64,000 nucleotides of DNA from NCBI GenBank assembly GCA_963664395.2, contig OY761159.2, forward strand, positions 2,432,001 through 2,496,000, read 5' to 3'. Within the stretch, counting starts at the first letter, position 1; the number at the start of each line of letters is the position of its first letter. The DNA is from Candidatus Binatia bacterium. Its GTDB lineage: Bacteria > Desulfobacterota > Binatia > Bin18. The position numbers and the translations under genes are program-made. This document shows, one piece after another, positions 1-64,000 of the stretch. The notes under the pieces were generated by a model. It made no database searches, was not told the DNA's origin, and worked only from the letters and a program-made list of their open reading frames with translations.

Positions 1-9451: not shown

Positions 9452-11203
9452 ATGCCACGTGAAAGTCGTCAGGAATATCGGATAAAAACGGAAAAAAACG
9501 TTCCTGCAGTCATGCGGGATGGGACAAAGTTGTATGCGGATGTCTATCGACCCGATGCTGAGGGGCGCTTCCCCGTTATCTTATTGCGCCTCCCCTACGG
9601 CAAACAATTGGCAGAGATCTTTGGCGACCACGAGTATTTCCCTTCGCGTGGCTATGTGGTGGTCGTCCAGGATGGGCGTGGACGGTTTGAATCAGAGGGG
9701 GAATACTATCCGCTCATTGATGAAGCCCAGGACGGCTACGATACGGTCGAATGGGCCGCGGCACTGCCGTACTCGAACGGCATGGTCGGGACTCAGGGCC
9801 AGTCGTATCTCGGCGCAACCCAGTATCAACTCGCGCCGACCCGACCGCCACATCTCCAGTGTGCTTTCCCCGTATCCGCCGGTGCCGACTACCATCAAGG
9901 CTGGGTCTACCACACCGGCGGGGCCTTCTCGCTCGGTTGGCAAGTGCCGTATGCGGTCTTTCTCGCGCGTAACACTATCGATCGCAAAGGAATAAAGGAG
10001 CAACTCTGGCCACAGGTTCGACCCGACCTGCTGCGGTCAATTAATTTCGGGAATCCGCTTTCAGAAGAAGCCTACCAACGCTTGCCGCTCATGTACTGGG
10101 CCGACCTGCTCGAAGAGGTTGCGCCGTATCTGCGCGATTACCTGACCCACCCTGACGATGGTCCCTATTGGTGGCCGATCAATATCGAGCGTCAGCATCG
10201 CAACATCAACATCCCCATGTACCATGTCAGCTCGTGGTATGACATTTTTCTGCGCGATGCTTTGGTACACTTCTGCGGCTTGCAGGCGCGGGCAATGACG
10301 CCAGAGGCACGCGGTGGCCAGAAATTGCTGCTTGGACCGTGGGCACACCTTTTTCCGTACACCACACCGATTTCCGGTGGGAGCGGAGATATTGATTTTG
10401 GTCCGAATGCCGCCATTGAGCTGCACGAGACGCAGCTACGCTGGTTTGACTATTGGCTCAAAGGCATTGACTCTGGGATTTCCGAGGAGCCACCCATCCG
10501 GCTGTTTGTGATGGGGACCAATCAATGGCGGGACGAATATGAATGGCCGCTCGCACGGACGCAGCATACGCCCTACTACTTCCACAGTCAGGGCCGGGCA
10601 AATAGCCTCACCGGCGATGGCCGGCTGAGCGTTGAACCGCCTCAGGACGAACCCAGTGATCAGTATGAATATGACCCCGCGAATCCGGTGCCGACGTGTG
10701 GCGGGAACACGCTGATTATTCCGGTTGGCGTGGCAGACCAGCGCGAGGTGGAAAGCCGGCCGGACGTGTTGGTCTATACCGGAGAGGCGCTGGAAGCAGC
10801 GCTGGAAGTAACCGGACCCCTCAAGGTTGTTCTCTACGCTTCGTCTTCAGCAACCGATACCGACTTTACCGCCAAGCTGGTCGATGTCCGGCCCGACGGT
10901 TATGCCCAGAACATTGCTGATGGCATCTTGCGGGCACGCTATCGTAACTCCTTGAGCAGTCCGACCCTGATGACGCCAGAAGAGCCGTATGAGTTCAGCA
11001 TAGACTTATGGGCCACCAGCCATGTGTTTCTGCCTGGGCATCGTCTTCGCGTGGAGGTGTCGTCGAGCAACTTTCCGCGCTTTGACCGCAACCTGAACAC
11101 CGGAGGCGACCAGGCAACCGGCACGCAGTTCCAAACCGCACAGCAGACCGTTTTGCATAATAGTAAGTTTCGGTCGCATATTGTGTTGCCGGTCATTCCG
11201 TAG
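9452..11203 (+). CDS. CocE/NonD family hydrolase
   Basis: MRDGTKLYADVYRP, QDGRGRFESEG, GQSYLG nucleophile motif, GPWAH, SSNFPRFDRNLN. Confidence 0.9.
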   Translation: MPRESRQEYRIKTEKNVPAVMRDGTKLYADVYRPDAEGRFPVILLRLPYGKQLAEIFGDHEYFPSRGYVVVVQDGRGRFESEGEYYPLIDEAQDGYDTVEWAAALPYSNGMVGTQGQSYLGATQYQLAPTRPPHLQCAFPVSAGADYHQGWVYHTGGAFSLGWQVPYAVFLARNTIDRKGIKEQLWPQVRPDLLRSINFGNPLSEEAYQRLPLMYWADLLEEVAPYLRDYLTHPDDGPYWWPINIERQHRNINIPMYHVSSWYDIFLRDALVHFCGLQARAMTPEARGGQKLLLGPWAHLFPYTTPISGGSGDIDFGPNAAIELHETQLRWFDYWLKGIDSGISEEPPIRLFVMGTNQWRDEYEWPLARTQHTPYYFHSQGRANSLTGDGRLSVEPPQDEPSDQYEYDPANPVPTCGGNTLIIPVGVADQREVESRPDVLVYTGEALEAALEVTGPLKVVLYASSSATDTDFTAKLVDVRPDGYAQNIADGILRARYRNSLSSPTLMTPEEPYEFSIDLWATSHVFLPGHRLRVEVSSSNFPRFDRNLNTGGDQATGTQFQTAQQTVLHNSKFRSHIVLPVIP

Positions 11204-11211
11204 AAGGGGTG

Positions 11212-11526
11212 TCACTGACGTTCTTGTGCCTCCCTGACGAGTGCGTCGTGGAGTAAGGTCTTCATATACGTTTGATATTTGGGCACGCCTTTTTGCCGAG
11301 CCAGCTTGCGAGCGAGTTCGACATCACCGACCGCGAGGCGGATACTAATCTGCCTGGTTGGCGGTCTCAGCACATAGGGTTTTTTCAATTCGCCCGGATC
11401 ATCAATATGCGAGTCAAGAAAAGTGGTGTCCATTTCTTCCAGAATACAATCTGGACAGAACCACTTGCCCTGGTCATCTTGATATCGTTCCGTGCCGCAG
11501 CGCTTACATATGTTTTGTCTCTTCAT
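11212..11526 (-). CDS. Putative antitoxin (BrnA/CopG-like RHH) with N-terminal CxxC..CxxC
   Basis: TRQISIRL...ARKLARQKGVPKYQTYMKTLLHDAL; overlaps the toxin stop codon. Confidence 0.65.
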   Translation of the reverse strand: MKRQNICKRCGTERYQDDQGKWFCPDCILEEMDTTFLDSHIDDPGELKKPYVLRPPTRQISIRLAVGDVELARKLARQKGVPKYQTYMKTLLHDALVREAQERQ

Positions 11527-11804
11527 TGCTCTTTCATCTCCCTATGCCAGCTCAGGATTTGTTTTCTGGTTGAAGGCCAAGCGGTAATGACATGGATGTG
11601 CTCCTCGGTAATGCGTAAGAAGACAACTGTCAGGAAACGGCCCTGGAATGTCCTGCCCACGGCCTTTAAGACTCGGCCCTTTTGCCCAATAACTACGACA
11701 GGCCCTGAAAAGACTTCGGCGAAGACGCTCTCCTTAATGGTACTATGGCGAGCTCGATAGTGCGCTTTCTTTGCCTTTTTGTCATACGCAAAAGTAATTC
11801 GCAT
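11523..11804 (-). CDS. Putative BrnT-like toxin
   Basis: 93 aa; KAVGRTFQGRFLTVVF....IHVITAW pattern; toxin-first arrangement. Confidence 0.6.
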   Translation of the reverse strand: MRITFAYDKKAKKAHYRARHSTIKESVFAEVFSGPVVVIGQKGRVLKAVGRTFQGRFLTVVFLRITEEHIHVITAWPSTRKQILSWHREMKEQ

Positions 11805-11908
11805 AGTGTAATGACTTGAATATACTTTTGGGTGAATAATATACAAAGTGCGACTTGTCATCAAACCCAGCTCTTGCCCGCAGCGGCTTTGACTGATTCC
11901 TTGCCCCC

Positions 11909-12604
11909 ATGTCTGACGGCCTGCCTCCCGATACTGAAAAAGCGACCTCGGTGCGGGCGATGTTTGATTTGATCGCCCCGAACTATGACACGCTGAACCG
12001 TTGGCTGTCTTTGCGTCTGGATCAATACTGGCGGCGCAAGACTCTCCGTAGTATTGACGTCTGTGCTGATGATGGTGTGCTCGACTTGGCGTGCGGAACG
12101 GGGGATTTGAGCGAACTCGCTGCGGCAACCGGTGCCCGGGTTATGGGTGTTGACTTTGCCCGCAACATGCTCGTCGGCGCAACCCGGCGTCGGATCAAAG
12201 CCGACTTTATTCAGGCCGATGCGAATGCCTTACCCCTCCCGCCGGCATCCGTTTCGGTTGTCGTGTCCGGCTTTGCCCTGCGAAATTTTGTTTCAATTCC
12301 CAACGCGCTCCAAGAAGCGGCGCGCGTCCTCAAGCCCGGCGGACGACTGGCTTTGCTTGAGGTTGATACGCCACGCAATTCTCTCCTGAAATGGGGCCAT
12401 GGCTTCTATTTTCAGCGCCTCGTGCCCATTCTCGGTGGTCTGATCTCGGACAGAAAGTCGTATCTTTATTTGCCGCGCTCCGTGGTGTACCTGCCGGAGG
12501 AAGCCGAGCTGCTGGCGATGGTTCGAGCGGCGGGATTCGAGCAGGTCGTAAAGCAGAATTTATCCGGTGGGGTGGCGCAGTTGATTACAGCAGTGAGACG
12601 ATAA
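11909..12604 (+). CDS. ubiE: UbiE/MenG-family quinone biosynthesis methyltransferase
   Basis: VRAMFDLIAPNYDTLN, VLDLACGTGD, FALRN, RVLKPGG, YLYLPRSV. Confidence 0.8.
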   Translation: MSDGLPPDTEKATSVRAMFDLIAPNYDTLNRWLSLRLDQYWRRKTLRSIDVCADDGVLDLACGTGDLSELAAATGARVMGVDFARNMLVGATRRRIKADFIQADANALPLPPASVSVVVSGFALRNFVSIPNALQEAARVLKPGGRLALLEVDTPRNSLLKWGHGFYFQRLVPILGGLISDRKSYLYLPRSVVYLPEEAELLAMVRAAGFEQVVKQNLSGGVAQLITAVRR

Positions 12605-12626
12605 AAAGTAATAGACCACCGCAACA

Positions 12627-14123
12627 TTATCGGCTCATGTAGGGAATGAGCTTCTCCAACACCTGAGGCAGCTCTGTGCACGGCACGTCTTCTAATAGCT
12701 TCTTGCCGGGCCGGGCGTCCGGGCCGGAGCGGCCACCGACAAACACATCTACCGCTTCAATAGTTTTCCCATCACGCTGCACTTTCTTGCCCAGAAAACC
12801 GATATCCGCAGTCGTATGGTTCCCGCAGCCATTCTGACAGCCCGACCAGCGCATGGTGAGTGGTGTGGTATTGCCCAGGGTCTTTTCGAGGTGGCGGGCC
12901 GTGTCGAGTGCGCGCTGTTTTGTTTCAATCAGCGAATAGTGACAGTAATCAACGCCGGTACAACTGACCAGCCCACGCATGAAGGCCGAAGGGTCATAGC
13001 GTAATTCCTGGAGCAATGGCTCCTGGGTCAGGTCTCCGATCATATGATCCGGAATATGCGGGACAATCAGATTCTGACTCGGGGTCAGACGAATCTCTCC
13101 ACTGCCATAGTGTTCCGCCAGCTTGGCGACACCGAGCAGTTGCATTGCAGACAGCCGTCCTGTCGGGACTACCAGACCGACGTAGTTGAAGCCGGTTTGC
13201 TTTTGGCGAAAGAGACCAACGTGATCGGTGCGTGCAGTACTCCGCGCATCCTTGCCCGCGGAAAGGAGCGGCTGCCCGCGGCGGTGTTCCAGTTCACGCC
13301 GAAATTTTTCAATCCCCCAGTCTTGGATGAGGAAGAATAAGCGTGACTTTTTGTGATCCTGGCGTTGGCCGTGGTCGCGAAAGAGTAGGGCAATTGTGCC
13401 ACACAGGGGAACGGCTTCTTGCGGAGGGATGAAGACATCAAGCGCTTGCGCCGGCGTATAGCCGCCCGATCCCTGCTTGCCGCCAACGAAGACGTTGAAA
13501 CCCTGGCTCTCAACCCGGCCGTTCTCCCGGCCGTTCTCCCGGCCGTTCTCTTTAACCGCCGGCACCAGGCCCACATCTTGTGAGTCCGGATAGGTACAAT
13601 TGTCTAAACACGCAGAGATGGTGACTTTGAACTTGCGCGGAAGATTCGTGTACTCCGGGTTGCGTAAGAACGCCTCGGTATAGTGTTGTGTGACCTGTGA
13701 GGCGTCAAACAGCTCGCCCGGCGTCAGGCCGGCAGCCGAGCAGCCGGTCACTCCACGGATGTTATTCAGGCCGGTCTGAAGCGAGACCAGGCCGACTTGT
13801 CCAAGCCGCTGCCACATCTCCTGCACATGCTCGATATGAAACCAGCGCAGTTGGATTTGCTGCCGGGTCGTAATGTCAACAAAGCCCTTGCCGAATTCTT
13901 CGCTCAGCGCCGCCAGGGTGCGAAACTGGGCCGCATTGCTGAGCCCGTTGCTCATCCGCAGCCGCATCATGAAATTGCCCGGCGTCTGACGCCGAAAGAA
14001 GACGCCGGCGCCTTTGAGCCCCTCTATTTCGTGTTCGGACAGGGCTTTCCAGCCGTCTTGAATAGCGTGAGAGAGGCTGCTCATGCCAGCCTCCTCTGCT
14101 GCGTGTGATGCCATGCGTTTCAC
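12627..14123 (-). CDS. nirA: Ferredoxin-nitrite reductase (siroheme)
   Basis: FMMRLR, ITTRQQIQLR, NLPRKFKV, SCTGVDYC and SGCQNGC siroheme/4Fe-4S ligands; directly downstream of the nitrate transporter. Confidence 0.8.
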   Translation of the reverse strand: MKRMASHAAEEAGMSSLSHAIQDGWKALSEHEIEGLKGAGVFFRRQTPGNFMMRLRMSNGLSNAAQFRTLAALSEEFGKGFVDITTRQQIQLRWFHIEHVQEMWQRLGQVGLVSLQTGLNNIRGVTGCSAAGLTPGELFDASQVTQHYTEAFLRNPEYTNLPRKFKVTISACLDNCTYPDSQDVGLVPAVKENGRENGRENGRVESQGFNVFVGGKQGSGGYTPAQALDVFIPPQEAVPLCGTIALLFRDHGQRQDHKKSRLFFLIQDWGIEKFRRELEHRRGQPLLSAGKDARSTARTDHVGLFRQKQTGFNYVGLVVPTGRLSAMQLLGVAKLAEHYGSGEIRLTPSQNLIVPHIPDHMIGDLTQEPLLQELRYDPSAFMRGLVSCTGVDYCHYSLIETKQRALDTARHLEKTLGNTTPLTMRWSGCQNGCGNHTTADIGFLGKKVQRDGKTIEAVDVFVGGRSGPDARPGKKLLEDVPCTELPQVLEKLIPYMSR

Positions 14124-14150
14124 TGGTGTGTATGAACGGGAATCGTCCGC

Positions 14151-15512
14151 TTAGCCCGCAATTGCCGGAACCACGCCGTTTTCTGCCAACGCCTTTTTTT
14201 CGGCCAGGGCTTTTTCCAGATTGCGCTGTTCTTCTTCGTGAACTGTTTGCGGAAAGGTTACCAGGCATACGCAGACAGACGCAATGGCAACGGCGATGCC
14301 GAGAATCAAAAGGCCCTGCTGGGTACTGATATTTTCCGAGCGAAACAGGAATCCGGCCGCAACCGCCCCGGCATTCCCGCCTGCACCCACAATACCGGCA
14401 ACACCCCCGAGCGCCTTCTTATTGATAAAGGGAACTACTGCGTATGTCGCTCCGCAGGACATGTGAACAAACAGGCCGAAGAAGACCATGGAGATAACTG
14501 CCAGGGGTAGTACGGTCATTCGTGAAAAAAGGATGAGAGCGAATCCCTCCGCCAGCAGCACAGTGCCAAGAAACAGGATTCGTCCCTTGAGCCCGCTCTT
14601 GACAGCAACCATGTCTGAGAAGATTCCACCCAAGGTTCGTGCAAAAATGCTCAGGAGGCCAAACAATCCCGCCGTTAGTCCAGCTGTTTTAATGTCTAAA
14701 GCAAAGTAGTCGTGATAGTACAGCGCAGCAATATTGTGGATCGTCAACTCGACCCCAAAACAGGCCGCATAAACAACGAACAAGGCCCACACCCGGTAGT
14801 CTTTGGCAGCGAGCCAAAACGATTTCGTTGAACTGCCTTCGGCTGGAGGCAACTCGCCGCGCGCACGCAGCTCTGCGTAATTGCCATCCGGCGCATCCTG
14901 GGTACAAAAGTAATAGCCAATACCGGTCAGAAACAGGACCACACCCGGTATGACCATCGCCAACCGCCAGCCGAACGATTCACCCACGCCAAAGAACAGC
15001 ACGACACCTAAGATGAGTGGCATCACCATTTGGGTGACACCCCCACCCAAGTTCCCCCAGCCGGCGGTCGTGGCGTTGGCCGTGCCGACACAATTGGGGC
15101 CGAACATGATCGAGGTATGGTACTGCGTAATAACAAACGAAGCGCCGATCGCGCCGATCGCGAGGCGAAAGAGCAGAAAGCTCTCATAGCTGTGCGCCAG
15201 GCCAATACCCATGACCGGCAGGGAGCCGATCAGCAGCAACCAGGTATACACCAGGCGCGAGCCAAAGCGGTCGCACAGCGGGCCAATAATAATGCGGACA
15301 ACGACCGTAATGGCAACCGACGCGATAATAGTATTCCCCACCTGGGCCTTGGTCAGCATCAGATCTTCACGGACCAGCGCCATTAGCGGCGCAATACCAA
15401 ACCAGCCGAAGAAACACAGAAAGAAGGCGAACCAGGTCATGTGAAAGGTCCGCATCTGTGGGGTTGCCAGGCTGAACAGATCGATTTTCGTGGCTTTGTT
15501 TTTGACTTCCAT
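14151..15512 (-). CDS. narK: Nitrate/nitrite MFS transporter (NarK/NRT2)
   Basis: FCFFGWFGIAPL, nitrate signature GTANATTAGWGNLGGG, FGVELT, GIVGAGGNAG. Confidence 0.92.
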   Translation of the reverse strand: MEVKNKATKIDLFSLATPQMRTFHMTWFAFFLCFFGWFGIAPLMALVREDLMLTKAQVGNTIIASVAITVVVRIIIGPLCDRFGSRLVYTWLLLIGSLPVMGIGLAHSYESFLLFRLAIGAIGASFVITQYHTSIMFGPNCVGTANATTAGWGNLGGGVTQMVMPLILGVVLFFGVGESFGWRLAMVIPGVVLFLTGIGYYFCTQDAPDGNYAELRARGELPPAEGSSTKSFWLAAKDYRVWALFVVYAACFGVELTIHNIAALYYHDYFALDIKTAGLTAGLFGLLSIFARTLGGIFSDMVAVKSGLKGRILFLGTVLLAEGFALILFSRMTVLPLAVISMVFFGLFVHMSCGATYAVVPFINKKALGGVAGIVGAGGNAGAVAAGFLFRSENISTQQGLLILGIAVAIASVCVCLVTFPQTVHEEEQRNLEKALAEKKALAENGVVPAIAG

Positions 15513-15562
15513 ATCGAGCTTGCCTCCTCCTTACCGACGCTGTGGGTGACACTTGAGGACAC

Positions 15563-15578
15563 AGCAATTCACAGGCCA
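15563..15578 (-). promoter_or_regulatory. sigma54 promoter of narK-nirA
   Basis: TGGCCT-GTGAA-TTGCT with canonical -24/-12 spacing, ~50 nt upstream of narK. Confidence 0.75.
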
Positions 15579-15683
15579 GAACGTAAGGATGCCTGGGAAA
15601 ACGCGGAAAAGGCCGTATTTTTACGTCGATACACCAAAGTCTGAGCTATGAAGGCCGGGGCGTGCCGTCACTCTGGACGAAAC

Positions 15684-15723
15684 AGGCGTGTTGTTCAGCC
15701 CGCAATATGCTCACTCAGCAACA
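15684..15723. promoter_or_regulatory. Tandem TGY-N10-RCA enhancer-like sites
   Basis: TGTTGTTCAGCCCGCA-ata-TGCTCACTCAGCAACA; 17-mer 15684-15700 is the exact reverse complement of 25104-25120. Confidence 0.6.
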
Positions 15724-15865
15724 CGTCCGTTCTCTCCTGGGCGATGATTCTTGAACATTCCCTTGCCTCAAAACGCCGGGCTTGTGATTTGATCTGATTT
15801 GAGGAATGTAAAGGGTTGACGCTTGTCATCACATGCTGAGCGGCATGGCAAGGAGAATCGCGTTC

Positions 15866-16585
15866 ATGGGCCGGACAGAAAAAAATATATACGGAGGGCG
15901 AGATCCCCGTGAGTTGTCGGCGTATGGTATCCCAGAGGCGGCTCACTATCTGCGGATTCCAGTTGCTACCCTCCGGACGTGGGTTTGCGGTCGGCACTAT
16001 CCAACCCGGCAAGGTCCTCAGCGCTTTGAACCGATCATAGCTCTTGCCGATACGGAGCGCTTCTTGTTGTCCTTTGTGAATCTCATTGAGGCGCATGTTC
16101 TCGCCGCTATTCGTCGTCATCATCGCGTGTCGTTCCCCAAAGTCAGAAGCGCGTTACGCTATCTCAATCGGCACTTTCCCTCCCCGCATCCACTGGCTGA
16201 TCAACATTTTGAAACGAATGGATTAGATCTCTTCGTCGAACAGTTCGGAAACCTGATTGCCATCTCAGATGAGGGGCAGCTCAGTATGCGGGATATGCTG
16301 AAAGCCCACCTGCATCGGATTGAACGGGACGTATCTGGGCTGGCGATTAAGCTGTATCTATTCACCCGACGAGACACCTCTGAGACTGCGCCCCGTGTCA
16401 TCGTTGTTGACCCGCGCATCGCGTTTGGACGGCCGGTGGTAGTCGGCACCCGCATCTCAACCGAAGTCGTCTACCAACGATTCGAAGCCGGGGAGTCGAT
16501 TGTCCGACTTGCGGATGACTATGGCCGCACGCCAGCAGAAATCGAAGAAGCGATCCGCTGCGAGCACTACAGAGACGCGGCCTGA
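15866..16585 (+). CDS. DUF433-domain antitoxin (VapB45-like, N-terminal HTH)
   Basis: YGIPEAAHYLRIPVATLRTW, LSFVNLIEAHVL, VDPRIAFGRPVVVGTRI...AGES...LADDY. Confidence 0.85.
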   Translation: MGRTEKNIYGGRDPRELSAYGIPEAAHYLRIPVATLRTWVCGRHYPTRQGPQRFEPIIALADTERFLLSFVNLIEAHVLAAIRRHHRVSFPKVRSALRYLNRHFPSPHPLADQHFETNGLDLFVEQFGNLIAISDEGQLSMRDMLKAHLHRIERDVSGLAIKLYLFTRRDTSETAPRVIVVDPRIAFGRPVVVGTRISTEVVYQRFEAGESIVRLADDYGRTPAEIEEAIRCEHYRDAA

Positions 16586-17006
16586 AGGTTCCACCTTTTT
16601 TCTCGACCAAAGCTTAGGGGACAAGGTCGTTGCGCAAGCTCTCCGTCAGCAAGGATGCAAGGTCGAACTGCTAAAAGAGCACTTTGCGACCGATGCGTTG
16701 GATGAAGAATGGCTGCCTGAGGTGGGGCGGCATGACTGGCTGGTCCTAACCAAGGATGATCGTATACGCAAACGCCCGGCTGAGCGTGAAGCGCTCATGC
16801 AGAGCGGGGCTCGCGCTTTCATTCTTCCCTCGGGTAATATGTCCGGTGAAGATATGGCTTCAGCTATTGTCAAGGCACTCCCGAAAATACGACGGTTTGT
16901 TACAAAAAATCCTCCGCCTTTCATTGCGCGCATATCCAAAGCAGGGGAAGTCTGGTTGTTGGACCCACAACGCTCTACACGTGTAAGAAGGCGAAGAGAA
17001 AACTAA
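16521..17006 (+). CDS. PIN-like toxin (VapC45 type); start uncertain
   Basis: FFLDQSLG, DEEWLPEVG..DWLVLTKDDRIR; overlaps the antitoxin 3' end. Confidence 0.8.
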   Translation: MAARQQKSKKRSAASTTETRPEGSTFFLDQSLGDKVVAQALRQQGCKVELLKEHFATDALDEEWLPEVGRHDWLVLTKDDRIRKRPAEREALMQSGARAFILPSGNMSGEDMASAIVKALPKIRRFVTKNPPPFIARISKAGEVWLLDPQRSTRVRRRREN

Positions 17007-17021
17007 TGTTCTGGGAGCGTA

Positions 17022-17264
17022 TCAGGATGCCTTTCCCGCGGGTTTGGTAACACGCGCGCGATGCCAGATGTCGGCATCGCCACTGGCCTGACAGGTCGGG
17101 CAGGCTTCGTCTGGGGACCGGAGATAGCCCCGTCCATCGCACTGCCGACACAAGCCGTTCAGCAGATAGACCTTATAATAGAAATCGGTCATATCGTGGA
17201 CATTGTGAAAGAAAGATTTGATTTGCTCGACAATGTGGTCGGGGTAAAATGCCTGATCTTTCAT
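17022..17264 (-). CDS. Hypothetical protein with CxxCxGxG zinc-finger-like motifs
   Basis: CRQCDGRG...CPTCQASG; AAGGA RBS; last gene of the reductase operon. Confidence 0.55.
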   Translation of the reverse strand: MKDQAFYPDHIVEQIKSFFHNVHDMTDFYYKVYLLNGLCRQCDGRGYLRSPDEACPTCQASGDADIWHRARVTKPAGKAS

Positions 17265-17283
17265 CGCAACATCCTTCTCTCAT

Positions 17284-17502
17284 TCAGCGTTGAATCATGC
17301 GCCACAGCCAGGTGGCCACGGCAAAGCATACCCCCGAGGCCACCGCCGCCGGAACAACAATACCGCCCGCCCCGCCGAGATGACCTTCAATCGCTTCGAC
17401 CAGCAGCCATAACTGCACGAGTAACAGCACAACGACAAAAGCGGTGACCAGTCCGAGCACCGAGCTGCGCTGCTGGCGCAGTGTGGCGGAAGGTAGATTC
17501 AT
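17284..17502 (-). CDS. Small two-TM membrane protein (DUF6755-like)
   Basis: VVVLLLVQLWLL..AIEGHLGG....VVPAAVASG. Confidence 0.6.
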   Translation of the reverse strand: MNLPSATLRQQRSSVLGLVTAFVVVLLLVQLWLLVEAIEGHLGGAGGIVVPAAVASGVCFAVATWLWRMIQR

Positions 17503-17510
17503 ACGGCAGC

Positions 17511-18005
17511 CTACACCTGCATTCCCGTCGCCCACACGGTGTCGTCCTTGACCTGAAGCACAATGCGCGGCAGCGGGCGTTTAGGCGGCCCTGCCAGCGG
17601 CCGGCCGTCTTCCAGCGCGAAATAACCTTCGTGGCAAGGGCAGTGGAGCTGCTTTTTCTCTTTTTGGTAGAGGACAGGACAGAGTAAATGCGTGCACTTC
17701 TGGCTATACGCGACAAAGCGGTCCGTGGCGACCCGAATCAATAAGCAGGGATCGGTTTTGGTGGGATAAAAAAAGAGTGTGGCCTGGCCAATCGCGACAT
17801 CCGATACCGCGGCAAGGCGCAGCGCCGTAAACTGCGCCGGTCGCCAGCGCTGCCACCATTCTCGAACGGCAACCAGTCCTGTGCCGAGAAAGAGCGCACT
17901 CGAAATAAAGGTCAGAAAAGTGGTGAAGGAACGCCGGGTCACATAGTGATCATCTTCCCAATTGATGGGGAAATCTTCACGCCAGCGGGGAATGCTATCA
18001 GGCAT
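17511..18005 (-). CDS. Rieske 2Fe-2S protein with TRRSF motif and TM helix
   Basis: CTHLLC and CPCHEG Rieske boxes, AGPPKRPL; VTRRSFTTFL followed by a hydrophobic segment. Confidence 0.88.
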   Translation of the reverse strand: MPDSIPRWREDFPINWEDDHYVTRRSFTTFLTFISSALFLGTGLVAVREWWQRWRPAQFTALRLAAVSDVAIGQATLFFYPTKTDPCLLIRVATDRFVAYSQKCTHLLCPVLYQKEKKQLHCPCHEGYFALEDGRPLAGPPKRPLPRIVLQVKDDTVWATGMQV

Positions 18006-18040
18006 TGCTCTACGCTCTCATCTCTTTGGGCTGGTTTCTC

Positions 18041-18601
18041 TCATTCACAGAAACTCGCCACATCAAACTCCATCTCATCCGCTGCCGTGTCACCCACCAT
18101 GAGATGGACTTTTGTGGTCACGACTTGCCGGCCAAAGGTGAAGCGGTTGATCGGCTTTTCCTGCCGCTTGTGTTCGATTTCTTCTTTGGTGCCAAAGAAC
18201 AACGCGCCGCTTGGGCACACCGTGGCGCACATGGGTTTGAGGTCCGCTGACGTGCGGTCGTAACACATGTCGCACTTCATCATCTGGTCTATCTCGCCCA
18301 GATAGCGTGGTACGCCAAAGGGACAGGCCAGGACGCAGTTTGAACAGCCGATACAGCGGGCCTGTAAGGCCGACTGTACAATGCCCTCTGCGGTCTGCTT
18401 AATCGCATCCGCCGGGCACACTTGCGCACAGGTCGGGTCTTCGCAGTGCATGCACACGGTCGGCGTGGTCTGCGGCGAACTCGAACGGTCAACGTAATCC
18501 AGGTGGATCATGGACACGCCCCGGTGCGACTCGCACTCAGCGCAGGCATGGACACAGGCTTGGCAGCCGATACAGCGGGAAGGGTCAATAAAGAATTCCA
18601 T
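18041..18601 (-). CDS. 4Fe-4S dicluster protein (DmsB/NrfC-like)
   Basis: [42 protein letters not shown]...CATVCP. Confidence 0.9.
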
Positions 18602-18603
18602 AC

Positions 18604-20781
18604 TTACACACCTGCTTCCACTTTGTGCAGACGAACGGCACACACCTTGAACTCGGGGATTTTGGAGATCGGATCAAGCGCGCGGCTCGTCACCCGATTG
18701 GCGGCTTTCTCGCCTGGCCAGTGATAGGGAATAAAGATCGTGTCAGGCCGAATCGTGCGCACGACCAGAGCCGGCAGGGTGAGGGACGAACGCCGACTTT
18801 CGACACACACCATATCACCGCTCTGAATGTCATACTGTTCGGCCAGCCTGGGATGCAGCTCGATCTGTGGGCCTGGATATTGATCGACCAAGGGGCCGAT
18901 CCGCCGGGTTTGGGTGCCGCTTAAATACTGTGAAACGACCCGACCGCTGGTCATAATAATGGGATAGGCCGCATCGACGTCCTCAGCCGGTGGACGGTAC
19001 GTCACTGGATGGAACTTGGCTTTGCCGTCAGGGTGGAAAAAAATACCCTCTTCAAACAGGCGCGGCGTGCCCGGATGTTCCCGGCTCGGACACGGCCAGA
19101 AGATGCCGTTGTTCTGTTCGATTTTGGCGTAGTTCAGGCCGGCATAATCAACCGGCCCGCCAGCCGAGACCCGACACAATTCACGGAATAGATCTTCAGA
19201 CTCGGCATACGGAAAGAGCAGCTCTTTGCCGAGTCGATGGGCGATATCGACAATAATCTCCCAATCGACTTTGGCATTCCCCGGCGGTGGAACGGCTCGA
19301 CGAATGCGAATGACGCGGCCTTCACCGTTTGTGACTGTGCCCTCGTCTTCTTCCTGCAGCGAACCGGCCAGCACGACGTCGGCATGGTGGGCCGTTTCGG
19401 ACATAAAGGGGTCAATGACGGTAAAGAATTCGAGTTTTTCGAGCGCAGTGCGCGTCAGATTCGTATCCGGGAGTGAGACCAGCGGATTGAACGATAACGA
19501 CAGCAGGCCCTTGATCTGACCTGTGTTGACCGCATCCATGAGCTCGACGGCAGTCAGCCCGATATGCGGAATATCAGACTCGTTGACCTTCCATTCCCTG
19601 GCGATTTCTTCCCGGTGCTGCGGATTCTCAATATCGCGCCCACCCGGTAACTGATTGCAGCGCTGGCCGTGCTCACGTCCGCCCTGCCCGTTGCCCTGGC
19701 CGGTAATCGTTCCGTAGCCACAGCCCACTTTGCCGATCCTCCCGGTCGCCAGGACCAGGTTGATACAGCTCAGGACGTTCTCTACCCCCTTGGTGTGATG
19801 TTCGATCCCGCGGGCGTGCAGCAGCATCGAGCTCTCGGCCTCGGCCCACATTTCGGCCGCACGCATGATACCGGCTGCCGGAACACCTGCGATCTCGGCA
19901 GTCAGCTGCGGGGTATATTCGGCCACTGCTTCCTGTACGGATTCAAAGCCATTGGTGTGGGCGTTAATAAAATCGTGGTCTATCCAGTCGTGTTCAATAA
20001 GAACATGCAGGATGCCGTTCATGAGCGCACTGTCGCGCCCGGGCCGCACGGGCAGGAATAAATCCGCGGTGCGGGCAGTCGGCGTCATGCGGGGATCGAT
20101 GGCAATGAATTTGGCGCCATTATCACGCGCGCGCCACAGATAATCAGTCAGGATGGGAAAGCATTCACCGATATTGCTGCCAGTGACCAGGACGAGCTTC
20201 GTCAGCGGGATATCCGACCAGGGATTTGCGGCCCGGTCGATGCCAAATGCCATCTTGTTGGCCGCCCCAGCCGAAACCATGCATAAACGACCGTTGTAAT
20301 CGATGTTGGCCGTTTGGAGGGCGACCCGCGCGAATTTGCCCATGAGATAGGCTTTTTCATTGGTCACCGAAGCCCCGGACAAAATCGCAAAAGCATCCTT
20401 GCCATATGTGTCTTGAATGCGCTGGATGTTTTCGACCACCAGAGACAAGGCTTCATCCCAGTCTGCCTCCCGAAAGCCACTGTCTGTCCGAATGAGGGGA
20501 TGCAGCAGGCGATCCGGGTGGTTGTTCTGGAGATAGCGTTTGACCCCTTTGGGACACAGCTTGCCCTGATTCACCGGAAAGTCTTCCCAGGGCTCAAAGC
20601 CAACCACTTTGTCGTTGTGGACTTTGAGCTGAATGCCACACTGGACGCCGCAGAAACAGCAGTGTGTTTTGACGAGTCGGGCGGGCTCATGCTCCGCTAG
20701 CCAGCCACCGGGCGGTTCATAATTGAGATGCGGGCCGTATTGATGAATCAGTTCCTGTTCGGATAACGGGGGGATCGCCAT
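18604..20781 (-). CDS. Molybdopterin oxidoreductase, NasA/NarB-type nitrate reductase catalytic subunit
   Basis: HCCFCGVQC...CPKG (4Fe-4S), [13 protein letters not shown] (Mo-ligand Cys), [21 protein letters not shown]; no signal peptide; context nirBD/narK. Confidence 0.82.
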
Positions 20782-20804
20782 AATGGAAAACTCTTCTTAC
20801 GCAC

Positions 20805-21975
20805 CTACCGGCGTTCCTCTTTTCCCCTCTCGGGAGGGGTGCTGCGGAGCAGCGGGGTGGGTTCCGGGCGCATGGACAGGACCGGGGAACCCACCCCGGC
20901 CCTACGGGCCACCCCTCCCAAGAGGGGAACTATCTGCGTGTCTGCAAACGGGTCGTCTGTGTACGGCATGGTCAGGCCTTGATTCCGGGCCAGCAGACGC
21001 CGCCGACAGGGGGGACACACGTCTTGATAGTGCAACTGACCAAATTGGTAATTGAAATCCAGCTCGCCCAACACGTCTTTCAGATCATCAATCTATCTGG
21101 GAGGCGTACGGCTCGTTACACACGTAGCAGCTTGCCTGCTGGCCAGCCTGGGCCTCACGTTTATAAAATGCTACCCCGAGCTGAGCCGGACGCTGGAAGA
21201 TGTGAAAAAATTTACCAAAAGGCAGATACAGCAGCATGGCGATGACCGCGGCGGCGTGTGTAATCGCAATAAAAGTGAAGCCGTGCCCGCCCAACCAGCG
21301 CGCGCTGACCGTCAGACCCAGCCCGGTGACCGCCACCACGAACAGCAGCAGAACAGGCAGCACGTCATTGCCGAACTGCTGGAGTGAAATCGTCCCCGGC
21401 TCAGTCAGCCGGCGTTGTATGGCCAGACCCACTCCGACCAAAACCAGCACGGCAGAGATATTCAGCGCATTAAAAGACAAAAACGCAGGGATGGAGTCAA
21501 CAGAAAATTCCTGTATTTTTACCCCTAAAACAATGACCTGATAGGTATTGAGATCGTCCGCCGGCGTTTCAAAATGGAGCCAGCCGAAGACGAGCGGAAA
21601 CGTCACCGCAAAGGCGGGAGTCCCGCCCCACGACATACACACGTGCATCAGCCAGCGCACCCGACTCCGGTTGGCGATGAAGCGCTGGGTCGCAAAATTA
21701 TCAAAGAGCTGCTGGCCCAACATGACCGAGTTGCGCAGCACCCCGCCCTGCCAAAAGAGTCGCCAGCCTTGGTACCAATAGCGCTTGGTTGGTGGGCGTT
21801 GCAGCCAGACGGTGTAGCGATAGGCCACCGCGGCGGCACAAAAAATGGACGCTATGGCATACGGCAGCAGCACCCAATCGAAATGGCGCAGGTTGTCTGA
21901 GCTGAGGATAATCAGGCCGGCCACGAAAGCCCCGGTCAGGGTCGCGATGATACCTGCTGTCGGCTCAAGCGTCAG
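20805..21975 (-). pseudogene. NarI/DsrM-like polytopic membrane protein with C-terminal Cys motifs, frameshift near 21095
   Basis: TM helices with His (WLMH, AITH, PFGKFFHIF); CYVC in one frame, HYQDVCPPC in another; possible CTG start overlapping the nirD stop. Confidence 0.7.
20822..20929. repeat. 108-bp palindromic MITE/REP-like element in the 3' tail of the NarI-like gene
   Basis: TTCCCCTCTCGGGAGGGGTG...CACCCCTCCCAAGAGGGGAA and CGGGGTGGGTTCC...GGAACCCACCCCG arms; a half copy lies at 63054-63091. Confidence 0.75.
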
Positions 21976-22382
21976 TTTCGTTCTCCCGTCATCGCTGTGG
22001 GGGCTGTCAGCGTAATGACAATCCGTCCGTTTGCCTCGCGCACAGGATAGGTCTGCACAACGCTCTCCTCGCCCAGACACTGACCCGTCGCCAGGTCAAT
22101 CTTCCACATGTGCAGCGGACAGATCACCTTCCCGGAACCAAGCAGCCCATCGGCCAGTGGGCCGGCCTTGTGCGGACAGGCATTATCCGTGGCGAAAAGA
22201 CGCCCGTCCCGTTGACGGAACACGGCAATTGTTTCCCCTTCAAGCCTATACGCGCGCCCCTCACCAAGCGGGATAAAGCCGATTGGACCAAGATCAATGT
22301 CCGCCGCCGGATGCGCCAAGGGCCGGGAATCCCCGATAGGTCCGATGTGTGGCACGGGTTGCGTAACAGGGCTCTGGTTCAT
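21972..22382 (-). CDS. nirD: Nitrite reductase small subunit (Rieske-type)
   Basis: IPLGEGR, NACPHKAGPLADG, CPLH; follows nirB. Confidence 0.8.
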   Translation of the reverse strand: MNQSPVTQPVPHIGPIGDSRPLAHPAADIDLGPIGFIPLGEGRAYRLEGETIAVFRQRDGRLFATDNACPHKAGPLADGLLGSGKVICPLHMWKIDLATGQCLGEESVVQTYPVREANGRIVITLTAPTAMTGERN

Positions 22383-24889
22383 TGGACACCTTCCTCTCTC
22401 CGAGTCGGGGCCTCAACCGGCAGAGGAGCGGCAAACTGGCTGACGTTCTCGGGCTGGACTGCCTCTGTAGACCAGGGGTCTCGATACGCCGCAACAGCCT
22501 TATTGATCTCGGCATCCAAGCGCTCGCAGATGCCTTCCGTATCGTCGATGAGCACCGCTCGCAGATGTTCAATACCGACGCGTTCGGCAAACCCATAGGT
22601 ACGTTCCAGGTATTTGGCATTCTCCCGGTAGTACTGGATGAAGCGGCCCATATAGGTGAGGACCTGCTCATGTCCTTCGACCGTACACAGCAGATCGCCT
22701 TTGCGGACCGTCCCGCCGGCCGCCCCGCCGATGTAGATTTCCCACTTGTCGTCCCCGATGGCCACCGCGCCCAAATCCTTGACGTAGGCTTCGGAGCAGT
22801 TGCGCGGACAGCCGGCGGTTGCCAACTTCATTTTGTGGGGTGACTCGACGCCTTGATAACGTCGCTCGATTTTCTGAGCCAGGGCAATCGAGTCGCCCAA
22901 GCCATAGCGGCAGAAGTCGGTGCCCACGCAGCTTTTGCAGGTCCGAAACGCTTTGGTATAGGCATGGCCGCTCGGAATGCCGAGTTCTTTCCACACCTTG
23001 GGCAGATTGTCTTTTGTGATGCCCAACAGGTCGATGCGTTGACCACCCGTAATTTTGACCATCCGCACGTTGTACTGTTCCGCCACCTCGGCAATGCGTT
23101 TCAGTTCGGCCGGAGAGGTGACACCCCCATAAATACGGGGGACCACGCTGAAGGTGCCGTCGTGCTGAATATTGGCATGGACACGGTCATTGATATACCG
23201 GGCGTCGCGTTCGTCTTCGTATTCGTCCGACCAGAGAGATTTGAGCAAAGAGGCCAGCCCGATCTTGCTGCCGGGGTCTTCTTTACCGTCGGCCAATGCG
23301 CGAAAGACCGCGCTGACGCTTTTCAGTTGTTTGGCTTTGATTGCAGCGATGAGTTCCGGTTTCGGCAGTGGAACGCCGGGGACATAATAATGCTCACTCG
23401 GGTCCTCTACGATCTCGTCCGCATATGCCTCTAAAAGCTGGGCGACCAAGGGTTTACAACTCCCGCAGCCGGCCCCCGCTTTCGTCTTGGTCCCGACCTG
23501 CATGACGGACGTACAGCCCCCGGTTTCAATCGCGGTGCGGATACAGCCTTTGGACACGCCATTACAGTTGCAAATCTGGGCTGCGTCCGGCAAATCGGCC
23601 GCGGCCAGCAGGGGCGCACCATTCGCCGGGCCAAAAAGGAGATCGGCCCGGCGTTCCGGCAGCGCGGTGTCCAGGCTGAACATCTGCATCAGCGTGCTGG
23701 CGGTATCGGCTTCGCCGAGGAGAATCGCGCCGTGCAGTTTGTTTTCGCGAATAATCAGTTTTTTGTACACGCCGCGCGACGGCTCCCGGTAGACGACAAC
23801 CTCGTCGTCAGGCTCGGCTTTTTTGGTCTCGCCCATCGAGGCGAGTTCCACACCCATGACTTTGAGTTTGGTCGCCAGTTTGGAGCCTTCATACGCAGCA
23901 GCCGGGTTGGTTTCGGTTATGACGTCGGCTAACGTCCGGGCCTGGTCCCAGATTGGATCAACCAGCCCATAGATGACCCCGCGATGCTGGACACACTCAC
24001 CCACCGCAAACACGTCCGGATCGCTCGTGCGCATCTGGTCGTCACACACAATCCCACGCTCGACCGCTAAACCGGAGTCGGTCGCAATTTCGACAATGGG
24101 ACGAATACCAGTGCTGACGACAACCATGTCTGTTTCGAGAGTAGAGCCGTCTTTGAATCGGAGCCCGGTGACGTGCTCCTCGCCAAGAATATGGGTGGTG
24201 ATTTTTTCGAGCAGGACGCTAATGCCCATCTGCCTTAAGGTCGTTTTCAACAAGTCGCCGGATTCCGGGTCGAGCTGGGCACTCATGGGCTGCGGCATGG
24301 CTTCGAGAACAGTGACCTCGACCCCATGGGTCAGGAGGCCACGCGCTGCCTCAAGACCAAGCAAGCCCCCACCGATGACCGCGGCGCGCCGACACCGTTT
24401 GGCATAGGCAGCAATCTGCTCGCAGTCATCAATAGTTCGAAAGAGAAACGTGCCGGCTTTGCCCATACCATCCATGGGTGGCACGAACGGACGGGAGCCC
24501 GTGGCGATAATGACTGTGTCGTAGGGCTCTTCGATACATGCTGCCGCTTGAGCGCAGCCATTGAGCCCATAGGCCGGGGCGTCCGTTCGCATGGGCTGGC
24601 CGATAACGACGCGCCGCTCACGGTCGATCAGGGTCGCTTTGACGCCGGCATGGAGCTGGATATTGTTCTCTGCATACCAGGCTAACGGATTGAGAAAGGT
24701 GTCCTGCATGGGCTGCGAGCCGTTCAGCACGTTGGACAGCAGGATGCGGTTGTAGTTGCCGTAGGGCTCGGCGCCGAACATGGCAATGGCAAAGCGGTCA
24801 GGGTCGCGAGCCAGGATTTCTTCAACAACGCGCGCACCCGCCATGCCGTTGCCAATCACCACAAGTCGCTCTTTTTGCGTACCGGCCAT
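22379..24889 (-). CDS. nirB: NAD(P)H nitrite reductase large subunit
   Basis: VIGNGMAG, YNRILLS, GGGLLGLEAA, CNCNGVSK..GCGSC, NDRVHANIQ, CVGTDFC, GCPRNC; GAGGAGG RBS. Confidence 0.93.
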   Translation of the reverse strand: MAGTQKERLVVIGNGMAGARVVEEILARDPDRFAIAMFGAEPYGNYNRILLSNVLNGSQPMQDTFLNPLAWYAENNIQLHAGVKATLIDRERRVVIGQPMRTDAPAYGLNGCAQAAACIEEPYDTVIIATGSRPFVPPMDGMGKAGTFLFRTIDDCEQIAAYAKRCRRAAVIGGGLLGLEAARGLLTHGVEVTVLEAMPQPMSAQLDPESGDLLKTTLRQMGISVLLEKITTHILGEEHVTGLRFKDGSTLETDMVVVSTGIRPIVEIATDSGLAVERGIVCDDQMRTSDPDVFAVGECVQHRGVIYGLVDPIWDQARTLADVITETNPAAAYEGSKLATKLKVMGVELASMGETKKAEPDDEVVVYREPSRGVYKKLIIRENKLHGAILLGEADTASTLMQMFSLDTALPERRADLLFGPANGAPLLAAADLPDAAQICNCNGVSKGCIRTAIETGGCTSVMQVGTKTKAGAGCGSCKPLVAQLLEAYADEIVEDPSEHYYVPGVPLPKPELIAAIKAKQLKSVSAVFRALADGKEDPGSKIGLASLLKSLWSDEYEDERDARYINDRVHANIQHDGTFSVVPRIYGGVTSPAELKRIAEVAEQYNVRMVKITGGQRIDLLGITKDNLPKVWKELGIPSGHAYTKAFRTCKSCVGTDFCRYGLGDSIALAQKIERRYQGVESPHKMKLATAGCPRNCSEAYVKDLGAVAIGDDKWEIYIGGAAGGTVRKGDLLCTVEGHEQVLTYMGRFIQYYRENAKYLERTYGFAERVGIEHLRAVLIDDTEGICERLDAEINKAVAAYRDPWSTEAVQPENVSQFAAPLPVEAPTRREEGVQ

Positions 24890-24943
24890 GTATGCGTCCT
24901 CCTCACAGCCGCCGACGAGAGACAGCCTGATGGGATAAAGATG

Positions 24944-24959
24944 AGCAAGACCGAGGCCA
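24944..24959 (-). promoter_or_regulatory. sigma54 promoter of the nirB operon
   Basis: TGGCCT-CGGTC-TTGCT, ~55 nt upstream of nirB. Confidence 0.75.
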
Positions 24960-25080
24960 AACCCGCAGGAATCAAACAAGAACCAATATAAAAAGGAAAA
25001 AAGACGGGCCGGGACAGGCGTTGACGGGCTCTGGGCAGGTAAGGAGGAGCAAGGTGTGAGGAAACAAAACGATACGGAAG

Positions 25081-25120
25081 TGTTTGTAAAGCAGCAAACT
25101 GTTGGCTGAACAACACGCCT
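25081..25120. promoter_or_regulatory. Tandem TGY-N10-RCA enhancer-like sites
   Basis: TGTTTGTAAAGCAGCA-aac-TGTTGGCTGAACAACA; same architecture as 15689-15723. Confidence 0.6.
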
Positions 25121-25229
25121 TCGGGCACTTGGGTGAGCGCCATCGCCCCCGATTCCCCTGTGCCCTGAGAACGTCAAACAGGGCGAAGGGCTGGTAGGAG
25201 GGTGGTGACCGGTTGGGAGCGCCTCCCCG

Positions 25230-28200
25230 TTACGGCTCCACATCCGTAATGACAAAATTCTGACTGGTCTGCTGCCACTCCAGGGTGACTGTCTCGCCCA
25301 GCGTCGGAAAGTCTGCGACCACACATTCCCCCTCAACCCCCCGCAGAAACTCCACCCCCAGCGTCGTCACCCGCACCGTGGCCCGGCCTAACTCTTCGCC
25401 ATCCACAAACGCCACCACGTCATGCTCCCCGTCCCCCAGCAGATTCCAGTTGAACAACAAGCCAAACCCATTGTCCGTGTCCCCACACGCCCCTAGCGTG
25501 TCCAACCGCTCCGTGCCATACGCGGCCACCTGCCGCCCGGCAGTCCCAATCGCAAGCTCAACCGTGTCGGCGTCACACACCCAGCCCGAGAGCACCCGGA
25601 CCCCACTCTGAAAGGAATTGGGACCCGGATTCTCCAGATACCCCGTCAGGGCGCTCGTCCGGCCCGTGGTGGCACCGGCCGGGCGACTCCCTCTCGCCAT
25701 CACGAAATTCTGGCTATTTTGCTGCCACACCAGCGTCACCGTCTCGCCTGGCATGGGGAAGTCTGCGGCTGCACATTCCCCCTCGGCTCCCCGTAGAAAC
25801 TCCTGCCCCACGGTCGTCACCTGTACCGTGGCCCGGTCTAACTCGATGTTGTCCACATAGGCCACGACTTCATGCTCCCCATCCCCCAACAGGTTCCAGT
25901 TGAACAGCAACCCAAACCCGTTGTCCGTATCCCCACAGGCATCCAACGTATCCAGCCGCTCCGTCCCATACGCCGCCTCCTGCGGCATCCCGTTCAACTC
26001 GAGCTCCACCACCGCCGCCGCACACACCCAGCCCGACAGCACGCCAATGCCACTCTGAAACGCCGCTGCGCCCGGATTCTCCAAGTAGCCCGTCAGTAAG
26101 CGCGCCTCCAGCGTATACGCCCCGGTCTGCCCGTTCTGCCCCTCGACCGTCACCAGCACCGGTCGGGCCGTCACCGGGGTGCGGACCCGGAAGTTCTGCT
26201 GCTCCCCGCCCCCGTCGGCCTGTGCCAACATGGCCCCGTCCTGCCACACCGTGCCCCGAGTCGCGGTCGGCCCCGTGGTCTCGACCGCCAACACCCCGGC
26301 CCGGGGCAGCGGTAACCCAAAATAATCCACATCGTCCGGTGCATGGAGTTGGCCCGGTATGGAGGCGGACCGGGCCGCGCTGAGCACGATGCGGGTGGCC
26401 TGCGCCGGCATCGTGCCGTGGTCGTCGCGGACCTCCCCGCCCCCACCTCCGCCGCCGCCACCCCCGCCGCCAAAAGGCGGTACCCGTGTCGGGGGGTTGT
26501 CGTTGTCCGTGATCGTCAGCGTCGCCGAAGTCACGCCATCGGATAGGTCCGGTGCCGTGCCGCTGACCGTGACCGTCTCGTTCGGCTCGTCGATGGCATC
26601 GTCCACCGGCGTCAGGGTAAACGTCGCCGTGCCGGTCTGATCCCACGCCGCAATCTCCAGCGTGAAGGCCTCCACCGCCGTGAAGTCCGCCGCCGTGGCC
26701 GCCGCCACGCGCACGGTCACTTCGGTGTCCTGCCGGAGCACCCCACTGTTCAACGTCCCCGTCACGGTCACCGTCCTGCCTGCAACCTCTCCCTCGCCGA
26801 CTGCCGACGGATTCACACTCAGCGTCGCGGCTGTAGATGGACTCTCGTCATCCGTGACGGTCACCGCCACGGCGGCGACCGTCACGTCCGTGGTCACTGC
26901 CCTCGACCGTCGTCACGGTGTGGGTCAGCGTGGCCGCCAGATCGTAGCCGTCCGGGTCGTGCTCCGTGCGGATCGTCACGGTCTGGGCCGTCTGCCAGGT
27001 CGTGGGCGTGAACCTCAGCGAGGTCGGCTGCACGCCGACCGCCGTCTCGCTCGACGCCACGGCTATCGTCACGGGCGAGGTCGGCTCGGAGTTCAACTTC
27101 ACCGTGTAACGGCCTGTGTTGCCCTCAATGATCGACAGCTCCCCGCCTGGAATCGGCTGCCCCCCCGCCGCCAGTGTCACCCCCCCCTCGTCGTCCTCGA
27201 TCGTCAGCATCACCGTGACCGGCCCAGCCACGCAAACGTCGTCCGCCGTCCCACTCACCGTCACCGTCTTGGTCTCCGGCCAGTCCACAGCGTTGTCCCT
27301 GGCCGTCAGCGTCACCTCTCCCGTGCTCTCCGTCTTCCCCGCGGTGATCGTCAGCGTCAGGTTCTGACTCAGGGTGACGTCGCCCGCCGGGGCTGCGACC
27401 GTCACCGTCGTCGTCATGCTTGGGGCCGGGGACAGCGTGGCTGTCACCGTACTGCTCTTCGCGCCGCTTTCGCTGATCGAGTCCGGCGTCAGGTTCAGCG
27501 TCAGCACACCTTCCTCGTCGGTCAACCCACGGCTGCGGTCCTGGGAACGGATACATGTGAGTTTCCGCTCCAGACGCTGGGCGACAATGGGATGCTGGTC
27601 ATAGACGTTGTGCTGCTCCGATGGGTCGGACGCGATATCGAACAGTTGGTAGGGCCTTTGAAAGGGACGACCTCTAGGACTTTCCCTGCCCCCGGAACCG
27701 TCCCCGGCGACGAGCTTCCAGTCACCGTCACGGATCGCGAACATCCCGCTGGAGGAATGATGGATCACCGCCGCGCGCGGACGTGTCCACGGATTGCCGT
27801 GTAGGGGCGGTAGGAGGCTGAAACTGTCCTCGGCCTCATTCTCGGACAACTCATGACCAACGATCTCCGCCACCGTTGCAAAGACATCGGTCAGAGAGAT
27901 GACCTCCTCCTGGGTGCTGTCGGGGGTAATCTCCCCAGGCCAGCGTGCGAAGAACGGCACGCGATAGCCCGCCTCCCAGATATCGGCCTTAGTCCCTCGA
28001 TACACGTGATTCGGGGTGTGATTGGCCGACCGATACCCCTGGAGCGTCGAATCATCCGCGTGATCCCTTTCTCCAGGTCCGTACTGGCGCATGAAGGACC
28101 CATTGTCGGAGGTGAAAATCAGCAGTGTGTTGTCGTCGACTTCGGCTTGGTCCAGTGCGCTCATCACGTCGCCCACGGCTGCGTCGACCTGTACGATGAA

Positions 28201-29400
28201 GTCTCCGTACGGGCCCAATTCGGTCTCGTCTTCGAACCGCTGGGCCGGCCAGACCGGCTTGTGCGGGGCCGTCAAGGGCAGGTACAGCAGAAAGGTCTGC
28301 CCGTCCGCCACCTGCTGCCGGATAAAATCCTCGGCCTTCTCGATCAGTTCGTCGAGCACACCGGGAGGATCGAAATTCGACCCCAACTCGCCGGGTCTCA
28401 TGTAACGCGGGAAGCTCAGAGCCGACTGCTGCCCCAGCGGAAATCCTGTGATCCTGCCGTTGTGGATATAGACATATGGAGGGGAGGCGTTAGTCGGGAT
28501 GATGTAGGACTCGTCGAACCCGTGCGTGTGCGGTCCGTCGGTAACCGACTCCTCGAATTCGCCGAAGACATTCTTCGCAAAACCGAGCCCCAGGTGCCAC
28601 TTTCCGATCGCTGCGGTGCGGTACCCTTCGGCCTTGAGCAAGGAGCCGAGCGTTTCGCGACCCGAGGCCAGCAAGGGGCTACTGTCACCGTTCAGGACTC
28701 CTTTCTTTAGTCGTGTCCGCCACGCATAACGGCCGGTCAACAGGCCGTAGCGCGTTGGGGTGCAAACCGCCGCCGGCGTATGCGCGTCCAGAAACGTCAT
28801 ACCTGCTTGCGCCAGAGCATCCAGGTTCGGCGTCGGGATTTGGGACTGCGGATTCAGATGAGCAACATCGCCGTACCCAAGGTCGTCGGCCAGGATGATG
28901 ACGATGTTCGGCACCCCCTCAGCGACGTTCGCCACCGTGACCTCCAGCGCGGCGGTGTCCGTATTGGTGCCATCGCTGACCTCGACGGTCACTGCGTAGA
29001 CGTTGTCCTCATCGTCGTCGGTGGAGGCCTCGTAGTCCGGGGCGGCGGTGAAGGTCAGCCCGCCCGCTGCGGTCAGGCTGAACGCGTCCGCGTCTGCCCC
29101 GCCCCCCGTCGGAATGGACCACGTCAGGGGGTCGTTCTCCGGGTCCGTGGCCGTCAGGGTCGTGACGGCGGTGCTGCCCTCGTCCACGGTGAAGGCCGTC
29201 TCACTGGTGATCTGAGGTGGGGCGGCCCACACGGGCACCGCCCGCGCGAACAGGACGAGCAGCACCACCAGCACGAAGGCGCTCCCATACCCGCCCGCCG
29301 CGTGCGGCCCGCAACCGGGACACGGCTCGCCCCCTACGACGGGCCTGGCATGCGCCTGCCCGCCATTTTTCACTTTGCTGTGTACCCTCTGTCGTTCCAT
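25230..29400 (-). pseudogene. Large surface protein: cadherin-like domain + sulfatase + Calx-beta/Ig-like repeats + poly-Gly + two copies of an unnamed domain; frameshift near 26893
   Basis: LTATDPEND/APDYE (cadherin), ILADDLGYGD, CTPTRYGLLTG (sulfatase), LTIEDDE/VTVTDDE repeats, GYLENPG..FQSG..VLSGWVC twice. Confidence 0.78.
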
Positions 29401-29577
29401 TTGATTGTTGAATGTTTCTCATACGAAATCCCGCCGCTCCTGTCCCCTCCAATTTGGGAGGAAAATGGCGTCACAAAACCTGGATTGCGGAGCCGGCTGG
29501 CCGGGAGAGGACACCCGGCCCCATAGGGGGCGGCTAGAGCGTTTCACGTTAGTCTGTAGCCGTGCCCGTACGCGCTC

Positions 29578-29651
29578 GTCATGCCGGACGTGATCCGGCA
29601 TCCAGAGGCCGGGAGGTCGGGGGCCTGGATTCCTGCTTTCGCAGGAATGAC
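29578..29651. repeat. Pair of GTCAT...TCCA palindromic REP-like elements
   Basis: GTCATGCCGG-ACGTGAT-CCGGCATCCA and TGGATTCCTGC-TTTC-GCAGGAATGAC; the same family occurs at 32796-32867. Confidence 0.7.
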
Positions 29652-29724
29652 GGGCGGCTACACAGCATCGTGATTTGCTCTAGGGGGTGCCGCTCCGATT
29701 GACTATGGGCGCTGCATCATGAGT

Positions 29725-29865
29725 TGCCTGAAAAATAAGCAGAGAACTGGGGATTAGGGACTGGGAGTTAGGAGTTGGGGATGTTGTAAAAAGGAATTTC
29801 TGAAAGAGCGGGGGTGGGTTACACCATTTCTCGTTAGTGGCGAGCGGCTTGGCATAGCATATGCT
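29725..29865 (+). promoter_or_regulatory. sigma54 promoter (29850-29865) with upstream NtrC-like site (29725-29741)
   Basis: TGGCAT-AGCAT-ATGCT; TGCCTGAAAAATAAGCA (TGC-N11-GCA). Confidence 0.65.
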
Positions 29866-29930
29866 CTCTATCAGGCTGGGACTCCGCCCGACTAAGGGAC
29901 AGGAGCGTATACTTTTGGGAGCGCGAGCGC

Positions 29931-31385
29931 ATGGCAAGTTTTGATGATTACGACACCGGTGGATTTTACGATGAAATGTTTCTGCCTGACGGGGTCCCCC
30001 GGCCGGAAGCGGCCCTCTTGGCGCAGTTGATCGGCTCGCTGCCGGACGGCGAGATGAACCGCCGCCAACAGGCTGCCGAACGCGCCCTGCTCCATATGGG
30101 CATTACCTTTAATGTCTATGGCGATAAGGCTGCGGCCGAAAAAGTCTGGCCGTTTGACGTGCTGCCGCGCATGATGCAGGCGTCTGAGTGGGAATGGATC
30201 GAACGCGGCCTCAAGCAACGCATCCAGGCGCTCAACCTGTTTCTCGACGATGTGTATCATGATCAAAAGATCGTCAAAGACGGGATCATTCCGCGCGAGA
30301 TTATTCAGTCGGCCAGCAGCTTCCGCCCGGCCTGCGTCGGACTCAATCCGCCGAATGGGGTCTGGTGCCATATTACCGGAACCGATCTGGTCCGTGACGG
30401 AGACGGACAGGTCTACGCGCTCGAAGATAATTTGCGCTGTCCGTCCGGCGTCTCCTATGTGCTGGCCAACCGCGAGATCATGAAGCGGACCTTTCCCTCG
30501 GTCTTTGAGGCGTCCCACGTCCTGCCGGTCGATGATTATCCGAACCGTCTGCTCGACCTCCTCTTGCAACTCTGTCCCGATTATATTCAGTCGCCCAGCG
30601 TGGCGGTGCTGACCCCTGGGATATATAACTCGGCCTACTATGACCACTCCTTTCTGGCCCAGCAGATGGGGGTGGAACTGGTTGAGGGACGGGATCTGGT
30701 GGTTGTCGATGGGACGGTCCAGATGCGGACGACCAAAGGGCTGGAGCGAGTTGACGTCTTGTATCGTCGCATTGATGACGACTTTCTTGACCCCCAGGTG
30801 TTTAACCCCGATTCGATGCTCGGCGTACCGGGCCTCTTCGAGGTCTACAAAGCCGGGCGTATCGCCGTGGTCAATGCCCCCGGAACCGGGGTTGCGGATG
30901 ACAAGGTCGTCTATGCCTATGTCCCCAAAATGATCAAATACTATCTGGGCGAGGACAATATCATTCCCAACGTCCCGACCTATTTGTGCTGGGACGAGAA
31001 AGACCTCCAGTATGTCCTGGCGCATCTGGACAGCCTGGTGGTCAAGGCGGCCAATGAGTCCGGGGGGTATGGCATGCTGGTCGGTCCGCACGCCTCAGAA
31101 GAAGCGCGGGCGCAATTTGCCCGACTGATTCAGGCCGACCCGCGCAATTATATTGCCCAGCCCACGCTGGCCCTGTCTCGTGCCCCGATTCTAGCCGAGG
31201 AGCGGTTTGTCGGGCGGCATCTCGATCTGCGCCCGTTTATTTTATACGGCAAGGATATCTATGTGTTACCCGGCGGGCTGACGCGGGTTGCGCTGCGGGA
31301 AGGCTCGCTTGTCGTCAATTCTTCTCAGGGCGGCGGCAGCAAAGACACCTGGGTGGTCCCCGCTGTCGCGCCGTCTACTGAGTAG
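29931..31385 (+). CDS. Circularly permuted type 2 ATP-grasp protein
   Basis: [84 protein letters not shown]. Confidence 0.92.
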
Positions 31386-31407
31386 AGAGAAAGCGAACTG
31401 AAAGCCT

Positions 31408-32416
31408 ATGTTGAGTCGTGTTGCTGACTCGATCTACTGGATGAGTCGCTATATCGAACGAGTCGAGAATGTCGCCCGTTTTATTGATGTCAATCTGTTG
31501 ATGATCCTCGATCTCCCGGCCGGGTCGTCTGAACAGTGGGCGCCTTTGGTCAGCGCCACTGGAGATGATACCCAATTCAAGGAGCGTTACGGCACGGCCG
31601 GCCGGGAGCGGGTCATTCAGTTCCTGGCCTTTGATCGGGAGAATCCGAACTCGATTGTCTCCTGCTTACGCGCGGCGCGGGAAAGCGCGCGTTCCGTGCG
31701 TGAGATCATCTCGTCTGACATGTGGGAGCAGATCAATACCTTTTACCTGATGGTCAACGAAGCCGCGGCGGCAGAGCAGGGTATTGAGTCTCCGCACGAT
31801 TTTTTTCATCAAGTGAAACTGGCTGGTCACCTGTTTGAGGGAGTAACGGATGCGACGTTATCACACAGTGAGGGTTGGCATTTCTGCCGGGTTGGACGAC
31901 TCTTGGAACGGGCGGACAAGACCTCGCGCATTCTCGATGTGAAATACTTTATTCTCCTGCCGGCCGTTTCCGATATCGGTACGCCCTTCGACAACATTCA
32001 GTGGGCGGCGGTCTTGCGTTCGACCAGCGCGCTGGAAATGTTCCGCAGACAATACCACCAAATCTCGCCTGACAATATTATTGATTTTCTCGTGCTCGAT
32101 CGCGAGTTCCCGCGTGCCATTCATTACTGTCTGGCCCAGGCGCAGGACTCGTTGCACGCGCTTTCCGGGACGCCGGCCGGTACCTTTCGGAATCCGGCCG
32201 AACAGCACTTGGGCCAACTCCGCGCCGAACTCGCCTATATCGGAGTGAAACAGATTCTCAACCAGGGACTGCATGAATTCCTTGACGCGCTGCAAACCAA
32301 ATTGAATCTGATCGGAGACGGGATTTTTGAGACCTTCTTTGCCCTGCGGCCGATTGGTGGGACGGAGCGTACAACGTCACCCCCCCCAAGGAATCTTCAC
32401 AGGAGGCAGAACATGA
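31408..32416 (+). CDS. Alpha-E domain protein (as sequenced it reads through into the downstream peptidase because of a C8 run)
   Basis: MLSRVADSIYWMSRYIERVEN.AR, ARESARSVRE, LLERADKTSRILDV, FPRAI; C7 at 32380-32387 would give a TGA overlapping the next ATG (ATGA). Confidence 0.85.
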
Positions 32417-32772
32417 CGTTTTGTCTAGGGATGAATCTGCAAGGCGGGTTGGTTGGGATTGCCGATACGCGGGTGATTGCCGGCAATGAACGCATCACGG
32501 CCCGTAAAGTGTCTGTGTTCCAGAAAGAACGCCGGGCCATGTTTCTCATGAGTTCCGGGCTGCGCTCGGCGCGGGACAGCCATCGGATCATCCAGCACCG
32601 CTACGAGAAGGAAGACCTCCAGGACCTGTCCACCGTTTGGCAGGAAGGGCTGCGGCGCTCGATCAATAATCTATCCGCCGACTGGGTTGAGCACGCCTTT
32701 GACAAGCTGGCGCTGCCGGCCGACAACCCCAGCCTGCTGTTACCCGCGCCCAACGGGGCGGACCGCGTGTAA
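32413..32772 (+). pseudogene. Anbu-like proteasome-type (Ntn) peptidase with a large in-frame internal deletion
   Basis: AGGAGG RBS; MTFCLG...GLVGIADTR...SGLRS start joined directly to the C-terminal HRYEKEDL...W segment; only 119 aa. Confidence 0.72.
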
Positions 32773-32795
32773 ACCCTTACCCCTCCCGCTGGGGA

Positions 32796-32970
32796 CTGGA
32801 TGCCGGGTCACGCCCGGCATGACGTTGAGCTGTCCCGTCCGTCATTCCTGCGCACGCAGGAATCCAGCGTTCGGCACGGCGGCGCGGTCGCGGGTAGGCT
32901 GCGGGCAAGATGCCCGCGCTCCCAGGGAGGGCAATCCCGTAGGCCGGATTAGCCGGAGGCGTAATCCGAC
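32796..32970. repeat. Cluster of REP-like palindromes
   Basis: CTGGATGCCGGG..CCCGGCATGAC, GTCATTCCTGCG..CGCAGGAATCCA, GCGGGCA-AGA-TGCCCGC, GTAGGCCGGATTAG..TAATCCG. Confidence 0.65.
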
Positions 32971-33587
32971 GGCCCCCGGGCGACAGGGAGTCCGTTGAAA
33001 AAGTCCTTCAAATCGATGAAGGAGTTGACCGATTTCTTGAGATTCGCAGCCATCTGGTCCTCCACGTTTGCCGCTTCTACACGTATCCCCTTCCGACGCA
33101 ATTTCTCCGCAAGATAGGCAAAATCCTGATCGCCTGTCACCAATATTACCACGTCCGGGTTGACATCGATTGCGAACTCCAAGGCGTCCATGGCCATCAA
33201 AACATCAACGTTGGCCGAAAAATGGGGGTTCCCATCCTCGTCACCATCGGTTCGCTTGCCATGATGCACGACGGTCATAATCCCGTTGTGCTCTAAAACG
33301 TCTTTTGTCTTGTGCATTGCATCCGTGACGTTTCTCCAATTCGGCGGCATGTCCCTCACGTCAGGGGGGAAGCCGAAATAAACGACCATTTCGATCAGCA
33401 TTCTGTCTTTGTCGGGGTCGGCCAGATACTTTTTCAATTTAATGAGATCTGCAAACCGTCCTCGCGATTGCGCCGCGTGGTAGAAGTTCGCTTGGTCAAC
33501 GAAGATCATGACTCTTTGCATCAATGCTCTCTCCTCTTGATACATCTCCTCAGGCAGGGAGACGGTTTGCAGAGATTGTTCAACCAC
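32949..33587 (-). CDS. NYN domain (LabA/DUF88) protein; start uncertain
   Basis: IFVDQANF, ANVDVLMAMD, ILVTGDQDF..L...LRRKGIRVE, LKKSVNSFIDL. Confidence 0.85.
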   Translation of the reverse strand: MVEQSLQTVSLPEEMYQEERALMQRVMIFVDQANFYHAAQSRGRFADLIKLKKYLADPDKDRMLIEMVVYFGFPPDVRDMPPNWRNVTDAMHKTKDVLEHNGIMTVVHHGKRTDGDEDGNPHFSANVDVLMAMDALEFAIDVNPDVVILVTGDQDFAYLAEKLRRKGIRVEAANVEDQMAANLKKSVNSFIDLKDFFNGLPVARGPSDYASG

Positions 33588-33740
33588 AATCTATCTTGCT
33601 TGTAGTGAGAACAAAACGAGTATAGCCCATAAGAGGCGCATCTTTTTGGCCAAGTAGAATGCAGGTTAATAGCAACGAATGCCCTCGTTTCAACGGTTGG
33701 TTGAGCCGTTTGGAATCCCTGGACTAAACAATACGCGCGG

Positions 33741-34613
33741 CTACGGCATGCGCTCCACGGTTACGGCAACGGCAAGGGTATGGCTGCCACCGCCAACAAT
33801 GACGCCCTTCAATGGGGTCACGTCACTGTAGTCCCGGCCCCAAGCGACGGTAATATGTTGATCGGTGGGAATGCTATTATTGGTGGGATCAAAATCTATC
33901 CAGCCCTGCCCAGGACAATATACCGACACCCAGGCATGAGAGGCAGCGGCACCAATGAGTTGGCCGTCCGGCGCAGAGGTTTCGAGATAGCCGCTGACGT
34001 AGCGCGCGGCAATGCCCTGGGCACGCAAACAGCCGATAGCCACATGGGCAAAATCCTGACAGACGCCTCGGCGATGCTGGAGCACTTCGTCGAGTGGCGT
34101 CGAGACTGTTGTCGCGTCGGGTTCGTAGGTAAACTCCTGATAGATGCGCTGCACGAGGTCGGCCACGGCTTCCAAGAGCGGTCTATTCGGAACAAAAGAC
34201 GCCGCCGCGTACGCGGCCAGCGCAGCACTGCGGTGGACCAAGGGCGAGTCGAGCAGGAATTGTCGAGCTTCGATCCCTTCCGGACTGGTGTCTCCGGCCA
34301 CGGCTTGGCGCACCTCTTCCCACACAAGAGAAGCCCAGAGCCAGCGTGCTGCGGCCTGCACGATCAGGACCTCGCTCTGGGCGGTTACTGATAACGTCAC
34401 ATGTGGTTCTTGGACGGCAAAATATGTGACTCGATTCCCGAAAAAATCTTCCCGGTCTCGATAGACCGTAGGCGAAGGCTGAATGCGGAGCTGCCCGTGC
34501 TCGTACTGTTGCCGCGGTGTGGAGCGAGGGAGTAGGTGCGCCTCGTTCTGGCACTGCGAAACCGACACATTATAGCGGTATTCAGTGGTGTGGGTAATGC
34601 GATAGCGTATCAT
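33741..34613 (-). CDS. Transglutaminase-like protein with bacterial N-terminal domain
   Basis: YRITHTTEYRY, DFFGN, GVCQDFAH, ARYVSGYL, SHAWV, FDPTN, AWGRDYSDVTPLKG. Confidence 0.92.
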   Translation of the reverse strand: MIRYRITHTTEYRYNVSVSQCQNEAHLLPRSTPRQQYEHGQLRIQPSPTVYRDREDFFGNRVTYFAVQEPHVTLSVTAQSEVLIVQAAARWLWASLVWEEVRQAVAGDTSPEGIEARQFLLDSPLVHRSAALAAYAAASFVPNRPLLEAVADLVQRIYQEFTYEPDATTVSTPLDEVLQHRRGVCQDFAHVAIGCLRAQGIAARYVSGYLETSAPDGQLIGAAASHAWVSVYCPGQGWIDFDPTNNSIPTDQHITVAWGRDYSDVTPLKGVIVGGGSHTLAVAVTVERMP

Positions 34614-34634
34614 CGTGAGGTAGGGCGCGTTTAC

Positions 34635-37175
34635 TCATTTTGCCGTCAACTGTTGCTGCACTTCAATATGGCTGAAATAGTCACGACTCAAGGTCTCCGA
34701 CAGCGCGAGCAAGCGCGTGCTTAGGTCGGCAAACAGTTGGCCCAGCGTCTCATCCATGTCTGCGTTCCAGTTGGACTGAGAAAATCGTTCCATGTCTGTC
34801 ACCCGTAAGGTCGTGAGCGCCTCCAAAACGATACGTTCTTCTGCGCTGTAGTGTGGCAGGGTCTTCTTGCGAGGCAGACCAGCCATCTGGTCCTGTATTT
34901 GAACGAGTTGGTACCCAACCGAACGTGGGTTGCTCTCGTCGAGCAAGAGCAGGTCCAACACGGCCCCGGCCTCTGTGGCTGACGCGTAGCGACGCCGATA
35001 CGTCATCAGGCTGTCGGTCATGGCCAGCACCATCTCCCAGACGACTTTTTCCGTCTCGTGCGGCAGCTCACAGCCCGTCCGCAAGAGGTTGAGCGTATAC
35101 AGCGCCCGTTCCAGCCGCCGTCCGATTTCCATAAACCGAAATCCGTGGCCGCGGGCCATGCTTTCGGTATTCAAACCGTTTACCGAGGCCAGTCCGATAA
35201 TCAGGCCTTCCAGGCTTTCGAGCATCTCACTCAAAGACTTGACCTGTGGTAACTCGCGGTCAAGCCGGTTTACTGCCCGCCAGGCATCATCAGAGAGCCG
35301 GTCGCGCGCGGCCTGCCCGGCGCGGAGTAAGGCATTCAGATGAAAACGCAGACTCCCAGGTTGATCGGCGTCCAGAATCGTCGCGAACAATTCCTTCTCG
35401 GCAATAGCAAGCCGCCGTTGCTGCCCGTACCCGACAAACCGCAGATAAGTAGTGGTGCTGTGGGTGCAGGCCGAAAGGAAGGCCGAGAGGGAGGTATCAT
35501 ACCGCGTGGTCTCGGTATCCAGCACACGCTGGAGGACTTCGCGAAAGACGCGGGCGCCCCCAGCGGTCCGTTCGACATAGCGTCCGAGCCAGAACAGATT
35601 ATCCGCCATCCGGCTGGGCACTTCCCCCCCGCTTCGAGTAATCGCCACGGAGTGCTCAAGAGCCGGGATGAGGCTGAACTGACTTTCGGGCTCTGAGGCA
35701 AGAATCCAGGTATCCTTGCTCAGACCACCGGCCTGACCGGATACCTGCCAACTGTCCGCAGTCGGCGCGACCCGCGTCAGCCCGCCCGGCATGGCCACAT
35801 AGCCATCGTCTCGGGAGACCAGGAAACTGCGCAACACCATGGGCCGTGGCTCTAAGCGGTCTCCGGTAAACACCGGTGTTGTCGATAACGCCACCTGTTC
35901 CTGGCCGACAAAGAAGTGGGGACGAGCCCTGATGTGCTGAATAAGGCTGTCGCGTTCTTGGGCGCTCAACTGTGCGCCATAGACGGTTGCCGTACCGGGG
36001 AGAGGGAAGACGGGTTTGATGACCAGTTGTTCGATATGGTCCACGACATATGCCAGCGCTTGTTCTTCGCCGCACCACCAGGTGGGGACCGAGGCCAAGC
36101 GCAGATCCTGCCCAAGTAAAACTTTGGCGACCCGGGGCAGATAGGCCATCAGTCCGGGGTTTTCGAGTACGCCGCTGCCCAGCGGGTTGGCAACCATGAC
36201 ACTGTTATTTCTCACTGTCTGGAGCAGACCAGGAGGGCCTAACAGCGACTCTCGGTGTAATTCCAAAGGATCACAAAAAGTGTCGTCCACCCGCCGGACG
36301 AGTACGCCAACCGGTTGCAGTCCGTCTACCGTCTTCAACCAGAGGTGGCCATCGCGGACCGTCAGGTCGTCTCTCTGGACGAGCGCATAATCCAGATAGT
36401 TGGCCAAATAGGCGTGTTCAAAATACGTTTCGTTCTGCGGACCGGGGGTTAAGAGAGCCGTCCGGGTCTGGGATTGGTGGGGCGGTGTCAGGGCGGCTAA
36501 GGTCGAGCGCAGGGTTCGGAAAAAAAGGGACAAGCGGTGGACCTGAGCGTCTCGATACAGGCTGGGTAGAACCCGCGATAACACTAATCGATTTTCCAGG
36601 GCGTAGCCGGCTCCGGACGGCGCCTGCGTCCGGTCATCCAGCACCCTGATTGTGCCATCGGGAGCCCTGGCCAGGTCGGCAGCGTACAGGCACAGATACC
36701 GGGCCGGCGTAGGCAGTGCTCCGTGACAGGGGCGCAGGAAACCGGGATGGGTATAGATCAACTCGGGCGGGAGCAGGCCGTCGCGAATGAGTTGCTGTGG
36801 ACCATACAGGTCCGCTCCGATGAGATTGAGCAGTTCTGCCCGCTGCACGAGGCCCTGTTCAATAGTCCGCCACTCTTGGCTGCTGAGGAGTGCGGGTATG
36901 ACGTCAAGCGCCCACGGCCGCGTGCGTCCCTGTGTGTCCGTATAGACGTTGTAAGTAACCCCATTTTCGCGCAAGACTTGTTGCACTTCGTCCCGCCGGC
37001 GACCCAGCTCTTCCCCGCCCAGAGCACTGAAAGCGCGCGTGGCGTATTGCCAGTGGGGGCGTACAGTGCCTGGGGCTGAACACATTTCATCGAAGCGGGC
37101 TGATGACACGGGATAGTGGGCCAGCGCATCGCCAAGCGTGTCTCTCCGAACACCGGTCTCCGCGGACTCAGGCAT
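34635..37175 (-). CDS. Circularly permuted ATP-grasp / alpha-E fusion protein
   Basis: NGVTYNVY, DRTQAPSGAGYALENR, LTPGPQNETYFEH, PGGLTRV, SKDTW, then PSRMADNLFWLGRYVER and DESNPRSV. Confidence 0.9.
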   Translation of the reverse strand: MPESAETGVRRDTLGDALAHYPVSSARFDEMCSAPGTVRPHWQYATRAFSALGGEELGRRRDEVQQVLRENGVTYNVYTDTQGRTRPWALDVIPALLSSQEWRTIEQGLVQRAELLNLIGADLYGPQQLIRDGLLPPELIYTHPGFLRPCHGALPTPARYLCLYAADLARAPDGTIRVLDDRTQAPSGAGYALENRLVLSRVLPSLYRDAQVHRLSLFFRTLRSTLAALTPPHQSQTRTALLTPGPQNETYFEHAYLANYLDYALVQRDDLTVRDGHLWLKTVDGLQPVGVLVRRVDDTFCDPLELHRESLLGPPGLLQTVRNNSVMVANPLGSGVLENPGLMAYLPRVAKVLLGQDLRLASVPTWWCGEEQALAYVVDHIEQLVIKPVFPLPGTATVYGAQLSAQERDSLIQHIRARPHFFVGQEQVALSTTPVFTGDRLEPRPMVLRSFLVSRDDGYVAMPGGLTRVAPTADSWQVSGQAGGLSKDTWILASEPESQFSLIPALEHSVAITRSGGEVPSRMADNLFWLGRYVERTAGGARVFREVLQRVLDTETTRYDTSLSAFLSACTHSTTTYLRFVGYGQQRRLAIAEKELFATILDADQPGSLRFHLNALLRAGQAARDRLSDDAWRAVNRLDRELPQVKSLSEMLESLEGLIIGLASVNGLNTESMARGHGFRFMEIGRRLERALYTLNLLRTGCELPHETEKVVWEMVLAMTDSLMTYRRRYASATEAGAVLDLLLLDESNPRSVGYQLVQIQDQMAGLPRKKTLPHYSAEERIVLEALTTLRVTDMERFSQSNWNADMDETLGQLFADLSTRLLALSETLSRDYFSHIEVQQQLTAK

Positions 37176-37236
37176 ATCCCCTCCTCCGATTGCCCATTAT
37201 CGTATGTGTACGCAGCCTGGCAACCTTCTACCCCGT

Positions 37237-37281
37237 CCAGGTTTGCCAGGTTTGCCAGGTCTGCCAGGTCTGCCAGGTCTG
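37237..37281 (+). repeat. 9-bp tandem repeat CCAGGT(T/C)TG x5
   Basis: Directly visible, intergenic. Confidence 0.9.
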
Positions 37282-37308
37282 GTGTGAACGTTGTGCAGGA
37301 TTTGCAAG

Positions 37309-38424
37309 CTACACTTTTGCGGTATAGCGGTTGGTGTCATACAAGCGCTCAAGGTCTACGGTGTTGAGCCCGCCGACGGCTTGACTGAGGGGGACCAGGC
37401 TGAGCCGGCAGGTTGGGCCAATGCCCTGCGCACTGACCATCTGCCCCCAGTCGCCGCGCAGCACGGCTTCGACGGCTGTCGTGCCAAACATCCGCCCCAT
37501 AATCCGGTCCAGCGCCGACGGACTGCCGCCGCGCTGGCTATGGCCGATTACCAACTCGCGTGAATCAAAAGGCGTGTCGCGGCGAATCCGGTGGGCGAGT
37601 TGACTCCCAATGCCGCCCAATCGTTCATGCCCGAATGCATCCCGGCTGGCATCCAGGGTCACCACGCCCTCCTCATCCGCGTGGGCGCCTTCGGCCGCCA
37701 CAATCACCGCATAGCGGGGGTAACGCCGGTCCTGCTCGCCACGCGCCAGACGTTGGGTCACCAATTCATAGACCCGTTCGTAGGTAAACGGATACTCGGG
37801 GATCAGGGTCAGGGTCGCGCCCCCGGCGACTGCACTCCACAGGGCCAGATGACCGGCATGCCGGCCCATGACCTCGACTACCTGCACCCAATGGTGCGAG
37901 CCGGCCGGGGTGCGCGCCTGCTCGATGATACTGGTGCAGTTGCGCAGGGCGGTATCAAACCCCAGGGTGTAGTCGGTGTGGCTGAGGTCTTTATCAATCG
38001 TTTTCGGAATGCCCACCACCTGGCAGCCCTTTTCACTCAGCCGGTGCGCCACGCCCAGGGTATCTTCTCCGCCCAAGGCGATAACAGCATCCAGGCCAAG
38101 CCGGGCGATATTGGCCAGGACTTCATCCGACCGGTCGTGGGGACGATTGTGCGCACTCGCATCGTCCGGCACTGTCACGCGAAACGGGTTGGTGCGCGAC
38201 GAGCCCAGATTGGTGCCCCCATCGCGGTCCCAGCGCCGAACCTGGTAATCCTCCAGCCGCCCGGCCTCGCCGACCCCTGCGTCGAGTAAACCGTACCAGC
38301 CATCGGGCAGCCCCAGCACTTCCACGCCCTCGGCTGTGGCCCGATAGACAATCGCCTTGAGCGCCGGGTTCAAGCCTGGGGCATCGCCCCCGCCCGTTAA
38401 CACTCCAATTCTTCGTATGCGCAT
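37309..38424 (-). CDS. pfkA: 6-phosphofructokinase, probably PPi-dependent
   Basis: LTGGGDAPGLN, GGTNLGSSRTNP, GGEDT, PKTID, EVMGRHAG. Confidence 0.88.
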   Translation of the reverse strand: MRIRRIGVLTGGGDAPGLNPALKAIVYRATAEGVEVLGLPDGWYGLLDAGVGEAGRLEDYQVRRWDRDGGTNLGSSRTNPFRVTVPDDASAHNRPHDRSDEVLANIARLGLDAVIALGGEDTLGVAHRLSEKGCQVVGIPKTIDKDLSHTDYTLGFDTALRNCTSIIEQARTPAGSHHWVQVVEVMGRHAGHLALWSAVAGGATLTLIPEYPFTYERVYELVTQRLARGEQDRRYPRYAVIVAAEGAHADEEGVVTLDASRDAFGHERLGGIGSQLAHRIRRDTPFDSRELVIGHSQRGGSPSALDRIMGRMFGTTAVEAVLRGDWGQMVSAQGIGPTCRLSLVPLSQAVGGLNTVDLERLYDTNRYTAKV

Positions 38425-38459
38425 GCTTACCTCGTACTGTGAACCCGTCTATCTGCGTG

Positions 38460-39941
38460 CTAAAACTTCAACGTCGTCTCAATATAGCCGAAATTGGCGC
38501 TATCGTCGGGATAGATCTGGTCCACGATGCTGTCGCCAAAGACGTGGGCAAAAAAGACGTTGATGTTGATGTGCTTGTTCAGGTTGTAGCTGAGGCTGGT
38601 CTCGATAATCTGAAACAGGTCCCGCTTGCCAAAGGTCGGGCGGCCGACAAAGCCGAAGCCGGCCTGCCGACCTCCCAGGGTTGCGCCAGCACCCTGGTAC
38701 CACAGGTCGTTCTTCTCGCTGACGCGAATATAGTGAAAATCCGTGCGCCAGACCAACCCTTCGAGCGGCCGCAGCATGAGTTGGAAAAAGATGTCTTCGT
38801 TATTCATCAGGTTATAGAAGGTCGAAAAGGAATAGACCCGGGCGGTCGGCAGCATCTGGAAAAAGGTGTCGTGGTCGCCGTCGTTGGGGTCGTCGTCACC
38901 CGAACTGAGGTTGTAGCCAATACGGAACCAGGGTTTCCACGGCAGCCCGCTGGGTTGCCAGCCGGCCTCGGCGGCAAACGCCCAGCCGTTGTGGTCTTGG
39001 CTACCCCAGTCGCCGCCCTGCACCACGCCCCAGCCCATCAGGTCAATCGGGCCGGCTCCGGTCGGCACGACATGAATCAGGTGGCCGCCGCCGGTGTTGA
39101 TAGCCAGGTGCCGGCGGTTGCGGACGGCGGCTGGCCGGTTATCGGTGGGCCGTAGATTCCGCCCGTCAGCGTAGTAGATGTAGAACAGCCGCGCGTCGGT
39201 CGTCTTGGCGAACTCGGGCCGGGTGAGGTTGAAGCCGGCGTACAGGATGTCGATATCGTCAATGGTCTTATTACCGGCCAGGTCAAAACCGGCCTGGGTC
39301 GGATGGGAGCCGTGCAGCGTAAAATTGTAGGCGTCCTTGGTCCAGCTCAGGGTGAAGCCGTCATACGAACGCCCGACGTGGGACCAGCCAAAGGGGCCGA
39401 GCAGACGCTGCGAGATGCGCATTTTCTTGACCCAGTCGATGGTGGGGTCCTTGCTCAGCACTTCCGCGCCTTCGGCGATCGAGTGCCGCCCGCCTCTCAG
39501 GCTGAGGCCGGGCACGCCGAGTTGCTTCAGGGTCAGGTGGGCCTGTTTGAGAAACACGCTGGCATCGCTCTGACGACGATTATGGGACAGATAGACGGGA
39601 CCCAGGCCGAAGGCGCCCTGCGGGGCGGGAGCGCTGGCGTCATCGGGCAGGCCCATCAGGGCCGTGTTTTGCGCCTCAAGGTGCAGGTCGAACAGGTCCT
39701 GCTGCCATTTCAGGCCCAGCTTGGCCACGGTGGCCGCATAGGCATACGATGAATCGCCCGAGGGGCCTTTGAACCAGTCCCAGAACTCGCCCCGCGCGCG
39801 CAGGCTGGCGAAAACTGACAGCTTTGGGGAAATCTGGGTGATTGGGACTTCGGCCTGAAGCGGAGTGGGCCATACAATAAGGAGCCAGAGGACGAGCAGC
39901 AAGGGACGCTGGATGAGAGCAGATGCCTTCCGATAGGTCAT
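38460..39941 (-). CDS. Alginate-export (AlgE-like) outer-membrane beta-barrel protein
   Basis: Signal peptide, alternating beta strands, SGDDDPNDGDHDTFFQMLPT, terminal Phe. Confidence 0.75.
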   Translation of the reverse strand: MTYRKASALIQRPLLLVLWLLIVWPTPLQAEVPITQISPKLSVFASLRARGEFWDWFKGPSGDSSYAYAATVAKLGLKWQQDLFDLHLEAQNTALMGLPDDASAPAPQGAFGLGPVYLSHNRRQSDASVFLKQAHLTLKQLGVPGLSLRGGRHSIAEGAEVLSKDPTIDWVKKMRISQRLLGPFGWSHVGRSYDGFTLSWTKDAYNFTLHGSHPTQAGFDLAGNKTIDDIDILYAGFNLTRPEFAKTTDARLFYIYYADGRNLRPTDNRPAAVRNRRHLAINTGGGHLIHVVPTGAGPIDLMGWGVVQGGDWGSQDHNGWAFAAEAGWQPSGLPWKPWFRIGYNLSSGDDDPNDGDHDTFFQMLPTARVYSFSTFYNLMNNEDIFFQLMLRPLEGLVWRTDFHYIRVSEKNDLWYQGAGATLGGRQAGFGFVGRPTFGKRDLFQIIETSLSYNLNKHININVFFAHVFGDSIVDQIYPDDSANFGYIETTLKF

Positions 39942-40142
39942 TTCGGTGTATCTGGTGTGTTCTGTAGAACTGCTTAGGCATCGTATCATTACTCTCTCCT
40001 CCTCGTCTGTATGCTTTGCCCAGCGCTTCGGTAGAGCAAAACAGGCTAAGCAATGTTGGAGTCAAACACAAGATACGGGAGCGCGTGTGTTCCTGATCCT
40101 TGCGCGGCTTGCGAATGTAGAAAAAGGGGACGCTATTTGACT

Positions 40143-40272
40143 GGAAAAGAGAGGGAGGGGCGGGGGCGGTTGGAGGGACAACCGCCCCCGGGGCAGCCTA
40201 GAAGAGAGTGGAAGGAAGGGCAACTCTCTTCATCAAGCTCAATCAAGAGCTCTGATTCACACGTAGGTAACT
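40143..40272 (-). ncRNA. Candidate sigma54-dependent sRNA/leader with C/U-rich (anti-SD) loops
   Basis: Three consecutive hairpins (40232-40256, 40201-40231, 40161-40190) immediately downstream of a sigma54 promoter; loops CCCUUCCUUCC and UCCCUC. Confidence 0.6.
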
Positions 40273-40282
40273 AGGTAACAAG

Positions 40283-40387
40283 AGCAGGAAGTATGCCAAG
40301 CTGAAGGAGCGGAAAAGGCTGTATTTTTGGGTTGCCGCCGTTTTGAGGTGCCCATCTTTTCAGCATTACTGTGTTGCTTCCTGAGCA
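40283..40387 (-). promoter_or_regulatory. sigma54 promoter (40283-40298) with upstream TGC-N11-GCA (40349-40365) and TGT-N10-GCA (40372-40387) sites
   Basis: TGGCAT-ACTTC-CTGCT on the minus strand. Confidence 0.62.
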
Positions 40388-40559
40388 ATCCGTGGGCGGG
40401 GGCAATACTTTCCTCGGAGATTGTCTGCCGGGGAACAAAATCACATACGATACTGCTCGAACAGCAGCATATTCTGGTCAGGCGCTTTTGACTTTGAGTG
40501 GTCTCAAGGGATAAAGAAGGCAGGCAGGTAAATACGAGCCCGCTACTGGTCATACGCGT

Positions 40560-42305
40560 ATGCTTCCGCATGGACATTATCTGAGTGAGCACCATTTTCT
40601 GATTTTTTTGCTTCAGATCCTGCTGTTGCTGGTGATGGCGCGTGGGTTGGGTGAGGTCTTTCGCCATTGGGGTCATCCGTCCGTTGTCGGGGAAATCCTG
40701 GTTGGTCTTCTCCTGGGTCCAACGCTGCTCGGGCGTCTCTCGCCCGAACTCTACCAGACCCTGTTCCCGCCGGACCCGATCCAATACACCATGCTGGAAA
40801 CGGTTTCCTGGTTTGGCGTGCTCCTGCTCTTGCTTGAGACGGGTCTTGAAGTCGACGTGTCCGCGGCGTGGCAGCAACGTGGCACCGCACTCCGCATTGG
40901 CATTATTGGCGTTATCGTTCCCCTGGCCGTTGGCTTTCTCTTATCGCTGTTGCTGCCTGACCATTACCTCGCCATACCAGACCAGCGGGTGACCTTCGCC
41001 CTCTTCTTAGGCACGACCATGGCAATCAGTGCCATGGTCATTATCGCCCGCGTGCTGCACGACCTGGATTTGATCAAGAGTGACCTGGGGCTGTTAACCC
41101 TGTGTGGCTACGCGGTGAACGATATTTTGGCCTGGGTGATTCTCAGCCTCGTGTTTGCGACCGCAGCGGCTGCCAGCCTGAGCGTTGGTTCGGTCATCCT
41201 GTTGCTGGGGACAGCCGTCGGCTTTACCGCCTTTTGTCTCTCGCTGGGTTTACGCATTGTTGACCAATCGCTGACCGGATTGGTCAAACGCTTACCGCAC
41301 CAACCCGGCGTTGTCCTCACCTTTGTGTGTTGCTTGGGATTGCTGTGTGGGGCAGTCACCCAGTGGATCGGGCTGACTGCCCTGCTTGGGTTTTTTCTGG
41401 CCGGGATTATGGCTGGAGATGCCGGGGCACTTTCTGAGCGGGTGCGGCAGATCCTTACTCAGATGGCCCACGCGATTTTCGTGCCACTCTATTTTGCGAC
41501 GATCGCCATCCAAATAGACTTCTTTGCGCAGTTTGATGCCTTTCTCGTCCTTTTTGTGACCGTCGTCTCAATCGGAGGGAAGTATTTTGGGGCGTGGCTG
41601 GGGGCTCAACAAGCCGGCCTTCCTCCTGTAGACCGGGTTTCAATCGGTATTGCTTTTACTCCCAGTGGCGTGACCGGCATTGTGGTTGCCGCCGTGGCGG
41701 TGGAGCATCAAATCATTACCATTCCAGTCTTTGTTTCTATTGTCCTCTCGGCGATTATCTCTTCTCTTATTGTCGGACCCTGGCTGATGTGGTCCATTCG
41801 ACGCCGACCGGCTATGAATATCGCCGAGCTGTTTGTGCGTCGGGCGCTGATTCCTGGCTTGACCGGCATGACGCGCCGGGCGGTGATCCGGGAACTCTGT
41901 CAGGAAATAGCGGAACACCATCATGCCTTGGACCAGGAAACCGTATTCGCGGCGGTTCAGGCTCGGGAAGAGTTGATGGGGACGGGCGTCGGGAGTGGGA
42001 TTGCCATCCCGCATGCCCGTCTGGCAGCGCTCTCGAAACCTGTGCTTACCTGCGGACGTTCGCCGGCTGGGGTTGATTGGGACGCCCCGGATGGATTGCC
42101 CGTGCAGTTGGTCTTTCTGCTGCTCACGCCTGTTCAGGACGAGGGTGCGCAGTTGCAGATTCTGGCGGCGATAGCCCGCACGATGAGTGCACAAGAGGTG
42201 CGACAGAGCTTGGTACAGGCTGAGGATGCAGCCGAGTTGTGGCAGCGCTTGCACGACGTGTTGCAGTCGGCCGAGGCTCAGGTCGTACCACACCAGCCCG
42301 CCTAG
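40560..42305 (+). CDS. CPA2 cation:proton antiporter fused to a C-terminal PTS EIIA-2 domain
   Basis: PSVVGEILVGLLLGP, GLEVD, AVNDILAW, many TM helices; REELMGTGVGSGIAIPHAR and DAPDG.PV.LVFLL. Confidence 0.88.
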   Translation: MLPHGHYLSEHHFLIFLLQILLLLVMARGLGEVFRHWGHPSVVGEILVGLLLGPTLLGRLSPELYQTLFPPDPIQYTMLETVSWFGVLLLLLETGLEVDVSAAWQQRGTALRIGIIGVIVPLAVGFLLSLLLPDHYLAIPDQRVTFALFLGTTMAISAMVIIARVLHDLDLIKSDLGLLTLCGYAVNDILAWVILSLVFATAAAASLSVGSVILLLGTAVGFTAFCLSLGLRIVDQSLTGLVKRLPHQPGVVLTFVCCLGLLCGAVTQWIGLTALLGFFLAGIMAGDAGALSERVRQILTQMAHAIFVPLYFATIAIQIDFFAQFDAFLVLFVTVVSIGGKYFGAWLGAQQAGLPPVDRVSIGIAFTPSGVTGIVVAAVAVEHQIITIPVFVSIVLSAIISSLIVGPWLMWSIRRRPAMNIAELFVRRALIPGLTGMTRRAVIRELCQEIAEHHHALDQETVFAAVQAREELMGTGVGSGIAIPHARLAALSKPVLTCGRSPAGVDWDAPDGLPVQLVFLLLTPVQDEGAQLQILAAIARTMSAQEVRQSLVQAEDAAELWQRLHDVLQSAEAQVVPHQPA

Positions 42306-42307
42306 AT

Positions 42308-42366
42308 GTAGGGGCAACCCCCTGTGGTTGCCCGCCCCTGTGGTTGCCCGCCCCTGTGGTTGCCCG
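42308..42366 (+). repeat. GTAG-type REP palindrome with a triplicated 16-bp arm
   Basis: GTAGGGGCAACC followed by CCCCTGTGGTTGCCCG x3. Confidence 0.75.
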
Positions 42367-42399
42367 GTCTGCCATTCGACCCAGTGACGACTCGCAATT

Positions 42400-43797
42400 T
42401 TACAATAAATTATAGCGCTTCATCCGCTCCCGCAGGACATTGCGACTCACGCCCAGCAGCCGGGCGGCCTGGACCTGATTATAGCGAGAGAGTTCAAGCG
42501 CCTTGCCGACAACAAGTTGCTCGGAACGAGCAAGGACATTGCCCGCGTGCTGGGCAAACAGCTCTTCCAGGGTTGCATTCAGGGCGGCTTCGACGTTGGG
42601 CGGTGGGGATACGGAGGCTGCCGGAGCACTGCTGGTGGGCAGGATGAGATCTTCCTCGGTAATAAGCGGGCCACGTGAGTATAGTACCGTTTGGGCAATA
42701 ACGTTCTCAAGCTCACGGACATTCCCCGGCCAGGAGTAGGCGAGGAGTTTCTCACCGGCGGTCGCAGAAAACTCTTGCGGTCCGTTTTTATTGTCCTGCG
42801 TATGCAGTCGAAGGAGATGCTTGGCTATGAGGAGGATGTCTTCCCCGCGCTCCCGCAAGGGCGGCAGATTAATCCGCACGACATTGAGTCGATAATACAA
42901 GTCTTCACGAAACCGTCCATCTTGAAGCAGCGTTTCGAGCGCCTGGTTGGTCGCCGCAATAATACGCACGTTGATCTGCCGTGAGCGCCGTCCTCCCAGC
43001 CGGTATATCTCGCGTTCTTGCAAAACGCGGAGCAGTTTGGCCTGGAGGAGGGGGGGCATGTCTCCAATTTCATCCAGGAATAGCGTTCCGCCGTGGGCGA
43101 TCTCAAATTTTCCTGGGCGTGATTCGACTGCCCCGGAAAAGGCGCCTCGCTCATGGCCAAACAGCTCACTTTCCAGCAGGGAGTCTGGAATGGCTGCACA
43201 ATTAATGGCCAGGAATGGTCCATTACTGCGTTGCGAGTAGGTATGCAGGGCGTGGGCAACAAGCTCTTTGCCCGTACCGCTTTCGCCTGTAATCAAAATC
43301 GTAATGTCACGCGCCGCACTTTTGCCGATAATTTTATACACTTCCTGCATAGCCTGACTGTTCCCCAACATGGGGACAGACTCGGGCGGCAGTGTTTCCG
43401 CACTCGCTCCGTGCGGGGGAATGGCGGGGTCTTCAGAGCTATGTTTTTGGAGCGTACGGACAATCAGCTGCTTCAGGGTTTCGACATCAAAGGGCTTGAC
43501 CAGATAGTCGTCCGCATCAAGCGTGGTAGACCGGATGGCCGTTTCGGCTAAAACAAAAGCCGTCATCATGATGACGGGGATGGTTGGCTGGCGCTGTTTG
43601 ATTTCTTCCAGGGTAGAGAGTCCGTCGCGGTTGGGCATGCGTACGTCCATGAGGATGAGCCGTAAGGCCGGATCGTCTATTTTTTCCAGCGCTTCGACCC
43701 CGGAGAATGCTGACAGCAGTTCGTATTCCTGACCGAGGACGCGTCGAAAGGAATAGTGGACGTTGCGTTCATCATCGACAATAAGAATCTTTTCCAT
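42400..43797 (-). CDS. sigma54-dependent response regulator (NtrC family)
   Basis: ILIVDDE, LMDVRMP, GESGTGKE, ESELFGHERGAFSGA, LFLDEIGD, FREDLYYRL, WPGNVRELEN, C-terminal Fis HTH. Confidence 0.92.
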   Translation of the reverse strand: MEKILIVDDERNVHYSFRRVLGQEYELLSAFSGVEALEKIDDPALRLILMDVRMPNRDGLSTLEEIKQRQPTIPVIMMTAFVLAETAIRSTTLDADDYLVKPFDVETLKQLIVRTLQKHSSEDPAIPPHGASAETLPPESVPMLGNSQAMQEVYKIIGKSAARDITILITGESGTGKELVAHALHTYSQRSNGPFLAINCAAIPDSLLESELFGHERGAFSGAVESRPGKFEIAHGGTLFLDEIGDMPPLLQAKLLRVLQEREIYRLGGRRSRQINVRIIAATNQALETLLQDGRFREDLYYRLNVVRINLPPLRERGEDILLIAKHLLRLHTQDNKNGPQEFSATAGEKLLAYSWPGNVRELENVIAQTVLYSRGPLITEEDLILPTSSAPAASVSPPPNVEAALNATLEELFAQHAGNVLARSEQLVVGKALELSRYNQVQAARLLGVSRNVLRERMKRYNLL

Positions 43798-43801
43798 ATG
43801 G

Positions 43802-45068
43802 CTAGAGTGGGAGGCGGATGCAAACCGTTGTTCCTGCTCCTGGCTGAGAGAAGAGGCGCAGGCGTCCGTTATGGCCTTCAATAATACGTTGCGATATGGA
43901 CAGCCCGAGCCCGGTGCCGCCTTGTTTGGTCGTAAAAAACGGGTCAAAGAGCTGTGTCCGAACCCGTGGCGAGATGCCTTCACCTTGGTCAGCAATGGAG
44001 ACCTGAAAGCTGGCCGCTACCGACTCCGATGTGAACGGTCAGTGTCCCGCCGTGTGGCATGGCCTGAATGGCATTGAGCAAGAGGTTCAAGAACACCTGC
44101 TTGATCTGGGCCCCGTCAACCCAGGCCAAGGGGAGATCGTCGGCCCAATCCTTGCGGATGATGACCCCACGCACGCGCGCTTCCGGACCAATCAAGAGAA
44201 GGGTTTCTTCCATGACTTCCTGGAGTCGTTCGCGTTGAAAATGCGGCGAACGCGGGCCGGCAAATTCCAGAAACTGATCGAGGAGGAGTTTGATGCGTTG
44301 CAACTCGCCCTGGACAATATTGAGATCATCCGACAGCCCGTTCGGTAGGGCTTGGCCTCGCGGGTAGTCCCTTTGATAGTCCCTCTGATAGTCTCTCTGA
44401 TAGTCTTGGGCCATGGCGTAGATCAACATGCTGACCGTATTCAGCGGGTTGCGCAGTTCATGGGCCAGTCCTGCGGACAGCTTGCCCAGGGCGGCCAATT
44501 TCTCGGATTGACGCAGCTGTTCTCTGGCCTGCATTTCTTCCCGATGGAGGGTAGCATTTTCTATGGCAATGGCAGATTGGCTGGCGAGCAAGGTCAGCAG
44601 CCGGACGTCACTCTCCTCAAAACTACGCGGTTCTGTCTTATAGACATTCAGGACGCCGATAATATCAGTCTTGGTCCGCAGCGGAACGGAGAGCAGTGAG
44701 CACAGTCCCTCACGTCGGGCCAGGTCTGCCACGCGGTAGCGTGTTTCTTCCCGAACATCCGGCGCGTACAGCGGCTGGCCGGTTTTGATCACTTCCCCAG
44801 TCAGACTCGTAGCGACCTCGCGTGCCGGCTGGGCGAGGTATTCTTCGCTCGCTCCCTCAGTGGCTGCGGGCCGCAGCGTGCCTTCTTCGGGATTCAGGAG
44901 GAGGATGGAGGAGACGCGCGCAGCCATGAGACGACGGGCATGCGCAACAATACGCTGGAGCACTTCTTCCAATTGTAAAGTTGATGAGATTTCAGCCCCA
45001 ACGGTGAACAGAGCTTCGAGCCGTTCTTCGAGATGTCCCTGGAGCGTATGCATCGCGACCTTTCTCAA
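43802..45068 (-). pseudogene. GAF sensor histidine kinase (NtrB-like position) with a +1 frameshift at 44006-44008 cutting off the ATPase G-boxes
   Basis: AHELRNPL, NLLLNAIQAM; removing one base restores VSIADQGEGI...FDPFFTTKQGGTGLGLSI...RLPL* ending at 43802. Confidence 0.85.
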
Positions 45069-45130
45069 AATGGGACCGAGTAGAAGAGTATGGTGCGAGC
45101 CATATCCCCAAGGGTGTCCGATTGGAGTGG

Positions 45131-45159
45131 AAGCAGGACGGGAACCTCCCGTCCTGCTT
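45131..45159. terminator. Hairpin downstream of amtB
   Basis: AAGCAGGACGGGA-ACC-TCCCGTCCTGCTT. Confidence 0.55.
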
Positions 45160-45164
45160 GGTGG

Positions 45165-46607
45165 TTAGGCCTCTTCCGCACGGAGACGTGGAGTTGGTTC
45201 CGCCAGCATCGATTGCCGGCTGGCCATACCAATAGTCGAACCCCCTGAGGAGAACAGCTGAGAGGCGCCGTAGGCCACGTTGCCATGCTCGCCAACATCC
45301 AAGCCCTCGGACTCTTCTTCCGGCGAGACCCGGAGTCCCATGCTGGCCTTAATGATGCCGAAAAGGATAAGGGCAAACGTAAAGGTAAAGATACCAATTG
45401 CGACGATACCGATGATCTGACTGACGAGCTGCGCACCACCGGCCAAGTTACCGAAAATGCCGACCGCCAGGGTGCCCCAGATGCCACAGGTGAGGTGGAC
45501 GGAGAGAGCGCCGACCGGGTCGTCAATCTTGATTTTGTCAAAGAACAACACAGACCCAACAACAATCGCGCCGGCAATCAGCCCAATCAGCGTGGCTGAC
45601 ATAGCTGCCATTTGATCCGCACCCGCGGTAATACCGACGAGTCCGGCCAGAATCCCGTTTAACGCCATGGAGAGGTCCGGTTTTTGGAGGAGTATCCAAG
45701 AGGTGGCCATCGCGCCCACACCACCGGCCGCGGCTGCAATACAGGTCGTGACCAGGGTTAAAGAGACGAGATTGGGGTCGCCTGAAAGGACGGAACCGCC
45801 ATTAAATCCAAACCAACCCAGCCACAGCAAGAAGACGCCAATAGTGGCAAGCGGCATATTACTGGGCAAAATGGGTCGAATACGGCCATCTGGGAGATAT
45901 TTCCCCATCCGGGGGCCAAGTAGGATGGCACCAGCCAGGGCTCCCCAACCACCAACTGAATGGACGATGGTTGAGCCGGCAAAGTCATAAAAGGGCGTTT
46001 CCATCATATCCAGCCAGCCCGCGCCCCACTTCCAACTACCGGTGATGGGATAGGAGACCGCTACAAAGAGAGTTGCAAACACCATGAAAGAGGACAGCTT
46101 TATCCGCTCTGCAACCGCGCCGGAGACAATGGTTGCCGCAGTCGCCGCAAACATGGCTTGGAAGAGAAAGTCTGTCCAATAGGTATAGCCCTCACTGTAC
46201 ACGCTGGTCTGTGAAGCCACTTCGTCCGTCACCTCAACGCCAAACCCGGCAAACGCAAACCAGCCGGCAGAGCCTTCGGCAAAACCTGGATACATCAGAT
46301 TAAACCCACACAGCGCGTAGGTAAGAATGCCGATGCAGATGACAAAGGTGTTTTTGAATAAGATATTAACGGTGTTCTTGGATTGCGTCAGACCTGACTC
46401 CAGGGTGGCAAAACCAAGGTGCATAATGAACACGAGCGCCGCCGCTATCATCATCCACAAGTTATGTGCGGTAAACAGGGCAAAACCCTGTGACGCGGCA
46501 AATTCTGCGTAATCTTTGTACTGTGGTGCGTCTTCGGCAAAGGCGAGCGGTGCAAGCAGCCCGATGCCAAGCGTAGCGAGTGACCCCAAAGCGAATAAAC
46601 GTTTCAT
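45165..46607 (-). CDS. amtB: Ammonium transporter
   Basis: FQAMFAATAATIVSGAVAER, DFAGSTIVHSVGG, LWLGWFGFNGGS, DDPVGALSVH. Confidence 0.95.
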   Translation of the reverse strand: MKRLFALGSLATLGIGLLAPLAFAEDAPQYKDYAEFAASQGFALFTAHNLWMMIAAALVFIMHLGFATLESGLTQSKNTVNILFKNTFVICIGILTYALCGFNLMYPGFAEGSAGWFAFAGFGVEVTDEVASQTSVYSEGYTYWTDFLFQAMFAATAATIVSGAVAERIKLSSFMVFATLFVAVSYPITGSWKWGAGWLDMMETPFYDFAGSTIVHSVGGWGALAGAILLGPRMGKYLPDGRIRPILPSNMPLATIGVFLLWLGWFGFNGGSVLSGDPNLVSLTLVTTCIAAAAGGVGAMATSWILLQKPDLSMALNGILAGLVGITAGADQMAAMSATLIGLIAGAIVVGSVLFFDKIKIDDPVGALSVHLTCGIWGTLAVGIFGNLAGGAQLVSQIIGIVAIGIFTFTFALILFGIIKASMGLRVSPEEESEGLDVGEHGNVAYGASQLFSSGGSTIGMASRQSMLAEPTPRLRAEEA

Positions 46608-46792
46608 CCCAACCTCCTTCTGTGGTGCGATACGTTCCTTCCTGCCTTCATAACGTGTTGAGATGCCCTGCCCCACACAAGTATCGAGAATGCCATTTTG
46701 ATTCGGTTGATATTCTCGATACTTTCGGTTGTCATGCCAGGGCTCCTTATCGATGTTGCCCTCACAACATCAGAGCCCCGGCACGGTTAGTA

Positions 46793-48452
<1,660 letters not shown>

Positions 48453-48519
48453 GCATTACCCCCTTAAGATAAAAATGTGACCCTTGAATTCTGGCTGGGA
48501 CACAACTCTGGGTATGATG

Positions 48520-48653
48520 AGCAAAGCTGATGCCAATTCGTAGAGGAGGAAAGTCCGGGGAAATCAAAGAAGTTTTTCTTTTTTTGGAAGATGTTGCGAA
48601 GATGTTGCTTAGAAGAGCGGCACCTGAAGGCAGGACTGCCTAAACTCTGAACA
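48520..48653 (-). promoter_or_regulatory. sigma54 promoter of porin-glnK-amtB (48520-48535) with two NtrC-like sites (48606-48622, 48637-48653)
   Basis: TGGCAT-CAGCT-TTGCT; TGCTTAGAAGAGCGGCA and TGCCTAAACTCTGAACA, 31 bp apart. Confidence 0.72.
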
Positions 48654-48733
48654 GACGACGTTGACACAGCCCCCACCATATCTGCTATGTATCCTGTATC
48701 TGTCAGGAAAAAATCTGAAAGGAGAAAAACACC

Positions 48734-49348
48734 ATGTCACATGCGGATTTTGAAGTACGCCAACTCCTCAAGGCGTATCGCAAGGGAATAATCTCGGATG
48801 CTCTCTTCGAGGAACAGATGAATGAGCTGGGCACCGGTCAGGCAAACGGGGCGGCAGCGTATACGTATAACGGGACGCCTCATGCCACGGAAAAGGGCAT
48901 GATTCTGGCGCTCTTGGATGAATACCGCTGCGGGGAAAATTTCGCAGCCGAGTATCTCAACGACTGGCTTGTGGTGAGTGACCAGGCCTGTGTGAAGGGC
49001 GGCCTGCAAACGATTCAGCAACGGGAAGCCTTTCATGCCCAACTCCTGGAAGCCCGCCTGCGTGAGTTGGGGGGCAGCCCGCAGTGTATGGTCCCGGCCG
49101 AACGGCGAGAGAAGGAATTGCCCTTCTTTGCCTCAAAAGAGAAAACCGATGTGGAGAAGCTCCAATCCATTGCCGAGTTGATCAAAGACCCCGAGGCCGT
49201 CTTGAGGCCGATTACCGATTCTATTGATCAGATTCAGGATGATCAGCAGACCAAAGAACTCCTGCGGACCATCATTGACGACGAAATGTCGAGCATCAAA
49301 TGGCTCATGGAGTCGTGTGAGATGCTCAGTGCGCCAAAAGCCGCCTAG
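48734..49348 (+). CDS. Ferritin-like domain protein
   Basis: GENFAAEY...QREAFHAQLLEARLRELG...IIDDE four-helix-bundle pattern; GGAG RBS. Confidence 0.6.
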   Translation: MSHADFEVRQLLKAYRKGIISDALFEEQMNELGTGQANGAAAYTYNGTPHATEKGMILALLDEYRCGENFAAEYLNDWLVVSDQACVKGGLQTIQQREAFHAQLLEARLRELGGSPQCMVPAERREKELPFFASKEKTDVEKLQSIAELIKDPEAVLRPITDSIDQIQDDQQTKELLRTIIDDEMSSIKWLMESCEMLSAPKAA

Positions 49349-49373
49349 CGGTACAATTTCCTCATTTGTTATA

Positions 49374-49399
49374 TAGGGGCACGGCATGCCGTGCCCCTA
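49374..49399. repeat. REP palindrome
   Basis: TAGGGGCACGGCATGCCGTGCCCCTA perfect palindrome. Confidence 0.8.
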
Positions 49400-49425
49400 C
49401 TCATTCTGACGGTAGTTCAGAATCA

Positions 49426-52400
49426 ATGCCTGATGATGTTTCCCCCACTGTCCTTCGCCCTCTCCTGTCTCTGCGTGGCCCTCTGACTGCCTCCTGGAAA
49501 CATATGGTCGCCGGAGTTGCGCAGGCTCCGGACCCATCTTTAGCCGCGGCTAATCTGAGCCGCCTATTAGAACATGGATTCGGGACGGGAGTCGTCCTGC
49601 ATTCTGCTGATCTGTCTCGTGACCTGGTGTTTCTTTTAGGGGCAAGTCAGCATCTCACGAATGTGCTGCTTCACCAGGGGCAACACTGGGAGGCGGTCTT
49701 TCTGGCCGCTCACAGCGCGGCGGAAAAATCGACGCCGACCCACCTCCAAGCGTGTCGTGCGGCCCTCCCTGTGAATCTTGCTGAAGACGATTTTTTACGA
49801 GGGCTGCGAGCCTACCGCAACCGTGAATATCTGCGGATTGGAACGCGAGACCTGCTGGCTCATGCTTCCCTTGAAGAGACGACGCACGATTTGAGCGCGC
49901 TGGCTGATGCCGCGGTCCAGATTGCGTACGAATATACTCGGGCAAGAATGGAGCGGGACTACGGCGCGGCCCTTATTGAAGATGAGGAGGCCGGAGAAAA
50001 GCGCCCGATTGCATTCGTCGTTTTTGGTATGGGCAAACTCGGGGGAGAAGAACTCAATTTCAGTTCGGACATCGACCTCATCTACCTGTACGAATGTAAT
50101 GCCGGCCCCACAACTGGTGGAAGAAAGGGTCAGGTTGACACGCGTACCTATTTTACCGAGCTTGCCCGGCATCTCACGCATGCCCTCAGTACCTCTGGTG
50201 CCGGTGGTCTTGTATTCCGGGTTGACCTCCGCCTGCGTCCGTATGGGATGAATGGCCAGATTGTCAACTCTCTGACAAATACACTGTCGTATTATGAGTC
50301 CTGGGGCCAAACCTGGGAACGTATCGCTCTGCTCAAGGCGCGGCCCATTGCCGGAGAGCAGGCGTTAGGAGAGCGCTTTTTGCGCGAAGTGGCGCCATTT
50401 ATCCTGCGCCGCTACCTCGACTTTAGCATGGTCGAGGATATTAAATACCTGAAGGCTCGGATCGAGCGCTCGCTGCACCGGGCCGACCGCGAGCGGATGA
50501 ACGTGAAGCTCGGTCGGGGTGGTATACGAGAGATTGAATTTGTGACCCAAGTCCTGCAACTCATCCATGCCGGAAAAGACCCACGCGTCTTGGAGCGGAA
50601 CACACTGGCGGCCCTCGACCGTTTGGTTGAGAGTGCCTGTCTCACCGCCTCGGACCGCGCTGCCCTGGCCTCAGCCTATCGCTTCCTGCGGCAGGTCGAG
50701 CACAAGATACAAGTGGTGCACGACCGCCAAACGCATACTCTGCCTGGGTCTGAAGAAAAAATGCGGGCATTGGCGCGTCGCCTGCGTGGTGCGGGCAAGA
50801 CCGAAGCGGCAGAAGATGCCCTGCGCGTTTTTCTGACGACCCTCCAGGATCATACTCGCGCTGTCCACACGATTTTCCGCTCTCTTTTTCGCATCCCTGA
50901 AGAGAGCTCCGAGGCTGACGGAACTGCAGAGCAGGCGACCATTGAAGCACTCTTCCACGAGTTGCAGCACCCGGAGCGGACCAAGCAGCGTCTGAAGCGA
51001 CTTGGGTTTCGGGAACTGACCCCCACGTATGAGCGCCTGCATTTGCTGCACGATGGTCCTTCGTATGCGCCCGCCTCGCCGAGACGGCGCCAGCTTTTGT
51101 ACGCGCTTGCCCCCACACTCTTCCACGAAGTGTGTCGCGCGGCAGACCCGGACCGGGCGTTAGCCTATATGGCGGATTTGGTGGCGTCGATTGGCGCTCG
51201 GTCGAGCTTTCTATCGTTATTGCGTGAGAATCCACAGACCTTACACACGCTCATCGGTCTGTTTGGCAGCAGTCCCTATCTGTCCCGAATTTTTTTACGA
51301 CGACCGGAATTACTCGACAGCCTGGTCCGGGCCGACTTGGTCCACGTGCATAAGTCTCAAGAGCTGATGCACGACGAGCTTATGGCCCGCATTGCGGGTG
51401 CTCCGGAACTCGAGGACCGACTCGATATTTTACGTGAATATCGAAGTGAGGAGTTTCTGCGTATTGGCATTAACGACATCAATGGCCAGCTCGATTTCCC
51501 GTCAGCGAGTGCCCAACTGTCAGACCTTGCGGAAGCCTGTCTCCATGGGGCGTATGAGACCGCCCGCTCGGCGCTGTTAGAGAAATTGGAGCGGACAGAC
51601 CTGCCTGGCCGGATTGTTATCGTGGGCATGGGAAAGCTGGGCGCGCGCGAGTTAAACTATAATTCGGACCTGGACCTCATCTTCCTGTACGAGCCAAGTC
51701 CCGCCTCACCGGACGAGCAGGACAGGACAGACTCCGCCGCGCAAGAAATTTTTGCGAAATTGGTACAGCGCTTGATTTCCATTCTCCAGGTCCAAACGCG
51801 TGAGGGCGCAGTGTATAAAATTGACACTCGTTTGCGTCCCTCCGGCCGCGCCGGTTCGCTGGTGTCTTCTATGGCAGCCTTTACCCGCTATCATCAGAGT
51901 CAGGCGCAACTATGGGAACGGCAAGCGCTCATTAAGGCGCGTGCCGTGGCGGGAGATAGCGTCCTTGCGGTTCAGGTCAATGCCTTGTTTGAGCACTCTG
52001 TCTATAACAAACCAATTCTGGCTGCCGACGTAGCTGAAATTCAGCGCTTGCGCGGCCGTATGGAACTCGAGGTCGCCGGGGAGACAAACGAGCGGTTTAA
52101 TATTAAAACTGGTCGGGGTGGTCTTGTAGACGTTGAGTTTCTTGTACAGATGTTACAGCTCCGCTATGGTTATCACCTTCCTGCATTGCGGCAGAGGAAT
52201 ACGCTCACTGCCTTGGACGCCTTGCGGGCATGTCAGGTGCTCTCTGGTGAAGAGAGTCGGGTGCTCAGGCAGGGCTACCAGTTCTTGCGTAAGCTGGAAA
52301 ATCGATTGCGTATTGAACGAGACCAGCCTGTTGAGGCGCTGGAAAATAATGCTGAGCAGTTGACGGCGCTTGCTCGGCGGATGGGCTACGACGGGGCCGA

Positions 52401-52527
52401 TGCGGGCTCGTGCGTATTGGCCGAATACCACACGCAGCGGGAAACGATCCGGGCGTGCTATAGTCGTCTGTTTGAAAGAGAACAGGGAGATCTGTATGAG
52501 GGAAGAGCCAGGACAATCGCCCCCTGA
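49426..52527 (+). CDS. glnE: Glutamine synthetase adenylyltransferase / adenylyl-removing enzyme
   Basis: Two nucleotidyltransferase domains (GMGKLGGEELNFSSDID; GMGKLGARELNYNSDLD), RVDLRLRP, KLGRGGIREIEF, WERQAL. Confidence 0.95.
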   Translation: MPDDVSPTVLRPLLSLRGPLTASWKHMVAGVAQAPDPSLAAANLSRLLEHGFGTGVVLHSADLSRDLVFLLGASQHLTNVLLHQGQHWEAVFLAAHSAAEKSTPTHLQACRAALPVNLAEDDFLRGLRAYRNREYLRIGTRDLLAHASLEETTHDLSALADAAVQIAYEYTRARMERDYGAALIEDEEAGEKRPIAFVVFGMGKLGGEELNFSSDIDLIYLYECNAGPTTGGRKGQVDTRTYFTELARHLTHALSTSGAGGLVFRVDLRLRPYGMNGQIVNSLTNTLSYYESWGQTWERIALLKARPIAGEQALGERFLREVAPFILRRYLDFSMVEDIKYLKARIERSLHRADRERMNVKLGRGGIREIEFVTQVLQLIHAGKDPRVLERNTLAALDRLVESACLTASDRAALASAYRFLRQVEHKIQVVHDRQTHTLPGSEEKMRALARRLRGAGKTEAAEDALRVFLTTLQDHTRAVHTIFRSLFRIPEESSEADGTAEQATIEALFHELQHPERTKQRLKRLGFRELTPTYERLHLLHDGPSYAPASPRRRQLLYALAPTLFHEVCRAADPDRALAYMADLVASIGARSSFLSLLRENPQTLHTLIGLFGSSPYLSRIFLRRPELLDSLVRADLVHVHKSQELMHDELMARIAGAPELEDRLDILREYRSEEFLRIGINDINGQLDFPSASAQLSDLAEACLHGAYETARSALLEKLERTDLPGRIVIVGMGKLGARELNYNSDLDLIFLYEPSPASPDEQDRTDSAAQEIFAKLVQRLISILQVQTREGAVYKIDTRLRPSGRAGSLVSSMAAFTRYHQSQAQLWERQALIKARAVAGDSVLAVQVNALFEHSVYNKPILAADVAEIQRLRGRMELEVAGETNERFNIKTGRGGLVDVEFLVQMLQLRYGYHLPALRQRNTLTALDALRACQVLSGEESRVLRQGYQFLRKLENRLRIERDQPVEALENNAEQLTALARRMGYDGADAGSCVLAEYHTQRETIRACYSRLFEREQGDLYEGRARTIAP

Positions 52528-53938
52528 AGAGGCGGTGACTGAAGAGAGCTTTGCGGCCCTACTCGAACGTGAACAGACCGGGCCTGCGTTGAGCAGTGGC
52601 CAAGTTGTGAAGGGCCGGGTCATTCTCATTAGTGTGGATAGTGTCTTCATCGATGTCCGGGATAAAGGTGAGGGGATTATTGACCGTGCCGAGCTCGAAA
52701 ACGAGCAAGGCGAGCTTGACATTACGGTCGGAGACGAAGTGGAAGCAACGGTTCTCTCAACAGAGGGAGAACTCCGACTGTCACGGAAATTGCTCAAAGG
52801 CGCCCAAGCCCAACAGCGCTTGGCACTCGCCCTGGAGCATCAATTACCGGTTGAAGGAACCGTGACCCGTGAGACCAAAGGTGGATATGAAGTGCTGGTC
52901 GCCGGGATGCGTGCATTTTGTCCCTTCTCTCAGATGGGGCTCCGCCGTCCGGATTCGCCCGAGGCGTTTCTTGACCAAACGCTGGAGTTCCATGTCATAC
53001 ACTACAGCGACAGGGATATTGTCCTCTCCCGTCGCCAGCTCCTGGAGGAACAAGCTGCGCGAGCCGCGGAAGAGACCCGGCGGAAGCTCGTCCCAGACGC
53101 AGTGCTTCCCGGAACAGTCACCTCTCTCACTCATTTTGGCGCATTTATTGACCTTGGGGGAATACAGGGTTTAGTGCATATCTCCGAGATTTCGTATTCG
53201 CGGCTGGGAACGCCGGACGATCGACTCAGCGTTGGCGAAGCGGTCACGGTCAAAGTGCTCAAAGTTGAGGCGGAAACCGGTAAGGTTGCACTGAGTCTGA
53301 AAGCGCTTGAAGAGGACCCCTGGACGACAGCGATCGAGCAACTGCGTGAACGCCAAGTGGTGAGCGGCCGTCTGGTTCGGATGACGGACTTTGGCGTCTT
53401 TGTCGAACTCTTGCCCGGCGTCGACGGACTACTGCACGTGAGTGAGATTCCGCGCAGCCAACAGGGAGCATTGAAGGAGGCGGCCGTCACTCACGAAGAG
53501 GTGACTGTGCTGATTTTGACAATTGACCCCGAGAAACGGCGGATTGCCCTGGCTCTGGCCCCGGAAGGACTCGCTCCGGGCGACCGGGCCGAAGAGGTAG
53601 CGCTCGCCGCCGGAACCGTCGCGACCGGAGCGGTTGAGCGCGTTGAGTCGTTTGGGGTCTTTGTTCGGCTTGGCCCTGGGCAGATGGGGCTGATTCCCAA
53701 TGCGGAGATGGGGACGCCGCGTGGAACGGATCACCGCAAAGAGTTTCCGCCTGGAACTGAAGTGAAGGTTGCCGTGCTGGCAGTCGAAGAAGAGGGGAAA
53801 CGAATCCGCTTGTCTCGCACCAAGGCACGCGCGCATGAAGAGCAGGCTGAAACACAAGCCTACCTGGCGTCAACGCAACAACCGCAGTTCGGGCTCAGCC
53901 TGGGCGATCTCTTGCAGCAGAGCAAAAAGAAAGAATAG
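52496..53938 (+). CDS. Multi-S1-domain protein (ribosomal protein S1-like)
   Basis: Repeated S1 motifs: FGAFIDLGGIQGLVHISEI, FGVFVEL.PGVDGLLHVSEI, FGVFVRL; C-terminal LSLGDLL. Confidence 0.88.
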   Translation: MREEPGQSPPEEAVTEESFAALLEREQTGPALSSGQVVKGRVILISVDSVFIDVRDKGEGIIDRAELENEQGELDITVGDEVEATVLSTEGELRLSRKLLKGAQAQQRLALALEHQLPVEGTVTRETKGGYEVLVAGMRAFCPFSQMGLRRPDSPEAFLDQTLEFHVIHYSDRDIVLSRRQLLEEQAARAAEETRRKLVPDAVLPGTVTSLTHFGAFIDLGGIQGLVHISEISYSRLGTPDDRLSVGEAVTVKVLKVEAETGKVALSLKALEEDPWTTAIEQLRERQVVSGRLVRMTDFGVFVELLPGVDGLLHVSEIPRSQQGALKEAAVTHEEVTVLILTIDPEKRRIALALAPEGLAPGDRAEEVALAAGTVATGAVERVESFGVFVRLGPGQMGLIPNAEMGTPRGTDHRKEFPPGTEVKVAVLAVEEEGKRIRLSRTKARAHEEQAETQAYLASTQQPQFGLSLGDLLQQSKKKE

Positions 53939-53967
53939 ACAGCGTACGATATTGGGAGACGCCCAGC

Positions 53968-54639
53968 CTACGAATGTTGTGAGAGGCTGGCCCGCAGCCG
54001 CCGCACGCCCTCGCCCGGTCCGCCGGCTGCCCCAAACACGGCCGACCCGGCAACAAGCAGAGAGGCTCCTGCGGCCACAACTGACGGAGCCGTTGTGGCG
54101 TCAATGCCGCCGTCAATTTCAATCGCTGCCTGGGCTCCGCGTTCCTGCAGGCGTGCAGCAAGGCGACGGACCTTCTCTACACTCGAACCAATAAAGCGCT
54201 GCCCGCCAAAACCGGGATTCACGCTCATGATGAGGATCTGGTCAACGCTGTCGAGCACTTCTTCCAGCGTCGTAATCGAGGTGCCGGGATTCAGGACCAC
54301 GCCGGCTTGCTTGTCAAGCTGTTTAATCTGCTCAATGGTGCGGTGCAGATGCGGGCAGGTTTCCTGGTGCACCAGGATGATATCAGCCCCGGCGTGCGCA
54401 AAATCGGCGATATAGCGTTCGGGCTCAACAATCATCAAGTGGACGTCGAGCGGCAAGGTCGTACTCTTGCGGGCCGCCTCGACAATAAGCGGCCCAATCG
54501 TGATGTTTGGCACAAAACGACCATCCATCACATCGACGTGGATACGACTGGCCCCAGCCTGTTCGACTTCGGCAATTTGTTGTCCGAGGCAGCGAAAGTC
54601 AGCAGAGAGAATTGAGGGGAGAATGTGTACGGTTGCCAT
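53968..54639 (-). CDS. rpe: Ribulose-phosphate 3-epimerase
   Basis: [45 protein letters not shown]. Confidence 0.96.
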
Positions 54640-54753
54640 GCGTGTTTCTCGCTGCAAAGACATACCACACGAGCCGGAGCGTGACTATGGAATACGCGGC
54701 AGCGGACGGACGCTTACCGTTTCGGCGTATAATGGATAAGATACTGAAGCCGC

Positions 54754-54870
54754 ATGAACGAAGCCACCGCCCGTATCAAGATCAACACATTGCTCGAAAA
54801 AGCCGGGTGGCGGTTCTTTGCCGACGGCAACACCCCCGCCACTATCCGCCTTGAGCCCAGCATGACGCTC
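54754..54870 (+). pseudogene. ~40-codon N-terminal remnant of a type I restriction R subunit
   Basis: EATARIKINTLLEKAGWRFF.DG..PA.IRLE resembles HsdR N-termini; similarity stops abruptly. Confidence 0.6.
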
Positions 54871-54923
54871 TCGCCACTCTTTCCCTTGACACTCTCCCAG
54901 CCGCTCAGTATCGTTTCGTCCAC

Positions 54924-55442
54924 ATGGGCGTTGCGGATGAAATCGTTGCCATCGTGGATGAAAACAATAGCGTGGTTGGCTCCGCTCCGCGGAAGGAAAT
55001 GCGCGCCAAGGCACTGCCCCATCGGGCCACGTATGTGCTGGTCTTTAACTCGCACGGCCAACTCTATGTCCAAAAACGGACCCTGACCAAGGATGTCTTT
55101 CCCGGCTATTACGACCCGGCCGCAGGTGGGGTTGTGCTGGCGGGCGAAGAATATGAGCAGGGCGCGGTGCGCGAGGTCGAAGAAGAGATGGGTGTCCACG
55201 GAGTGCCCTTGACGCCTCTTTTTCAGTTTTATCATCAGGATGCCCACAACCGGGTGTGGGGTGCAGCGTTCTCGTGCGTGTACGATGGCGCAATCGTCCT
55301 GCAGGAAGAAGAAGTCGAGAGTGGCGCGTTCATGTCCGCACCTGATATTCTGCGCATGGCCCAGACCGAGCCGTTCACACCCGATGGCCTGTACGTGTTG
55401 CAGCGCTATCTGGCTGAGTGCCGGACACAGGACGGGGCATGA
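54924..55442 (+). CDS. NUDIX hydrolase (YfcD-like)
   Basis: HRATYVLVFN, QKRTLTKD.FPG, GGVVLAGEEYEQGAVREVEEEMG, FTPDG; TTGACA-17-TATCGT promoter at 54886-54914. Confidence 0.88.
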   Translation: MGVADEIVAIVDENNSVVGSAPRKEMRAKALPHRATYVLVFNSHGQLYVQKRTLTKDVFPGYYDPAAGGVVLAGEEYEQGAVREVEEEMGVHGVPLTPLFQFYHQDAHNRVWGAAFSCVYDGAIVLQEEEVESGAFMSAPDILRMAQTEPFTPDGLYVLQRYLAECRTQDGA

Positions 55443-56006
55443 AATTCGGACTGATTTTCACCCTCCAGGACCCGCCCCACGGAGAGCACCTGTCCCGGCT
55501 CTATGACGAGGTGTTTGCCCAGGCGGCCCTGGCCGAGGAGGCCGGCTTTGAGTTGTTTCTCCTGCCGGAACATCACCAGATGCCGGACGGTTATATGCCG
55601 GCGCCCCTTACCTTTGCCGCGGCGCTGGCAGCACATACCAAGCACGCACAGATTGGCACCGGCATCCTCCAACTCCCGCTGTATCACCCGCTGCACGTTG
55701 CAGAGCAAATTGCCGTGATCGACACGATTGCCAAAGGGCGCTTTATCCTTGGCGCGGGCTTGGGTCTGGTCGAGCACGAATTCAAGGCCTTTGAGATTCC
55801 GCTCTCTGCCGCGGCAACGCGCTTTACCGAATCGGTTGATCTATGGCACGCCGGAGCAGGTCGTGACCGAACTCAAACGCTACGAGCACGCCACAGGCTG
55901 CCGGTATATGATTCTCATGCTGCGCTGCCCGAGCGGTCCCAGCCACGCACAGACCATGCGCTGTATTGAGCGCTTCGGCACAGATGTCTTGCCGCACTCT
56001 GCATAA
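55439..56006 (+). pseudogene. LLM-class flavin oxidoreductase with central deletion
   Basis: N-part (PEHH, HPLHVAEQIA.ID..GRFILG.GLG) joined out of frame at ~55835 to the C-part (LIYGTPEQV...IERFGTDVLP). Confidence 0.8.
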
Positions 56007-56022
56007 GAGAGGAGAACCCACC

Positions 56023-56563
56023 ATGCCGAACGGACACGGATTCATTGACAGAGATGCCCATATTATCGAACCCGAAGATATGTTCGAGAAATATCTGGAT
56101 TCCAGATATCGCTCGGCCATGCCCAAGGTGTGGGCCAATTACCGCGGGGAGCCGCTCGGCTTTGGTTTTGAGGTCAGAATTCCCAACCCGGATGGGGGCG
56201 AATATCTGATGCCGTTCGGACGCGACCCGCTGAGGAATCCCGCCCAGGCCGATGGCAAGCCGCATAGCGGAGCGCAAGAAGCCGGCGAACGCGTTTTTCT
56301 GCCGGGGCATGCCGCCGGTCGAATATTTCAAACGCCAGTGCTATATCTCAGCCGATCCTGACGATCCCGGTATTCGGCAAGTCATTGACGCCATCGGCGA
56401 TAATAATATCGTCACCGCAACCGACTTCGCCCATCCCGAGGGCCGGCAGTACGCCTGGGCGGTCAAGGAGATGATGGCCTTGCCGGGCGTGTCAGATGAC
56501 AGTAAGCGCAAGATCATGTGGGATAACGCCTTGCGGCTGTATCCCATTCAGCCTGACGAATAA
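56023..56563 (+). pseudogene. Amidohydrolase-2 family protein with central deletion
   Basis: IDRDAHIIEP N-terminus joined out of frame near 56300 to PVEYFKRQ...ATDFAHP...KIMWDNALRLY. Confidence 0.78.
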
Positions 56564-56574
56564 GGAGGACGACC

Positions 56575-57465
56575 ATGGGCGAACTCACTCGGCTATCCGC
56601 AACAGCAGCGGCAAAAGACCTGACCAGTGCCATTGAGCGTGACGGCGCGGTGATCGTTGAAAATCTCATCGATGCAGGGCAGGTACAGGCGACCCTCGAT
56701 GATTTGATGCCGCACATCGAGGCCACCCCCACCGGCCCGGATGACTTTGCCGGCCATCAGACCACACGCACGGGCGCTTTGGTGGCGCGCGCTCCGGCCT
56801 GCCGCGCGCTCGTTATGCACCCCAGCATCATCGGGACGTGCAACGAGTTCCTGCTGCCCAACTGTGCCCGCTACCAGCTCCATCTTGCCCAGGTTATCCG
56901 CCTCATGCCCGGACAACAGAAACAGCCCCTGCACCGTGATCGTCTGGTCTGGGGCGATTATTTGCAGGGGGTTGAGCCACAGCTCAACACGCTCTGGGCA
57001 CTGACGGATTTTACATACGAAAACGGCGCCACCCAGGTTGTGCCCGGCAGCCCTTCGTGGCCCAAGGACCGAGAAGCAAAAGAAGAAGAAGTCCGCTATG
57101 CAGAGATGTCGCGCGGCTCTGTGCTGGTCTATTCAGGGACAGTCATTCACGCTGGCGGTGCAAACAACAGCGCCGCGGACCGGGTCGGACTGAATATCAC
57201 CTATTCGCTCGGCTGGCTGCGTCAGGAAGAAAATCAATACCTCTCCTGCCCGCCGGAGATCGCCAAGGATTTGGACCCCGCCCTCCAGGAACTCCTCGGC
57301 TATACCATGATGAGTTACGCCCTCGGCTACTTCACCCCGCCCGACCCGGTCCGGGGAGAGCCGGGCATCCGCCCGCCGGAATTTGCACTCGGCCGTCGGC
57401 CACGGAAAAACAGGCGGAAACTTCAGGCGCCCGAGGATTTGGCTGATTCGGGTCCCGCCGGCTGA
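56575..57465 (+). CDS. Phytanoyl-CoA dioxygenase (PhyH) family protein
   Basis: QPLHRD, ALTDFT.ENGAT.VVPGS, H.GGAN, LGWLRQEENQYL. Confidence 0.9.
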   Translation: MGELTRLSATAAAKDLTSAIERDGAVIVENLIDAGQVQATLDDLMPHIEATPTGPDDFAGHQTTRTGALVARAPACRALVMHPSIIGTCNEFLLPNCARYQLHLAQVIRLMPGQQKQPLHRDRLVWGDYLQGVEPQLNTLWALTDFTYENGATQVVPGSPSWPKDREAKEEEVRYAEMSRGSVLVYSGTVIHAGGANNSAADRVGLNITYSLGWLRQEENQYLSCPPEIAKDLDPALQELLGYTMMSYALGYFTPPDPVRGEPGIRPPEFALGRRPRKNRRKLQAPEDLADSGPAG

Positions 57466-57504
57466 ATCCGGGCAACAGGCAATGACTATCTGGGGGAGTC
57501 CACG

Positions 57505-58242
57505 ATGAGCGATTCGGCACTGCAGCCCGTGTACCCTCCGGTCTATCCGCATGATCCGCTTGAGGAGATTGCCCACGACGTTTTCATGGTCAGGGGCAGC
57601 ATTAAAATGAATGCCCTCATACGCATCTCACGCAATATGGCCGTCATCCGCCATGCCGGTGAGCTGACCCTGGTCAACCCGGTCCGGTTACATGCTGCCG
57701 AGGAAGAGAAACTCCAGGCGCTGGGGACGATAAGACACATCATGCGTCTCGGCCCTATGCATGGTCTCGACGACCCGTATTACGTCAACACATTTAAGGC
57801 CGAATTCTGGTGCCAACCCGGTGGCAGCATCTATACCCAGCCCAGCATTGATGTCGCAATGCGGCCCGACGACCCGCTTCCCTTTCCGGACGCGGAGTTG
57901 TTCTGTTTCAATGGCACGTTGCAGCCCGAGTCGGCGCTCGTGCTGCAACGCGGGAACGGCTTGCTCCTCACCTGTGACGCGATTCAGCATTACGACGACT
58001 ATAAGCATAACAATCTGCCGGCCCGGCTGATGTTGCCGTTGATCGGCTTTCCAAAAACCACCCTGATCGGCCCCATTTGGCTGAAGCGCCTGACACCCGC
58101 GGGAGCATCCCTCAGGCAGGAATTCGAGCGGCTGCTAACCCAAGACTTCGATGCCCTCCTGAGCGCCCACGGCAGTTTTCTGGCCCACGGGGCGAAGGCA
58201 GCGGTACGGGCCGCCGTTGAGCGCGCCTTTCCGGATGGATAA
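57505..58242 (+). CDS. Hypothetical protein (DUF4336 / metallo-hydrolase-like)
   Basis: RNMAVIR..GELTLVNP, HGLDD, LLLTCD, LLSAHG. Confidence 0.6.
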   Translation: MSDSALQPVYPPVYPHDPLEEIAHDVFMVRGSIKMNALIRISRNMAVIRHAGELTLVNPVRLHAAEEEKLQALGTIRHIMRLGPMHGLDDPYYVNTFKAEFWCQPGGSIYTQPSIDVAMRPDDPLPFPDAELFCFNGTLQPESALVLQRGNGLLLTCDAIQHYDDYKHNNLPARLMLPLIGFPKTTLIGPIWLKRLTPAGASLRQEFERLLTQDFDALLSAHGSFLAHGAKAAVRAAVERAFPDG

Positions 58243-58263
58243 GGACGGCGGTCGCCTGACCGT

Positions 58264-58701
58264 TTACGAATCAGGCAGGAGCGTATACGCCCGCTCTGCA
58301 TACGGAAAGTCTTCGAGTTCAAAGTTGGGCTGTTCATAAGGCAGGTGGCGATTGATGTAGTAGGCACGAATCTCTGCGATTTTATCCCCACGGAAGATAT
58401 ACCACTCCGCCCCGCGTATGGCCTCGGCTTTGCCGGTTGGCGGCGTCCAGGTCATAGTCCATTCGATGACGCATTCGTTCCCTTGGACAATCGCATGGTC
58501 ACATGTCCAGGTGGCCTGAATGCGCGGCTGCATCCTGGCCCAATAGGCGGCGAGCGATTCTGCGCCTCGGATGGGGGCGTGGTGAGTAAAGTAGTGGACA
58601 ACGTCAGCGCTAAAAGTCGATTTCATCAGCTCTGCGTCCGCTGTACTACAACCGTGATAATACTTTTTTATGGTTTGTACGAATGGATGGTCTTGAGACA
58701 T
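58264..58701 (-). CDS. NTF2/SnoaL-like protein
   Basis: FSADVVHY, GNECVIEWT, GAEWYIF..DKIAEIRAYY. Confidence 0.82.
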   Translation of the reverse strand: MSQDHPFVQTIKKYYHGCSTADAELMKSTFSADVVHYFTHHAPIRGAESLAAYWARMQPRIQATWTCDHAIVQGNECVIEWTMTWTPPTGKAEAIRGAEWYIFRGDKIAEIRAYYINRHLPYEQPNFELEDFPYAERAYTLLPDS

Positions 58702-58729
58702 GGTCTTCCTCCCGTGCGTACAGCCAGCG

Positions 58730-58957
58730 CTACGCGGTCTGGCCTACACGCAGACATTCCACATGCCGGACAGCATCCGTGTCCGGCTCCTCCCGTGGCT
58801 GCAACTCTTCTAACTGCTCCTTCAATTCTTCGCGCATCCGCTCCTCAAAATGTCCCGCACACATGGCCATACCAAACAACAGCAAGAGCAAAAGCGCGCC
58901 GGCGCCGACCAGGCAGCCGACGCCCATTTTTATCCCCCGTATAAAGTCTGACGGCAT
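58730..58957 (-). CDS. Small single-TM hypothetical protein
   Basis: GVGCLVGAGALLLLLLFG TM segment followed by a charged helix. Confidence 0.5.
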   Translation of the reverse strand: MPSDFIRGIKMGVGCLVGAGALLLLLLFGMAMCAGHFEERMREELKEQLEELQPREEPDTDAVRHVECLRVGQTA

Positions 58958-58980
58958 ACGGCTTCCCGCTGTATCACAGC
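58910..58980 (+). repeat. 71-bp direct repeat, copy 1 (flanks fic)
   Basis: 70/71 identical to 60498-60568. Confidence 0.95.
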
Positions 58981-59009
58981 GTAGTAATGGGTAGTTTCAC
59001 CGCACTAGG

Positions 59010-60464
59010 TCACAGAGTCGAGGACTCCCACAACGCCAGTCCTCGCTCTACCGCACTTTCGATCCAGTCCCGAAAACGCAGCTCTGTATCAGCGATGTCC
59101 TCTTTGTAATTGATCTGAAATACCTCGTCGCAAAGAGCCGTCTCTCCTTCTGACTCAGAGCCGCCATCATCCGTTGGCACCCGCTGAAACCAGGTGCCTG
59201 AGCAAACCAGGACGCCCCGGAATTCATGTCCGATGCAGTGAAACGTAATCAGAATGTTGCCTTGGCCGCCCCCTCTGGCAATCAGGCGCACCCAGGATCG
59301 ATAGTCTCTCGTATTCGCGTAGTATCCTAGCTGTTTGGCCGTTGAGACAATCTGGCGTTGAAAATAGTGGCTTCGTTCGCCCCGGTTTCCCTCATCATCA
59401 ACAGAAAAGGTGAAGTCGTGATGGTCGCTTAAGGCGTCCTCAAGTGACGAACAGACTTCGTTCATCCTTTCTTTCGCAAGTGTATGCAGATGCTCGGCGT
59501 TCGCCATCGCGGCTCGCCACTCTTGAACTAAGGCATCTCGTCGTTGAGCCAACCGCTGGCCGATTGCCTGGATGCGAGCATTGACGCGGATGTCTTTCTC
59601 TAAGCCACGAGCTATGCCAAGAGCGTTGACGAACTCCCGCTTTTGGAGCCCAGCAAAGAACGAGACGAGCGGCTTCAGATTGCCACGGTCGGCTTCCTCG
59701 AGTGCGCCGATATATTTGTCGCGTTCGCTGTCTCGAACGACCAGCGGTAGCCAGTCGGCCTTAACGAATATCAAGGTGGCAAGGGCTCGCGCGATGCGTC
59801 CGTTCCCATCCTGGAATGGATGGATTTGAGTAAACCGGTGATGAAGCCATGCGGCCTCGACTTCTGGCGCAACATCGTGATGGTTCCGGTGCAATTCGAT
59901 CAAGCTGTCCATTTCCGACGCAACCTGCTCTGGAGGACAATAAGGGTGAATAGTCCCGTCGGGGCGCGTGGGATTGTTCGGTTGTCTCTTGTAGTCGCCA
60001 CGAATGAGCGGTACTTGCACCTTACGGCCGGACGGGTCTCGTCCTTCGACAAATTCCTGGTGGCGGGTGAATACTTGATGCAGCTCTTTAACATAGCTTG
60101 TTGATAACTGACGATCTCCTTTGACAAATGCGAAAACGCTCTCAACCGCATTTTCTTGATCGTCGATCATCGCCACAATATGTCCGGGATCGTCCGCGAC
60201 GTGACGAGGAATAAGCGCTGCGTTTACGCCGCGTTCGATCATCAATTCGGTAATACCGTGGTCCAGCGTGTAGAGCCGTTCAATAAGACCCGTTTCTATT
60301 GCCCATTCACGTTTAAGGCGCTCCGTGAACTTGCTAATGTTGTCAGACTCGCTCAGCTTGGATCGTTGCTCAACCCAAACGCCCGAAAGGGCACGCAGTT
60401 CCTTATCGGCCAAACCCTTTGGCTCGGTCTCGTAGTCGAGAATCGGGTACCACTCCTGGGACAT
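59010..60464 (-). CDS. Fic family protein with C-terminal extension
   Basis: HHRFTQIHPFQDGNGRIAR canonical Fic motif; AIETGLIE. Confidence 0.92.
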   Translation of the reverse strand: MSQEWYPILDYETEPKGLADKELRALSGVWVEQRSKLSESDNISKFTERLKREWAIETGLIERLYTLDHGITELMIERGVNAALIPRHVADDPGHIVAMIDDQENAVESVFAFVKGDRQLSTSYVKELHQVFTRHQEFVEGRDPSGRKVQVPLIRGDYKRQPNNPTRPDGTIHPYCPPEQVASEMDSLIELHRNHHDVAPEVEAAWLHHRFTQIHPFQDGNGRIARALATLIFVKADWLPLVVRDSERDKYIGALEEADRGNLKPLVSFFAGLQKREFVNALGIARGLEKDIRVNARIQAIGQRLAQRRDALVQEWRAAMANAEHLHTLAKERMNEVCSSLEDALSDHHDFTFSVDDEGNRGERSHYFQRQIVSTAKQLGYYANTRDYRSWVRLIARGGGQGNILITFHCIGHEFRGVLVCSGTWFQRVPTDDGGSESEGETALCDEVFQINYKEDIADTELRFRDWIESAVERGLALWESSTL

Positions 60465-60497
60465 GCTTCACCTCTCCTTGTTAGGATAAAAATAGGG

Positions 60498-60568
60498 CAG
60501 GCAGCCGGCGCCCATTTTTATCCCCCGTATAAAGTCTGACGGCATACGGCTTCCCGCTGTATCACAGC
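60498..60568 (+). repeat. 71-bp direct repeat, copy 2
   Basis: 70/71 identical to 58910-58980. Confidence 0.95.
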
Positions 60569-60739
60569 CGGAAACGGGCGGGAATAGCGAGGCCGGCTTG
60601 ACGGGTAAGGAGTGTCCTGGGAAGCCTCGGACGAACTAACCGAGTGGGCGGGGCAGGCGAGTTCCTCGCGTTGCCGTCAGCCTGAGCGGCATGGTAGAAA
60701 GACCCCCGATGGGGAGACGGACTGGAGTAAGGAATTCCC

Positions 60740-62245
60740 GTGCAACGCGCTCAATATATTCTCGCTCTTGATCAGGGCACGACCAGCTCACGCGCCATCC
60801 TCTTTGACCGGGCAGGCACGCTACACGCGATTGCCCGGAAAGAGTTTACCCCGCTTTTTCCTCAGCCCGGCTGGGTGGAGCAGGATGCCAATGAGATGTG
60901 GTCGTCTCAGGCAGCGGTCATGACGGAAGTCCTGGCTCGGGCGGGTCTGTCGAGCACGGATGTCATCGCCCTGGGCATCACCAATCAGCGCGAAACAACC
61001 ATCGTCTGGGACCGGGAAACGGGCCAGCCGATTTATCCTGCCATTGTCTGGCAAGACCGTCGCACCACGCCGTTGTGCAACACACTGAAGCAACAGGGTC
61101 TGGAAACGTTTTTTCGAGACAAGACCGGACTGGTCATCGATCCCTATTTCTCGGGTACGAAAATCCGTTGGATCTTGGACAATATTCCAAACGCCCGCCA
61201 CCGGGCCGAAGCCGGCCGGCTGGCCTTTGGCACCGTTGATTCCTGGCTCGTGTGGAAGCTGACCCAAGGGAAGAAACATATCACTGACGTAACCAATGCT
61301 TCACGCACCCTGTTGTTCAATATCCGGACGGGAGAGTGGGATCAGGAACTACTCGAAGCGCTCGACATCCCCCGCCAGCTCCTGCCCGAGGTGCATAGCT
61401 CCAGCGAAGTCTACGCAGAAACGTCAACAGATCTCCTCGCCACGGCTGTCCCTATTGGCGGGATTGCCGGCGATCAGCACGCGGCATTATTCGGCCAAAT
61501 GTGCACGACGCCCGGCATGGTGAAAAATACGTATGGCACGGGCTGCTTCATGCTCATGCAAACCGGAGAGAGCCCCGTTGCCTCTCGGAACAATCTGCTC
61601 ACCACCGTGGCGTGGTGTGTCGATAACCGCACGCAGTATGCGTTGGAAGGCAGCGTCTTTATTGCAGGAGCCGTCGTGCAGTGGCTGCGTGATGGACTGG
61701 GCATTATCACGTCATCTTCAGAAGTCGAGACACTCGCGGCAAGCGTCCCGGGCACAGATGGTGTATATCTCGTTCCTGCCTTTTCCGGCCTTGGCGCACC
61801 GCATTGGGACCCATACGCGCGCGGCGCACTCCTCGGTTTGACGCGCGGATCGACCGCGGCCCACATTGCCCGGGCTGCGCTCGAAAGCATTGCCTATCAG
61901 TCCATGGATGTCCTGACGGCCATGGAGGCAGATGCGGGTATCCGGCTCACACAGCTTCGCGTAGACGGCGGCGCAACAGTGAATAATCTGCTGATGCAGT
62001 TTCAGGCAGACATACTCGGCGTTCCGGTGGTTCGTCCGAAAATTGCAGAGACAACCGCGCTGGGGGCGGCCTATTTAGCCGGCTTAGCGGTTGGCTATTG
62101 GAAAGACCCCGGCGAGATTGCTACCCAGTGGCAAATTGATCACGTTTTTGAGCCTGCCCTGTCGCCAGAACGCCGAGAGGAACTCAGGGCCGGCTGGACG
62201 AAGGCCCTGGACAGAGCAAAGGATTGGGCAACACCGGATACCTAA
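60740..62245 (+). CDS. glpK: Glycerol kinase
   Basis: [52 protein letters not shown]. Confidence 0.96.
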
Positions 62246-62340
62246 AAGGAGAGGCGCACTGTGACGGACGGTTCATGTCCGTCAGGCCGCTCCGCGCAGC
62301 GCCTCCCCTCCGGTGGCTCAAAGTACATAATGCCCTTTAC

Positions 62341-62411
62341 GGTGGGGTGGGTACTCTACAATCCAGAACACAGCCCGGCCCGTGTCAGCCGTACTAACGC
62401 CTCCGTAATCA
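62341..62411 (+). repeat. Diverged duplicate of the cysteine desulfurase 3' end
   Basis: 63/71 identical to 63078-63148; the minus strand encodes ITEALVRLTRAGLCSGL*. Confidence 0.88.
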
Positions 62412-62813
62412 CCGGTGTCCGAATTTGCCGGCGCCAGCTAACACGGTTCCGGGCGGAAGGCCTACAACGAGGAACGGCTTGCGAGCGGGAATCACGGCAT
62501 CAGGCAGATGCTTATGCTGTGGAAAACTCGACAGTCCAGGAAAGTGAGGCGTACTGTCATAACGAAAAATCAAACGGTTGTGTCCATCCTGACAGTGATA
62601 GCGATAATCGAGCGGAACGAGAGTATTTCCTTCGACTACGACGGCTTCATTAATTTCTAACAAATGCCCTTGCTCGAAGCGAAGACGCATCCGTAGATTG
62701 ACCCGCTCCGATGTCACAATCTCCTCAATATAGCGTTCAACGTAAGCATTGCCGCACTAGAGAATCGTCCTCTCAATCTTCTCCAGATAATCGGCGAGAG
62801 CTTCATGCAACAT
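62409..62813 (-). pseudogene. DUF6516/TumE-like toxin with in-frame TAG at 62757-62759
   Basis: MLHEALADYLEKIERTIL*CGNAYVERY...YRYHCQD...IFRYD.TPH...FP.HKH. Confidence 0.7.
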
Positions 62814-63036
62814 CGTGCAGGCTTTTCTCTAATTTCCGACGAAGTGCCAAATAATGGCGGTAATCATTCGCCCACTCCACAAACACAGCGTCATCCGACA
62901 GTTTGCCCCGGCTGTACCGATCAAAGAACTCCTCCGAGTCCATCTGCTGCTGGCTCTCATAAGTGCTCAGCCGTTTCGTCACTACTACCAATGCGTCAAG
63001 GGGTGAGGTGTATTCGATTGTTTGTTTCCGCATCAT
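62803..63036 (-). CDS. Putative antitoxin (TumA-like)
   Basis: RLSTYE...MDSEEFFDRY..GKL.DD..FVEWA..Y; overlaps the toxin start. Confidence 0.68.
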   Translation of the reverse strand: MMRKQTIEYTSPLDALVVVTKRLSTYESQQQMDSEEFFDRYSRGKLSDDAVFVEWANDYRHYLALRRKLEKSLHDVA

Positions 63037-63092
63037 TTCACCCGATATCCCCATCCCCTCTTGGGAGGGGTGCCGAAGGCGGGGTGGGTTCT

Positions 63093-64000
63093 CTACGGCC
63101 CAGCACACAGCCCGGCCCGCGTCAGCCGTACTAACGTCTCCGTAATCAGACGCACCGCTTCTTCAAGGTCTGCGTCGGTCGTGCCAAAGCCGAGGCTGAA
63201 GCGGATTGAGGATTCCGCCTCCTCACCACTCAACCCGATAGCCCTCAGAACATGCGACGGCTCAGGGATACCCGAGGTGCAGGCAGAACCAGTCGAGGCC
63301 GCGAGGTGCGGCTGTAAAGCGCCGAGGATGTCATACGCCGAGAAATCGGTGAACCGGATATTTGCATTGCCGGGATGACGGGCCTGCCCTTGAGGGCCAT
63401 TCAAGGCTATCGGCCACGACAGACGGTTGAGCATGTCAACAAACGTATCGCGACGCCGGCATAACTGCGCCCGCTTCTCTTCCGCATCAGCAGCGGCAAA
63501 GATATCTGCCGCTGCACCCATCCCGACACAGAGCGGAACCGGGACCGTGCCCGAACGCAGCCCGTTCTGCTGCCCGCCACCATAGATCAACGGTTCGATT
63601 TGATCCTGAAATTCGCGTGAAATATAGATGGCTCCAATGCCTTTCGGGCCGTACATCTTGTGCGCCGAAAGGCTCAGCATATCGGCGTGGCTCGCCATTG
63701 ATCCCATATTCATGGCAAGGGGTGCCTGCGCTGCATCGCAATGAAAAACGGCTCCGTAACTTCTCACCAACTCGGATATTTGACCAATGTCTTGAATCGT
63801 CCCGATTTCGTTATTAACCGCCATAATCGATACGGCGAGAACATCATCGTTCAACGCTTCTTCCAGAGCCGCCATTTCCACAAAGCCCTCGGCGTCAACC
63901 GGGATCAGTTCCACCGCGAAACCGAACTGCTCTTGTAAAACTCTGGCAGCAGCCAGCACGCATTTGTGTTCGATAGTGCTAACCAGAATGCGGCGGCGCT
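63093..64000 (-). CDS. Cysteine desulfurase (IscS/DndA family), 5' end outside window
   Basis: IEHKC, VNNEIGTIQ, HCDAAQA, SAHKMYGPKGIG, RSGT, STGSACTSG...SHVL, IRFSLG. Confidence 0.92.
   Translation of the reverse strand, partial: RRRILVSTIEHKCVLAAARVLQEQFGFAVELIPVDAEGFVEMAALEEALNDDVLAVSIMAVNNEIGTIQDIGQISELVRSYGAVFHCDAAQAPLAMNMGSMASHADMLSLSAHKMYGPKGIGAIYISREFQDQIEPLIYGGGQQNGLRSGTVPVPLCVGMGAAADIFAAADAEEKRAQLCRRRDTFVDMLNRLSWPIALNGPQGQARHPGNANIRFTDFSAYDILGALQPHLAASTGSACTSGIPEPSHVLRAIGLSGEEAESSIRFSLGFGTTDADLEEAVRLITETLVRLTRAGLCAGP

Follow-up and report, generated by a model that had tools for sequence, protein, structure and literature searches.

The membrane-bound nitrate reductase NarGHI of Escherichia coli (PDB 1Q16) consists of a Mo-bisPGD catalytic subunit, a four-cluster Fe-S subunit, and a dihaem-b membrane anchor, NarI. 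The periplasmic arsenite oxidase AioAB has neither a four-cluster subunit nor a membrane cytochrome; its Rieske subunit carries a twin-arginine motif, and its Mo partner has no signal of its own. In haloarchaea, the catalytic subunit of nitrate reductase is exported by its own Tat signal. That subunit is described as NarG-type and outward-facing, in an operon that also encodes a four-cluster subunit (NarH), a Rieske protein (NarB), and a b-type cytochrome (NarC), the last with 486 residues and identified by database searches (accessible text of PMC2483277). The same text proposes a quinol-driven system with Q-cycle-like coupling (PMC2483277), which suggests that NarC is of the bc type. AioA is described as having no amino-acid Mo ligand (accessible text of PMC10100899). 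NasC-clade enzymes, such as those of Bacillus subtilis (NasBC) and Paracoccus (NasBGC), have neither a four-cluster protein nor a membrane anchor, according to the accessible part of a family review (PMC7331816). In Bacillus bataviensis, Heylen and Keltjens (2012) noted a short NasC (729 aa) encoded beside a “hybrid iron sulfur protein” and a Rieske-type protein, a linkage shared with other species, and suggested an alternative assimilatory system (accessible text of PMC3475470).

Here, we describe five core genes, referred to as the module, which encode a membrane anchor, a Mo subunit, a four-cluster Fe-S protein, a Rieske protein, and a DUF6755 protein. They lie in a 64-kb window of a Binatia genome, the whole stretch of DNA that was analyzed (Table 1). 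We read them, with somewhat more confidence than doubt, as an uncharacterized quinol-fed, cytoplasm-facing membrane nitrate reductase. The literature searched on the complex yielded no description of it, in keeping with the earlier note that drew attention to the locus. The nearest account is the 2012 remark on B. bataviensis; judged by its published description, the nasC-FeS-Rieske set is probably the same core, but the accessible part of that genome paper is silent on a membrane anchor, DUF6755, a twin-arginine motif, and membrane coupling (PMC3475470).

Table 1. Features of the locus, in window coordinates.
Feature	Position	Strand	Basis or remark
nirB, large subunit of NAD(P)H nitrite reductase, at the head of the operon	22379..24892	-	TIGR02374 837.6 bits, over cut-off 578
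nirD, small subunit of nitrite reductase	21972..22382	-	TIGR02378 80.2 bits, over cut-off 74.65
Membrane anchor, NarI fold, six helices	21088..22080	-	frame ends early at 21088
GC deletion site (2 nt), shifts anchor frame	21094..21095	-	comparison with near relatives
Out-of-frame remnant of anchor cytoplasmic four-Cys domain, with CPPC	20945..21093	-	three-frame comparison with near relative L009
Palindromic repeat element between anchor and Mo genes	20822..20929		85 matches in this genome
Catalytic Mo-bisPGD subunit, NasC-like, N-terminal 4Fe-4S motif	18604..20781	-	profile matches, active-site residues
Four-[4Fe-4S] electron-transfer subunit, DmsB/FdnH/NarH type	18041..18601	-	listed ORF extends to 18643
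Rieske [2Fe-2S] protein, bc/Aio type	17511..18005	-	N-tail, RR, single transmembrane helix, both disulfide Cys in the head
DUF6755 two-helix membrane protein	17284..17535	-	PF20540 60.8 bits, cut-off 27
Small DnaJ-type zinc-finger protein	17022..17264	-	weak PF00684 match
NarK-family nitrate/nitrite transporter (context)	14151..15512	-	TIGR00886 287 bits, just below cut-off 311.7
Ferredoxin-nitrite-reductase-like (nirA-like) sirohaem enzyme (context)	12627..14123	-	NF007125 477.9 bits, below cut-off 594; Pfam NIR_SIR
Sigma54-like -24/-12 element TGGCCT-N5-TTGCT	24944..24959	-	~55 nt upstream of nirB start

The earlier note had reported six tightly packed genes after nirBD. All six are present on the minus strand, but the packing is interrupted by a 306-nt gap between the anchor and Mo genes that contains the repeat element (RNA fold −91.8 kcal/mol, z −8.0). 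The module is not peculiar to this genome. Relatives of the Rieske protein were confirmed at 123 places, and conservation was surveyed in the 80 that were retrieved. Among loci with enough flanking sequence, 52 of 56 carry all five core genes, co-oriented and in a fixed order, so the accessory genes are indeed conserved together. Carriers belong to Binatota, Acidobacteriota, Planctomycetota, Verrucomicrobiota, and Chloroflexota, and further to Melainabacteria, Armatimonadota, Bacteroidota, and Deinococcota. A link to nitrate transport recurs: in 22 of 59 loci, the anchor and a NarK-family transporter domain form an in-frame fusion (TIGR00886 E 1.7e-66 for the fused domain of one locus, L056), and 19 further loci of the 59 have a separate NarK-like gene. 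No NarG or NapA scored over cut-off in any of the five carrier genomes tested; in eight Acidobacteriota genomes, narG lies ~10 kb from the module.

The catalytic subunit falls within the NasC/Nap/Fdh branch and has 725 aa and a Cys ligand, unlike NarG, whose model TIGR01580 matches it only as a 24.5-bit fragment. The best-scoring curated family is NasC (812.6 bits, against 623 for Fdh-alpha), although this score falls below the equivalog cut-off of 1100; a true formate dehydrogenase (FDH) from this genome shows the opposite preference (766 for Fdh, 533 for NasC). The enzyme had been described as lacking a signal peptide and a C-terminal 2Fe-2S extension, and both statements hold, as they do for NasC-type enzymes. 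Pfam yields only the three Mo-enzyme domains (Molybdop_Fe4S4, Molybdopterin, and Molydop_binding), and therefore no 2Fe-2S extension; no signal peptide was seen in the protein, and a Tat-like pattern occurs in just one of 59 homologues, in untranslated upstream text. Like NasC-type enzymes, the subunit is encoded next to nirBD and narK in Binatia; in departure from them, it is always accompanied by a four-cluster protein and a membrane anchor.

Could the substrate be something other than nitrate, i.e., formate, arsenite, chlorate, selenate, or iodate, or could the enzyme be a nitrite oxidase running in reverse, with electrons leaving through the Rieske centre? The Rieske subunit is similar to its arsenite oxidase counterpart, and among the matches listed, the best solved structures are FDHs (7qv7_S, 487 bits, versus 351 for NapA), a ranking that is biased because no NasC or NarB chain is among those matches. 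In a small, quick tree with long branches and no Bacillus-type NasC reference, three FDH references form the sister group of the module clade, which lies nearer to them than to two proteobacterial NasA and does not group with NasA/NapA; the tree does not fix its deep position. Against this, the predicted active site (Cys-Met and Thr) is of the nitrate-reductase and not the formate-dehydrogenase type. The His and Arg of FDH are replaced as in nitrate reductases in all 31 module rows: every row has RLCM, and where FdhH has Arg333, 29 rows carry Thr and 2 carry Val, in line with NapA/NasA; the three reference FDHs have C/U-H and RGQ. The arsenite_ox_L model reaches 142 bits against a cut-off of 359, the NarK link is constant, and there are nitrite-reductase neighbors. 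We consider another substrate very improbable. The NasA/NarB likeness given in the earlier note is supported by residues and NasC score, whereas the small tree leans toward FDH.

The remaining small subunits are largely as previously described. The DmsB-like protein is a four-cluster Fe-S subunit with 14 invariant Cys and two more that are ≥90% conserved; its true start is probably at MEFFIDP (18601), and, unlike NarH, it has only 186 aa and scores 37.5 bits with the narH model against a cut-off of 524. In the Rieske protein, TRRSF is followed by a hydrophobic transmembrane helix, and the twin arginine, followed by xF, is invariant among relatives; a TatC gene is present. Its closest solved relatives are AioB (E 2.7e-12) and bc-type subunits, setting this membrane-anchored protein apart from the NirD/NasG-type proteins of NasC systems. 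The two-helix protein is a DUF6755 member that likely starts at MNLPS (17502). Together, the Rieske and DUF6755 proteins are two subunits more than NarGHI has, and no narJ was seen in the module gene cluster. The small Cys-motif protein is also present, with a DnaJ CxxCxGxG match of 19.1 bits, below cut-off. Its gene occurs in 12 of 80 loci, all in Binatia and near kin; it is a lineage-specific extra gene, possibly for an assembly factor.

The membrane anchor, whose true start lies somewhere between 22080 and about 21975, matches Pfam Nitrate_red_gam at only 17.4 bits, below cut-off, and a Foldseek search gave no match at E ≤ 0.001. An AlphaFold model of an intact relative (pLDDT 88.4) aligns best with EtfD (Z 11.9, rmsd 3.7, 211 residues) and NarI (Z 10.9, rmsd 4.9, 184 residues); the next match has Z 8.2. 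H241 and H259 align with the haem ligands H187 and H205 of NarI, the helix-V His pair (hhalign, probability only 53%), and they are invariant, together with H112 and four Cys, in 38 of 38 sequences. A fourth His is found at position 135 or 170 in all 38 but at no fixed position, which counts against the dihaem reading. Six helices and a four-Cys domain distinguish this anchor from NarI, and its NarI fold distinguishes it from the cytochrome of the haloarchaeal system, which otherwise shares the Rieske, b-type cytochrome, and four-cluster components. In the natural fusion, 12 MFS helices precede the anchor. Since MFS proteins have N-in/C-in topology, the anchor is expected to start and end inside, with its conserved four-Cys domain in the cytoplasm.

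A predicted four-chain complex scored 0.79, against 0.34 for the best of three controls. In calibration, 116 of 157 solved complexes attained the score mark, as did 2 of 215 mismatched pairs; these counts apply only roughly because own alignments and four chains were used. Runs agreed in at least 92% of contacts, with partner pLDDT at least 76. In the model, the Rieske head sits with its cluster loops on the outer loops of the anchor (129–169, 222–235), its helix packs on DUF6755, and its conserved N-tail binds the Fe-S subunit at the inner face, where residues 14–16 touch Fe-S residues 56–71 and F12 and F27 touch the inner helix ends of the anchor (57–58, 250–251).

These features suggest the following path. 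Nitrate would be imported by the NarK-type transporter, which is separate here and anchor-fused in many phyla. Quinol, a donor suggested by the fold, would be oxidized at the outer face of the dihaem-b anchor, on which the Tat-exported Rieske head would dock via its cluster loops, with DUF6755 clamping the Rieske helix. Two haems would carry electrons across the membrane to the Fe-S subunit, held on the inner face by the cytoplasmic Rieske N-tail; the four-Cys domain may assist electron entry at this step. Electrons would then pass to the 4Fe-4S and Mo centres of the NasC-like subunit, reducing nitrate to nitrite in the cytoplasm. The three-tier layout and the linkage to narK recall NarGHI, as does the predicted cytoplasmic orientation of the active site. 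As in NarGHI, protons would be released outside and consumed inside, so that nitrate reduction would contribute to the proton-motive force. Two features fit poorly. Nothing evident lies downstream on the outer face to accept electrons from the Rieske centre, and NarI oxidizes quinol without such a centre. By the positive-inside rule, the mean net charges flanking the Rieske helix (−1.4 before, +2.5 after) would orient it the opposite way, although this pattern may reflect Tat “Sec avoidance.”

The Rieske centre would have an evident function if the enzyme faced outward. In that case, the Mo and Fe-S subunits, after folding in the cytoplasm and binding the Rieske protein, would be exported with it through its twin-arginine signal, as AioA is with AioB, and nitrate would be reduced in the periplasm; the Fe-S wire would receive electrons straight from the Rieske centre, and the dihaem anchor would drive a Q-cycle-like loop of the kind put forward for haloarchaeal pNar with NarB/NarC in the accessible text of PMC2483277. 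The RR motif is confined to the Rieske protein, for which AioB is the closest solved relative. However, in the model the Fe-S subunit lies on the N-tail before the RR, by the inner helix ends of the anchor and opposite the Rieske head; the four-Cys domain is predicted to be cytoplasmic; and the NarK-anchor fusion would be needless for a periplasmic enzyme, as in L029, where NrfA adjoins. We therefore regard export of the Mo and Fe-S subunits as unlikely.

The module might instead be an ordinary soluble assimilatory Nas, with NADH electrons passing from NirB through the Fe-S and Rieske proteins to NasC and the membrane proteins serving only as a tether near the transporter. A Rieske-type mediator, NasG, acts between NasB and NasC in Paracoccus denitrificans, and the B. 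bataviensis linkage was read as assimilatory (accessible text of PMC3475470, the former citing Gates 2011). nirBD lies directly upstream of the module in Binatia and in one other locus, L027, yet nirB adjoins it in just 12 of 80 loci, whereas the anchor accompanies it in 52 of 56. The invariant RR, helix, and disulfide Cys of the bc/Aio-type Rieske protein, and the three invariant anchor His, of which two align with haem ligands of NarI, also speak against a soluble route, which we find quite improbable.

In this particular genome, the anchor carries a genuine 2-nt frameshift, and a repeat element is inserted between it and the Mo gene. Relative to nine near relatives, GC is absent after 21094, and the C-terminal CxxC pairs are therefore split between two frames: the anchor frame stops at 21088 after the first pair, and CPPC continues in another frame to about 20945. 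Of the NarI/DsrM-like protein with CxxC pairs proposed earlier, the fold stands and the continuous C-terminus does not. This copy may therefore not work, and decay, in which loss of the four-Cys domain leaves the complex unassembled here, is possible but doubtful. The deletion is common to contigs of two runs of one study (X1 and X2), which may be the genome's own assembly data and thus not independent of it, while contigs of runs X4 and X6 from two other studies retain GC, one X4 contig also skipping the repeat element. The lost Cys pair (C323 and C326) is invariant in 38 of 38 sequences, and the module is patchy within the genus (10 of 24 genomes). On the other hand, the remaining operon genes are intact, the truncated anchor retains six helices and the three invariant His, and a GTG-started ORF (20805–21074) could supply the lost part as a separate peptide.

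In Binatia, the operon continues from nirBD through the module to narK and a nirA-like gene, an order found in nine of nine near relatives. The proposed sigma54 control is backed by a −24/−12-like site upstream of nirB, with two mismatches to the consensus, that keeps TGGC and TTGCT but not spacer length in relatives L009–L017; such patterns occur at chance level across the window (29 found, 34.9 expected). Operon and promoter fit a role in assimilation, as first suggested for the locus. That label does not extend to other phyla, where RIC/ScdA (12 of 48 loci), Crp/Fnr (5), Rrf2 (3), and NrfA (2) are neighbors and the adjacent regulator genes include Fnr and NsrR-like ones; anaerobic nitrate respiration or ammonification is more likely there. 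The five-gene set is widespread and unstudied, and its design is overlooked by current nitrate-gene surveys.

The complex encoded downstream of nirBD is best described as a membrane-bound molybdoenzyme with a NarGHI-like way of working, a NasC-like core and an added Rieske centre. Five core genes, which we refer to as the module, encode a membrane anchor, a molybdenum (Mo) subunit, a four-cluster Fe-S protein, a Rieske protein and a DUF6755 protein. The working proposed for the module is similar to that of NarGHI, but the module is built on a NasC-like subunit instead, and its Rieske centre, predicted to face outward, is an extra component. The genes and their surroundings are listed in the table.

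Genes and other features of the nitrogen gene series and its flanks, by position in the window
Feature	Position	Strand	Remark
Circularly permuted ATP-grasp and Alpha-E pair	29931-32772	+	one flank of the nitrogen genes
Region encoding 555-aa protein and sulfatase	25230-29400	-	upstream of nirB
nirB	22379-24892	-	first of the gene series
nirD	21972-22382	-
Membrane protein (anchor)	21088-22080	-
Palindromic repeat	20822-20929		ahead of the Mo gene
Mo-bisPGD enzyme	18604-20781	-
Four-cluster Fe-S protein	18041-18643	-
Rieske protein	17511-18005	-
DUF6755 protein	17284-17535	-
Small zinc-finger protein	17022-17264	-
DUF433/HTH and PIN_10 pair, toxin-antitoxin-like	15833-17006	+	inserted between module and narK
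NarK-family transporter	14151-15512		beyond the toxin-antitoxin-like pair
nirA-like sirohaem reductase	12627-14123		beyond the toxin-antitoxin-like pair
UbiE/COQ5-type methyltransferase	11909-12604	+	other flank of the nitrogen genes

In the near relatives, narK and nirA lie downstream of the module at all nine loci, whereas the toxin-antitoxin pair is found at only six, in two of which (L016 and L017) it is in pieces. Therefore, the ancestral layout was a single nitrogen-assimilation operon. The UbiE/COQ5 and ATP-grasp/Alpha-E neighbours that flank the nitrogen genes are also present at a distant locus, L027. The region upstream of nirB, with a G+C content of up to 67% compared with ~57% elsewhere, encodes a protein of 555 aa, which has an internally duplicated domain, a poly-Gly run and no Pfam match, as well as a sulfatase of 850 aa that includes an Ig-like domain.

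The earlier note had placed the operon under sigma54 control. A TGGCCT-N5-TTGCT site is located ~55 nt upstream of nirB; relatives keep TGGC and TTGCT around a varying spacer, the sequence pattern that would be expected of a sigma54 promoter. Across the window, however, sigma54 consensus-like patterns occur at chance level (29, versus 34.9 expected), so the argument for this putative promoter comes only from its conservation in relatives.

All genes of the described set are present, but two features of this copy depart from the earlier description: a frameshift in the anchor splits its CxxC pairs, and a 306-nt, repeat-bearing gap ahead of the Mo gene breaks the tight packing. The anchor reading frame ends at 21088, past the first CxxC pair; because two bases are missing after 21094, the remainder of the domain is out of frame, and the second pair lies in a different frame. 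The 2-base deletion is common to contigs of two sequencing runs from one study, runs from which the genome itself may derive; in contigs of two other studies, the two bases are present. The repeat in the gap is palindromic and REP/MITE-like, with 85 matches genome-wide, often as 40-nt half-sites and in both orientations. Its predicted RNA fold has an energy of -91.8 kcal/mol (z -8), and it is absent from one related contig. In the window, it sits between two genes of a single operon.

Relatives of the Rieske protein were confirmed at 123 places in one-genome-per-species contigs, of which the best 80 were used. The gene-neighbourhood survey proposed in the earlier note showed that the accessory genes are conserved together: flanks of at least 5 kb upstream and 400 nt downstream were available at 56 loci, and at 52 of these the genes for anchor, Mo subunit, Fe-S protein, Rieske protein and DUF6755 share one strand and follow this order. 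The exceptions are L023, which is without the anchor and the Mo gene; L032, without the anchor; and L077 and L086, where DUF6755 was not detected. Carriers include Acidobacteriota, Planctomycetota (Lacipirellula limnantheis), Verrucomicrobiota, Chloroflexota, Melainabacteria, Armatimonadota and Bacteroidota, as well as a Deinococcus plasmid. An anchor profile retrieved 361 cluster representatives at E <= 1e-30 among 1.84 billion. Within the window's genus, the distribution is patchy, with the module in 10 of 24 genomes. On plasmid p_2 of the cultured Deinococcus sp. D7000 (L097, 7889-12893), the module lies between two NarK/NasA genes; the anchor there is annotated as "MFS transporter", and the remaining module genes are generically named. 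Longer, fused Rieske proteins were sought, and none was found among 725 candidates, which is weak evidence. Apparent fusions, a 1013-aa "Mo-FeS" ORF in L024 and "Rieske" ORFs of 353 and 360 aa in the Acidobacteriota loci L106 and L105, respectively, were rejected as spurious open frames in GC-rich DNA.

The substrate of the Mo subunit is most likely nitrate. The anchor and a NarK-family transporter are fused in one reading frame at 22 of 59 loci, and a separate NarK-like gene is present at 19 further loci; the other 18 stretches have none. The best-matching family of the Mo subunit is NasC (equivalog NF047855; 812.6 bits, below the cut-off of 1100), with the match covering residues 16-707 of 708. 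The score against formate dehydrogenase (FDH) alpha (TIGR01591) is 623 bits, also below the cut-off (666.25). The true FDH of the same genome shows the reverse, with 766.4 bits for FDH alpha and 533 for NasC. Matches to other nitrate reductases and to arsenite oxidase-type AioA are far weaker: NarG (TIGR01580) gives a 24.5-bit fragment, with nothing in the genome above the cut-off of 1084; NapA (TIGR01706) gives 266.7 bits (cut-off 930.55); and AioA (TIGR02693) gives 142.2 bits (cut-off 359.05). An RR motif with a hydrophobic N-terminus was sought on the Mo subunit and is absent. The 186-aa Fe-S protein has a four-cluster Cys pattern and scores 37.5 bits against NarH (TIGR01660; cut-off 524). 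None of five carrier genomes examined has NarG or NapA above cut-off.

Active-site residues bear on whether the catalytic subunit might instead belong with the formate dehydrogenases. All 31 module Mo sequences have RLCM, with Cys-Met at the Sec/Cys-His position of FdhH, and the position of FdhH Arg333 is occupied by Thr (TGQ) in 29 and by Val (VGQ) in two; the FDH His and Arg are absent from every one. This pattern is the same as that of E. coli NapA and two NasA proteins, and unlike that of three FDHs. We take Cys-Met, and Thr at the Arg333 position, to be the class-defining residues for Nas and Nap. On a quick tree, the 31 sequences form a single supported clade that adjoins three FDH references on long branches; its deep placement in this tree, built without Bacillus-type NasC and cyanobacterial NarB references, is provisional.

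The anchor was studied using a predicted model of the intact protein from a near relative (L009). The model (pLDDT 88.4) comprises six helices, a beta-hairpin on the outer side and, at the C-terminus, a four-Cys domain. In a wide VIA-align search, the best structural matches were Mycobacterium smegmatis EtfD (Z 11.9) and E. coli NarI (1q16_C; Z 10.9), against a background of ~8; a Foldseek search with the same model returned nothing at E <= 0.001, and the window anchor scores 17.4 bits against Pfam PF02665, under the cut-off. Profile alignment places anchor H241 and H259 on NarI H187 and H205, which we take to be ligands of the two NarI haems. The modelled anchor thus has a NarI fold with paired His at the NarI ligand positions, and is predicted to bind dihaem b. 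H112, H241 and H259 are invariant, and a fourth His is always there, at either of two positions. In a natural NarK-anchor fusion, the anchor comes after twelve helices, so both anchor ends should be cytoplasmic. The four-Cys domain (L009 residues 279-333; window 20945-21130) aligns with residues 112-165 of 7z0t chain F, from the E. coli formate hydrogenlyase complex (Z 6.4, rmsd 1.8, 25% identity).

The Rieske protein is classed by its sequence as bc/Aio type. Among curated families and solved structures it matches QcrA, AioB and PetC best, in each case below the cut-off (e.g., 49.1 bits against AioB, TIGR02694, with a cut-off of 95.65); of the solved proteins, AioB and bc-complex subunits are the closest. 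Its boxes are CTHLGC- and CPCH-like, and 38 of 38 sequences keep C104, H106, C109, C122, C124 and H125 (the cluster ligands plus the two extra, disulfide Cys) as well as R24 and R25. The invariant RR is followed by xF and a hydrophobic helix, which fits a predicted Tat signal-anchor, and TatC is encoded in the genome. Unusually, the stretch ahead of RR is conserved too. The charges flanking the helix would favour the opposite orientation by the positive-inside rule, so that the evidence on orientation is mixed. A bc-type cytochrome b was sought as the Rieske partner, and none occurs among the Pfam matches in ten loci; the partner has a NarI/EtfD fold. The DUF6755 protein matches Pfam PF20540 at 60.8 bits (gathering cut-off 27).

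Multimer prediction, which the earlier note had put forward as a check, supports assembly of these proteins. With the anchor, Fe-S, Rieske and DUF6755 chains modelled together and the Rieske protein scored as partner, the score was 0.79, compared with 0.34 for the best control. Among solved complexes, 116 of 157 reach this mark, as do 2 of 215 mismatched pairs; these counts are a rough guide here, given our own alignments and four chains. Contact agreement between runs was at least 92%, and partner pLDDT was at least 76. In the model, residues 14-16 of the conserved Rieske N-terminal tail lie on residues 56-71 of the Fe-S subunit, Rieske F12 and F27 contact the inner ends of the anchor helices, DUF6755 wraps the Rieske helix, and the cluster-binding loops of the Rieske protein rest on the outer loops of the anchor. 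As modelled, these contacts form a coherent picture, which would put the Fe-S subunit, and hence the Mo subunit, inside and the Rieske head outside.

Judged from its gene content, the Binatia context is assimilatory, and to this extent the earlier description as an assimilatory enzyme holds (nirBD, narK, nirA-like gene); it does not extend to other phyla. Elsewhere, among 48 loci of at least 12 kb, neighbours include RIC/ScdA (12 loci), Crp/Fnr regulators (5), Rrf2 regulators (3) and NrfA (2). These differing contexts argue that the module is used in more than one way. In Lacipirellula limnantheis (L029, 10672-12297), a NarK-like MFS gene and a gene for a 541-aa, NrfA-like cytochrome c552 come after the module, a gene set that suggests nitrate ammonification with periplasmic nitrite reduction. 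In 301 sampled Acidobacteriota species genomes, DUF6755 is above cut-off in 29 and NarG in 25, with both in 10, leaving 19 of the 29 without NarG. In eight of the 10, which are probably close kin, DUF6755 and NarG are ~10 kb apart (about 9-11 kb) on the same contig; two loci were inspected. DUF6755 is divergent in these eight genomes (27-30 bits; e.g., L105, G155:C2, and L106, G131:C2), and narG is full. Hence, the two kinds of nitrate reductase lie next to each other in these eight genomes.

The complex is not described in the literature searched, which agrees with the earlier label "uncharacterised"; most subscription journals were outside this search, which also returned no papers on DUF6755. 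Heylen and Keltjens 2012 (PMC3475470) describe a Bacillus bataviensis nasC adjoining genes for Fe-S and Rieske proteins and suggest an alternative assimilatory system. The family-wide study of Wells et al. 2020 (PMC7331816), in its passages on the Nas/Nap/Aio/Fdh clade, presents that clade as having no four-cluster or membrane-anchor partners; to the statement as worded there, the module is a counter-example. An Acidobacteria review (PMC4885859) states, in the part that concerns nitrate, that cultures reduce nitrate, yet narG and narB were not found in their genomes. Nitrate reduction by Paludibaculum was also looked for in the literature, and the review examined does not state it.

Overall, the earlier reading of a chimeric, quinol-linked Nas/Nar/Rieske enzyme is right in outline; its quinol-linked part is what we infer. 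A fuller version of this reading is tentative, and we rate its chances at somewhat below even: the Rieske head and the NarI-fold dihaem anchor would form an outer-face, Qo-like quinol-oxidising site that feeds a cytoplasmic NasC-type enzyme. Such a complex would add a fourth class to Nar, Nap and Nas among the nitrate reductases of prokaryotes and would conserve energy even in assimilation. In many Acidobacteriota, Planctomycetota, Chloroflexota, Melainabacteria and Binatota without narG and napA, it would be the nitrate reductase that has gone unrecognised.

Surveys of soils and sediments count nitrate reduction via narG, napA and the "assimilatory" nasA/narB; in them, the module would appear as a soluble enzyme of assimilation accompanied by hypothetical proteins. 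The predicted Rieske-on-NarI arrangement would be a new way of building a quinol site, and it is directly testable, since culturable carriers exist. If the enzyme takes its electrons from quinol and faces inward, nitrate assimilation in these bacteria would contribute to the proton-motive force, rather than costing NAD(P)H or ferredoxin.

Follow-up and report, generated by a model that had tools for sequence, protein, structure and literature searches.

A candidate sigma-54-driven small RNA gene, probably under nitrogen control, in one genus of Candidatus Binatia

Introduction

Does the intergenic DNA between an ion-exchanger gene and a porin gene of a Candidatus Binatia bacterium hold a small regulatory RNA gene in its own right, or is it the leader of the porin operon? 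The locus lies in a window of 64,000 nucleotides (the whole stretch of DNA that was analysed; positions below count from its first letter). An earlier note, made from the bare sequence, had proposed a new nitrogen-response small RNA (sRNA) that acts in trans, and had offered an attenuating leader as the alternative. Here we weigh these and several other readings against the genomes of related bacteria.

On balance we think it probable that the stretch is a stand-alone gene for a small regulatory RNA, driven by sigma-54 and an NtrC-type activator, made under nitrogen limitation, and pairing in trans with the ribosome-binding sites (RBSs) of mRNAs. We know of no cultured member of the Binatia (Binatota), and in a full-text literature search small RNAs in the group were mentioned nowhere. 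The RNA would be a well-supported non-coding regulator for these bacteria. Taken with the enhancer that also stands at glnB-glnA, at the glnK-amtB-ntrBC-like operon and at a wax-ester/triacylglycerol synthase gene, it offers an initial outline of a sigma-54 nitrogen regulon in them.

The promoter and its conservation

The sigma-54 box TGGCAT-N5-CTGCT that first drew attention to this locus is present on the minus strand, as had been reported (Table 1). Boxes of this kind are common. TGGCA[CT]N5[CT]TGC[ACT] matches 38 sites in the genome, versus 33.6 expected, so there is no enrichment, and it is because of conservation that the sRNA rises above chance. All 19 aligned homologues have the form TGGCA[T/C]-N5-NTGC, and a separate alignment retains it in 17 of 17; in the divergent genomes G017 and G013 it reads TTGGCACGCTTCCTGCA and TTGGCACGTTTCCTGCA, respectively. 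When the genomes of all species were scanned for the pattern, 46 loci emerged, 16 of them true homologues (at least 86 bits) and 30 of them chance matches.

The genome encodes one rpoN (one Sigma54_DBD match, 210.9 bits). Five Sigma54_activat matches score at least 198 bits; since a pair of these probably represents a single gene present on duplicate contigs, there are four distinct strong enhancer-binding proteins. We expect the predicted promoter to depend on sigma-54 in vivo.

Table 1. Positions of the features discussed, in window coordinates
Feature	Position	Strand	Basis or remark
Predicted small RNA, about 120-130 nt (about 128 nt by these ends)	40145..40272	-	Predicted ends: start 12 nt past the -12 GC, end at the T run
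Sigma-54 (-24/-12) promoter TGGCATACTTCCTGCT (TGGCAT-ACTTC-CTGCT)	40283..40298	-	GG and GC at consensus spacing (TGGCAC-N5-TTGCW)
Predicted upstream activator site TGCTGAAAAGATGGGCA (TGC-N11-GCA)	40349..40365	-	Centre ~85 nt upstream of predicted start
Hairpin 1, core AGCUC/GAGCU, loop UUGAUU	40232..40256	-	
Hairpin 2, GAAGAGAGU-[UGCCCUUCCUUCC]-ACUCUCUUC	40201..40231	-	9-bp stem
Hairpin 2 loop UGCCCUUCCUUCC	40222-40210	-	13 nt
Hairpin 3, 12-bp G+C stem	40161..40190	-	Presumed terminator
Hairpin 3 loop UCCCUC	40178-40173	-	
C/U-rich 3' tail CCCCUCCCUCUCUUUU	40145..40160	-	
Na+/H+ exchanger fused to PTS EIIA(Ntr)-like domain	40560..42305	+	Divergent neighbour; Pfam, NCBIfam
Alginate_exp-family outer-membrane porin	38460..39989	-	Downstream neighbour; Pfam
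PFK	37309-38424	-	Next after porin
BBP2 porin, first gene of amtB operon (operon 42400..48452)	47157-48452	-	Pfam
P-II/GlnK, amtB operon	46793-47131	-	Pfam
AmtB, amtB operon	45165-46676	-	Pfam
GAF-HisKA kinase, amtB operon	43989-45068	-	Pfam
NtrC-type response regulator, amtB operon	42400-43995	-	Pfam
amtB-operon sigma-54 box TGGCATCAGCTTTGCT	48535-48520	-	Comparison promoter
amtB-operon TGC-N11-GCA site TGCCGCTCTTCTAAGCA	48622-48606	-	

Link to nitrogen regulation

What had been described as enhancer-like boxes upstream of the promoter resolves to one TGC-N11-GCA site. Of 23 orthologous loci, 21 retain the exact motif (all 17 in one alignment, the other loci coming from further alignments); the orthologues of G019 and G024 do not have its exact outer triplets. 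Genome-wide, 4 of the 38 promoter-pattern sites have a TGC-N11-GCA starting 67–87 nt upstream, versus 0.22 expected, in an offset window picked after the data had been viewed. The four promoters belong to the sRNA, to P-II and glnA, to the BBP2 porin-glnK-amtB-kinase-NtrC operon, and to the WS/DGAT gene.

Likeness between these sites extends beyond the outer triplets. The sRNA has TGCTGC-AAAGA-TGGGCA and the amtB operon TGCTGC-TCTTC-TGGGCA: both half-sites are identical, and they are equal in most relatives, too. The half-sites at glnB-glnA are similar. The comparison sites are themselves well conserved, the box and TGC-N11-GCA site of the amtB operon in 24 of 24 homologous loci, and the glnB promoter site across the genus (22 aligned). 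Spacing differs somewhat: the sRNA enhancer lies at -65 to -67 from the box, and those of amtB and glnB mostly at -77 to -88 (-68 in G019), an offset 12–20 nt shorter at the sRNA than at most of the others.

Since the enhancer half-sites equal those of the amtB operon and resemble those of glnB-glnA, the most likely activator is the NtrC-type regulator of that operon, and nitrogen limitation is the most likely condition for synthesis of the RNA; the earlier claim of a nitrogen response gains in strength as far as these half-sites go. This regulator has ntrC TIGR01818 as its best NCBIfam model, at 461.5 bits, under the cut-off of 558.6, and its partner is the GAF-HisKA kinase. The NtrC-type gene is not adjacent to the sRNA in 4 of 12 loci (G014, G019, G017 and G013). 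In the mechanism that we envisage, an NtrC-type activator would bind the TGC-N11-GCA site, ~85 nt upstream of the start, and the sigma-54 promoter, which needs that enhancer-bound activator, would then initiate transcription, most likely when nitrogen is limiting.

Structure of the RNA

All three hairpins and the C/U-rich tail that had been drawn from the sequence are found on the minus strand. In the predicted fold of the 130-nt stretch 40272-40143 (-49.9 kcal/mol, z = -5.63) the same three hairpins form and their loops are exposed. None of 200 shuffles folds as well, and a 161-nt version of the stretch has a fold z of -6.33. We expect the transcript itself to fold in the same way, and it would then present three hairpins to the cell.

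When homologues are compared, a check that the earlier note had proposed, the stems covary and the loops are conserved; the outcome that the note had named as refuting, loops that differ among homologues, is thus not what is observed. In a MAFFT alignment of 17 distinct rows, not fitted to the structure, 95.4% of cells are paired, versus 39–51% with the partners slid, and compensatory changes occur in 4 of 27 pairs. In an orthologue alignment of 21 distinct rows fitted to a covariance model, such changes occur in 12 of 27 pairs, and 96.1% of cells are paired versus 91.1% in shuffles, 0 of 500 of which reach 96.1%; sliding the partners lowers pairing to 41–51%. Adding four paralogue rows raises the compensatory changes to 21 of 27 pairs, the larger counts resting on model-fitted alignments and all of the covariation falling within one genus. 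Among the orthologues, hairpin 1 is the weakest helix (compensatory changes in 1 of 6 pairs, 93.5% of cells paired); hairpin 2 has compensatory changes in 4 of 9 pairs, with 98.9% of cells paired, and hairpin 3 in 7 of 12 pairs.

The core of loop 2, CCUUCC, is conserved in all orthologues, including those of G017 and G013, except that of G019 (CCGUCC). Of the 23 orthologue rows, 22 have an unchanged loop 3, UCCCUC, and the remaining one, G013, has CCCCUC. The loop motifs stay constant even in G017 and G013, whose hairpins 2 and 3 otherwise differ greatly in sequence. Both loops are thus conserved and unpaired in the fold, which makes them candidate seeds, and UCCCUC includes CCUCC, the core of the 3' end of this genome's 16S rRNA. 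The 3' tail is C/U-rich in all homologues, and variable in length and sequence.

It is hardly credible that the stretch encodes a small protein instead. There is a mechanical 53-aa frame that begins with TTG in loop 2 (40223-40062), and a frame of 11–12 codons runs across hairpin 2; yet the closest relative has a 2-nt gap that shifts the former, G015 has a stop in the latter, neither start is preceded by a Shine-Dalgarno sequence, and the substitutions are paired and compensatory. The earlier judgement that there is no plausible open reading frame here holds good.

Gene or leader

Relatives match this locus over a block from about 40383 to 40138. Homology ends at the T run, and the 150 nt between it and the porin start align poorly. 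On its other side, the block is adjoined divergently by the exchanger-EIIA gene in all 12 of the syntenic loci examined. The porin lies downstream on the same strand in nine of these, including the most divergent, G017 and G013, and is not downstream of the sRNA in the remaining three (G015, G020 and G024). The next gene downstream in G015 and G024 is a convergent one, for the urease alpha subunit (Pfam), and in G020 there is a convergent ORF equal in size to the urease alpha ORF of these two. The sRNA of all three genomes scores 86–108 bits, and there are compensatory changes among them. G020 also has a 116-aa frame downstream of the sRNA (L109:7357-7707), which belongs to no Pfam family.

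The reverse is seen as well. In G022 the promoter core and the RNA are cleanly deleted, and in G043 they are replaced; both genomes retain the porin with its conserved upstream block. The RNA is independent of the porin. Because it is kept without a co-oriented gene in three species, and the porin is kept without it in two, we regard it as a stand-alone gene rather than as a porin leader. The idea of a discrete unit is upheld: the stretch is conserved, structured and non-coding, and has a conserved sigma-54 promoter and enhancer of its own.

These comparisons bear on two other readings. A stretch that acts purely in cis, as an attenuating 5' leader to the porin-PFK operon with no independent function, would suit the co-orientation with the porin, its position 150 nt upstream, and the strong hairpin, which could attenuate; but it would not account for the promoter, structure and loops retained ahead of a convergent gene, for the porin without the RNA, or for conservation that stops at the T run. 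We consider this distinctly improbable, and the alternative put forward in the earlier note is correspondingly weakened. Also unlikely, to a lesser degree, is a mixed role, in which a real sRNA is accompanied by partial sigma-54 read-through past hairpin 3 that brings the porin and PFK under nitrogen control where they follow. The same-strand porin in nine of the 12 loci, G017 and G013 included, fits this reading, as does hairpin 3, which has no directly adjoining U tract: the T run begins 12 nt past its stem, and a scan for canonical intrinsic terminators over 39800-40700 found none. The amtB operon of this genome also starts with a porin, which makes a nitrogen-regulated porin plausible. Set against this, loss of the sigma-54 promoter does not remove the porin, which has a separate conserved block upstream; the RNA occurs without the porin in three species, and no RNA-library contig joins the two, a gap that proves nothing. 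No sigma-70 promoter was detected by a scan of the stretch from the RNA to the porin.

Transcription

According to a run search, nine RNA runs contain parts of 39600-40900. Contigs from four metatranscriptome runs (X1 to X4), which have neither strand nor ends, were placed on the locus. They cover the 5' part of the porin up to 40081, 40055 and 40025 (three runs of one study), and they also cover the exchanger gene. One X1 contig covers 40219-40450, across the predicted start and promoter; its strand is undefined, DNA carry-over is possible, and its extent differs from that expected of a transcript starting at 40272. It carries an 8-nt deletion at 40264 that is common to most relatives. No contig in X1 to X4 falls on the interval 40082-40218, from which nothing can be concluded.

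That contig could derive from either strand, and the block always adjoins the exchanger-EIIA gene; both observations would allow that there is no RNA at all, and that the block is conserved as regulatory DNA, for the divergent exchanger gene, for example. We think this very improbable. DNA that binds protein would not be expected to show compensatory double substitutions preserving three helices, the distance from the block to the start of the exchanger gene is 260–420 nt, and G022 and G043 keep that gene, at 92–94% identity, without the block.

Distribution

To return to the stand-alone sRNA gene: of the 28 genomes of one Candidatus Binatia genus, 23 have a homologue. The covariance model, R1, scores 134.6 bits at this locus and, across 22 further genomes of the genus, 37.6–137.6 bits. 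The gene is single-copy in this genome, and 4 of the 28 genomes have a tandem paralogue with its own sigma-54 box, as expected since an RNA gene can duplicate. A search of the rest of the class Binatia gave no convincing homologue, and the four weak matches outside the genus score 21.6–25.6 bits. Matches within the genus at 17–21 bits (L045-L051) are terminator-like and without a sigma-54 box, and were rejected, as was a weak match in G043 that is not syntenic.

The Rfam scan that had been proposed gave no match in the window at the gathering thresholds of Rfam 15 (best sub-threshold E values, 1.2–5.8), in line with the claim that the sRNA is new. The family is previously undescribed; the kind of RNA is already known.

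Targets and mode of action

If the RNA folds as modeled, loops 2 and 3 (CCCUUCCUUCC and UCCCUC), and the tail, would display C/U-rich sequence that includes the CCUCC core. It would then pair in trans with the purine-rich ribosome-binding regions of mRNAs, and block the initiation of translation. Pairing with RBSs is probably how it acts.

Which mRNAs might be involved is less apparent from target scans. Nine-mer complements of loop 2 occur at 335 sites in no pattern. Each of 4485 crude start regions, with a choice of start codons biased toward Shine-Dalgarno sites, was scored for duplex energy with loop 2, loop 3 and the tail, and the scan ranks generic strong Shine-Dalgarno sites, or RBSs, first. 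The top candidates for loop 2 are NuoF, a beta-lactamase-family protein, DUF697, a luciferase-like monooxygenase and MMPL, and no nitrogen gene is among these five. The NarK-like MFS gene, with loop 2, is the one local nitrogen gene that falls in the top 1.2%. The pairing scans that the earlier note had proposed, with narK, nirB, amtB and the kinase gene, yielded nothing specific. Few strong Shine-Dalgarno sequences would fail to pair with the C/U loops.

Conceivably, the RNA mimics the 3' end of 16S rRNA, its three exposed CCUCC-type motifs acting as a general brake on Shine-Dalgarno-led translation under nitrogen starvation rather than on selected mRNAs, and its design (sigma-54 promoter, three hairpins, C/U-rich loops) having arisen independently in several phyla; Pxr, discussed below, has the promoter and the three hairpins. 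We rate this speculation as decidedly doubtful.

CrcZ and RsmY/Z are RNAs that sequester an RNA-binding protein, and by analogy the repeated, C/U-rich, single-stranded motifs here might titrate a protein rather than mRNAs. Three exposed C/U-rich motifs in one short RNA would serve this well, and the loops are conserved with no specific mRNA partner found in the target scans. No candidate protein has been identified, however, and the exact anti-Shine-Dalgarno core CCUCC in the motifs offers a simpler reading; we consider titration improbable.

Relation to known small RNAs

Stand-alone sRNAs with -24/-12 promoters that are controlled by enhancer-binding response regulators include Qrr1-5 (LuxO), GlmY (GlrR) and CrcZ (CbrB). 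The RNA described here differs from these in activator, signal, structure and mode of action, and has no Rfam match. It would add one more example, of separate origin, of an sRNA with several hairpins that is driven by sigma-54 and encoded next to its probable regulator, and would support the repeated evolution of that arrangement.

Three further RNAs invite comparison. NrsZ of Pseudomonas is a nitrogen-regulated sRNA with a sigma-54 promoter of the type TGGCAC-N5-CTGCA, induced via NtrB/C and RpoN; it has the loop motif ACAGGCAG, is processed to units of about 40 nt, and activates rhlA by opening a self-inhibitory structure (PMC4253122). The two RNAs are alike in their sigma-54 promoters, in NtrB/C-RpoN induction (predicted here), in position beside the ntrC region (here the NtrC-type gene), in having several stem-loops with a conserved loop motif, in genus-wide conservation of the promoter, and in variable copy number of the module. 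They belong to different phyla and have no sequence likeness: ACAGGCAG was not found in the 130-nt sequence, whose loops are C/U-rich and anti-Shine-Dalgarno-like instead.

NfeR1 (alpha-r14) of rhizobia (Alphaproteobacteria) has an identical CCUCCUCCC in all three of its hairpins, and silences mRNAs, including ntrB, at the RBS; LsrB activates NfeR1 and NtrC represses it (PMC10746234). Both RNAs have three hairpins with differing stems, near-repeated and unpaired C/U-rich anti-Shine-Dalgarno motifs, and a link to nitrogen stress (predicted here). NfeR1 is not driven by a sigma-54 promoter, as the sRNA here is predicted to be, and the word CCUCCUCCC is absent from the latter, its motifs being CCCUUCCUUCC, UCCCUC and CCCCUCCCUCUC.

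Pxr of the myxobacteria gates fruiting-body development, and its targets are not known (PMC5568312). Both RNAs are triple stem-loops of about 108–130 nt with an upstream sigma-54 promoter, beside a sigma-54-dependent response regulator. In a Corallococcus genome, which we take to carry pxr, the best match to R1 (18.9 bits) is a terminator without a sigma-54 box; no likeness to Pxr was detected by this model. Pxr and the Binatia RNA are also both lineage-restricted, and some species of either lineage have paralogues in tandem, with a separate sigma-54 promoter for every copy. The module here, promoter, enhancer and RNA together, is a compact one of ~230 bp.

A conserved, predicted sRNA gene in one genus

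The sigma-54 promoter pattern alone is no more frequent than chance would give: the 5.04-Mb genome contains 38 matches, against 33.6 expected. The case for the sRNA rests on comparison, which argues for a real and new family of a known kind. Searched as DNA against 40 relatives, the stretch turned up in 18 of the 24 further genomes that belong to the source's genus, at 72–90% identity; beyond the genus a single match was found, 25 nt long and due to chance. The conserved part spans window positions ~40383–40138, from just upstream of the enhancer through the T run. A covariance model made from 19 sequences scores 37.6–137.6 bits in 23 of the 28 genus genomes, the source genome included. Among 151 genomes sampled across the class, real matches are confined to the genus, and four matches elsewhere reach only 21.6–25.6 bits. 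No Rfam family matches the sRNA, a result of the scan proposed in the earlier note that is consistent with a new family. Three sRNA-bearing genomes of the genus carry odd names, ‘uncultured Enterobacteriaceae bacterium’ (two) and ‘Thermodesulfobacteriota bacterium’ (one; extracts L073, L074 and L068), probably artefacts of MAG submission; the other 13 are labelled Candidatus Binatia.

The gene, single-copy in the source genome, lies in a divergent intergenic region of 570 bp between porin and exchanger–EIIA genes. The promoter, upstream boxes, hairpins and tail first read from the sequence are all present on the minus strand, and the computed fold is identical to the three hairpins then described (z = –5.63). 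The predicted length, ~128 nt, follows from a start set 12 nt past the –12 GC. The exchanger is of CPA2 type, with a C-terminal EIIA(Ntr)/PtsN-like domain, and its start region has no recognisable Shine–Dalgarno sequence.

Features of the sRNA locus and of promoters with the same elements (window positions unless an extract, L, is named)
Feature	Position	Strand	Remark
Alginate_exp-family porin	38460–39989	–	downstream of sRNA; then phosphofructokinase gene
Na+/H+ exchanger fused to PTS EIIA(Ntr)-like domain	40560–42305	+	divergent neighbour of sRNA
Upstream TGC-N11-GCA site	40365–40349	–	
Sigma-54 box TGGCATACTTCCTGCT	40298–40283	–	
Variable stretch, ~20 nt	between sigma-54 box and hairpin 1	–	
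Hairpin 1	40256–40232	–	
Hairpin 2, loop UGCCCUUCCUUCC	40231–40201	–	
Hairpin 3, 12-bp G+C stem, loop UCCCUC	40190–40161	–	
sRNA tail CCCCUCCCUCUCUUUU	40160–40145	–	
BBP2 porin–glnK–amtB–kinase–NtrC operon promoter	box 48535–48520; TGC-N11-GCA site 48622–48606	–	
P-II + glutamine synthetase promoter, box + TGC-N11-GCA	L116, about 2900–3010	–	
Wax-ester synthase/DGAT promoter, box + TGC-N11-GCA	L115, about 260–370	+	

A coding reading fails because both candidate frames are disrupted in relatives, in keeping with the initial impression that no plausible ORF is present: the nearest relative has a 2-nt gap that throws the 53-aa frame starting at 40223 out of register, and in genome G015 a stop interrupts a short frame across hairpin 2.

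Nine RNA runs contain parts of the region. In four of these runs, contigs fall on the porin's 5′ end portion, on the exchanger gene and on 40219–40450, and none lies over 40082–40218. The 40219–40450 contig runs across the predicted start and promoter, unlike a transcript from 40272, and may derive from the opposite strand, from DNA of a neighbouring strain or from read-through. In run X1 this contig lacks 8 nt at 40264, just after the promoter in the source genome, as do most relatives; because it shares this deletion, X1 must contain a close relative rather than the exact strain.

Covariation of the hairpins

The stems covary while the loops stay nearly constant, the outcome of the homolog comparison that had been suggested. 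In a MAFFT alignment made without reference to structure, standard pairs fill 95.4% of the pair cells, versus 39–51% with slid partners, and 4 of the 27 pairs show double compensatory changes. When orthologues are fitted to the model (21 distinct rows), an alignment biased towards structure and drawn, like all these sequences, from one genus, compensatory changes appear in 12/27 pairs: 1/6 in helix 1, 4/9 in helix 2 and 7/12 in helix 3. None of 500 shuffles attains the observed values. Four additional rows from paralogues bring the pairs with compensatory changes to 21/27, their helix-1 counts being unreliable as their 5′ part overlaps their own promoter. Helices 2 and 3 are well supported by comparison, and helix 1 only weakly. 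Two far more divergent genomes, G017 and G013, have hairpin 2 as GAGAAGAAU…GUUCUUCUC versus GAAGAGAGU…GCUCUCUUC, and hairpin 3 rewritten; both keep CCUUCC within loop 2, and loop 3 is UCCCUC in G017 and CCCCUC in G013.

The paralogous, sRNA-like unit occurs in 4 of the 28 genus genomes (G042, L025:855–978; G011, G001 and G018, L118–L120), in the same intergenic region, ~520–650 bp upstream of the main copy, and is absent from the source genome. A sigma-54 box of its own, TGGCATGCTTTATGCC, accompanies it; its hairpin 2 bears the loop UUUCCUUCCUUUA, and the loop of its G+C terminator is UUCCCC.

Independence from the porin

The earlier note allowed that the RNA might instead be an attenuating leader of the porin–pfk operon. 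The porin does lie downstream, in 9 of 12 syntenic loci only; the divergent neighbour is the exchanger–EIIA gene in all 12. A convergent gene comes next in G015, G020 and G024. Pfam identifies it as a urease alpha subunit in G015 and G024; in G020 it is an ORF of equal size, with a 116-aa frame without a family intervening. The promoter, loops and paired stems persist in all three species, which differ from one another by compensatory changes, and so does the enhancer, in exact form in two. Conversely, G022 and G043 have lost the sRNA and retain porin and exchanger (92–94% identity). In G022 the sigma-54 box breaks off after its first bases and the block normally 3′ of the sRNA follows directly; in G043, ~230 bp of unrelated sequence takes its place (L121:3430–3650). 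Promoter and RNA thus behave as one module, whose retention or loss is not tied to the porin; the porin has a separate conserved upstream block. By this comparison the sRNA appears to be a free-standing gene and not a leader of the porin. Within the G043 replacement, possibly a small repeat element that inserted there, lie purine-rich runs and a perfect hairpin, CCCTCTCCCCTGGAGGGAGAGGG.

Probable regulation by sigma-54 and an NtrC-type activator

A single rpoN is present in the genome, alongside just four distinct, strong enhancer-binding proteins. One, an NtrC-type response regulator (best NCBIfam model ntrC, score under the cut-off), is encoded 2 kb upstream of the sRNA, last in an operon of BBP2 porin, GlnK, AmtB, GAF–HisKA kinase and regulator; in 4 of 12 loci its gene is not adjacent to the sRNA. 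The ‘enhancer-like boxes’ noticed at the outset correspond to a TGC-N11-GCA site kept in 21 of 23 sRNA loci. Such a site starts 67–87 nt upstream, an offset window picked post hoc, at 4 of the 38 promoter-pattern sites, versus 0.22 expected: those of the sRNA, the BBP2 porin–glnK–amtB operon, P-II + glnA and a WS/DGAT gene. Across the genus, box and site recur together in 24/24 amtB-operon loci and 22 aligned glnB loci. In most species the sRNA site, TGCTGC-AAAGA-TGGGCA, shares both half-sites with that of the amtB operon, TGCTGC-TCTTC-TGGGCA; at glnB the sequence is TGCCTG-GGAAC-TAGGCA. The sRNA site lies 12–20 nt closer to its box than at most other loci. We infer a single activator for all of these promoters, most likely the NtrC-type regulator. 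That the sRNA would belong to the nitrogen-limitation response is well argued on these grounds, and the WS/DGAT promoter suggests that storage-lipid synthesis falls under the same regulon.

Proposed mode of action and comparable known sRNAs

CCUCC, the core of the genome's 16S 3′ end (…GGAUCACCUCCUUUCU), is present in the loop of hairpin 3 and in the tail, and loop 2 has the related CCUUCCUUCC. Because exposed, conserved C/U-rich motifs on variable stems are a hallmark of anti-Shine–Dalgarno sRNAs, NfeR1 among them, the most likely action, and a plausible one, is that loops and tail would pair in trans with ribosome-binding sites of mRNAs and occlude them. Duplex scans of the genome's start regions place generic strong ribosome-binding sites at the top, and no specific target emerged; the five best loop-2 sites lie upstream of NuoF, a beta-lactamase-family protein, DUF697, a luciferase-like monooxygenase and an MMPL protein. 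Pairing with nitrogen genes, as first proposed, found little encouragement: of those in the window, a NarK-like transporter alone ranks within the best 1.2%, and with 45 comparisons made this is not significant.

Three known systems invite comparison. NrsZ of Pseudomonas is an NtrC/sigma-54-driven sRNA beside ntrC (PMC4253122), and the Binatia sRNA, near an NtrC-type gene, would be driven likewise. NfeR1 of rhizobia is a nitrogen-linked, three-hairpin anti-Shine–Dalgarno sRNA (PMC10746234); ours too has three hairpins, exposed C/U-rich motifs and a probable nitrogen link. The motifs given for NrsZ (PMC4253122) and NfeR1 (PMC10746234) are, however, absent from it. Myxobacterial Pxr (PMC5568312) is a close parallel in gene organisation: a triple stem-loop behind a sigma-54 promoter, next to a sigma-54-dependent regulator, restricted to one lineage, and with tandem paralogues that have promoters of their own; here such a paralogue is found in 4/28 genomes. 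Our covariance model found nothing Pxr-like in one Corallococcus genome. The sRNA thus appears to stand outside all three families, and probably works as a combination of two known kinds, NrsZ-type and NfeR1-type. No publication on Binatia or Binatota small RNAs turned up in our literature search.

Other observations

A 540-aa plus-strand frame at 46845–48467 matches no Pfam family and lies opposite the BBP2 porin (47157–48452, –) and glnK (46793–47131, –). It is probably their shadow, in which case its tblastn ‘homologues’ reflect those genes. Source-genome (G000) contigs C3, C6, C7, C10, C12, C13 and C14 duplicate stretches of C1 with few differences, sharing with it promoter-pattern matches, an enhancer-binding protein score (C7) and loop-2 complement sites. 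These repeats are what duplicates from variant strains would give, and they agree with the estimated contamination of 5.4%. At 1146–2463 (–), two overlapping ORFs match C-terminal (119–318) and N-terminal (3–119) parts of the McrBC model, apparently a single restriction-system gene that a frameshift has divided.
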